Part shown: in pieces, positions 1 to 32,000 of the stretch
Position numbering within the stretch: position 1 is the first letter of the stretch
Layout of the letters: each line of letters starts with the position of its first letter
Assembly: GCF_000354175.2 (NCBI RefSeq)
Contig: NC_022359.1
Location: 1,680,001 to 1,712,000 of the forward strand
Direction: 5' to 3'
DNA from: Vibrio alginolyticus NBRC 15630 = ATCC 17749
GTDB lineage: Bacteria > Pseudomonadota > Gammaproteobacteria > Enterobacterales > Vibrionaceae
DNA: 32,000 bases
Program-made: the position numbers and the translations under genes
The notes under the pieces: model-generated
The model's input: the letters and a program-made list of their open reading frames with translations, nothing else
Database searches by the model: none
Told to the model about the DNA's origin: nothing

Positions 1-2712
1 GTCAGAACAGAATCTTCATCAATGGTGTAAGAAGTTGGTCCTGCGACTGGTGGATCGTTCACTTCCATTACTGTAATGCCGGCAGTGGTGACATCCGTTG
101 CGCCTTCTTCATCAGCGACGACAACATCAAGCGTCACTTCACCATTAAAGTTTTCATTTGGAGAGAAGGTGTACGTACCGTCACCATTGATTTGCAACAC
201 ACCATCGCTGCCAGAGTAGCTCACGCTATCAATCGAGACATCCCCTTCTAAATCCGAAGAGTTTGCCAACAGTTGCGCGTCAGAAATGGTAATAGAGTTA
301 TCTTCGTGAACCGTGTAAGACGTTGAACCAGCCACCGGAGGATCATTCACCGGCGTAACGCTCACATCTACATTCGCTGAAACTGTATCTGTGCCATCAG
401 ATACGTCGAAGCTGAAGTTCACATCGCCATTGAAGTTCTCATTTGGCGCAAAGCTATATGTGCCATCTCCATTGTCAGTTAGAACGCCGTCGGTGCCTTC
501 ATAGCTGATTCCCGTTACAGAAAGGTCATCGCCTTCAATGTCGGTAGCACCTGCAAGCAGATCTGCATCAGTAAATTGAAGAGTGCCGTCCTCTTCCACA
601 CTGAATTGTTGATCTTGAGGAACAGGCAGATCGTTGATTGGATTAACGGTTAGGTCAGCGGTTGCTTGAACGGTATTCGTGCCATCTGAGATATCGAAGC
701 TGATATCGATATCACCATTGAAATCTGCGTCCGGCGTGATGGTGAAGCTACCATCGTCGTTTTGAGTCACCGTCGCGTTGCCATCTACCGAAAGATTAGA
801 TGCCGTCAGTGCATCGCCTTCCACATCGGAAGCTTGCGACAACAACTGTTCTTGGCTCAAACGAATCGAGCCATCTTCATCCACTGAGTAAGCAAGATTG
901 CCAGATACTGGCGCATCATCAACTGGCGTAACGTTAACATCAATGTTAGCAGAAACCGTATCCGTACCGTCGGACACATCAAAGCTGAAGTTCACATCAC
1001 CATTGAAGTTTTCATTTGGCGCAAAAGTGTAAGTCCCATTACCGTTGTCGGTCAGGATGCCATCGCCACCGTCGTAGCTCACACCTTCAACGGTGAGGTT
1101 ATCGCCTTCAATATCAGTAGCACCAGTAAGCAGGTCAGCGTCCGTAAAGATCAGCGTGCCATCTTCTTCCACGCTGAACTGCTGGTCTTGAGGAACCGGC
1201 AAATCGTTTATTGGGTTAACGGTTAGATCAGCGGTTGCTTGAACGGTGTTCGTGCCATCGGAAATATCGAAGCTGATGTCGATATCACCGTTGAAATCTG
1301 CGTCCGGCGTGATGGTGAAGCTACCATCGTCATTTTTGAGTCACCGTCGCATTGCCATCTACCGAAAGGTTAGACGCCGTCAGTGCATCGCCTTCCACAT
1401 CGGAAGCTTGCGACAACAACTGCTCTTGGCTCAAACGAATCGAGCCATCTTCATCCACCGAGTAAGCAAGATTGCCAGATACTGGTGCGTCATCGACTGG
1501 CGTAACACTAACATCAATGTTGGCAGAAACCGTATCTGTACCGTCGGACACATCAAAGCTGAAGTTCACATCGCCATTGAAGTTTTCATTTGGCGCGAAA
1601 GTGTAAGTCCCATTACCGTTATCGGTCAGGATGCCGTCGCCACCATCGTAACTTACACCTTCAACTGTGAGGTTATCGCCTTCAATATCCGTTGCGCCAG
1701 CAAGCAGGTCAGCATCGGTGAAGGTCAGCGTACCATCCTCTTCAATCTCAAAGGTTTTATCTTCAGGCACTGGTGCGTCATTGATTGGACGAACAGTTAA
1801 ATCAATCGAGCTAGAAATGGTTTCTTGACCATCACTGATATCAAACGTTAAGTCGAGTTCACCATTAAAATCTGTATCAGGTGTGACGGTATAAGTGCCA
1901 TCACCATTATCCACAACGGATGCATTAGCACCCACTTGCACGTTGAATGCGGCAAGATCATCGCCATCAACATCACTCGCGTACCCGAGAAGTTGTTCTT
2001 GAGTGAAGGTAATAGTGCCATCTTCATCCATGATGTATGCCAGATCTTGCCCTACTTCTGGCGCGTCATTTTCACCTTCGACTTTAATTTGGAACGTTTC
2101 GCTCGTAGTTTCGGAGTCGAAATCGTCTTCTACTTGCGTCGTGGTTTCTTCGCTGGTGTCTTGTACATCCACCGCGAAGCTCTCTTCAGTGGTTTCTGAA
2201 TCTAGCTCGTCACCACCTTGAGAACCTTCAGAGTCTGAAGAAGCACTTGGCGCAGATGAAGTTTGTACCGCTTGTCCTTGCGCTTCATTGCCTTCTGCGT
2301 CCGAACCACCTTCAGAGCCAGAGGCATCACCACCACCGACCGCTTGGGCACCCGCCCCAGAATCCGAACCACCGCTGCCCAGAGCCTGGTCACCTGATTC
2401 TCCGCTAGAAGCTACACTATCAACAACATTGGATTGTGCAGCGTCAGAGTCGCTGCTACTTTCAGTATCCTCTTCTTGAACTGCGCCACCCGAGCTCACT
2501 GCTTCTTCTTCCGTACCCGCGCCACTAGGATTTTCTCCCATCGCACGATTGGCTTCATCAACAGCATCTGCACTTTCAGCACCGGTCGCTACAGTCGAAG
2601 AGACGGTCGACTGCTGTTTTTCTTCTTTTGTCCCCGTATCCTTCGTTTCTGTTTGCTCTACCGCATCGTTAAGCTTTTCATTGTCTTTTTCTTGATTAGT
2701 GTCGCCTGCCAT
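1..2712 (-). CDS. Giant repeat adhesin, presumed T1SS substrate (5' part only; runs off the window). The frame is interrupted by a +1 frameshift at the T5 run 1333-1337.
   Basis: The minus-strand ORF 1330..2712 (460 aa) starts at an ATG at 2712 preceded by GGAGG and has no signal peptide. About 200 aa of acidic S/G/D/E/T-rich N-terminus is followed by ~95-aa modules (NDAPV..EDG..L..A.D.EGD..FNG..D.SDG). My hand translation of the minus strand from 1334 downward, in the neighbouring frame, continues the same module: NDDGSFTITPDADFNGDIDISFDISDGTNTVQATADLTVNPINDLPVPQDQQFSVEEDG... It stays open in the stretch I translated (1334 down to about 1141). The intact paralogous copy at ~755-780 reads GNATVTQNDDG, whereas this copy reads GNATVTQK-stop. 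Confidence 0.85.
330..1760. repeat. Tandem direct DNA repeat with a 573-bp period (two ~95-aa protein modules per unit), about 2.5 copies, inside the adhesin gene.
   Basis: GAGGAACAGGCAGATCG at 617 recurs as GAGGAACCGGCAAATCG at 1190, an offset of 573. Blocks ~617-1170 and ~1190-1743 align with only scattered substitutions by eye. The 330-617 copy is more diverged. Confidence 0.8.
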
Positions 2713-2897
2713 TACAGCCTCCGTTGCTTTTAGCTAACTGATCGTATTTAGAGGCAGTAAAGGACACCATTTTTAGAAACCAACTTTTTTATACAACTTT
2801 TTTCATACCTTTCGAGTTCTATAAAAACAAAAAAATTTGAAAACCCAGTATAAAGATCCTTACTTGTTGTCATTAAAGCAATTAGTGCGGTGGGATA

Positions 2898-3263
2898 ATG
2901 ATAAATATGACAAATCTGTTGCGCTCAGTCGACAACAGCCATAAAGGGCTGCAATTGCTATTAGGCGATTTTTACCAAGATTTCAGTGATGCAGGGATTG
3001 ATATTGAGATGCTGCATAAACAAAACCGTTTTGAAGCACTCAGATGTTATTCAAAAAGACTAAAGACCATTCTCGTCTTGTTATGTGATGACGACTTACC
3101 ACCAAAATTGGCAAAGCTTGAACACTTAAACAAACACCATTTCCCTGCTCCTAATGAATTGATCGAGGACGTTAAAACCGAGCTTAACAACGTAAACAAA
3201 CAAATTAGCCAGCTGTTAAAAATCGAAAATTCAATCGATAGCCGCACAGGTAGTGAATCATAG
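2898..3263 (+). CDS. Small hypothetical protein (121 aa), first gene of the T1SS operon. Predicted helical and soluble.
   Basis: The ORF lies after the AT-rich divergent promoter region. Its stop is 9 nt before the HlyD-like start, with GGGGTGG between them. I recognise no family. The true start could be ATG 2898 or 2907. Confidence 0.5.
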   Translation: MINMTNLLRSVDNSHKGLQLLLGDFYQDFSDAGIDIEMLHKQNRFEALRCYSKRLKTILVLLCDDDLPPKLAKLEHLNKHHFPAPNELIEDVKTELNNVNKQISQLLKIENSIDSRTGSES

Positions 3264-3272
3264 GGGTGGCTC

Positions 3273-4622
3273 ATGAGTAATAAGCAAATAGAACATCACC
3301 TCAAAAAGGCGCTTGTTTCGAACAACGAAGCTTCGAAGGTAACAGCAGACGATACAATCGTGCTAGCAAGTGCAATGACCAGCGTACACAAAACCTTGCT
3401 GGTTATCTTTTTGCTTTCCATGGTGGCTATCGCCGTGGCATCTCAGGCTCGTATCGACATTGTGGTGTCGGTGCGCGGTGAGCTATTGCTCGAATCTGAC
3501 ATCGAAAAAGTGCAACACCTTGAAGGCGGTATTCTAGAAGAAATGCTAGTGCGCAAAGGCGAAGTGGTTTATGAAGGTCAACCTATTGCACGCCTTCGCT
3601 CTCTGGATAGAAACACTCAACTTGATACGGTAAACACAGAGATCATTCAGCTTGAGCTAGACAAGATTCGTTACGAAAGCCTGCGCGATATGGTGGAACC
3701 CGATTTTTCTTCCTACATCGAAAAGTACCCAGAATTAGTGCAAGTCAACATGAATACCTGGCAGCAAGAATTTTCTAAAAACCGTTCCAATGAAGAGTTG
3801 ATCACTCACGATATCCAACATAAGAATTCGCTTATTGATTCAATGCTCAAGCGCCGTAAAAGCTCCGAGAACCAGCTCTCCTTGATACGCAAGCAGCTCA
3901 ATATTAAGAACACCTTGTACAAAGAGGAAATGGCGTCTTACGTCGATGTTCTGAATATGCAGGTTCAAGAGTCAAACATGGTGCGTGAGATAGAAAACCT
4001 TGATGAGTCGGTCATGAATGAGCGCTTCCAACTCGACAAACTAGAGAAGCAGTACCGAGACTTGGTGGAGAATCGTAATGCCGAGTATCAAGCACAAATC
4101 ATTCAAGCAAACAAGGACTTAAAGTTGAAACGTATATTACGTCCTCAACACTCAGATAAAGTGGATCGCCTCGTGGTTTACGCCCCTATTGACGGTGTAG
4201 TAGATAAAGTGCACTTCAACTTCCGCTCCGCTGTGATACCGCCAGGTGAAAGCATCGCGGACATTGCACCGATCAATAACGCCCTTCACGGAGAGGCGAA
4301 GATCCCGCGTAAAGACATGGGTTTTGTAGAAATCGGACAAGCGGTCAAAGTGAAGATGGATACCTACAACTTTGCCAAATACGGATTTTTGGAAGGTCGA
4401 ATTGCATCGATCAGCCGTTCTTCTTATGAAGAAGAAGACGCTGAATTCTACCTCGCGGAAATCCAAATCAGTCAAAACTATCTAGAGCGCGGAGGCACAC
4501 AATACAAGCTGTCCCCTTATATGGAGTTTACCGCAGACGTGAAAACAGGTTCACGCCGGGTGATCGAATACGCAGCGAAGCCGGTTATGTCGGCTATCGA
4601 AGACGCATTCGATGAGAGGTGA
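3273..4622 (+). CDS. HlyD-family T1SS membrane fusion (periplasmic adaptor) protein.
   Basis: 449 aa with a short cytoplasmic N-terminus and one TM segment (LLVIFLLSMVAIAVA). It then has the lipoyl-like motif (VQHLEGGILEEMLVRKGEVVYEGQPIARL), a long coiled-coil middle region, and a C-terminal beta-barrel-like region ending in a second hydrophobic-rich segment. This layout is typical of HlyD/LapC. Confidence 0.85.
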   Translation: MSNKQIEHHLKKALVSNNEASKVTADDTIVLASAMTSVHKTLLVIFLLSMVAIAVASQARIDIVVSVRGELLLESDIEKVQHLEGGILEEMLVRKGEVVYEGQPIARLRSLDRNTQLDTVNTEIIQLELDKIRYESLRDMVEPDFSSYIEKYPELVQVNMNTWQQEFSKNRSNEELITHDIQHKNSLIDSMLKRRKSSENQLSLIRKQLNIKNTLYKEEMASYVDVLNMQVQESNMVREIENLDESVMNERFQLDKLEKQYRDLVENRNAEYQAQIIQANKDLKLKRILRPQHSDKVDRLVVYAPIDGVVDKVHFNFRSAVIPPGESIADIAPINNALHGEAKIPRKDMGFVEIGQAVKVKMDTYNFAKYGFLEGRIASISRSSYEEEDAEFYLAEIQISQNYLERGGTQYKLSPYMEFTADVKTGSRRVIEYAAKPVMSAIEDAFDER

Positions 4623-4625
4623 TGG

Positions 4626-6857
4626 ATGAGTAGCAAACCTTCTTACAATATTTCCGTTCCTGTTATGCGCCTAAGCATCGCTTTCAGCTTGATGCTGGCT
4701 GCCCTCGCCTTTTATTTGTATATCTCTTGGGAAAAAGTGGATTCAGTCGAGAAAGTGCAAAACGCGCCTCTTTTGGTTCAAGCTCAACAGCTCAACCAAA
4801 CTATCGAGTTTGATATTCAAACGCTTCAACGCTGTTTAAGCGCACGTTATTGCAGTACAACAGAGCTTGATTTTGAGGTTCTGAAAGACGAAATTGACCA
4901 ATTTAAGTCGCTCGCGTCACTCAACAAAACCGAGTTTAGCTTGGTGGGCGCGACCGAATACACGCAGCTTGAACTGGCAATCAATCGGTTCTCAGACAGC
5001 CAAAAAACACGCGACGATGTGTTGGCACTGTACCTCTCGCTCACCAATAACTACCTACAAATGGACGACAACTACAGGACCATATTTAACAACCATGCGA
5101 GCGACCTAATGATGGAGAAAAACGAGTTCTTCATTTGGTTGTTTGTGGTCGTTGTCGTACTGGTTGGTATCGCAGTGCTATCGAACTTGGTGGCAATCCT
5201 TAAACTGAAAAAATCCAGCTCGAATGAGCGTGACATTGATCAAGAATTCGACGGGCTTTATCAAGAACTCAAACAACTGGATTTACAGAGGTTGGAAGAG
5301 TTGCTCAATGAAGTGAGCATCAATCCGAAGCAGCGTCAGATCTACTCTCACCTAAAACTGATTTTCAGCAAACTCGAAGAGCAAAAACGTAATAACGATC
5401 TCTACAAGCAGCTCTATGCTCTGATTGGTTACGAGATTCGTGGCATCACCAACACTATTAACGGCGGCGTGCAATATCTCGTTCAAGAGACCGATGAGAG
5501 CGGCGTGTTGATGGCGCAAGATATAACCTCGGCTGCCAATACCCTGTCTGAATTGGCAGAGAACTATAACCGACTCATTTCACAAGGGACCGAGAGCAAA
5601 TCGAAAGAGTTTTCACTGCTTAATGTGCTGTCTGAATTGATGATTCACATCAGTTCAAAAGTGCAGCGAAATGAAGGTGAGCTAGACTGCTTTATCTCGG
5701 ATAACTTACCAAACCGTGTTGAAGGGCAATCCACCAGCTTATTCTGGGTGTTGTTCCTACAGCTATCGAATGCCATCCAACTCAAAGCCGACAAAAAACT
5801 GTTTGTCACCATTGAATCGGGCGCAGCGTCAGACATTGAAAACACTCGCCTGACCATCAATCTAAACTTCTTAACCACACTGGATGTGCCGTTTGCCAAG
5901 CTCAATACACTACACTGGAGCGACCATAAACAGCACACCGCAACCAAAGACGATTTGGCGAAAAGCGTACTGAAAGATTACGGCTATTACGAGAGCCATT
6001 GGTATCAATCGGGCAATCAGGAACGTTTTCAAATTCAGCTCGATTTGAAAGCCAAAAGCTTCCACACCGAGAAAACTCGCTTCGATAATAAGCGCCTATT
6101 ACTGTGTGCCAACTCTCAGCTGCGCATTGATGTGATGAACAAAATGTTAGTCAACTTGGGCTTAGAGATTACGCCAATTCGCACACCAAACGAGCTCTTC
6201 TCTGCGGCAAAAACCTTTGGCGAATACGATGCCATCATGCTGACTGACACGTTCGAGCCAAACAAGCTGCCCTCACTGAGCAAAACGGTGAAATCGCAAC
6301 TGCGCAATCACCCAAATACTAAATTGCTGCTTTCAGTCACTAGCACTCAGCAAGCACAAGAGAGCCATACCTTTGTCGACAAGATTCTGAACTCTCCTGC
6401 GATTCCGTATGAGTTCATCCCTAACCTATTGGCAATCATGGAAGCGGAAGCCTCTGAAGATCAGATGGAGAACAGCTCATTCCTGATTGTTGAGGATGAC
6501 CGTGTTCAACAGATTCTACTCAAACGTATTTTGAGCAAGCAAGAATACGAAGCCGACACCGTTGGCGATGGCGCAGACGCTGTTCAGCACTTCATGAACC
6601 AGCGCTCGGATATCATTTTTATGGACTGCATCATGCCGGGTATGGGCGGCATTGAAGCAACCAAACGCATTCGACAATACGAACAAGAGAGCGGACAAAA
6701 CCCTTGCACCATCATAGGTGCGACAGCATTGACCAGCAGTAATGAACACCAAGCTTGTATCGAAGCTGGAATGGATTACGTGATCAGCAAACCTTATAAA
6801 AACGACGAAATCATCAAGGTGATCAACAAGTATGTGGCGGTACAGAAACTTAACTAG
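4626..6857 (+). CDS. Membrane sensor with hybrid histidine-kinase-like architecture: degenerate DHp (Tyr replaces the phospho-His), degenerate CA domain, pseudo-receiver, and an intact C-terminal receiver (REC).
   Basis: Two TM segments (aa ~15-33 and ~167-190) flank a ~130-aa periplasmic region. The H-box-like segment LYALIGYEIRGITNTING compares with the consensus FLAxMSHEIRTPLNxI, with Tyr269 encoded at nt 5430-5432. An N-box-like LQLSNAIQL is present, but I find no DxGxG / GxGxG boxes. The terminal REC has EDD, FMDCIMPGMGG (Asp at nt 6624-6626), ATALT and SKPY. Confidence 0.75.
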   Translation: MSSKPSYNISVPVMRLSIAFSLMLAALAFYLYISWEKVDSVEKVQNAPLLVQAQQLNQTIEFDIQTLQRCLSARYCSTTELDFEVLKDEIDQFKSLASLNKTEFSLVGATEYTQLELAINRFSDSQKTRDDVLALYLSLTNNYLQMDDNYRTIFNNHASDLMMEKNEFFIWLFVVVVVLVGIAVLSNLVAILKLKKSSSNERDIDQEFDGLYQELKQLDLQRLEELLNEVSINPKQRQIYSHLKLIFSKLEEQKRNNDLYKQLYALIGYEIRGITNTINGGVQYLVQETDESGVLMAQDITSAANTLSELAENYNRLISQGTESKSKEFSLLNVLSELMIHISSKVQRNEGELDCFISDNLPNRVEGQSTSLFWVLFLQLSNAIQLKADKKLFVTIESGAASDIENTRLTINLNFLTTLDVPFAKLNTLHWSDHKQHTATKDDLAKSVLKDYGYYESHWYQSGNQERFQIQLDLKAKSFHTEKTRFDNKRLLLCANSQLRIDVMNKMLVNLGLEITPIRTPNELFSAAKTFGEYDAIMLTDTFEPNKLPSLSKTVKSQLRNHPNTKLLLSVTSTQQAQESHTFVDKILNSPAIPYEFIPNLLAIMEAEASEDQMENSSFLIVEDDRVQQILLKRILSKQEYEADTVGDGADAVQHFMNQRSDIIFMDCIMPGMGGIEATKRIRQYEQESGQNPCTIIGATALTSSNEHQACIEAGMDYVISKPYKNDEIIKVINKYVAVQKLN

Positions 6858-8256
6858 CTGCGTATTGGCAGCGCTTACATTGAGCAATGCTCCTTCAGCA
6901 ATGGCGACCACCTTGCTTGAGGCGGTCAAACTCGGCTTGGAAAACAATTTATCTCTGCGCGCTAGTGACAAAGGCGTGGAAGAAAACGAATACAACATCG
7001 ACATTAGCCGTTCTAAGTTCCTGCCCTCTTTAAACGGTGCCGCTGATACCACATGGAATGAAAACGAGACCATATTAACGGGAACACCGGATACGCGTTC
7101 TAGCTACAACTCAAACAGCTACAGCGTGTCTTTATCTCAATCGGTGTTTAACCTTGGCGACATCTTCAAATACGGCACCGCGAAGCTTGATTTCAACATT
7201 GAAGAAATCAAACACGAGAACAAAATCCAGAGCACCATTTCTGAAATCGCGACTCAATATTTCGAGTACCTGAAAAACAACGCGCAAATCAAAGCCACCA
7301 AAGTCGAGCTTAAATCTTCTGAAACGCGTGAACGCCAAATGCGTCGCAACGTGGAGCTTGGTAACACTGCGGCGAGCGAGTTGTATGAGGTGATTGCTCA
7401 GAAAGAAGGCATTGCCAATCGCTTAAGAACCTTAGAGAAAGACCGACGTGTGATTTTGAACGGTTTAGAGATTCAAGTTCAATACCCGGTCACCCCATCG
7501 CAGGACATCTACGAAAGCGTGCCCTTGGCGGAAATCAGCGAATCCGAACAACGCGCGATTCTTGAACAAGCTTTGAAGCTCAATAACGACTTATTGGTTG
7601 CGAAGAAGACCGTAGAACGAAGCCGAAGAGGCTTGAAAGAAAGCGGTTCAAACTTTGTGCCGACCGTGTCGCTCTCTGCCAGTTACCGTTACGACGATGC
7701 GAACAACTATGACCGAACCGACCCAACCGCAACAGGGGACAGTAACTCCACCAGCGTCGGTTTGAACTTGAATGTGCCGATTTTCTCCGGCGGTTCGGAT
7801 TATTACGGTTATCAAAAATCTTCAACTGCTATCGAGCGAACCGAGCTACTTTACCAAGATTCGTTGTTCACTACGCGCAATAGCGTTAACACCTCGGTAC
7901 TCAACATTAATGACTTCTCCCGCGCTATTAGCAGTTACGAGAACATCATTCGTGCAAACTACGCTTCCTACAAAGGCATTCAACGCGCTTACCAGCTTGG
8001 CACGCGAACCATTACCGACTTACTGGCAGCGGAGAGTAAACTGTTTAGCGCGCTACGTGATTACGAGAGCGCGCGTTATGACTACATCATTGAATCAATC
8101 AATCTTGAGCAAATCAAAGGCATGCTGTCGGTGCAGTCCATCGAAAGCATCATGCAATTGATGAGCGATATCGAAGGCAGAAGCAATCAAGACTTAGTTC
8201 CAAAACACCTTCTCTCCAAACCATCGATTAAGAAAGGAGGTCGCAATGCAAACTGA
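6832..8256 (+). CDS. TolC-family outer membrane factor dedicated to the T1SS.
   Basis: The signal peptide is MWRYRNLTSCVLAALTLSNAPSAMA|TT. The mature N-terminus LLEAVKLGLENNLSLRA... and the two-repeat TolC-like layout fit the family. The start overlaps the preceding gene by 26 nt. Confidence 0.85.
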   Translation: MWRYRNLTSCVLAALTLSNAPSAMATTLLEAVKLGLENNLSLRASDKGVEENEYNIDISRSKFLPSLNGAADTTWNENETILTGTPDTRSSYNSNSYSVSLSQSVFNLGDIFKYGTAKLDFNIEEIKHENKIQSTISEIATQYFEYLKNNAQIKATKVELKSSETRERQMRRNVELGNTAASELYEVIAQKEGIANRLRTLEKDRRVILNGLEIQVQYPVTPSQDIYESVPLAEISESEQRAILEQALKLNNDLLVAKKTVERSRRGLKESGSNFVPTVSLSASYRYDDANNYDRTDPTATGDSNSTSVGLNLNVPIFSGGSDYYGYQKSSTAIERTELLYQDSLFTTRNSVNTSVLNINDFSRAISSYENIIRANYASYKGIQRAYQLGTRTITDLLAAESKLFSALRDYESARYDYIIESINLEQIKGMLSVQSIESIMQLMSDIEGRSNQDLVPKHLLSKPSIKKGGRNAN

Positions 8257-9832
8257 GCATTTTTCCCAAAGGATTAACTTTGCTGACAAGTGTTACCTGA
8301 CTTTCTCAACGATCATCTCGACGCTGTTTGGTTTAGTACTGCCCTTTTCGATTCTGATTATCTTTGACCGAGTTTTACCTAACCAAGCCAAAGACACGCT
8401 GTTTCTTCTGTTTGCCATTATCTTGATCACCATCTTCCTCGACTATCACTTAAAGAATCAGGAAGAGAAGATTTCGTCGGTGATCATGAAGCAGTTCGAA
8501 ACCAACCTAACCAACAAGGTGTTTCAATCCATCTGTTTGGCTGAGATATCGAAGTTTCGTCGCCTAGAACCCGGTGAATACCTAGAACGTATTGCCACCA
8601 TTCCAGAGATTAAATCCTTCTTTGGCGGAGAATCTGTTCGGGCATTGATCAACCTTGCCATCAGCATACTGACCATTCTGATTATCGGTCTGATCAACAT
8701 TTGGGCGGGAGTGACCATCTTGCTCGCCTCCATAGTTTTAGCGGTGTTCGCACTCAGTCTTTCCAAGCAAAAAATCAACAGCCTAGAAAACAAATCCGAC
8801 ATCGAAGGCTTAACCACTTCGAAAATCATCGAGATCATCTCTAGCCCACTCGATATCAAAGCACGCAATATGGAATATCGCGTCGAGAGCTTGATGACAC
8901 AAATGGTGGAAGAACGTGAAGTCGAGAACATCAAATACGAGCAAATCGAATCAAACTTCAACCTTATCTTGTCGCTCATACAACAGCTCTCCATCGCTTG
9001 TGTGGTGGTGGTTTTAGCAACGGCAGTTATCAACATGCAATCTAGCCAAGGCATCATGGCAGCCATCATCATGCTTACCAACCGCTACTTCGCCCCATAC
9101 CAGCAAGTGATGCGCACGGTGAGTCGCTGGGAGTTGAACAAGCTTCATATTCAACGAATCGCCGAGTTGCTTGAGCTTGCTGCGTCTGTAGAACAACAAA
9201 ATGACACGACAGAAGTCGAGCGCATCTCGGTGAAGTATTCGGAAAAACAACGCATCGAGTTCGAACGCGGTCAGGCTTACTTGCTAACGGGGAAAAGCGG
9301 CGCAGGCAAAACCCATCTTGCCAATTGCATTACACGGCAAAACACCGACAGCAAGCTCGATATCCAAATCAACGAGACACCGCTCGATGACGTCAATTAC
9401 AACGTCTGGCGTAATAGCGTGCTGATGGTCGACAAAACCAGCTCGTTCGTCGAAGGCACCATCATCGACAACTTGACTTGTTTCCGCCCAAGCTTAAATA
9501 ACACGGCATTTGCGCTTTGCGAAACCATGAACATCAAAGCACAAATCGATGCCCTTCCCGCTGGTTTTTACACCGAGCTTAAAGGGCATTTACGCAACCC
9601 ATTCTCGCGCCAAGTCGCTTATGCCTTGTTGTTGGTGCGTGCCTTACTCGCAAACAAACGTGTGTTGATCTTCGACGACATCGACTGTGTTTATGATGAC
9701 GACTTTGCTCGATTGGTTTTGACCAGTACTGCTTATCGCGCCAACGACAAAATACTCATCATCGTCAGCAATAAGATGGACAAACTCAATCATCGCCTCA
9801 AACGCGTCAAACTTACCGGAGGTGACCAATGA
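8246..9832 (+). CDS. T1SS ABC half-transporter A (528 aa). It has no N-terminal accessory domain, and its nucleotide-binding domain carries degenerate catalytic motifs.
   Basis: The RBS is AAAGGAGG. The TMD has ...LPFSILIIFDRVLP.... Walker A GKSGAGKT (9290-9313) is present. The Walker B region reads VLIFDDID (9662-9685), with Asp where the catalytic Glu normally follows. The signature position reads NPFSRQ instead of LSGGQ (from 9596). The H-loop position reads IIVSNK, with no His. Confidence 0.8.
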   Translation: MQTEHFSQRINFADKCYLTFSTIISTLFGLVLPFSILIIFDRVLPNQAKDTLFLLFAIILITIFLDYHLKNQEEKISSVIMKQFETNLTNKVFQSICLAEISKFRRLEPGEYLERIATIPEIKSFFGGESVRALINLAISILTILIIGLINIWAGVTILLASIVLAVFALSLSKQKINSLENKSDIEGLTTSKIIEIISSPLDIKARNMEYRVESLMTQMVEEREVENIKYEQIESNFNLILSLIQQLSIACVVVVLATAVINMQSSQGIMAAIIMLTNRYFAPYQQVMRTVSRWELNKLHIQRIAELLELAASVEQQNDTTEVERISVKYSEKQRIEFERGQAYLLTGKSGAGKTHLANCITRQNTDSKLDIQINETPLDDVNYNVWRNSVLMVDKTSSFVEGTIIDNLTCFRPSLNNTAFALCETMNIKAQIDALPAGFYTELKGHLRNPFSRQVAYALLLVRALLANKRVLIFDDIDCVYDDDFARLVLTSTAYRANDKILIIVSNKMDKLNHRLKRVKLTGGDQ

Positions 9833-11967
9833 GTATTTTGGTTGATTTTAATAATGTCCCTCAGCGCTTGTTGGACTTTGAGGCTCGCAGTTATGACGAG
9901 CGATACAATGAGTCACCTTTGATTCGTGGTTTAGCTTACACCCTCATAGCGCTTGAATGGGAAGGCACACCTTCTATCCTCAGCGACGCTTTTATCCCTA
10001 AACCAAAAGACAGCGACAGTTTTATCGCTACGATTGAACGCCTTGGTTACCGTTGTGACGTCACCAAACTAAAAACGTTGGAGCACATCGAGGGGCACCC
10101 TCATCCTTGTTTTATCGAGATAGAAAACCTCACTGCGATTTTCTTGGGCACCAAAGACGGCAAGCTGATCCTGTTTGATTACACCAATAACAACACCATT
10201 GAATACCCGCTCTGCAAAAAGCCATGCTTGTTGGTCTCTATCAGCGAATACTCGCGCTTGTTCCGAGAGCCACCACCTGAATCTCAAGACCGCAGTAACT
10301 GGATTAAATACGCGTTTTATCGCTACAACAATGAACTCAAGAGCCTGATTATCCTCAGCTTCGTGGTCAGTATTCTCGGCGCACTCCAGCCCTTTTTTAT
10401 TATGAGTGTGTACAACTTCGCCTTAACCTCTAGCTCGCAAGCCACGCTTTATTGGCTCACGTTATTTGCTGTGATTGTTGGGTTCTCGGAATACTTTTTC
10501 AAGAAAATGCGGGTCAACATCATCGCCACATCAGGGAAGGATTTGGCGGTGCATATTTCTCAAAACGTAATATCCAAACTGTTGTGGCTTCCTTATTCGA
10601 TGACATCTACCGCTGGTGTCTCTTCTCAGTTAGCACGTTTGAAAGACATCGACACTTTCCGCCGTTTGGTAACCGCAGAGTCAACATTAAGCTACTTCGA
10701 CATGCCGTTTGTTATCGTATTCATTATTGCCATTGCTCTTATGTCTGGTACCGCAGCGCTAGTCGTTATGGCGGGGTTGATTCTAATGTTGGTGTTCTGT
10801 GTTTATTCTCGTTACATCTACTCGCAAGCCACGTCCAAGAGCTCTCGCGCCAACGCCATGGTTTCTTACCAATGGAATGAGATTCTTCGTGGTATAAAAA
10901 CCATCCAAGGCTTGCCATTGTTGCGTGTTATCCAGTCCCGCTTTAGCGCATCGCATTTACAAAGCACCAACGATGCAGAACATGTTTCAGTGACTAATAG
11001 CAGGGTTCAGGCAGCAGGCGGAAGTTTGATTCAGGTTATTGGTACCGCAAGTATCGTGACTGCGGTTATCGGCGTAATGGATGGCACATCTGATGCCGGT
11101 GCCATGCTTGCAACCGTAATTCTAGTCTGGAAGGCGTTAGGTCCGATAATGGGTATCTACAACTCCATTTCCAAATTCCAATCCATTAAGGCGTCCTCTG
11201 CGCAAATCAACAACCTTATGGCGATGAATGATGACAAGCTAACGTTGGAGAAAAGCCCCCCTATTCGCCTCTTCCAAGGCAGCATTGTCGGCAGCGGTGT
11301 AAGCCATCGCTACACTGGCGCAGCAACGGGCTTAACCAATCTCGGATTTAAAATTGCCCCAGGGGCGAAGGTGGTGATTTGTGGACCGACTGGTTGCGGC
11401 AAAACCACGCTAATTTCCATCCTTGCGGGTTTAGAAGATAGATACCAAGGCGCAGTGTCGGTAGACGGTTACAACATCAAACAGTTCAACAGCTATCGCT
11501 ACCGAACCTCGATTAACTACATCCCGTTTAATTTGCATATTTTTGAAGGCTCCTTGGAGACTAACTTCATCTTGCATAATGGATTAATCCCAACAGAAAA
11601 AATGCGTGAAATGGTGAGTTTCTTTGAGCTCGATACATGGTTACCACAAGGCCTGGACACTCAATTGAGCGTTGATATCTGTAAAAGTTTACCAAATGGT
11701 ATTCAACAAAGACTGCGGCTCGCATTAGGGCTAGGCAACTGCGAACAATCTTTGATTATCATTGACGAGCCATTTAATGGTGCAGAGCAAGAAAACTCCC
11801 ACTATTTCAAGCGGTTATTTAGCGACAAACTACTCAATAAGACCGTTATTTTCTCAACGAATGATCCGGGCATGATCTCTACATCCAATATGAGCTTAGT
11901 CTTGGAGCCAGATGGCAACCTGAAATATTTCGGGTTAACCGATAAGTACTTAAAAAGTCTAAGTTAA
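9829..11967 (+). CDS. T1SS ABC half-transporter B (712 aa) with an N-terminal Cys-less C39-like domain.
   Basis: An ATGA overlap joins it to the upstream gene. The ~150-aa N-terminal domain has the C39-like pattern but no catalytic Cys context. Walker A is GPTGCGKT (11383-11406), the signature variant is LPNGIQQ (11689-11709), and Walker B is LIIIDEP (11752-11772). Confidence 0.85.
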   Translation: MSILVDFNNVPQRLLDFEARSYDERYNESPLIRGLAYTLIALEWEGTPSILSDAFIPKPKDSDSFIATIERLGYRCDVTKLKTLEHIEGHPHPCFIEIENLTAIFLGTKDGKLILFDYTNNNTIEYPLCKKPCLLVSISEYSRLFREPPPESQDRSNWIKYAFYRYNNELKSLIILSFVVSILGALQPFFIMSVYNFALTSSSQATLYWLTLFAVIVGFSEYFFKKMRVNIIATSGKDLAVHISQNVISKLLWLPYSMTSTAGVSSQLARLKDIDTFRRLVTAESTLSYFDMPFVIVFIIAIALMSGTAALVVMAGLILMLVFCVYSRYIYSQATSKSSRANAMVSYQWNEILRGIKTIQGLPLLRVIQSRFSASHLQSTNDAEHVSVTNSRVQAAGGSLIQVIGTASIVTAVIGVMDGTSDAGAMLATVILVWKALGPIMGIYNSISKFQSIKASSAQINNLMAMNDDKLTLEKSPPIRLFQGSIVGSGVSHRYTGAATGLTNLGFKIAPGAKVVICGPTGCGKTTLISILAGLEDRYQGAVSVDGYNIKQFNSYRYRTSINYIPFNLHIFEGSLETNFILHNGLIPTEKMREMVSFFELDTWLPQGLDTQLSVDICKSLPNGIQQRLRLALGLGNCEQSLIIIDEPFNGAEQENSHYFKRLFSDKLLNKTVIFSTNDPGMISTSNMSLVLEPDGNLKYFGLTDKYLKSLS

Positions 11968-12072
11968 GTTCGGAATGTGGTGTGGTTCATCATTCATACT
12001 TGAGCACGGTCATTGACAAAAATGTAAACGATGAGACTATTTACTCTGTAAGCGCGTACACTAAGGAATCCG

Positions 12073-12447
12073 ATGTATACATTTGTTGCAGACAAATTGG
12101 ATGTGGTTTATTTATCAACAATACCAGAAAACTACCAGTTACAAGACTTCGATGTGCCTGAAGAAGAACTCGAAATTCGTGAAATTGTAGAGGTATGGTA
12201 TGAGTGTGCGTTTCTTCCTGACTTTAACCTTCAACACATCGACATCGAAAACAAAACCTCATTAGTCGAGACACAAGCGCAAGTCGTAAACAACTACACA
12301 AGTACGCTCGCTTTTTTACTCAAAAGTCGTGCTTATCGCGCAGCACTTAACCGATTATTGAGTGTATGGAGATTGGAGGCAGCAGCTAAAGCACAGCTTG
12401 AGCTGCTGTTACTTACGGAAGAACAGAGTAGCAAGCCAGTAAATTAA
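12073..12447 (+). CDS. Hypothetical protein (124 aa), acidic N-terminal half and helical C-terminal half.
   Basis: The ATG has a good RBS (TAAGGAATCCG-ATG), and a TTGACA hexamer lies ~55 nt upstream. I recognise no family. It is convergent with the sigma-factor gene. Confidence 0.45.
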   Translation: MYTFVADKLDVVYLSTIPENYQLQDFDVPEEELEIREIVEVWYECAFLPDFNLQHIDIENKTSLVETQAQVVNNYTSTLAFLLKSRAYRAALNRLLSVWRLEAAAKAQLELLLLTEEQSSKPVN

Positions 12448-12473
12448 TCGGCTAGGATAAGGGGCTAAAAATC

Positions 12474-13364
12474 TTAAACCCAACCATCGAATCGGAGACG
12501 TTTCTGCACGCGTTCAACCGCCTCTATCTGCATCTGACGAACACGCTCGTTAGACACGTTTAACAACAGGCCTATTTCCGACAAGGTTTTCACTCTCTGG
12601 TCAAATAATCCGAATCGATGGATCAAGACTTTTTGCAACTTAGTTGGCAAGGTTTTAATAATATTTTCAATAGCTTGAGTAAAGCACTGATTTTCACAGT
12701 CTTGTTGTGGATCTGGCGTATACTCACTTTCACACAGTTCAAGAACAAATGGAACGCGATGTAGGTCCGCAGTGGTCGATACATCAATAAAGCCACTAAG
12801 CGCAACAAGTTCATCTATACGCTCTGCTTTCACCCCTGAGCAGCGTGAGAGTTCAGAAATAGACAACTCCTTGCTCTCACTTTTTGACGCATCGAGCTTT
12901 TTTAAAGCCAGGCTATTTATCTCTTTGCACACATGAGCAGGTAAACGTACCGTGCGGCCATTGTTCATTAATGCCGCTTCTATATTCTCGCGAATCCACC
13001 ATACCGCATAAGTAGAAAAACGGTAGCCTGGCTCAGGATCGAACTTATCGACCGCTTTTATCAAACCAATATTACCTTCTTCTATTAAATCGAGCAGAGT
13101 AAAGTTATTGCCTGGCCGTTTGAGGTAGCCTTTTGCGATTTTCACAACAAGTCGAAGATTAGACTCAATCAACATTTCGCGCGCTTCTTCATCACCAGCT
13201 CGATTAAGTTTGGCGTAATGCAACTCCTCTTCACGAGACAACAAATCAATCCCCACAATATCTTTGAGATAGTGAGCATAAGGGTCTTTCCCAACTGACA
13301 ACGATTCTTTCATTGACAGTTCATCCGTGACAGCTCGGAACCTAGCAAAGCATTCGTTGTTCAT
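12474..13364 (-). CDS. RpoS-like sigma-70 family sigma factor, probably a paralog rather than the housekeeping-context rpoS.
   Basis: 296 aa. It carries [58 protein letters not shown] and RTVRLPAHV, with region 4 [26 protein letters not shown]. This is close to E. coli RpoS regions 1.2-4 as I remember them. There is no nlpD neighbour. RpoS-like paralogs have been described in Vibrio (I recall the name rpoX in V. alginolyticus). Confidence 0.8.
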
Positions 13365-13697
13365 TCCCCGTCCTTCTCAAGCCAACTTATTTCTTATCTT
13401 CTTTAATTGTTTTTGTACAACACTGTATGCATCATGCTTTATATGCATTACTTTACACTGAGTGTAGACAGGGGTTCTGATCTTTACCAAGAAATCACTT
13501 ATCACTTTAAAACAATTACTGCTTCTATGATAAAAACGTGAGCAGGCGGGGGGTTATATATATGAAAGTGATAGTATTTGTACGCAAATTGGCCTCAAAG
13601 AAAACAACGCAACGTGATCGTCAACGCTTACCACGTTACTCTGACTAAAACTTTGAGGCTTGAGGATGGCTTGAAGCATCAGTTGAATTAGCGAGAT

Positions 13698-15140
13698 CTA
13701 ATTCACTTGACGAAGCGCAGGTTGAAGCTGACAGTCTGTTATAACTTGGAAAACTGCACGATTCTTTCCTTCAGACTTACCTTGATACATCAACTCGTCA
13801 GCATCTTGCAAGCTCACGATGTGGGTAAACTCAGGATAGTAAGCACAGCCCAAACTGATACTCAAATGAATTGCTTGTCCACCCAGTATAACAGGCTGAT
13901 CGTAAACGGCTTTACAAAGCATATTGGCAAAATTGAGCGCTTCTCGCTCTGACAGAGACGACGTAACGAGTGCGAACTCTTCTCCTCCAATTCTCGCCAA
14001 TGTCATTCGGTCATCAGTCATCGACTTAGCGGCTTCTGCGATGGCAACTATTGCTCGGTCTCCAGCAAGGTGGCCATATCGATCATTGATTGATTTAAAA
14101 TCATCAATATCAAACACCATCACCGTTAAGTTTCGCTTCAAATGATTCAGTAGCGCCAATTGCTCAATCAGGTGTCTACGGTTGTATAGCTTTGTGAGAG
14201 AATCCGTCAACGTCATCTCCAGCAATTGCTGATTGGCAATCGTTAATTGCCTTGTCCGAAGAGCAACCATACGTTTGAGGGCAAAAATATGATAAAGCGT
14301 TGCAATCGCCATAATGAAAATAGCAATAGGGAAAAGATAAAGTGGATAAACCGTTTTCACCACACTCCAACGGGTGAGGATCCGCTCACGATCCGTATCG
14401 ATGACTTTTTCAAACGCTCTTGATACCTCTAAAATGGAAGTTGCACTGTGCATTCCTGCTGCAATCCGAAGATCTTTACTATATAAGCTAATTGTCGGGA
14501 CAAACATACCCGCTCCCGGCGTGGTTGCCATATAAAAGTTAGCAACTTGCAGGTCTGCAACAAAGTACAGCACCTTTTTATCGACGGCGGCTTGTATCAT
14601 CGAATCATTGTTAATGTATTCTGCGATAGGTGCATTCGGATAATTCGTCTGAACAAACTCAGACTCGTAACTTCCTTTAACAACGCCAATTGGCATCGTC
14701 ATTTCGCCAGTTAAAACACTCCTGATATCAACCGAAAGTACATCTTTATTTACGTACAATTTGGTTTGGATAGGCATTATGACGGCGCCAAAGTCCATAT
14801 ACTTCGCTCTTTCGGGCGAGTAGACAAGTCCTCCGTGAAAGTCAGCCTTACCCTCTTTTACGGCTTGCAAAGAAGCATCCCAATCCAAAAGGAGAAACTG
14901 AACGTCAATTTGGTTGTTCGCCGCGTACTCTTTCCAAAAGTCGATTAAAATACCTTTAGGTTCACCATCTGGGCTAAGGTAAGAGAACGGCTTCCACGCT
15001 TTGGAGTTAGCAACAATTAAAGAATGAGACTCTGATTTGTGCGCATGCGCCATCGGACAAATGGACAGCCACAGTAGTAATAAAGAAGCACACGCTTTTT
15101 TACATTTGCAACCATAAGTACCATAACTCGTCGATGACAT
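13698..15140 (-). CDS. Diguanylate cyclase: periplasmic solute-binding (SBP type 3-like) sensor domain, TM segment, coiled coil and GGDEF domain.
   Basis: An N-terminal signal/TM is followed by an SBP-like region (KPFSYLSPDGEPKGILIDFWKEYA...DWDASLQAVKEGKADF). The TM segment is VYPLYLFPIAIFIMAIATLYHIFAL. The GGDEF domain has the active-site motif RIGGEEF. No RxxD I-site occurs at the usual -5 position (the sequence there is DDRMTLARIGGEEF). Confidence 0.85.
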   Translation of the reverse strand: MSSTSYGTYGCKCKKACASLLLLWLSICPMAHAHKSESHSLIVANSKAWKPFSYLSPDGEPKGILIDFWKEYAANNQIDVQFLLLDWDASLQAVKEGKADFHGGLVYSPERAKYMDFGAVIMPIQTKLYVNKDVLSVDIRSVLTGEMTMPIGVVKGSYESEFVQTNYPNAPIAEYINNDSMIQAAVDKKVLYFVADLQVANFYMATTPGAGMFVPTISLYSKDLRIAAGMHSATSILEVSRAFEKVIDTDRERILTRWSVVKTVYPLYLFPIAIFIMAIATLYHIFALKRMVALRTRQLTIANQQLLEMTLTDSLTKLYNRRHLIEQLALLNHLKRNLTVMVFDIDDFKSINDRYGHLAGDRAIVAIAEAAKSMTDDRMTLARIGGEEFALVTSSLSEREALNFANMLCKAVYDQPVILGGQAIHLSISLGCAYYPEFTHIVSLQDADELMYQGKSEGKNRAVFQVITDCQLQPALRQVN

Positions 15141-15294
15141 ACCTACTTCTCACCAGTCTTTTTAAACCATAATCTCGGCTGTTTGATTAGACTAAAGATA
15201 TAGTAGAGTTGCATAAGACAGGAAGTGACGCTTATTGATATGAATCTAACTTAGTAAGTTTTAGTACTTAATTGGTACTTTCAACGCCTGGTTC

Positions 15295-15369
15295 GCTGAA
15301 GCAGTTGAAGCAGTTGAAGCAGTTGAAGCAGTTGAAGCAGTTGAAGCAGTTGAAGCAGTTGAAGCAGTA
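15295..15369. repeat. Perfect 9-bp tandem repeat (GCAGTTGAA) x7, plus partial copies at both ends.
   Basis: Copies fall at 15301, 15310, 15319, 15328, 15337, 15346 and 15355. They are flanked by GCTGAA and GCAGTA partial copies. The array is intergenic, between the arfA stop (15390) and the GGDEF gene start (15140). Confidence 0.95.
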
Positions 15370-15389
15370 CATGATAAATTAGGAATAAC

Positions 15390-15677
15390 TTATCTGGTAC
15401 TAAAAAATTGAATATCATCAGTTTTGCAAACACCTAGTACCAATAAAAAAGCCCTATTCAAAATCCACCTTGGGGAGAACTTTGAATAGGGCTCTTTGCC
15501 TCTATGCTTCATTTTACGGCTGAAGCTACCTTTACCTTTTTTCGCTTTAACGACTCGTGTTTGGAACAGCTGACTGGTAACAACCGCTTTTAACGCGTTG
15601 TCTTTGATTTCACCTCTGCCGAAGTCGGTCTCATGTTGTGAGCCACTCGGTTGAGGACTGATTTTACGCTTTGCCAT
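15390..15677 (-). CDS. arfA: Alternative ribosome-rescue factor ArfA (nominal full-length ORF; the functional product is expected to be C-terminally truncated).
   Basis: GEIKDNALKAVVTSQLFQTRVVKAKKGKGSFSRKMKHRGK matches E. coli ArfA ([37 protein letters not shown]) as I remember it. The RBS is strong (AAGGAGG, 5 nt before the ATG). Confidence 0.8.
   Translation of the reverse strand: MAKRKISPQPSGSQHETDFGRGEIKDNALKAVVTSQLFQTRVVKAKKGKGSFSRKMKHRGKEPYSKFSPRWILNRAFLLVLGVCKTDDIQFFSTR
15441..15492 (-). terminator. Intrinsic-terminator-like hairpin inside the arfA ORF.
   Basis: A 12-bp perfect stem pairs GCCCTATTCAAA (15451-15462) with TTTGAATAGGGC (15481-15492). On the minus-strand transcript it is followed by TTTTTT (15445-15450). 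Confidence 0.75.
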
Positions 15678-15861
15678 AAATCCTCCTTAATGGTCGAACC
15701 AGATTGGACAATAATTATATAAATAAGTCAAATTTATAGATTTAGTTGAATTTTATGCTAAAAAACTTCACATCACCGTCATTTATTTGAAATTTAATCA
15801 AAAACATGCTGGTTAAATAGTGACTAAATACAAATATTTGTCCATAAAGCACTAATATATG

Positions 15862-15889
15862 TTGACTCTTCGTGGAATTAACCTAGACT
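15862..15889 (+). promoter_or_regulatory. Candidate sigma-70 promoter for the csp gene (TTGACT-16 nt-TAGACT).
   Basis: The hexamers lie at 15862-15867 and 15884-15889. This would give a leader of ~145 nt, similar in size to known cspA leaders. It rests on the sequence pattern only. Confidence 0.3.
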
Positions 15890-16042
15890 CAAACACGGCT
15901 AGAAAGAAAGTTCTTTGTTTTCACATTTCGTTGGATTACTTGTAACCCGTCGTCCTGTGGTACGCAATAGCAATTTATTTTTCCACGCTATAAGCGCCGT
16001 TGAGGCGAAAGATTACATTATTTAGATATTTAGGAAATAGAC

Positions 16043-16252
16043 ATGTCTAACACAGCTACTGGCACAGTTAAGTGGTTCAACGAAACTAAAGGCTTCGGTT
16101 TCATTCAACAAGAAAACGGTCCTGACGTATTTGCTCACTTCTCTGCAATCACTGGTGACGGCTTCCGTACTCTAGTTGAAGGCCAGAAAGTAGAATTTGT
16201 TATCTCTCAAGGCCAAAAAGGCCCTCAAGCAGAGCAAATCAAAGTACTTTAA
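16043..16252 (+). CDS. CspA-family cold-shock protein (69 aa).
   Basis: [15 protein letters not shown] (RNP1) and DVFAHFS (RNP2) are present. The RBS is AGGAAA. Confidence 0.95.
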
Positions 16253-16272
16253 TTCTTAAAGAATTTGATACG

Positions 16273-16304
16273 ATAGCCAGCTTTTAAAGCTGGCTATTTT
16301 TTTG
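16273..16304 (+). terminator. Rho-independent terminator after csp.
   Basis: ATAGCCAGCTT..AAGCTGGCTAT is followed by TTTTTTT. Confidence 0.85.
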
Positions 16305-16341
16305 CCTAAAACTTATTTTGCCAACAAAACGATATAAATCT

Positions 16342-16887
16342 ATGGCTCTTAAACCAACCATTTACAAATTTCGTATCGCCATTTCCGATATGAATAATGA
16401 CTATTACGATTCTAAAAATCTAACTATCGCCCTTCACCCTTCTGAAAAGCCGCAACGAATGTTGGCTCGCATTCTAGCTTACTGTTTAAATGCTCAAAGC
16501 AATCTGGAGTTTACAAAAGGACTCTCTACGATTGAAGAGCCTGATTTATGGCATGTTGGCGATGATCAAAGCATTACTCACTGGATTGAAATTGGCGAAC
16601 CAGAACCAGACAGAATTAAGAAAGCTTCTCGCCTAGCAAAGCATGTAAAAGTTTACACTTATAACACCAAAGCGGCTGTCTGGTGGGACAAAATGTCAGG
16701 AAAGTTCTCAATGCTTCCCGTCAACGTAGAGAGCTTTGACTATGACGCTATCGACTTGATTTGTCAGCACCTTGACCGAGGTACTAGCCTTTCTGTTATG
16801 ATTACTGGCAGCTCAATTTTTGTTGATATCAATGATCAACATATCGAAGTAACGGTGAAGGAACTAAAAAACCATGACGTCTCTTAG
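16342..16887 (+). CDS. yaeQ: YaeQ-family protein.
   Basis: MALKPTIYKFRIAISDMNNDYYDSKNLTIALHPSEKPQRMLARILAYCLNA resembles the YaeQ N-terminus (MALKATIYK...ARHPSET..RMM.R.LA). I chose the ATG at 16342, not 16318, because 16318 abuts the csp terminator. Confidence 0.75.
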   Translation: MALKPTIYKFRIAISDMNNDYYDSKNLTIALHPSEKPQRMLARILAYCLNAQSNLEFTKGLSTIEEPDLWHVGDDQSITHWIEIGEPEPDRIKKASRLAKHVKVYTYNTKAAVWWDKMSGKFSMLPVNVESFDYDAIDLICQHLDRGTSLSVMITGSSIFVDINDQHIEVTVKELKNHDVS

Positions 16888-17416
16888 TGAACTGAGTCAA
16901 GAGATGGGATTTGAAGAAATCCCCTTTGTTAAAGAACATAAAGCAGCAAAGCGACGTTGGTTAAAAGAACAGTCACAACTATTTACAAAAGTTTGTGAGA
17001 ACAAACCCACAACAGCACCTACTCTTCACCTGCTTGGCCTTTTGACCAAATCACATATTGAAGCAAGTGCTAACTACGAGCAACATGCTCACTCTACCCA
17101 GCGTATGCAGCAAGTTCTGACTGACTCCTTGGGTAATGAGCACGCGGATAAGTTTACTAACCAATCTGCTGAAGACCTAATCTTAGTCACCCACCTTTGG
17201 TTATACACGCAAGGCTATTTAAATATGGATTTCAGCTTGGCGCACGATCATGCCGAGCAGACTCAAAATACATTGCAGCATGAGCTTGTCATGAAACGCA
17301 TGGACGTTGATGGATTCAGAACCGAACTCATGCAAAGTTTTTATCAAGGTAAAGAAGCCCGTCCGGCTTCAGCAAGTGGCTTTTGGGGTTGGTTTAAACG
17401 TCTATTTTCCTCATAA
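16874..17416 (+). CDS. Hypothetical protein (180 aa).
   Basis: The ORF overlaps the yaeQ 3' end by 14 nt. I recognise no family. An alternative start exists at 16904. Confidence 0.45.
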   Translation: MTSLSELSQEMGFEEIPFVKEHKAAKRRWLKEQSQLFTKVCENKPTTAPTLHLLGLLTKSHIEASANYEQHAHSTQRMQQVLTDSLGNEHADKFTNQSAEDLILVTHLWLYTQGYLNMDFSLAHDHAEQTQNTLQHELVMKRMDVDGFRTELMQSFYQGKEARPASASGFWGWFKRLFSS

Positions 17417-17527
17417 AATACATGGTTTTATCCATTTCAAACAACTGATAGACTTCACGCTCAGTGCAACAAGCATCATGATTGCATTCTTAAAGGACAA
17501 TTACCCAATGAACATCAAGGGATCATT

Positions 17528-17887
17528 ATGAAGTTTATCCGTTGGATTTTAGGCAAGTTTATCTTATTGCTGAACGCGGTGTTCTCACCTCGTGGTATTA
17601 AGCGCACCGCAGAAGAACAGCAACGTATTGATGAAAAAGCGAAACAATACGCACTTTACCAATTTGAAGCCTGCCCTTTTTGCGTAAAGGTCCGCCGTGC
17701 AATGAAGCGTCAATCGGTGAACATTGAGCTACGTGATGCAAAAAATAACCCGACTCATCGAGCTGAACTAGAGCAAGGTGGTGGGCGAGTTAAAGTCCCT
17801 TGTCTTCGTATCGAAAAAGATGGCGAAACACAGTGGTTATACGAGTCATCTGACATCGTCGCTTACGTTGAAAAAGAATTTGCCTAA
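17528..17887 (+). CDS. Glutaredoxin-family protein with an N-terminal hydrophobic anchor (CPFC active site).
   Basis: The N-terminus is hydrophobic (FIRWILGKFILLLNAVF). It is followed by YQFEACPFCVKVRRAL-type glutaredoxin motifs and GGGRVKVPCL. The RBS is AAGGGA. Confidence 0.8.
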   Translation: MKFIRWILGKFILLLNAVFSPRGIKRTAEEQQRIDEKAKQYALYQFEACPFCVKVRRAMKRQSVNIELRDAKNNPTHRAELEQGGGRVKVPCLRIEKDGETQWLYESSDIVAYVEKEFA

Positions 17888-17915
17888 GTTCCCCCTATGA
17901 ACATTGGCGGATGTA

Positions 17916-17950
17916 AAAGAGGCACCTAACGGTGCCTCTTTTCTATTTTT
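17916..17950. terminator. Rho-independent terminator after the glutaredoxin gene; possibly bidirectional.
   Basis: AAAGAGGCACC-TAAC-GGTGCCTCTTT is followed by TCTATTTTTT. An A-run sits on the other side. Confidence 0.8.
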
Positions 17951-18078
17951 TCTAGCTAAATGTTGCCGTGCGAGCTTTCCTTATTCAGTCTTCTTGCTCA
18001 ACTCCGAACTTAAACTCCATTAAGCAAATAACGAGTATGCGAGAACAACACAACGAAGATTACCGCCCAACGTCTGCG

Positions 18079-18705
18079 TTATTCATCCACGATCAATGTT
18101 AGCTCTACGCGCCGATTGCAAGCTTTACCACTTGCTGTCGCATTGCTGCACTTCGGTACATACTCTCCGAAGCCTCTAGAAAACACTCGTTGACGTGGAA
18201 TACTCGTCGCCAATAGTTGTTTTTCTACTTCACGAGCTCGCTTTTCAGATAGCGTGTCGTTGAAGCTTTCAGCTCCCGTGCTATCCGCATGACCATCAAT
18301 CACGACATCAACATCAGTTCTTCCCGCCAGATAGTGACCAATGTTTCGAATCCAGTCTTGAGATTGAGCCGATAACCGTGCAGAACCCGTTTGAAAATGC
18401 ACTTGCTCTTTCAAACGTATCATCAGGTGACCACCACTGAGCGTCTCGTGAGGAATGTTATGCCTGCTCAGGAACATTTCCAGAGAGGTCACGTTTTGCG
18501 ACTTTTTTACTGACGCCCTCGCCGTTTGATATGAACGAGGGGAAGAAGCCACATTGGATGCGCTCGGGTATCCCCATTCTGGGTGTCTCAGCTCTGTGTT
18601 TGATTTAGGAGCTGTATCTAAAATGTCCCCACCTGGGACCATATCTTGATCGAGGCTACTGCACCCGGCCAGAATGCCACAAACAATTAAAAACCAATGC
18701 TTCAT
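18079..18705 (-). CDS. OmpA C-terminal-domain lipoprotein (peptidoglycan-associated).
   Basis: The start at 18705 gives MKHWFLIVCGILAGC with the lipobox LAGC. The C-terminus has the OmpA-like motifs GHADSTGAESFNDTLSEKRAREV...NRRVEL. Confidence 0.8.
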   Translation of the reverse strand: MKHWFLIVCGILAGCSSLDQDMVPGGDILDTAPKSNTELRHPEWGYPSASNVASSPRSYQTARASVKKSQNVTSLEMFLSRHNIPHETLSGGHLMIRLKEQVHFQTGSARLSAQSQDWIRNIGHYLAGRTDVDVVIDGHADSTGAESFNDTLSEKRAREVEKQLLATSIPRQRVFSRGFGEYVPKCSNATASGKACNRRVELTLIVDE

Positions 18706-18987
18706 ACCATTACCAACGTAGAAAAACTCTTGTTCATTGTGTCGACAAAACACGCCGAATCTTTAGCGCTTTTGTCCACCGATTGGTTTGTCTATGCAGC
18801 GTTCATGCCACTGGAGTCAATGCAAAATCATCTCTCAAATAAAACGCAACACTAAAATACCCTACCCTTGCAGCCCATACGTCAGGCTAAGTCTGTTACC
18901 AATGGTCTCACTTTATTGTTATTTAATGGTTTTAGTCACTATCGTTAACCGATAAACTAACGCAAATTTCTCATTTAGAGCACTACT

Positions 18988-19620
18988 ATGTTAAAAACCA
19001 TATCGAAAGGCTTTGCTGTTGTTGTTGCCGTAATGGCTTTGTCGGCATGCGATAGCGGCAAGAGTCAGCCTCAGCAAGGCAAACAATACGAAGTTTTGCC
19101 AGTATCCCTTGAAGAATATGATTTAGCTCCCCTGACTGAAGCATTCTCTTTAACTTGTGGCCACTGCCGCTCAATGGAAGAGTTTGTCCCTCAAATTGAA
19201 TCATTGACCGATCAAAGCGTTGAAAAAATGCATGTAACGTTCAATGAAAGTGCACAAGTGAGCGCCATCATCTTCTATACTGCCGTAATGCAGCTTGAAT
19301 CAACACCAGATAAAGCGTTTATGGTGGATCTTTTTACTGCTGTGCAAATGGGTGCCGATGCAACGGCTGAGGAACGCCAAATCGCCGTAGAGAAAGCCTT
19401 TGAGTCTCGCAACCTTATCAGCCCTTACCATTTAGATGAAGCACAGCAAAAAGCGCTGTTTGAGTACATCACTAAGGCAGAAGCGATCACGACTCGCGGC
19501 CAAATTAACTCCGTTCCAGCCTTTATCGTAAACGGAAAATATCAAGTGATTACTGGTGGTCATGACAGCGTTGAAGCCATGGCAGAAACCATCAACTTTT
19601 TGCTAAAACAACCTAAATAG
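18988..19620 (+). CDS. DsbA-family thiol:disulfide oxidoreductase, predicted lipoprotein, with a CGHC active site.
   Basis: The lipobox is VMALSAC. The thioredoxin-fold motif is FSLTCGHCRSMEEF, and the DsbA-like C-terminal part includes the cis-Pro region (NSVPAFIVNGKY). Confidence 0.7.
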   Translation: MLKTISKGFAVVVAVMALSACDSGKSQPQQGKQYEVLPVSLEEYDLAPLTEAFSLTCGHCRSMEEFVPQIESLTDQSVEKMHVTFNESAQVSAIIFYTAVMQLESTPDKAFMVDLFTAVQMGADATAEERQIAVEKAFESRNLISPYHLDEAQQKALFEYITKAEAITTRGQINSVPAFIVNGKYQVITGGHDSVEAMAETINFLLKQPK

Positions 19621-19633
19621 ACAAGGAGATTAC

Positions 19634-20107
19634 GTGTCTAAATTTTTGTTTCCTCTTATTATTTTTATTTTGGCGGGCTTTTTCATTTACCGTACTTGGA
19701 CAAACCATAAAGTAGCAGATGAAAACTTTGCCAAAGGCCAAGCATTCTTACTAGAAAATGCGAAAAAAGAAGGCGTCATCACAACAGAAAGTGGCCTTCA
19801 ATACATGGTTCTTGAAAAAGGCGAAGGTGAGGTTCACCCAACGGCAACAAGTAAAGTAAAAGTACACTACCACGGCACCTTGATTGATGGCACGGTATTC
19901 GATAGCTCTGTTAATCGTGGTGAGCCGATTTCATTTGGTCTTAACCAAGTCATTAAAGGCTGGCAAGAAGGTCTACAATACATGGTAGAAGGTGAGAAAA
20001 TCCGCCTTTTCGTACCAAGCACGCTTGGCTATGGTAAGAGTGGCTCTGGCCCAATTCCACCAGCAAGTGTTTTGATCTTTGATGTTGAACTGCTAGAAAT
20101 TCAATAA
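19634..20107 (+). CDS. FKBP-type peptidyl-prolyl cis-trans isomerase with an N-terminal membrane anchor or signal sequence.
   Basis: The GTG start follows AAGGAG. The sequence VKVHYHGTLIDGTVFDSS...VIKGWQEGLQYMVEGEKIRLFVPSTLGYG...LIFDVELLEI fits the family. Confidence 0.9.
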   Translation: MSKFLFPLIIFILAGFFIYRTWTNHKVADENFAKGQAFLLENAKKEGVITTESGLQYMVLEKGEGEVHPTATSKVKVHYHGTLIDGTVFDSSVNRGEPISFGLNQVIKGWQEGLQYMVEGEKIRLFVPSTLGYGKSGSGPIPPASVLIFDVELLEIQ

Positions 20108-20146
20108 ATCTAGAAAGCTTTGTCTTAAAGCCAAAGTATCAAAACC

Positions 20147-20181
20147 AAAAACGCCGCGAACCACGCGGCGTTTTCTGTTTT
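20147..20181. terminator. Bidirectional rho-independent terminator between the FKBP gene and cyoE.
   Basis: ACGCCGCG-AACCA-CGCGGCGT has TTTTCTGTTTT on the plus strand and TTTTTGGTTTT on the minus strand. Confidence 0.85.
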
Positions 20182-20189
20182 AAGAGAGG

Positions 20190-21089
20190 TTAAAAACCAA
20201 TATAGTGATCCGAAAGCAATGCAATGAACAACGCCAAAAGATGATAGATAGAGAATTTAAACGTCTCCATCGCGGTATTTGGCTCTGGTGCATATTTTAG
20301 CTTCCATGCATGGTACATAAAGCCAGCATTGAGTAGTAGCGAGGCAAAAAGATACACCACGCCGACCATACCAACCAAAACCGGTAGGACACAAACCAAA
20401 GTCAATAGCACCGTATACAACAGAATAGAAGTTTTGGTGTACTCAATGCCGTGTGTCACTGGCAGCATGGGAATATCTACCTTGCGGTAATCCTCGACAC
20501 GATGAATAGCCAGAGCCCAAAAATGTGGTGGCGTCCAGATAAAAATGATCATTACGAGCAGCCAAGCATTCGCATGTAATTGCCCTGTTACAGCAGTCCA
20601 ACCGAGAAGAGGCGGCATCGCACCGGCAATCCCTGCAATGACGATATTTTGGGGCGTAGCACGTTTGAGGTACATTGTGTATACCATCGCATAGCCGAGC
20701 AAACTCATCAAAGTCAACCATGCCGTCAGCGGGTTGACCATCGCATAGAGAAGTACAAACCCTAAGACACCTAAAACTGTAGCGAAGGCTATCACCGATG
20801 ATGGTTTAGTCTCACCCGATGGCAATGGTCGTTTGTGTGTACGTGCCATTCTCGCATCAATTCGGCGGTCAATTAGATGATTAAACGCTGCCGCAGACCC
20901 TGCCATCAGACCAATCCCCGTTAGGCCAACTACCGCCTGCAACCAGGGGAAATCATCAACCGGGGCTAAGCTCATCCCTACTACTGCCGTCACCAACATT
21001 AACGCCACCACTTTAGGTTTCGTTAACTTCAAATAAACGGAACTTAGTCGCTTTCGCCCATTTAACGACAGCGCGATTTCTTTACTCAT
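20190..21089 (-). CDS. cyoE: Protoheme IX farnesyltransferase (heme O synthase).
   Basis: The UbiA-family motifs [23 protein letters not shown] are present. The start at 21089 has RBS AAGGAG and overlaps the ctaA stop by 8 nt. Confidence 0.9.
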
Positions 21090-22107
21090 AGCGAACTCCT
21101 TTCGCGGTGTAATTCCAAGCCGTTTTACCCTGCCACAAGTAAAACTGGCTAACACAAACGAGACTCAACATAACAGCGGCACCAAGGTTGTGCGCCACCG
21201 CGACATAGATAGGAAGTTGAAATACTACGTTGCTTACACCCAGCATAATTTGGCACACCAGAGTGAATAACAACCACCCTCCGATTCTCTGTGAATGATG
21301 AGAATCTTGCCTCATAAGCCCAATACTATAAGCCAATACCACGGTGGCGGTAACAATAGCGCCTATACGATGAGTGACGTGTATAGTCATTCTTGCCGGA
21401 TACTCCAAGACACCAAATTCATAATTCTCGAATCCAGTTTGCCAGAAAGAAAACGCTTCTTTCCATGAGAGATGGCTCATCCAGTCTCCCTCACAAATCG
21501 GCAGTGTGGTACACATCAGCGCAGCATAATTTGACGAAGTCCATCCTCCAAGGAGCACTTGCACCAAAACAACCAGGAAAACCAACAATGAAAAGCCTCT
21601 CAGAGAGCTAGAAGATGGAGAGAAATAGAGATTGTTTTGCGCTTTTAATTGGCAGTAAAAAATCGCCTGTAACGCCAATAAAACAAAACCACCGAGCAAG
21701 TGAAGCATCACGATGACGGGCATTAATTTAAGAGTAACTGTCCACATTCCCAAAAGTGCCTGCCCAATCACCAATACGCTTAGCAACATCGGAATGGTTG
21801 AATTTACACGCTCAGACCTTACTGATATCGCTGCCATCGCAAAAATGACTAAACCTAACGTTCCTGCAAAATAGCGATGAATCATCTCAAGCCATGCTTT
21901 CTCATGCTCTACTGCCCGCTCGGGGAAGTTCAGGTTAGCACGTATGACGTCTTCTTCTTGATGCGGCACAGAAAAGTGCCCATAACAACCAGGCCAATCC
22001 GGGCAACCTAACCCTGCATCTGAAAGGCGAGTATATGCCCCTAACATGATCACCACGAGAGTTAGGAGCAAACTGAATCTCACCAACTGAATTAATTTCA
22101 TATGCAC
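21082..22107 (-). CDS. ctaA: Heme A synthase (COX15/CtaA family).
   Basis: It is polytopic (8 TM-like segments) with conserved His-containing helices (HRYFAG, HLLGG, THRIGA, AHNLGA) and sits in a cox cluster. Confidence 0.85.
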
Positions 22108-22112
22108 TTCCT

Positions 22113-22649
22113 CTAACCGACTCGTGACAGTTTTAAGAGCTTGCGTAAGTCCGCCAACATACCTTTATTCAATAGGACTAAGTCCTCATTTGGTTTCGGC
22201 GAGTAAGACATCACCAGCTGCCCAAGAGGATCAACGATCAACATTTGCCCAGGTTTCACTTTAGAGGTAACCAATTCATTCATTTGCATCGCTAACATCG
22301 ATACTTCCATGGGATCTGAATGCTCAGTCTGCCAAACGACTGGCACTACTCGCTCTTGATACTTACCTAAAGCAACATGACTTTGCTGAAGCAGGTAAAG
22401 CTGCTGTTTACACTGTTCAGTGCATTCGTTAGGCAATACATAAGCGAGTTGCCAACCATGGTCTTTGAGAGGTGACTCTTGACCAAGCTGCTCTAACGTC
22501 GTGTATGGTTCGACTAACTCGCCTCTATTGGTCACTCCGCTTTGATACCACCCTTGTGTGAGAATGACTTTTGCAATGACAGCGGGAAGCGCGAACGTAC
22601 AAACCAGCGCAATCAACATTAGTCGTCCTTTGGTTACTTTAGATGTCAT
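22113..22649 (-). CDS. Membrane-anchored protein of the cox biogenesis cluster with a CxxxC motif; possibly a SCO1/SenC-like fold.
   Basis: An N-terminal TM (LMLIALVCTFALPAVIAKVIL) is followed by LPNECTEQCKQQLY (CxxxC). Its position between SURF1 and ctaA fits a biogenesis role. Confidence 0.45.
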   Translation of the reverse strand: MTSKVTKGRLMLIALVCTFALPAVIAKVILTQGWYQSGVTNRGELVEPYTTLEQLGQESPLKDHGWQLAYVLPNECTEQCKQQLYLLQQSHVALGKYQERVVPVVWQTEHSDPMEVSMLAMQMNELVTSKVKPGQMLIVDPLGQLVMSYSPKPNEDLVLLNKGMLADLRKLLKLSRVG

Positions 22650-23430
22650 GCTTCACCTCCATGTGACGCAACTTTTTTTGCCAACGAACAAAAACAATTA
22701 AAGTCAGTATTAAGAAAACACCTGCCATCGAAAACCATTGAATCGAATAGCCAAAATGTTTGGCACTATTGAGTGGTAATGGATTCCAAGGAAAGTCATA
22801 GGGCCAACGAGTTAAATTGTCTGGCTGCAAGACTGCGGGCATAAGTTCAATATTCAGTAGCTGATTCAATTGCGCGATGTTTAGGTTTTGCACGCGAATA
22901 ACATCGCCAACTTCCGGCATTAACTCTGAGCTCAGTGGATTAGTAGATTTTCGGTACAGGCGTCCTGTGATGAAAATCGAATTATCGAGTTTGGTGACCG
23001 TTGGTAACATTGAGCGATCTGCTCTTCCCTCGACAAAACCAAGCTCCAATAACGCATAGGTACTAGGCTCATCGCTCGTCAATACAATCTGAAATGCTAA
23101 ATATCCCACACTGCCTTGATGCGTTTGGTTGTCTAACAAAATTACGGGAAACGCCTGAGGAACAACATTAACTTCCACTTTTTTCCCGAGGATACTTTCC
23201 TCTCGCCAGTCGTTGTCTTCAAGAACGACGCTTAGTGCTTGGTACGCACTATCCGCACGCGCGAGAATGGCTTGTTCCAATGCTTGTTTTTCTTGCCCTC
23301 TCTCAAACTGCCAAAAACCCAGTTTGACCAAAAGAGAAAACACAACCACAGTTAAACCAACTGCAACCCAAAACCGTTTCGATAGCCATAATTGTCTTGA
23401 TAACAACAATGATGAAACCGGAGGTGCCAT
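22639..23430 (-). CDS. SURF1-family cytochrome oxidase assembly protein.
   Basis: The sequence has FWVAVGLTVVVFSLLVKLGFWQFERGQEK plus a C-terminal TM with the YSIQWFSMAG motif. I chose the start at 23430 (MAPPVSS...). The longer 23559 start adds an S-rich segment that lies antisense to a plus-strand TM protein. Confidence 0.8.
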   Translation of the reverse strand: MAPPVSSLLLSRQLWLSKRFWVAVGLTVVVFSLLVKLGFWQFERGQEKQALEQAILARADSAYQALSVVLEDNDWREESILGKKVEVNVVPQAFPVILLDNQTHQGSVGYLAFQIVLTSDEPSTYALLELGFVEGRADRSMLPTVTKLDNSIFITGRLYRKSTNPLSSELMPEVGDVIRVQNLNIAQLNQLLNIELMPAVLQPDNLTRWPYDFPWNPLPLNSAKHFGYSIQWFSMAGVFLILTLIVFVRWQKKLRHMEVKHDI

Positions 23431-23665
23431 GTCCACCGTATTTCTATTCAAACTGACGCTTGTCCTTTTGCTGCTTTTCATTATCTTCAACCTCGCAAAA
23501 GCGCTTATCGAAATGGTTCGTGAAGACCCAGATAATCCTGAAAAAAGAGACAAACCCATGAGTCATTACTTAGGCCGTCGAGTCATGTTCTCAGCTTTGG
23601 TGGTCGTCCTTTTGCTTATTGCGCTCAGCTCGGGTTGGCTAGCACCAAACCCTCGCCCTTATTAG
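23429..23665 (+). CDS. Twin-transmembrane-helix small protein (DUF2909-like, 78 aa) on the strand opposite the cox cluster.
   Basis: The ATG at 23429 is preceded by GGAGGTG. There are two clear TM helices (FKLTLVLLLLFIIFNLAKALI and VMFSALVVVLLLIALSSGWL) separated by a charged loop, and the C-terminus is PNPRPY. It forms the tail of the 150-aa track ORF 23213..23665. Confidence 0.65.
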   Translation: MSTVFLFKLTLVLLLLFIIFNLAKALIEMVREDPDNPEKRDKPMSHYLGRRVMFSALVVVLLLIALSSGWLAPNPRPY

Positions 23666-23689
23666 TCGAACCAAGAGTTCACACTGCGC

Positions 23690-24574
23690 CTAAAGTACGT
23701 AAACAAACACAAACAGACATAACCAAACCACATCCACGAAATGCCAATACCAGCTGCCGGCTTGAAAGGCAAAATGGTTCTTTGGCGAAAAGTGATCTTT
23801 AGCGATTCTGAACAGCAGCACGATCAAGAAGATAGTCCCAAGACAAACGTGTAAACCGTGGAACCCCGTCAACATGAAGAACGTGTTACCGTAAATACCG
23901 GACTGCAACGTGAGCCCTATGTCTTGATAAGCATGAACATACTCAACCGCTTGGTAATATAGAAAAAAGCCAGCAAGTACGATGGTTATCTCTAACCAAA
24001 CAATCAGTGCCGTTCTTTTGTCTTGTTCAAGGCTTATATGCGCCATATGTAGCGTAATAGACGACAATAGCAGCAAGATAGTATTGGTAAGGGGTATGCC
24101 CTGCCACGGCATAGCTTGTGTTGTTTCTCCTCCCGGTGTCAGTGTGAGTGGCCACATCGCTTCGAAGGTTGGCCACAGGACTTCGTTAGTCATGAAGTTA
24201 TTATCTGCCCCACCTAACCAAGGCACAGAAATCATTCTGGCGTAGAACAAGGCACCAAAAAAGGCACCAAAAAACATCACTTCAGAAAAGATAAACCAGC
24301 TCATTCCTTGGCGAAAAGAACGAGTAATTTGCGAGCTGTATTTTCCACTCAGTGATTCAGTAATCACATTACTAAACCAACCAGCCAACATGTAAAGCAA
24401 GAACAAGAAGCCCACCGCTAGCACAATGCCACCAATGGTTCCCACTGCACCGTCACTTTGTGTCCCCTGGACGGTCATGCCCGCGCCAACAGCAACCAAA
24501 AACAGAGCAAATGCACCGATGATCGGCCAGCTACTTTGAGCGGGAACATAATATGTTCCTGGCTTGTTACTCAT
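23690..24574 (-). CDS. coxC: Cytochrome c oxidase subunit III.
   Basis: It has a seven-TM layout with the motifs FFGAFF, GFHGLHV and WYWHFVDVVW. The RBS is AAGGAG. Confidence 0.95.
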   Translation of the reverse strand: MSNKPGTYYVPAQSSWPIIGAFALFLVAVGAGMTVQGTQSDGAVGTIGGIVLAVGFLFLLYMLAGWFSNVITESLSGKYSSQITRSFRQGMSWFIFSEVMFFGAFFGALFYARMISVPWLGGADNNFMTNEVLWPTFEAMWPLTLTPGGETTQAMPWQGIPLTNTILLLLSSITLHMAHISLEQDKRTALIVWLEITIVLAGFFLYYQAVEYVHAYQDIGLTLQSGIYGNTFFMLTGFHGLHVCLGTIFLIVLLFRIAKDHFSPKNHFAFQAGSWYWHFVDVVWLCLFVFVYVL

Positions 24575-24625
24575 AATTTCTCTCCTTACTGACCAACCTT
24601 GGTCTGTATCTCTCTCCCTGAGTGG

Positions 24626-25174
24626 CTAAGAGCCTGTAGGAGGGGGAAGTTTATAGAGTGTGTAAGACAGCGTTAACGTGTGTATAGACTCAGGCAAGTC
24701 CGGTTCGATATAAAAAATCAACGGCATTTGAGCTTGCTGTTTACCATCCAGAGGCTGCTGGTTAAAACAAAAACACTCAATCTTATTGAAGTAAGCAGCT
24801 CCAGTCCCGGGAGAAACAGAAGGAACGGCTTGCCCCACCAACTTCTGCCCGCTTTCATTAAATGCAAGGTATTCAGTTTGCACAACTTCACCTGGGTGAA
24901 CATCCATCGAAATCACTTTGGGTCTAAACTCCCAAGGCATATCTGGGCTTACATGCGCCATAAACTCCACGCGAATAGTTCGGCTCATGTCCGGCTGCAT
25001 ACCTGTCGGTTGAATAGCGGCCACTTCACTTGTCTTTCCATTGATTCCCAATGCGTCGCACATCACGTCATAAAGTGGGACCAGTGCATAGCCGAAGCCA
25101 AACATTAACAGGGTCGCCAAAAGTAACTTCACTGTGAGCTTCTTGTTTGATGGATTCGGTTTCATGTCACTCAC
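24626..25174 (-). CDS. ctaG: Cytochrome c oxidase assembly protein CtaG/Cox11.
   Basis: An N-terminal TM and the copper-binding CFCF motif (KIECFCFNQQPL) are present. Confidence 0.9.
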   Translation of the reverse strand: MSDMKPNPSNKKLTVKLLLATLLMFGFGYALVPLYDVMCDALGINGKTSEVAAIQPTGMQPDMSRTIRVEFMAHVSPDMPWEFRPKVISMDVHPGEVVQTEYLAFNESGQKLVGQAVPSVSPGTGAAYFNKIECFCFNQQPLDGKQQAQMPLIFYIEPDLPESIHTLTLSYTLYKLPPPTGS

Positions 25175-25185
25175 CCCACTCTTTG

Positions 25186-26817
25186 CTAGTCAATCTCAGG
25201 CGGTGTAGTAAACGTATGATGTGGCGCAGGGCTTGGCACTGTCCACTCTAAGCCCTCCGCACGTTCCCACGGTTTTGCAGAAGCCTTTTCCCCGCCACGA
25301 ATACACTTGATCACCAACCATAAGAAGATCAGTTGTGACAACCCAAATGCAAACCCACCAATTGATACTATTTGATTAACATCAGCAAACTGAATGGCGT
25401 AATCCGGTATGCGTCTTGGCATGCCCGCTAAGCCTAGGAAGTGCATTGGGAAAAACAGGACATTGACGGAAATAATTGAGCACCAGAAATGCCATAAACT
25501 CAGCTTGTGGTCGTACATATTACCCGTCCACTTAGGTAGCCAGTAGTATGCCGCTGCCATGATCGAGAATACCGCACCAGATACCAACACATAATGGAAA
25601 TGGGCAACTACGAAGTAAGTGTCATGATATTGGAAGTCCGCCGGCACAATCGCCAACATCAGTCCCGAGAAGCCACCAATAGTAAAAAGCACAATAAAGG
25701 CAATGGCAAACAACATTGGCGTTTCAAATGTCAGAGCTCCACGCCACATGGTGGCAACCCAGTTAAAGACTTTAACCCCCGTTGGTACCGCAATCAGCAT
25801 AGTGCAATACATGAAGAAGAGCTCAGCAAAAACTGGCATCCCCGTGGTAAACATGTGGTGCGCCCACACAAGGAAAGATAACAATGCAATGCTGCACGTC
25901 GCGTAAACCATCGAATGATAACCAAACAGCTTCTTACCACTGAAAGCAGGCAGAATGGCGGAAATGATTCCAAACGACGGTAAAATCATGATGTACACTT
26001 CTGGGTGACCAAAGAACCAAAAGATGTGTTGGAACATTACCGGGTCACCACCACCAGCTGCGTCAAAGAAGCTAGTCCCGAAATATTTGTCAGTAAGAAC
26101 CATGGTCACTGCACCCGCTAGTACCGGCATAACCGCGATCAACAAGAAAGCGGTAATTAACCAAGTCCAAACAAACATTGGTAACTTGAACCAAGTCATT
26201 CCCGGAGCTCGCATATTTACGATCGTCACGATAACGTTGATCGCGCCCATAATGGAGCTGATACCCATGATATGCACAGAGAATACAAACAGCGCAGTGC
26301 TATCTGGTCCATAAGTCGTGGACAGCGGAGCATAAAACGTCCAACCAAAATCAGGACCGCCGCCAGGTAAAAACAACGAGCTCAACAAAATAAGAAATGC
26401 AAAAGGTAAGATCCAAAAGCTCAAGTTGTTCATGCGCGGCAGCGCCATATCAGGAGCGCCGATCATCATCGGGATCATCCAGTTAGCAAGACCCGTAAAT
26501 GCTGGCATCACCGCACCAAATACCATCACTAAACCGTGTACCGTGGTCATTTGATTAAAAAACTGCGGATCGACTAGCTGTAGCCCTGGCTGGAACAGTT
26601 CGGCACGAATGATCATTGCCATCGCACCACCTGTTAGAAACATCGCAAAGCTAAACCAAAGGTAGAGGGTGCCTATGTCTTTATGGCTTGTAGAATACAA
26701 CCAACGAGTGATGCCCTGGGGTGCATGATGCTCGTGACCATCATCGATCGCAATGGTACTGTTCGCACTGGCTTCTGCTGGCGCAGACTTCACTGCCTTA
26801 TCTATTGGCTTACTCAT
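25186..26817 (-). CDS. coxA: Cytochrome c oxidase subunit I (aa3-type).
   Basis: The motif [18 protein letters not shown], and a twelve-TM heme-copper oxidase layout are present. An ATGA overlap joins it to the coxB stop. Confidence 0.97.
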
Positions 26818-27977
26818 ATTTCCTCCTTAGCACTGCCTTGTGCCTTAAAGGCATTCACATCGGATGCTTGCACTGTATCGCCAGTATCGTTGCCCCATGC
26901 ATTTCGTTGATATGTGATAACCGCGCCAATTTCTTTGTCACTTAACTGATTAGAAAAAGCCTGCATTGCGGTGCCCGGGCGACCGTTGACAATAATATCT
27001 ATGTGCTCTGTAACATCTCCGGTTGCAATAGGACTGCCTTTAATCGCGGGAAATGCACCCGGAATCCCCTCACCATTTGCCTGATGACACACAGCGCAAC
27101 GCGCCGTGTATATCGATTCGCCTTGCGACATCAATTCGTCCATAGATAAGTCTTGAGAGAGCGCTTCTTGTGCCGCCGCTTTTTGAAGTGCGAGTTCTTG
27201 CTTCTTACTCGCTAGCCATTCATCGAACTTTTCTTCTTCCATCGCATGCACCACCACTGGCATAAATCCGTGTGCACGACCACATAGCTCCGCACATTGG
27301 CCGCGATATACGCCTGGCTCATCAATTCTTGTCCATGCTTCATTAATAAAACCTGGAATGGTGTCTTTCTTGACGGCAAAGTCCGGTACCCACCAAGAGT
27401 GAATGACATCATCAGAAGTCATCAAAAAACGCACTTTGCGATTCACAGGCAACACCAAAGGGTTGTCTACTTCCAGTAAGTAATGTGCGCCTTTAGCTTC
27501 GATTCCATCAATTTGTTTTTGGCTGGTGGCAAGCAAACTAAAAAACTCAACATCTTCGCCAAAATAGCTGTAATGCCATTTCCATTGCGAGCCTGTGATC
27601 TTGACCGTGATATCCGATTGGCTTGTGTCTTCCATTGCGACTAAAGTTTTCGTTGCGGGAATCGCCATAGCGACAAGAATGATGATGGGTATGACCGTCC
27701 AAATAATTTCCACTTTTGTACTTTCATGGAAATGTGCGGCAACTGCTCCTTTTGACTTGCGATGACGGAAGATGGAATAGAACATCACACCAAAAACAAT
27801 CAAAGCAATTACACAGCAGATATAGAAAATCAGCATATGTAATTCATACACTTGCCCACTTATCTCTGTGACCCCTTTTGTCATGTTGTAGTCATTTTCC
27901 TTTGACCAACCAAAAGAGGAAAATGTGATTAAAATCACATTCAGTGATAAGGCTAGAGTAGTCGTTAATCTTTTCAA
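26814..27977 (-). CDS. coxB: Cytochrome c oxidase subunit II with a fused C-terminal cytochrome c domain.
   Basis: The CuA site is HSWWVPDF...[12 protein letters not shown], and the heme c site is CAVCH. The TTG start is preceded by AGGAGAG. Confidence 0.95.
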
Positions 27978-28298
27978 AAGATCTCTCCTCTGCTCAGCCG
28001 CTACGCCTACGCGAGCTTCCTTGCGTCCCGATGCAAATATCGAACAACTTTACGAAAAATCACAAAAACTACGATTTCGACACGGTTTGTTATATTTATG
28101 TTAAAAGGCTAGTTATAGTTCCAAGGTTCTTCAAGAAATTAAATATGATTAAATTTTGTTCGGATAAGAAAAATTAATTCGGTTTATCGATTGCCCTCTT
28201 TGAAATGTAATTGAGAACCATTTACATTGATTTAAAAGAAAACATTGAGATACTTACCAAACGAAGTGTCCAAGAAAGTAGGCTCCCCCTACTAAGGA

Positions 28299-30002
28299 AT
28301 GACTGATATGACAGCACTAATTACGCAATGGCTAGAACGAGACCCTGATCCTAAGACTCGTGAAGAGCTACAACACCTCGTCGATACGAACAATGAACAA
28401 GAACTTACTGATCGCTTTGGCTCACGCCTTGCCTTTGGTACTGCAGGCTTACGTGGCAAAGTGGGCGCAGGTCCAAACCGAATGAACCGCTTGGTGATTC
28501 AAGAGACCGCCACTGGTTTAGGGCACTATTTGCTTGAGCAAGTCAAAGATGCCGCGAGTCGTGGTGTCGTTATTGGCTACGACGGTCGTCCCGATTCAAA
28601 ACAATTCGCGCATGATACCGCATCCGTACTGACGGCCCTTGGTATCAAGGTTTACCTAACGTATGACGTTGCAGCAACCCCAATTGTCGCGTTTGGTGTC
28701 CGTACATTGAATGCGGCGGCCGCTGTTGTTGTTACTGCCAGTCACAATCCACCAGAATACAATGGCTTTAAAGTATATTGGGAGAATGGCGCACAGATTA
28801 TTCCTCCGCACGACTCTGGAATCGCAGCGAAAATTGATGACGCAACAACGAAGCCATTACCTTTAATGTCTCTCGATGATGCAAAACAGCACGGTTTGTT
28901 AGTTTGGTTGGAAGACGACTACTACCAAACTTACCGTAAGACAATGAATGAAAACGCGCTGCTTACTCCTGACAACAACACCGATATTTCTATCGCTTAC
29001 ACTGCGATGCATGGCGTTGGCGCGAATATGGCGGAAACGCTACTTGCCGACGCAGGCTTCCAAAAAGTGGCAAGTGTTAAGGAACAGCGCGAACCTGATG
29101 GAAGCTTCCCAACCGTCAACTTCCCAAACCCTGAAGAAGCCGGTGCAATGGATATGGTGATGGCGTTAGGTAAGTCCGTAGATGCCGATATCGCTTGCGC
29201 TAACGATCCAGATGCGGACCGTTTTGCCGTGGCAGTTAAACGCCCAGATGGCGAGTATCAAATGCTAACGGGTGATCAGGTGGGCTCACTGTTTGGCGAT
29301 TACTTGTTGGAACAGCAACCTAACGCTTTGGTTGGCAACACCATCGTATCCTCAAGAATGCTGAGCAGCATCGCTAAGGCGCATGGCGCACAATACTATC
29401 AAACATTAACTGGCTTTAAATGGCTTACTAACGTTGCCATGGAACAAGAGACAGAAACCAACCCATTCTTGTTTGCTTATGAGGAAGCGCTCGGTTATAC
29501 CGTGGGTAACAAGGTGTGGGATAAAGATGGTTTATCTGCAATCGTCGCGTTTTCACAGCTAACAGGCAAGCTTAAAGCGCAAGGCAAAACACTGTGGGAT
29601 AAACTGGAAGAGCTGTACCGCGAGCACGGTTTCTACTTCAACGCACAACGCAGCATCGCTCTCGACCCGAACTCTCCACCAATCGGCGACAAACTCCGAG
29701 CAAATCCACCAACAGAGATTGCTGGTAAAAAAGTTGCAGTAACCGAAGATCTAAAAACATCGGTTCGCATGTTTGACGACGGCTCTGAAGAATCCATTGA
29801 CTTACCGGCAAGTGACGTATTGATTTATCACCTAGAAGATCAATCACGCGTGATTGTTCGTCCTTCTGGTACTGAGCCAAAACTAAAATGTTACTACGAA
29901 GTCATCAACCTCTTCCCTGCGGATATGAGCTATGAGCAAGCACAGCAAGCAGCAGAAGCGAAGATGAACGAACTTATCGACGCGCACCAGCAAAGTTTGT
30001 AA
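28299..30002 (+). CDS. Alpha-D-phosphohexomutase (phosphoglucomutase/phosphomannomutase family, PgcA-like).
   Basis: The motifs are TASHNPPEYNGFKVY (catalytic Ser), NDPDADRFAV (Mg site) and RPSGTEPKLK (phosphate loop). The RBS spacing may favour the ATG at 28308. Confidence 0.9.
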   Translation: MTDMTALITQWLERDPDPKTREELQHLVDTNNEQELTDRFGSRLAFGTAGLRGKVGAGPNRMNRLVIQETATGLGHYLLEQVKDAASRGVVIGYDGRPDSKQFAHDTASVLTALGIKVYLTYDVAATPIVAFGVRTLNAAAAVVVTASHNPPEYNGFKVYWENGAQIIPPHDSGIAAKIDDATTKPLPLMSLDDAKQHGLLVWLEDDYYQTYRKTMNENALLTPDNNTDISIAYTAMHGVGANMAETLLADAGFQKVASVKEQREPDGSFPTVNFPNPEEAGAMDMVMALGKSVDADIACANDPDADRFAVAVKRPDGEYQMLTGDQVGSLFGDYLLEQQPNALVGNTIVSSRMLSSIAKAHGAQYYQTLTGFKWLTNVAMEQETETNPFLFAYEEALGYTVGNKVWDKDGLSAIVAFSQLTGKLKAQGKTLWDKLEELYREHGFYFNAQRSIALDPNSPPIGDKLRANPPTEIAGKKVAVTEDLKTSVRMFDDGSEESIDLPASDVLIYHLEDQSRVIVRPSGTEPKLKCYYEVINLFPADMSYEQAQQAAEAKMNELIDAHQQSL

Positions 30003-30033
30003 GTCAAAGAGAAACATAGATATTTGATACAAC

Positions 30034-30062
30034 AAGAGGCGCAAATTCGCGCCTCTTTTTTG
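30034..30062 (+). terminator. Rho-independent terminator after the phosphohexomutase gene.
   Basis: AAGAGGCGC-AAATTC-GCGCCTCTT is followed by TTTTTG. Confidence 0.85.
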
Positions 30063-30100
30063 ATTTTCACTAGAACAAGTCAAGCTAACCCGTGCTTTCC

Positions 30101-30523
30101 CTAGCCTACAATTTCCTTTTGTAGAAAGTACTTGTGGATGCCCTCTGCAGGATAGCCTGAGTACTGCCCCACTTTCTCAAAACCCAATTTGAGATAGAAC
30201 TCAAGAGCTTGAAAGCTGTAGGTATCCAAATAAACATGGGTAACCCCATGAGGCTTTACTTTTTGTTCTAGCATCGACATTAATTGACTACCGAGACCAG
30301 AGGTTCGACTTTCAGCGTCTACCCACAAAAACTCCACAAACACCGTATTTTTAAACATTTCGCCAGTCAAGCCACCCATGATCTTGCCATTCTCATCTTT
30401 TGCGAAACAGCCTACAGCATGCACTTCCCCTTCAGGTAAATGCAGTCGGTTATAAGATCGAATACCTTCACGAACAAAATCAAGGTCTGTTTGATCTGGA
30501 TTTAAACAAAATTCAAGCTTCAT
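30101..30523 (-). CDS. GNAT-family N-acetyltransferase.
   Basis: 140 aa with the acetyl-CoA motif A-like sequence VDAESRTSGLGSQLM and LEFYLKLGFEKVG. The RBS is AAGGAGAGG. Confidence 0.8.
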   Translation of the reverse strand: MKLEFCLNPDQTDLDFVREGIRSYNRLHLPEGEVHAVGCFAKDENGKIMGGLTGEMFKNTVFVEFLWVDAESRTSGLGSQLMSMLEQKVKPHGVTHVYLDTYSFQALEFYLKLGFEKVGQYSGYPAEGIHKYFLQKEIVG

Positions 30524-30554
30524 ATATCCTCTCCTTAGGAAACACCAATATCCT

Positions 30555-30586
30555 AAAACAAAAAGCCAGCAATTGCTGGCTTTCTG
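30555..30586 (-). terminator. Rho-independent terminator after the LysE-family gene.
   Basis: The minus strand reads GAAAGCCAGC-AATT-GCTGGCTTTTTGTTTT. Confidence 0.75.
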
Positions 30587-30602
30587 ATGGAATATGATAA
30601 CT

Positions 30603-31235
30603 TTACAAGGCGAAACTACTCAGCATCCACAACGCCAGAATAACAAACACTAACCCCATTAGTTTATGTTGATACGTGCGGAATTTTTCGTTCTCGAGCA
30701 GCCCTTTGCCCAATGTGCCTGCTAACCCAACAAGTAATAAATTGAATGACAAGCCAAGAACGTTCAACAATAACCCTAGCGCTAGCATCTGCTCACCGGA
30801 AGATGCCGTGATATTGCTTGAGACAAACTGCGGCAAAAACATTACAAAAAAGACCAAGGCTTTAGGGTTGAGCAAATTACTCATCAAAGCACGTTGATAA
30901 TAAGTTGATGCCATTTTGTTTTGACCATCAAGCTCTGGAGCCGAAGATGCCTCAGCTCGTAAGCAGTCCCAACCCATTTTTAACAAGTAAGCGCCACCTA
31001 GTAGATGAAGGACTTTAAGGGCTATTGGGCTCATGGCAATCAGGGTAGATACTCCCATCGCAGCAAGCAAAGTAAGAATAACACCAGACGTCGCATTGCC
31101 TAAGCTAGCAAAAAGACCGACCTTCTTACCGTAACTCATACTAGAGCTCGCTATCAGCAACATATCGGGCCCTGGTAACAGCAACAAAGCCACTACTGCG
31201 GTGAGATAAACAGGAAGTACAGATAAATCAATCAT
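30603..31235 (-). CDS. LysE/RhtB-family amino-acid exporter.
   Basis: 210 aa with about six TM segments. The N-terminal LLPGPDMLLI motif is typical of the family. Confidence 0.85.
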   Translation of the reverse strand: MIDLSVLPVYLTAVVALLLLPGPDMLLIASSSMSYGKKVGLFASLGNATSGVILTLLAAMGVSTLIAMSPIALKVLHLLGGAYLLKMGWDCLRAEASSAPELDGQNKMASTYYQRALMSNLLNPKALVFFVMFLPQFVSSNITASSGEQMLALGLLLNVLGLSFNLLLVGLAGTLGKGLLENEKFRTYQHKLMGLVFVILALWMLSSFAL

Positions 31236-31464
31236 GATGGAACCGCTTTTCTACAACAAGGCGGCGAATGTTATACCAACAAAATAACATCATCCAGCCC
31301 AAAATAGCCAAGATAAGTCAAAAAATAAAAATCATAGTTTGCCCAGTTGAAAAGTAGCAATCAATTCGCCTGTTTATCAAAATCGAATAGCAATTTTGTA
31401 CAAAAATAAGCACGATGGATCCGTTACACTTCTAAAATGATTTTCTTGAGCAGACCGGATAAAG

Positions 31465-32000
31465 ATGAAAGAAAAGAATAAGGAAATCGCTACCTTCAAG
31501 ATAGCTCAAGAGCTCGGCGGTTTAGAACTTCTCGATGCAAAGTATGAGAAGCAGAATTTTTCACGCCATAGCCACGAAGGTTACACTATTGGTGTCATCG
31601 AAAAAGGGGCACAACAATTTTTTAGGACGGGCGGGAATCATATCGCGCCACAGGACAGCATCATCCTTGTTAATGCAGATGAAGTACACAACGGGCATTC
31701 AGCCTCGGAAGGCGGTTGGGAATACAAAGCAATGTACCCTGTACCTCAGCAGTTTCAAACTTTAGGACAAGAGCTTGGTTCACCAAATGTAGCTCTGCCC
31801 TATTTCCCTCAACCTGTGGTTTACGATCCTGAGCTGGCTAGTCAGTTACGATTGGTATTTGAAACACTAGAACAATCAGACAACCGTTTATTGAGAGAAA
31901 CTTTGGTTTACGGCACGTTGATCAAGCTAGCCAGTAAACACAGCACTCATCGGGCACCACTGAAAGAGTCAACCAGAGCTCAGCGACAAGTGCAGCTAGT
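31465..32000 (+). CDS. AraC-family transcriptional regulator (N-terminal cupin-like sensing domain; 3' end lies outside the window).
   Basis: My hand translation from ATG 31465 is open to the window end: MKEKNKEIATFKIAQELGGLELLDAKYEKQNFSRHSHEGYTIGVIEKGAQQFF...VNADEVHNG.... This pattern is typical of AraC_binding_2-type N-termini. The gene is divergent from a LysE exporter gene, which is a common pairing. It is absent from the ORF track because it has no stop codon in the window. Confidence 0.65.
   Translation, partial: MKEKNKEIATFKIAQELGGLELLDAKYEKQNFSRHSHEGYTIGVIEKGAQQFFRTGGNHIAPQDSIILVNADEVHNGHSASEGGWEYKAMYPVPQQFQTLGQELGSPNVALPYFPQPVVYDPELASQLRLVFETLEQSDNRLLRETLVYGTLIKLASKHSTHRAPLKESTRAQRQVQL

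Follow-up and report, generated by a model that had tools for sequence, protein, structure and literature searches.

The 32,000-nucleotide stretch of Vibrio alginolyticus NBRC 15630 DNA that was analysed (the window) holds one copy of a conserved seven-gene cassette, made up of a gene for a giant acidic cadherin-repeat adhesin and a six-gene operon for a private T1SS. Embedded in this operon are two phosphorelay-derived proteins, a defunct sensor kinase whose receiver is intact and a small protein of the Hpt type; we found no description of this combination in the literature for any secretion system, and it is apparently new. The probable explanation is that the cell couples adhesin export or retention to a phosphorelay operating directly at the secretion machine, a mechanism that we infer from the gene identities, motif states and conserved linkage described below.

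The gene order in the operon is Hpt–MFP–pseudokinase–OMF–ABC1–ABC2, divergent from the adhesin gene (Table 1). The six reading frames and five junctions listed in an earlier, sequence-only reading of this DNA were reproduced exactly, with gaps of 9 nt and 3 nt, overlaps of 26 nt and 11 nt, and an ATGA overlap. The OMF start at 6832 gives a normal signal peptide (MWRYRNLTSCVLAALTLSNAPSAMA) and the 26-nt overlap is therefore real; the start of the small ORF at 2898 agrees with the N-terminus of its family, 'MI[ND]'. These tight junctions are retained across dozens of orthologous loci. Promoter-like sites are not in excess within the operon (5 seen versus 16.7 expected) and no convincing plus-strand terminator was found inside it; the promoters of both the operon and the adhesin gene presumably lie in the intergenic region that separates them.

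Table 1. Features of the cassette and the gene downstream of it, in window coordinates.
Feature	Position	Strand	Evidence or remark
Giant cadherin-repeat (tandem-95) adhesin gene, 5' part	1..2712	-	Pfam Cadherin_5/Cadherin_4/Big_9; NCBIfam tandem-95 repeat, 214 bits
Divergent intergenic region, AT-rich	2713..2897	.	Sequence read directly; between adhesin gene and operon
Degenerate Hpt-family protein (121 aa), HxLKG His replaced (KRLKT)	2898..3263	+	Orthologue profile; motif census
HlyD-family membrane fusion protein (MFP; 449 aa)	3273..4622	+	TIGR01843 type_I_hlyD, 296.4 bits (cut-off 208.65); Pfam HlyD_3
Inner-membrane pseudo-histidine kinase with receiver (743 aa)	4626..6857	+	Pfam Response_reg; alignments; AF2 model
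Dedicated TolC-family outer membrane factor (OMF) with signal peptide (474 aa)	6832..8256	+	Pfam OEP, 199 bits, two stretches
ABC1, ABC exporter half-transporter, no N-terminal domain (528 aa)	8246..9832	+	Pfam ABC_membrane and ABC_tran
ABC2, ABC exporter half-transporter (712 aa), N-terminal C39-like domain (~9-140)	9829..11967	+	Pfam, NCBIfam
orf124, acidic 124-aa protein	12073..12447	+	105 nt downstream of ABC2; no family match

The giant adhesin gene that had been read opposite the operon is present, but only its first ~900 codons fall within the window and these are interrupted after codon 460. The ORF at 1330-2712 (460 aa) ends early through one extra T in the T-run at 1333-1337; the shifted frame, from 1334, runs for 444 codons with no stop and is open to the window edge. 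This single-base gap is the sole difference from loci L001/L002 over 2900 nt, and strains with identical operons carry intact adhesin genes of 6416-6799 aa. The extra T could be a sequencing error, but taken as it stands the frameshift may leave this strain without a working system. The N-terminus carries a conserved motif, LNDAVEQ...NTIASTIATGAE...NPSGAG, that is common to the orthologues.

Profile searches of the six operon products matched the MFP, the OMF, both ABC proteins and the receiver of the 743-aa protein, and left only the small ORF of the window without a match in Pfam or NCBIfam. Against TIGR01844 the OMF reached 201 bits, slightly under the cut-off of 225. Both ABC genes encode a transmembrane and a nucleotide-binding domain (TMD+NBD), and the two proteins are 18% identical. 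ABC1, with HlyB as its best full-length solved relative (E 9e-15), has a degenerate ATPase site: the Walker A motif is retained, but Walker B is DD and lacks the catalytic Glu, the signature reads FSRQV and Asn occupies the H-loop. ABC2, with the T1SS ABC protein 5l22 as best solved relative (E 9e-32), has Walker A, a 'DEP' Walker B, the signature LPNGIQQ and Asn in the H-loop. The top fold matches of the modelled ABC2 N-terminal domain (pLDDT 74.5) are the C39 or C39-like domains of PCAT1, ComA and HlyB (E 7e-4 to 1e-2), and its assignment as C39-like is based on these marginal Foldseek E-values and a shallow alignment of 10 sequences. A motif census of 66 ABC1 and 63 ABC2 orthologues showed the asymmetry to be conserved: ABC2 has the C39-like domain and the catalytic Glu, and ABC1 has neither. 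ABC1 and ABC2 are thus probably the two halves of a heterodimeric exporter that works with the HlyD-type MFP and the dedicated TolC-like OMF; ABC2 would supply the substrate-docking domain and the sole catalytic Glu, with ABC1 as a diverged partner whose ATPase site is crippled.

The product of the gene between MFP and OMF, previously taken for a signalling-type sensor, is a membrane protein with a receiver, but its kinase residues are gone. From its N-terminus it consists of TM1, a helical periplasmic domain (~38-165), TM2 and DHp-like helices in which Tyr269 replaces the phospho-His; these are followed by a degenerate CA-like domain, a pseudo-receiver (~489-606) and an intact receiver (619-742). 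Pfam detected Response_reg only, and neither HisKA nor HATPase_c; from the missing match and from motifs inspected by eye, the CA-like domain appears to have lost ATP binding. The protein aligns weakly to RcsC and BarA over 263-741, and the best fold match of its AF2 model (pLDDT 78) is ShkA (6qrj, E 5e-19), with further matches to RetS, GacS and the RcsC C-terminus. Tyr269 and the receiver residues D624, D625, D667, T700 and K722 are invariant among 20 homologues; in a 13-locus alignment every operon-embedded sensor has Y or F at the phospho-His position, where neighbouring kinases read SHEIRTPL. The DHp-like helix is the most conserved segment outside the receiver, and the periplasmic domain, of ~130 residues, is conserved with invariant Cys70 and Cys76 and an SLVGA.EY motif. 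The dN/dS of the gene is 0.04. No cytoplasmic output domain, DNA-binding or enzymatic, was found with Pfam or in the AF2 model.

The leader ORF, which from the sequence alone had seemed unknown, proved to be an Hpt relative. In other genera, the orthologues that occupy this position pass Pfam Hpt (PF01627; 28-36 bits, cut-off 24.6) and carry HSLKG, and the window protein is matched end to end (E 3.4e-10) by a profile made solely from 30 His-bearing members of the family. The motif census separated His-bearing forms (HSLKG, HTLKG and HTLSG) from degenerate ones (KRLKT, KKLKT and YQLRT); despite its His to Lys change, the small ORF is under purifying selection (dN/dS 0.053). Its placement in the secretion unit holds for the 57-58 loci with an Hpt gene upstream of MFP and fails for about a dozen that have none (V. 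mediterranei/maritimus clade, L019/L020, L023 and L024); the gene is a frequent component of the cassette, not an obligatory one, and is dispensable in some lineages.

A search seeded with the sensor found about 70 loci that keep the order MFP-sensor-OMF-ABC1-ABC2 beside a cadherin-repeat adhesin. They are distributed over Vibrio, Aliivibrio, Photobacterium, Thaumasiovibrio, Shewanella, Psychromonas, Colwellia, Oleiphilaceae, Paraferrimonas, Aliagarivorans and a Micavibrio MAG, more than 10 marine genera in all. In an independent search seeded with ABC1, the pseudokinase stood in the same place in 10 of 10 judgeable loci. Both searches bear out the earlier view that the signalling protein belongs to the unit and is not a chance neighbour; translational coupling and synteny speak for its co-inheritance and co-expression with the secretion genes, not for contact with their products. 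Shewanella surugensis has a compact seven-gene module with unrelated flanking genes, and no other gene is conserved across the loci, including LapD, LapG or a DNA-binding response regulator.

In at least 22 loci the operon is adjoined by a true hybrid kinase (HisKA+HATPase_c+REC), and these kinases share 35-45% identity across genera. Many loci, the window among them, contain no kinase within 10-20 kb, and the window lineage lacks both a phospho-competent Hpt and a kinase beside the operon. The V. splendidus clade combines a neighbouring true hybrid kinase with a His-less Hpt, a combination for which a simple kinase-Hpt-receiver relay fails to account. An RpoS-like sigma factor adjoins several Vibrio loci. 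The downstream gene orf124 occurs at its position after ABC2 in about 20 Vibrio loci only, in which the Hpt, where present, is of the degenerate kind; orf124 is possibly a lineage-specific seventh gene.

For a phosphorelay acting at the machine, control would be exerted at the intact C-terminal receiver of the pseudokinase. Ancestrally, a hybrid kinase, often beside the operon, would phosphorylate the Hpt protein, which would then phosphorylate the receiver. In the window, which belongs to the Vibrio harveyi clade, the His to Lys change, the purifying selection and the lack of a nearby kinase suggest that the small protein is probably a receiver-binding adaptor and not a phosphotransfer step. 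Lacking any DNA-binding or enzymatic output, the pseudokinase would work at the membrane by contacting other proteins, possibly the T1SS itself, with gating of adhesin export or retention, or alternatively a partner kinase, as RetS and RcsD do.

Such contacts might instead be made in the periplasm, by a phosphorylation-driven analogue of LapD that works from the inside out: the state of the receiver would pass through the DHp-like helices to the periplasmic domain, which would bind or release the adhesin N-terminal segment or an unlinked periplasmic protease, leaving the adhesin tethered in the OMF or shed. The conserved periplasmic domain with its two cysteines and SLVGA.EY motif, the missing cytoplasmic output domain and the absence of linked LapD/LapG are all consistent with this, as is the co-occurrence with the cassette of the ~70-residue adhesin N-terminal motif, in which some orthologues have SAAG or TAAG where PSGAG stands. 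There is also a precedent in CheM, a membrane signalling protein that contacts the secretion machine of the SiiE adhesin and thereby, rather than through transcription, causes the adhesin to be retained instead of released (bioRxiv 10.1101/2021.05.14.443827). We nevertheless consider this unlikely, given that the adhesin N-terminus is low-complexity and acidic, unlike a folded LapA-type retention module, that the window copy has no di-alanine and that no protease partner was found.

If the two signalling proteins were not machine parts, they could form a transcriptional feedback device, a phosphate sink or kinase antagonist that tunes the phosphorelay controlling adhesin and operon expression, in the style of RetS on GacS or RcsD with RcsC, and is placed in the operon only for co-expression. 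The fold matches to RetS, GacS and the RcsC C-terminus point in this direction, the conservation of the DHp-like helix fits heterodimerisation with a true kinase, and canonical hybrid kinases and the RpoS-like sigma factor are found beside some of the loci. However, the loci share no conserved DNA-binding response regulator, many of them lack a nearby kinase, and the gene always lies between MFP and OMF with its overlaps kept across genera, which is unexpected for a purely regulatory gene; we regard such a device as distinctly improbable. It is harder still to credit that both genes are functionless relics of a two-component system trapped in the operon, even if only in the V. harveyi clade. 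Losses do affect the kinase His, the ATP site and, in that clade, the Hpt His, and the Hpt gene is gone entirely from some lineages. Yet in more than 10 genera both genes are intact over their full length, with dN/dS of 0.04 and 0.05, and conservation extends to the receiver active site, the Y/F substitution and the two cysteines of the periplasmic domain, whereas relics would have gathered frameshifts.

The Lap systems of Pseudomonas fluorescens and Vibrio cholerae (LapA, LapBCE and LapD/LapG; PMC6890996) resemble the cassette in having a giant repeat adhesin beside its own ABC protein, MFP and TolC-like OMF, and a genetic tie between the secretion system and an inner-membrane protein of signalling descent whose catalytic domains are degenerate. 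Here, however, the LapG protease and LapD (HAMP-GGDEF-EAL) are not conserved in the loci, and the ORFs scanned in the window include neither, in agreement with the sequence-only reading. The cassette has two ABC genes versus one in Lap, and at its N-terminus the adhesin has a conserved low-complexity motif where Lap has a folded retention module and its TAAG site. Control would lie with a pseudo-histidine kinase that has a receiver and is paired with an Hpt protein, so the expected input is phosphorylation and not c-di-GMP as in Lap.

The parallel drawn earlier with the Vibrio MARTX system (RtxB-RtxD-RtxE with TolC), in which both ABC proteins are required, is valid (PMC3034196): each has two different ABC proteins, encoded in a single T1SS operon that diverges from the gene of its substrate. 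MARTX differs in its B-D-E order, an OMF encoded elsewhere, a toxin substrate and the lack of signalling-type genes, and the cassette in an ABC1 that lacks any N-terminal domain and is so dissimilar to ABC2. The haemolysin system HlyB/HlyD/TolC is matched by the HlyD-family MFP, the HlyB-like exporters and the C39-like domain of ABC2, which, as in HlyB, has no obvious catalytic Cys; in contrast, HlyB forms homodimers and has canonical ATPase motifs, TolC is encoded at an unlinked site, accessory signalling proteins are lacking, and the substrate has RTX nonapeptide repeats, of which none were seen in a complete Shewanella orthologue of the adhesin. Salmonella SPI-4 (SiiABCDF/SiiE) is likewise a giant-adhesin T1SS operon with extra inner-membrane accessory proteins, SiiA and SiiB being MotAB-like, but it has a single ABC protein and no Hpt or receiver module, and CheM is encoded elsewhere.

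Among signalling proteins, the pseudo- or atypical hybrid kinases RcsD and RcsC (Rcs phosphorelay), RetS and ShkA (6qrj) resemble the pseudokinase, with its succession of periplasmic domain, TM, DHp, CA, pseudo-receiver and receiver. ShkA and RcsC are active kinases. RcsD has also lost its phospho-His but contains its own Hpt domain, and RetS keeps two receivers and acts on GacS. None of the four is encoded inside a secretion operon. Protein contacts and Hpt-mediated transfer are the mode of action to be expected both of this group and of the proteins described here.

The region is a type I secretion system (T1SS) cassette for a giant repeat adhesin, in which six genes encoding a small protein, a membrane fusion protein (MFP), a signalling-type membrane protein, an outer membrane factor (OMF) and two ABC exporters (ABC1 and ABC2) run divergently from the adhesin gene. 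The sequence-only reading had described these as one tightly coupled operon; the ORF coordinates reproduced every junction it had listed, with gaps of 9 nt and 3 nt, overlaps of 26 nt and 11 nt and an ATGA overlap, and tight junctions are likewise conserved in orthologous loci. The 26-nt overlap at the 5' end of the OMF gene is genuine, as the start at 6832 yields a normal signal peptide. Promoter and terminator scans, neither of them decisive, gave no excess of consensus promoters inside the operon and no convincing plus-strand terminator within it. HMM searches with all six products identified the MFP, the OMF and both ABC proteins, in agreement with the earlier assignments, and a receiver domain in the 743-aa protein. 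The MFP matched the HlyD-family model TIGR01843 at 296.4 bits (cut-off 208.65); the TolC-family OMF has a signal peptide and matched Pfam OEP in two stretches (199 bits), its score against TIGR01844 (201 bits) being slightly under the cut-off of 225. Both ABC proteins have fused transmembrane and nucleotide-binding domains and are related to known T1SS ABC proteins. Sequence matches of the window are to chromosome 2 of the Vibrio harveyi clade.

Features of the adhesin cassette and its neighbours, in window coordinates
Feature	Position	Strand	Basis or remark
Adhesin, N-terminal part; cadherin-like/tandem-95 repeat protein	1330-2712	-	Family searches
Small ORF, Hpt family, 121 aa	2898-3263	+	ORF call; no direct family match
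MFP, HlyD-type	3273-4622	+	TIGR01843
Pseudokinase with receiver, 743 aa	4626-6857	+	Pfam: C-terminal receiver only
OMF, TolC-family	6832-8256	+	Pfam OEP, signal peptide
ABC1 exporter	8246-9832	+	Pfam ABC_membrane + ABC_tran
ABC2 exporter	9829-11967	+	Pfam ABC_membrane + ABC_tran
orf124, acidic 124-aa protein	12073-12447	+	105 nt past ABC2; no family match
RpoS-like sigma factor, 296 aa	12474-13364	-	252-260 bits; RpoS equivalog cut-offs 379-394
SBP_bac_3 periplasmic solute-binding domain fused to GGDEF diguanylate cyclase	13698-15140	-	
aa3-type cytochrome c oxidase cluster with assembly genes	20190-27977	-	

With the signalling protein as seed, the gene order MFP-sensor-OMF-ABC1-ABC2 was found to be kept in about 70 loci from Vibrio, Aliivibrio, Photobacterium, Thaumasiovibrio, Shewanella, Psychromonas, Colwellia, Oleiphilaceae, Paraferrimonas, Aliagarivorans and a Micavibrio MAG; cadherin-repeat matches adjoin the cassette in nearly all of them. 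As this locus set is biased by its seed, a second search was made with ABC1, and a receiver protein of about 740 aa lay between MFP and OMF in all three diverse homologues whose contigs were inspected and, in the same placement, in seven metagenome loci with enough flank. The sequence-only reading had asked whether sensor and small ORF always accompany the ABC pair. The sensor does so in all ten ABC1-seeded loci that could be judged; the small ORF does not, as roughly twelve loci lack it (those of the V. mediterranei/maritimus clade, the Aliivibrio loci L019/L020, and loci L023 and L024). In Shewanella surugensis the adhesin gene (2216 aa) and the six genes form a compact module amid unrelated genes, and clustering of all ORFs from 77 loci found no further partner conserved across genera.

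Several loci depart from this arrangement. The ABC genes are located elsewhere in L063, and the order is ABC1-ABC2-MFP-sensor in L072. In a distant Psychromonas MAG locus (L076, 8000-20400; 25-35% identity) two MFP-pseudokinase pairs flank one ABC1-ABC2 pair with no OMF match, and in both pseudokinases Tyr again takes the place of the His. The alphaproteobacterial Micavibrio MAG locus (L088) encodes a divergent Pfam-positive Hpt protein and a stand-alone single-domain receiver (4049-4818, minus strand), transcribed divergently from an MFP-pseudokinase-OMF-ABC1-ABC2 operon with the adhesin downstream. The complete Aliivibrio fischeri genome CP160630.1 (L086) has its pseudokinase (6404-8628) and ABC2 (11583-13734) genes each split into two ORFs, reflecting either local cassette decay or assembly errors; both genes are intact in another A. 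fischeri contig (L085). The ABC1 proteins of V. harveyi, V. alginolyticus, V. parahaemolyticus and V. diabolicus share 98-99% identity. Synonymous divergence from the V. owensii locus L007 is strongly mosaic over window positions 2898-12447, with dS values of about 1.5 in the small ORF and 1.8 in orf124, 0.69 in the MFP gene and 0.58 in ABC2, and 0.16-0.21 across sensor, OMF and ABC1; this suggests recombination within the cassette.

The protein encoded between MFP and OMF had been read as a sensor; it is indeed a signalling-type membrane protein, but it lacks both the kinase His and a detectable HATPase_c domain, which rules out an active hybrid kinase, and we therefore refer to it as a pseudokinase. 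Its H-box reads LIGYEIRG, with Tyr269 at the phospho-His site invariant in 20 aligned homologues. When operon-embedded sensors and neighbouring kinases from 13 loci were aligned, this position was Y or F in every operon-embedded sensor; the canonical kinases adjoining the cassette had SHEIRTPL and a normal N-box. Pfam matched neither HisKA nor HATPase_c in the pseudokinase and, judging the alignment by eye, it has no conserved N-box Asn and no recognisable G boxes. The receiver is intact (Response_reg, 85 bits), with D624, D625, D667, T700 and K722 invariant in the 20 homologues, as are the periplasmic residues Cys70 and Cys76. In the AlphaFold model (pLDDT 78) two transmembrane helices flank a helical periplasmic domain, followed in the cytoplasm by DHp-like helices, a CA-like α/β domain, a pseudo-receiver and the receiver; the best solved fold match is full-length ShkA (DHp-CA-REC1-REC2; E 5e-19), and the RcsC C-terminus, RetS and GacS are also among the matches. 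The family is small and specific: an exhaustive profile search of 1.84 billion proteins yielded roughly 33 full-length representatives at 50% clustering, with full-length homologues found down to about 30% identity. Marinobacter matches at 24% identity (L078-L082) were excluded from the family as canonical kinases outside any T1SS context. A 1230-aa pseudokinase-OMF 'fusion' on a 4.7-kb metagenome contig (P0042, locus L084) was dropped as evidence of physical coupling: a frameshift within the 26-53-nt overlap most likely produced it, and joining a cytoplasmic receiver to a Sec signal peptide is topological nonsense.

An ORF of 105-130 aa lies directly 5' of the MFP gene in most related loci. 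Iterative profile searching united 57 members of this family, with a 58th from a six-frame search, and positional orthologues from Photobacterium, Shewanella, Oleiphilaceae, Aliagarivorans and one further bacterium passed the Pfam Hpt (PF01627) threshold (28-36 bits; cut-off 24.6), their phospho-accepting motif being HSLKG, HTLKG or HTLSG. The window copy has no Pfam match of its own; a profile built from the 30 His-bearing members only matched it end to end (E 3.4e-10), with HsLkG placed over KRLKT. On this sequence evidence it belongs to the Hpt family in a degenerate form, without the phospho-accepting His of HxxKG. Of the 57 members, 30 retain the His and the other 27 have Lys or Tyr in its place: copies from the V. 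harveyi and V. splendidus clades have KRLKT or KKLKT, and three other Vibrio loci have YQLRT. The gene is not decaying, given a dN/dS of 0.053 between the window and V. owensii copies. An orphan or spurious leader peptide is ruled out by the positional family, the Hpt homology and this low dN/dS (0.05). Together, the Hpt-family protein and the receiver-bearing pseudokinase are conserved, selected components of the cassette.

The two ABC proteins share 18% identity. Their closest solved structures are T1SS exporters (the T1SS ABC protein 5l22 and HlyB), and both score far under the cut-offs of the NCBIfam T1SS ABC subfamilies LssB, PrtD and HlyB. Across 63-66 orthologues Walker A is kept in both; Walker B is DD without the catalytic Glu in ABC1 and DEP with the catalytic Glu present in ABC2, the signature is FSRQV in ABC1 and LPNGIQQ in ABC2, and the H-loop residue is Asn in each (SNK and TND respectively). 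CLD-type (HlyB/LapB-like) ABC proteins, by contrast, are products of a single gene that form homodimers with a canonical Walker B Glu, LSGGQ and an H-loop His. We infer that ABC1 and ABC2 pair as a heterodimer, one half being competent and the other degenerate. Some 150 additional N-terminal residues are peculiar to ABC2; they gave no Pfam match, and residues ~9-140 in particular none to Peptidase_C39. A homology search with this region returned only 11 gene fragments, so that its AF2 model (pLDDT 74.5) is based on a shallow alignment; the top folds were the C39 or C39-like domains of PCAT1, ComA, HlyB and a Vibrio toxin exporter, at marginal scores (E 7e-4 to 1e-2; TM 0.4-0.6), and by eye the Cys at the start of the equivalent helix is absent.

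The giant adhesin gene of the sequence-only reading is real, although in the window sequence it is interrupted, because one extra T in the T-run at 1333-1337 (an A-run on the coding strand) shifts the frame after codon 460; the shifted frame is open up to the window edge. This T is the sole difference of the window from strains L001 and L002 over 2900 nt, and in strains with identical operon proteins, these two among them, the gene has 6416-6799 codons. The extra base reflects a pseudogene, a phase-like change of the homopolymer or an error in sequencing it. The window covers only the N-terminal part of the adhesin; the complete 2216-aa orthologue from Shewanella is an acidic protein that lacks Cys, RTX nonapeptides and a TIGR03661 match. 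Adhesins of the cassette have in common a low-complexity N-terminus of about 70 residues, LNDAVEQ..T...QQNQQNTIASTIATGAE...NPSGAG (window 2500-2712, minus strand). In some adhesin orthologues the PSGAG site is instead SAAG or TAAG, a form similar to a LapG cleavage site.

In at least 22 loci the operon adjoins the gene of a true hybrid kinase, with HisKA, HATPase_c and either one or two receivers; in one locus the kinase also has its own Hpt domain. These are from the V. splendidus clade, Aliivibrio (L019/L020), Thaumasiovibrio, Psychromonas, Shewanella, a Pseudomonadales genome, an alphaproteobacterial MAG and locus L066. The neighbouring kinases are 35-45% identical across genera, over their cores and up to full length, which suggests an ancestral partnership between kinase and cassette. 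No kinase gene lies within the window's 20 kb downstream of the operon. At the orf124 site, about 20 Vibrio loci encode the same protein; any Hpt protein there is His-less, and orf124 is never beside a His-bearing Hpt, a correlation that may reflect shared ancestry alone. The RpoS-like sigma factor is a paralogue rather than RpoS, as it scores under the equivalog cut-offs; its gene is also beside the cassette in the other Vibrio loci L007, L023, L025, L045, L048, L050 and L071. The SBP_bac_3-GGDEF gene is found two genes away from the cassette only in the V. harveyi clade and is a possible local c-di-GMP link. Other genes between 15200 and 32000 are of housekeeping type (YaeQ, glutaredoxin, OmpA-family, thioredoxin-like, FKBP, phosphoglucomutase, GNAT acetyltransferase and LysE exporter).

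Giant T1SS adhesins decide the sticking of marine and pathogenic bacteria to surfaces, hosts and particles. To our knowledge, their post-translational control follows essentially one logic, that of c-di-GMP, LapD and LapG, with SiiAB/CheM as the other example. In the present cassette the receiver of the pseudokinase would be the control point, which in the ancestral form a hybrid kinase may have fed through the Hpt protein. As the pseudokinase is without enzymatic or DNA-binding output, it would act by contact, either with the secretion machine, the periplasmic adhesin or a partner kinase; control at the machine is favoured, because the gene stays between MFP and OMF and no transcription factor is linked. 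A simple relay is not the whole story, given that in the V. splendidus clade a kinase adjoins the operon although the Hpt is His-less, and that the lineage of the window lacks both a phospho-competent Hpt and a nearby kinase; in both, the small protein is probably a non-phosphorylatable adaptor. We tentatively propose, as a possibility rather than the expected outcome, that the pseudokinase-receiver and Hpt protein are a machine-embedded phosphorelay endpoint, a c-di-GMP-independent counterpart of LapD, which either gates adhesin export or retention by receiver phosphorylation or reports the state of adhesin secretion or engagement into a phosphorelay. If true, this would be the first T1SS directly under two-component chemistry at the apparatus. 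A second conserved control module, assembled from components of a phosphorelay and fixed in place between MFP and OMF, would mean that secretion machines can directly recruit two-component signalling, and makes the cassette of real interest to specialists in both fields. The single intact receiver Asp is an obvious handle for point mutation, tractable carriers of the cassette are V. harveyi, V. alginolyticus, V. parahaemolyticus, the V. splendidus clade, Aliivibrio fischeri, Photobacterium and Shewanella, and loci with a His-bearing Hpt, a His-less Hpt or no Hpt gene form a natural comparison series.

NCBIfam has no model for the pseudokinase or the small protein, and the full-text literature open without subscription yielded no account of this cassette, nor of any T1SS operon with an Hpt or pseudokinase module. 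As a candidate described homologue, the V. cholerae craA neighbourhood (VCA0850-0855) yielded only a passing mention of ABC genes in the accessible text; the Pseudoalteromonas BapP cluster was ruled out as a different, MacAB-like system. The cassette fails the defining features of the Lap, MARTX and SiiE systems alike. It has in common with the Lap system (PMC6890996) a private T1SS and a degenerate signalling membrane protein. However, LapG (the BTLCP protease) and LapD (the c-di-GMP receptor) are absent from the scanned window ORFs, as the sequence-only reading had noted, and are not conserved in the 77 loci; in place of a retention module with a (T/P/A)AAG cleavage site, the window adhesin has the low-complexity N-terminus with PSGAG. 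The MARTX T1SS uses two ABC proteins (PMC3034196), and the parallel drawn earlier holds in that two are encoded in the secretion operon here. In contrast to the MARTX order rtxB-rtxD-rtxE, unlinked TolC and toxin with rtxC/rtxH, the cassette has another gene order, its own OMF and a cadherin-repeat substrate. Its asymmetric ABC1/ABC2 pair might serve as a model, besides MARTX, of heterodimeric T1SS exporters. With the SiiE system (bioRxiv 10.1101/2021.05.14.443827) it shares accessory inner-membrane proteins and, on the reading favoured here, signalling at the level of the machine.

Follow-up and report, generated by a model that had tools for sequence, protein, structure and literature searches.

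A predicted histidine pseudokinase with a conserved receiver in an adhesin-linked type I secretion operon of Vibrio alginolyticus and other marine bacteria

The window analysed here, a 32,000-nt stretch of Vibrio alginolyticus NBRC 15630 = ATCC 17749 (NC_022359.1), carries an operon that encodes a type I secretion set, consisting of an ABC exporter, a HlyD-type adaptor and a TolC-type channel (Pfam OEP, ABC_tran, ABC_membrane and HlyD_3). The order of its genes is Hpt, HlyD, pseudokinase, TolC, ABC, ABC, with the divergent gene of a cadherin-repeat giant alongside, and the subject of this report is the pseudokinase gene, an ORF at 4626..6857 on the plus strand that encodes 743 aa. The features to which the text refers are as follows.

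1..2712, minus strand: giant cadherin-repeat protein, presumed type I secretion substrate or adhesin (Pfam Cadherin_4, Cadherin_5 and Big_9)
2898..3263, plus strand: Hpt-like small protein, 121 aa, first gene of the operon (ortholog alignment and family profile)
3273..4622, plus strand: HlyD-family type I secretion periplasmic adaptor, 449 aa (TIGR01843, E 3.4e-88, above cut-off; Pfam HlyD_3)
4626..6857, plus strand: predicted histidine pseudokinase with a C-terminal receiver, 743 aa
4662..5204, plus strand: TM1 (residues ~13-34), periplasmic helical domain (~38-165) and TM2 (~167-193) of the pseudokinase (hydropathy scan and AF2 helices)
5391..5591, plus strand: DHp-like helical hairpin, residues 256-322, with Tyr269 at the phospho-His site (hhalign register)
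5601..6065, plus strand: CA-like alpha/beta domain, residues 326-480 (hhalign and AF2 secondary structure)
6081..6449, plus strand: pseudo-receiver, residues 486-608 (AF2 beta-alpha topology and the ShkA fold match, which includes Rec1)
6474..6845, plus strand: canonical receiver, residues 617-740 (Pfam Response_reg)
6832..8256, plus strand: TolC-family outer-membrane channel, 474 aa (Pfam OEP, E 8e-59; TIGR01844, 2.4e-59)
8246..9832, plus strand: ABC exporter half-transporter 1, LssB-like, 528 aa (Pfam and NCBIfam)
9829..11967, plus strand: ABC exporter half-transporter 2, LssB/PrtD-like, 712 aa (Pfam and NCBIfam)

The genes of the operon are packed closely, with gaps of 9 and 3 nt and overlaps of 26, 11 and 4 nt at their junctions, the longest overlap being that of the start of the TolC-family gene with the end of the pseudokinase gene, and there is no excess of promoter-like or terminator-like sites within the operon. 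The same gene order, with a cadherin-repeat giant beside it, recurs at about 70 loci of Vibrionaceae, Shewanella, Psychromonas, Colwellia, Oleiphilaceae and one Micavibrio MAG, and in these the pseudokinase gene invariably lies between the HlyD-like and TolC-like genes. Its placement inside a type I secretion operon for an adhesin, proposed in an earlier sequence-only reading of this DNA, is thus confirmed and conserved. Operon membership of this kind indicates co-inheritance and probably co-expression, and by itself is no proof of a mechanistic role in secretion. The NCBIfam models of LssB/PrtD and TolC match strongly yet under their own cut-offs, whereas TIGR01843 is above its own. Half-transporter 1 has a degenerate signature motif and an Asp in place of the catalytic Glu; in half-transporter 2 Walker A and the Walker B-Glu are canonical. 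The genes downstream of the second ABC gene vary between genera, and thus there is no support for counting the sigma-70-family gene (12474-13364) or the SBP_bac_3-GGDEF gene (13698-15140) as parts of the system.

The encoded protein has first a periplasmic helical domain flanked by two TM segments; the DHp-like hairpin follows, then the CA-like domain, and last the two receiver segments, a pseudo-receiver ahead of a true one. Its H-box-like helix, LYALIGYEIRGITNTING, occupies residues 263-280 with Y269 encoded by TAC at nt 5430-5432; SNAIQL lies at residues 381-386, LLLCANS at 491-497, EDD at 623-625 and FMD at 665-667, with the GAC codon of D667 at nt 6624-6626. The closest His to the H-box position is H242, and the ORF and all motif positions are as they had first been described. 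In the periplasmic domain Cys70 and Cys76 are conserved together with a loop, K101..S105-L-V-G108 (both cysteines in 39/42 homologs, K101 in 36/42, S105 in 37/42 and G108 in 38/42), and a HEF_HK Pfam match at residues 112-152 is weak and under its cut-off. The AF2 model has a mean pLDDT of 78.6; as a monomer model with a pTM of 0.45 it carries no reliable information on the docking of the receiver to the DHp. The automatic name that the protein bears in public annotation, 'ATP-binding response regulator', is probably misleading as far as ATP is concerned.

In Pfam, Response_reg alone is detected in the protein, with no match to HisKA or HATPase_c even at E<=10, so that the kinase homology was established by profile-profile alignment and fold comparison. 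A PDB sequence search with the whole pseudokinase returned receivers only, the best matches being those of hybrid kinases. When the family alignment was compared by hhalign with 17 genuine hybrid kinases, the two matched over 485 columns with a probability of 99.9% and an E of 1.2e-35, and in Foldseek the best match of the AF2 model was full-length ShkA (PDB 6QRJ, E 1.3e-18, 494 columns), with further matches to ZraS, to the RetS kinase region (6DK7, 6DK8 and 7N0E) and to the RcsC linker-plus-receiver structure 2AYX. Homology to a DHp hairpin and a CA alpha/beta fold is supported by hhalign, by the fold matches to ShkA, ZraS and RetS and by the AF2 secondary structure, and the resemblance of the 4626-6857 product to kinases is far above chance.

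The same alignment shows what has been lost. GYEIRGITN falls on SHEIRTPMN, which puts Y269 on the H-box His as had been read from the letters, and N382 matches the N-box Asn. The position of G1 (DTGIGI; DxGxG) is filled by FLTT and that of G2 (GGTGLGL; GxGxG) by sNDEWSK in the consensus of the family and TKDDLAK in the window copy; neither box, which the sequence-only reading had been unable to find, is present. H242 was considered as an alternative acceptor and rejected, as it is present in just 4/42 homologs and there is no conserved His anywhere in the DHp or CA. With neither a phospho-accepting His nor G1 and G2, autophosphorylation should be impossible, a prediction from sequence. The profile alignment, the fold match and the absence of the His throughout the family thus uphold, on sequence and model grounds, the idea of a hybrid-kinase look-alike unable to autophosphorylate. 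N occupies the N-box position in 62/75 homologs, the others having S, D, E, R or K, and with this Asn kept in most of them some residual nucleotide binding is conceivable.

The C-terminal receiver, previously described as intact, matches Response_reg (PF00072) at residues 620-733 with an E of 4e-24 and 85.3 bits against a cut-off of 30.2, and the hallmark residues D624, D625, D667, T700 and K722 are all present and invariant or nearly so among homologs (D667 in 74/74, K722 in 73/73). Judged by these residues, it is a fully phosphorylation-competent receiver. The receiver-like segment in front of it had been noted as lacking the acidic pair, and it indeed qualifies as a pseudo-receiver: the pair is lost (C494-A-N) and K-P is replaced by S590-P591, with D541 kept at the acceptor site in 39/42 homologs. 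The full-length NCBIfam models of BarA, LetS and RcsC extend across this segment.

Among 70 secretion-linked homologs the residue at the Tyr269 site is Tyr in 65, Phe in four and Asn in one, and is His in none; its neighbors E270 and R272 are found in 75/75 and 73/75 homologs, respectively. A search of 1.84 billion proteins gave 31 cluster representatives at E<=1e-10, and all 18 family members retrieved in it have Y or F at the His site, with Phe in three cluster representatives besides the four loci. The next matches beyond the family are ordinary kinases with SHEIR or GHEMR, DTGxGI and, where complete, GTGLGL. Conservation across the family therefore marks the His-less state, on present alignments, as a family trait and not a lesion, and the distribution of sequences is that of a small and sharply bounded family in which the pseudokinase state is ancestral and under strong selection. 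Mean pairwise identity is 0.58 and 0.50 in the DHp helices, 0.59 in the receiver and 0.30 in the CA-like domain, which makes the DHp-like hairpin and the receiver the best-conserved parts of the protein. Together with a dN/dS of 0.036-0.041, the conservation of the DHp argues that the pseudokinase is functional rather than a relic. The idea of a decaying hybrid kinase gene with no function save perhaps in the receiver, which the loss of every catalytic kinase motif might suggest, is very improbable and effectively refuted by the conservation data, given intact ORFs of ~710-770 aa across several orders, a dN/dS of ~0.04, a 'dead' DHp as conserved as the receiver and the conserved cysteines and loop of the periplasmic domain.

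The sequence-only reading overlooked the Hpt homolog whose gene (2898-3263) opens the operon. Its window copy alone has no Pfam match; orthologs match Pfam Hpt (PF01627) with E values of 1.8e-8 and 5.7e-7, and the family profile matches the solved Hpt domains of PA1611 (3e-5), RcsD (YojN, 1SR2; 4e-4) and LuxU (7e-3). At the phospho-His site the window copy has Lys53 (nt 3054-3056), reading SKRLKT where HSLKG would be expected (HxxKG motif). The canonical H[ST]L[KS]G motif is found in 33 locus entries and the His is present in most genera, with Lys instead in 18 loci and the window and Tyr in three; a further 18 loci showed no Hpt ORF. The gene has a dN/dS of 0.05-0.06. Because this genome and its clade have the Lys, trans-phosphorylation by the cognate Hpt is excluded as the mechanism in this organism. 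The presence of an Hpt homolog with its His in most genera supports a phospho-acceptor in trans as the putative ancestral state.

Taken together, we give a probability of about 0.55 to the reading in which the protein is a histidine pseudokinase that serves as a dedicated signalling subunit of the adhesin type I secretion operon, with D667 phosphorylated in trans. It would derive from a hybrid kinase of the CHASE5 type (TM, periplasmic sensor, TM, DHp, CA, REC, REC), and the ancestral phosphate route would have led from another hybrid kinase to the stand-alone Hpt of the operon and from there to D667. In this genome, where the Hpt has no His, the donor would be another Hpt, another kinase or a small molecule. 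The DHp-like hairpin around Y269 would have lost its chemistry and been kept as a binding face for a receiver whose state it senses, presumably the protein's own, parked on the DHp bundle in the manner of ShkA and with the phosphorylated receiver sensed in the manner of DivL. The continuous helix from TM2 to the DHp could couple phosphorylation of the receiver with the conformation of the periplasmic domain. The output, the most speculative step, would be a control, exerted through protein-protein contacts, over whether the cadherin-repeat adhesin is secreted or displayed on the surface.

The closest structural precedent is ShkA, in which REC2 sits on the DHp bundle in the closed state and c-di-GMP is bound through R324, Y338, R344 and S347, and which has a DDR linker (10.1101/675454). 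ShkA is the best fold match and has the identical cytoplasmic order, DHp-CA-pseudoREC-REC, and its pseudo-receiver also keeps the Asp and lacks the acidic pair. However, ShkA is a soluble and active kinase with His23 and bound AMPPNP that is activated by c-di-GMP on Rec1, whereas the pseudokinase is membrane-anchored, has a periplasmic domain and possesses neither the His nor an ATP lid.

DivL is the precedent for the substitution itself. It has a Tyr at the phospho-His site and neither kinase nor phosphatase activity, and it senses DivK~P via the DHp face, with the Y550F variant still binding specifically (PMC4211667). In the family described here a kinase fold with Tyr in place of His is likewise kept under selection, with Tyr or Phe at that site and the DHp best conserved. 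The two differ in that DivL has a recognisable ATP-binding domain with weak nucleotide binding and controls the cell cycle, not secretion. DivL also has PAS domains and is not a hybrid, with no receiver and no periplasmic sensor. There is no sign of close kinship between the two, and so the shared Tyr is probably convergent.

Of the competing explanations, the one that survives best is that the protein acts independently of phosphorylation, which we regard as possible though unlikely. The relay, a pseudokinase plus a pseudo-Hpt, would then be catalytically silent in V. alginolyticus and its clade, and the receiver would be a fixed interaction module that assembles or stabilises the machine. 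This would fit the replacement of the Hpt His by Lys or Tyr, or the lack of an Hpt ORF, in the loci counted above, and purifying selection on both the pseudokinase and the Hpt-like protein is what one sees for structural subunits. Yet D624, D625, D667, T700 and K722 are near-invariant even in lineages that have no functional Hpt, which is hard to explain if phosphoryl chemistry plays no part; pseudo-receivers normally shed these residues, as the middle domain of the same protein did.

For the His-less Hpt-like protein itself, a parallel from plants is AHP6, an Arabidopsis pseudo-Hpt that inhibits a phosphorelay by competition. Like AHP6, the Hpt-like ORF with its Lys53 and a dN/dS of ~0.05 is a retained protein of the Hpt fold that has no phospho-His, although AHP6 is a plant protein with no relation to it outside the fold family.

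A further and rather doubtful reading is that the protein is an inside-out receptor driven by phosphorylation, a functional counterpart of LapD made from a dead hybrid kinase, on which it depends whether the adhesin is secreted, retained or released. Phosphorylation of D667 would alter the docking of the receiver on the side of the DHp-like bundle that carries Tyr269, and the change would pass via the continuous TM2 helix to the conserved and disulfide-bearing periplasmic domain, which would engage or free the secretion machine or conserved N-terminal motifs of the adhesin. The Hpt of the Harveyi and Splendidus clades, which has no His, would then have turned into a modulator that binds the receiver and transfers no phosphate. 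As background, inside-out signalling by LapD is able to govern adhesin retention (see PMC6890996). The likeness to LapD/LapG, already drawn in the sequence-only reading, stands as a concept, a catalytically degenerate transmembrane signalling protein paired with a giant type I secreted adhesin, and falls as kinship: the Pfam comparison finds none of the HAMP, GGDEF and EAL domains of LapD in the pseudokinase, which is therefore no relative of it. There is no LapG-like protease gene in the operon or the conserved cluster, no LapA-type retention module was recognised at the N-terminus of the cadherin-repeat adhesin, and the presumed cytoplasmic input would be phosphorylation, compared to c-di-GMP in LapD.

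It is about equally doubtful that the protein is a phosphate sink or cross-regulator, draining some other phosphorelay or blocking a kinase through a DHp heterodimer as in RetS-GacS, and thereby acting on gene expression, with its place in the operon merely securing co-expression. In its favour, the fold comparison also matched kinase-region structures of RetS, and both the receiver and the Hpt show similarity to their counterparts in PA1611, GacS and RcsC/RcsD. Loci of the Splendidus clade, of A. fischeri and of Thaumasiovibrio, moreover, have immediately 3' of the operon the gene of a genuine hybrid kinase with HisKA, HATPase_c and two receivers but no Hpt. That kinase, however, is missing from the window and from most genera, and the fixed HlyD-TolC position across orders and the overlapping frames suggest stoichiometric co-production with the machine. 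RetS is comparable in being a hybrid kinase-like sensor that acts by contacts with the DHp of another kinase and not by its own autophosphorylation. It nevertheless keeps the His and the CA domain, its periplasmic domain is of another kind, its receivers are in tandem, and no secretion operon is known to encode it.

There is some resemblance to the Rcs system in the NCBIfam model of RcsC, which covers residues 263-739, in the fold match to 2AYX and in the match of the Hpt profile to 1SR2, and RcsD is a membrane protein of kinase-like build without the catalytic His. In Rcs, though, the His-less protein bears the Hpt and the active kinase bears the receiver, whereas here the receiver is on the His-less protein and the Hpt stands alone as a small protein. 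Orthology to RcsC was rejected, since the score against NF008099 is 92.3 bits compared to an equivalog cut-off of 920; for RcsC, BarA and LetS alike the scores are roughly tenfold under the equivalog cut-offs.

That the protein is a cryptic kinase, with Tyr269 as the phospho-acceptor or with a CA-like domain that binds ATP by non-canonical residues, is improbable. Such a kinase could be seen in the Tyr of 65/70 homologs, the invariant Glu270, the N-box Asn of most members and the 'ATP-binding' of the public label, automatic as that is. But G1 and G2 are missing, the CA-like domain is among the less conserved parts (0.30), and orthologs in the same operon have Phe or Asn at the Tyr269 site, from which it follows that the hydroxyl is dispensable; as a general mechanism, phosphorylation of Tyr269 is ruled out by these orthologs. 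The corresponding tyrosine-kinase idea for DivL was later dropped, no kinase or phosphatase activity being found (PMC4211667).

The conservation of a pseudokinase in an adhesin operon suggests a so far undescribed link of phosphorelay signalling with secretion; a literature search that included an RTX review, with most subscription journals outside its coverage, found no description of the operon's kinase-like gene. To our knowledge, histidine pseudokinases are rare and few have been worked out, namely DivL and recently PsmA and a ChrS variant. The known accessory regulators of type I secreted adhesins work through c-di-GMP and proteolysis (LapD/LapG), and a phosphorelay-linked subunit, if true, would be a second, undescribed route to the control of adhesin secretion. 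Its hosts, among them Vibrio alginolyticus, V. harveyi, V. splendidus, Aliivibrio fischeri, Photobacterium and Shewanella, are marine bacteria of ecological and economic importance. The family further provides a natural series on the purpose of a receiver once its relay is dismantled, as the Hpt site has His, has Lys or Tyr, or is missing with its gene, and the receiver Asp stays constant.

The presumed substrate gene extends past the left edge of the window, and in this genome its reading frame is interrupted at ~1333-1345, where two frames meet at 1333/1340. A 500-nt stretch that includes an A5 run differs by 1 nt in length from its counterparts in V. owensii, V. harveyi and V. jasicida, and the orthologs are single ORFs of 2068 to >6400 aa.

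The open reading frame at 4626-6857 (+) had been described in the sequence-only reading as a kinase look-alike with a dead core and a live receiver, and our analysis confirms the observation and supports that description: the frame exists, encodes 743 residues, and each motif was found where it had been placed. It is the third of six genes in an operon of the following composition.

2898-3263 (+): Hpt-like (phosphotransfer domain) reading frame, gene 1 of 6
3273-4622: HlyD-type adaptor (TIGR01843, E 3e-88), gene 2
4626-6857 (+): pseudokinase, gene 3
6832-8256: TolC-like channel, gene 4
8246-9832 and 9829-11967: two LssB/PrtD-like ABC half-transporters, ABC1 and ABC2, genes 5 and 6

Successive genes are separated by gaps of 9 and 3 nt and then overlap by 26, 11 and 4 nt, and because the reading frames overlap the pseudokinase is probably co-translated with the secretion genes; promoter- and terminator-like sites within the operon were not in excess over shuffled sequence. 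The motifs of the protein are these.

Residues 263-280: H-box-like helix LYALIGYEIRGITNTING, with Y269 encoded by TAC at nt 5430-5432
Residues 381-386: SNAIQL, N-box-like
Residues 491-497: LLLCANS, in the first receiver-like segment
Residues 623-625: EDD, in the terminal receiver
Residues 665-667: FMD, in the terminal receiver, with D667 encoded by GAC at nt 6624-6626

The histidine nearest to the H-box-like helix is H242, as had been reported. A hydropathy scan gave two transmembrane segments, at about 13-34 and 167-193, and the domain of about 130 residues between them must be periplasmic. Against Pfam the protein matches the receiver profile only (residues 620-733, E 4e-24), with no match to HisKA or HATPase_c even at E<=10, and a PDB sequence search likewise returned receivers, mostly from hybrid kinases, and no kinase core. 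The closest sequence models are the full-length NCBIfam models of RcsC, BarA and LetS, which align to residues 263-739, 461-741 and 480-737, all far under their cut-offs; an identity as RcsC itself was rejected (92 bits against a cut-off of 920).

A profile of 30 family members was aligned by hhalign with one of 17 genuine hybrid kinases, giving a probability of 99.9% and E 1.2e-35 over 485 columns. The alignment pairs GYEIRGITN with SHEIRTPMN and sets Y269 on the phospho-His, as the sequence-only reading had proposed, and it places N382 of the N-box-like motif on the N-box Asn. Neither a histidine at the acceptor position nor an intact ATP-lid box emerged: FLTT stands in place of the G1 motif DTGIGI, and sNDEWSK (family consensus; TKDDLAK in the window) in place of the G2 motif GGTGLGL. 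The family alignment was used to build an AlphaFold2 model (mean pLDDT 78.6, pTM 0.45), which has a long helix running from the periplasmic domain through the second transmembrane segment (TM2), followed by a hairpin (helices 234-288 and 291-319) resembling the DHp hairpin of kinases, an alpha/beta domain at 326-480 and two receiver-fold domains. Its top Foldseek match in the PDB was full-length ShkA (6QRJ, E 1.3e-18, 494 columns), with ZraS, RetS, RcsC (2AYX) and GacS D1 among the further matches. The protein thus lacks the His, G1 and G2 of a histidine kinase and has the features of a histidine pseudokinase. As there is no acceptor His and no ATP-lid motif, autophosphorylation is very unlikely on the evidence of sequence and fold, a conclusion we hold with considerable confidence and which upholds the earlier claim. 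The window protein is identical to V. alginolyticus entries named 'response regulator' or 'ATP-binding response regulator', and the label 'ATP-binding' (e.g. AGV20414.1) is probably wrong because the sequence is without the G1 and G2 ATP-binding motifs. A parallel with LapD had also been raised; the pseudokinase has none of LapD's domains, so membership of that family was rejected.

The architecture, DHp, ATP-binding (CA) domain, pseudo-receiver and receiver (REC), is shared with ShkA, whose REC2 rests on the DHp bundle and is released under control of the pseudo-receiver (10.1101/675454). The middle domain is a pseudo-receiver in which 39 of 42 sequences keep Asp541 as the residue at the acceptor position; the loss of the acidic pair noticed earlier is borne out (C494-A-N), the Lys is also gone (S590-P591), and the same pattern is seen in Rec1 of ShkA (10.1101/675454). 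The C-terminal domain belongs to the receiver family and is intact, with D667 in 74/74 and K722 in 73/73 homologs, and it carries every residue required for phosphoryl chemistry.

Gene 1, overlooked in the sequence-only reading, encodes a 121-aa Hpt homolog. Its Photobacterium and Shewanella orthologs match Pfam Hpt (E 1.8e-8 and 5.7e-7), and a profile of 23 family sequences matches the solved Hpt domains of PA1611 (3e-5), RcsD/YojN (4e-4) and LuxU (7e-3), which it resembles, with its HsLkg on their phospho-His motif. The canonical His, within H[ST]L[KS]G, is present in 33 locus entries and is kept by orthologs in most other genera. Lys replaces it in the window (Lys53, SKRLKT in place of HSLKG) and in 18 loci (Harveyi and Splendidus clades, Vibrio sp. 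WXL210), and Tyr in three (V. comitans / V. ishigakensis group); V. hippocampi has only a short remnant frame, and 18 loci, among them those of the V. mediterranei clade and A. fischeri, have no detectable Hpt frame. These states indicate that ancestrally the module paired a pseudokinase, its receiver live, with a live Hpt. In this genome neither the 'kinase' nor the 'Hpt' has its histidine and the receiver Asp is unchanged; the His-less Hpt-like frame is under purifying selection (dN/dS 0.053-0.060) and is not in decay.

We favor, at a probability of roughly 0.55, a reading in which D667 is phosphorylated in trans, ancestrally via the operon Hpt and in V. alginolyticus via another donor. The Hpt would be charged by some other hybrid kinase and would pass the phosphate to D667; in V. 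alginolyticus the phosphate could come from another Hpt such as LuxU, from another kinase or from acetyl phosphate. In the three loci scanned for it, a gene of about 1,000-1,070 aa directly downstream encodes a genuine hybrid kinase (HisKA, HATPase_c, two receivers) with no Hpt domain, a candidate phosphodonor or partner.

Downstream hybrid kinases
L006:18042-21248: locus of a Splendidus-clade Vibrio
L017:17491-20643: locus of Aliivibrio fischeri
L054:17261-20284: locus of Thaumasiovibrio

No such kinase follows ABC2 in the window. A scaffold acting independently of phosphorylation would be hard to square with the conservation of D667 and K722, and we consider it unlikely. Somewhat less likely again is a RetS-like cross-regulator or phosphate sink, a reading to which the fold match with RetS lends itself.

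A scan of one genome per species gave 75 homologs that were aligned. Of these, 65 have Tyr at the acceptor position, 4 have Phe (Oleiphilaceae and a Pseudomonadales MAG), 1 has Asn (Colwellia) and 5 have His. Those with His are Marinobacter proteins of 24% identity without adjoining secretion genes and are bona fide kinases (CHASE5, HisKA, HATPase_c, two receivers). A wider search with the kinase-like core only (residues 200-485) against 1.84 billion cluster representatives found 44 proteins at E<=1e-3, 31 of them at E<=1e-10. The 18 family-range hits retrieved had Tyr (15) or Phe (3), and the eight retrieved at E>=2e-4 were ordinary kinases with SHEIR or GHEMR, DTGxGI and, bar one truncated sequence, GTGLGL; no His-bearing intermediate occurred among the retrieved hits. 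The prevalence of Tyr might suggest a cryptic Tyr or atypical kinase; since the Phe and Asn orthologs cannot be phosphorylated there, the Tyr269 hydroxyl is not a universal acceptor, and we regard such an activity as highly improbable. E270 is kept in 75/75 and R272 in 73/75 homologs, and no His is conserved in the DHp or CA region (H242 in 4/42, H341 in 23/42).

Mean pairwise identity of domains, 42 non-redundant members
DHp helix 1: 0.58
DHp helix 2: 0.50
True receiver: 0.59
Pseudo-receiver: 0.36
CA-like domain: 0.30
Periplasmic domain: 0.21

These values and the conserved positions show that, outside the receiver, constraint on the protein is strongest at the 'dead' DHp surface. With a dN/dS of 0.036-0.041 against V. 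owensii and V. jasicida, the His-less state is a family trait under selection and no lesion, and a relic, which the lost motifs alone might suggest, is scarcely credible. In its working the pseudokinase is most like DivL, which has Tyr for His, is without kinase or phosphatase activity and binds DivK in a phospho-specific manner, also as the Y550F variant (PMC4211667). By analogy with DivL, and with ShkA and its REC2 on the DHp bundle, the DHp face around Y269, E270 and R272 may be a docking surface that reads the receiver state, a proposal to which we give even odds.

Gene order within the operon is common to about 70 loci in Vibrio, Aliivibrio, Photobacterium, Thaumasiovibrio, Shewanella, Psychromonas, Colwellia, Oleiphilaceae, Paraferrimonas, Aliagarivorans and a Micavibrio MAG, and the genes outside the cluster differ. 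The tie to the type I secretion system is ancient, and on sequence and fold the pseudokinase is a transmembrane component under selection that has been inherited together with the secretion genes. Upstream, in divergent orientation, lies a giant cadherin-repeat adhesin gene, and secretion or display of this adhesin is a possible, still tentative, output; an inside-out version, in which the periplasmic domain would be reached along the TM2 helix, is doubtful. Pseudokinases as such are already known; this family is receiver-bearing, Hpt-partnered and embedded in a secretion operon, and the operon's kinase-like gene was not described in the literature covered, which included an RTX review and few subscription journals. 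The family offers a clean, testable system and a natural series of relay dismantling.

Several further features were observed. In the periplasmic domain (nt 4833-4961, residues 70-112) a Cys pair, C70-x5-C76, is present in 39/42 sequences and a loop conserves K101, S105 and G108; these residues probably provide a disulfide and a ligand- or partner-binding site. In ABC1 the signature motif is degenerate (NPFSRQ) and Asp stands for the catalytic Glu after Walker B (VLIFDD); ABC2 has LIIIDE. The asymmetry suggests that the two pair as a heterodimer in which one ATP site is degenerate. The window DNA is about 99% identical to chromosome 2 of V. owensii and V. harveyi. Against V. owensii and V. jasicida, dS is 0.7-1.5 for the Hpt-like and HlyD genes (2898-4622) and 0.16-0.26 for the pseudokinase, TolC and ABC1 genes (4626-9832), a step that suggests a recombination breakpoint inside the operon. 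A Psychromonas MAG locus (L073, 7950-20350) is a rearranged variant in which two tandem HlyD and pseudokinase pairs (about 7950/9356 and 16614/18029) flank the ABC genes, with no TolC-like gene detected between them. Just downstream of the window operon are a sigma-70-family gene (12474-13364, -; regions 1.2, 2 and 4) and a gene (13698-15140, -; SBP_bac_3 and GGDEF) for a diguanylate cyclase whose solute-binding domain is periplasmic; neither is supported as an operon partner, the neighbourhood being different in other genera.

The adhesin gene (1-2712, -) shifts frame at 1330-1345, where a stop follows ...NATVTQK and reading resumes in a different frame. Compared with V. owensii, V. harveyi and V. 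jasicida, the window carries one additional base within a stretch with an A5 run, for which a genuine frameshift, phase variation or a mistake in sequencing could account. No retention module was recognised in the acidic, low-complexity N-terminus of the adhesin (2100-2712, -), in which the short motifs LNDAVEQ, NQQxTxxxTxATGAE and GAQxVGG are kept across orders.
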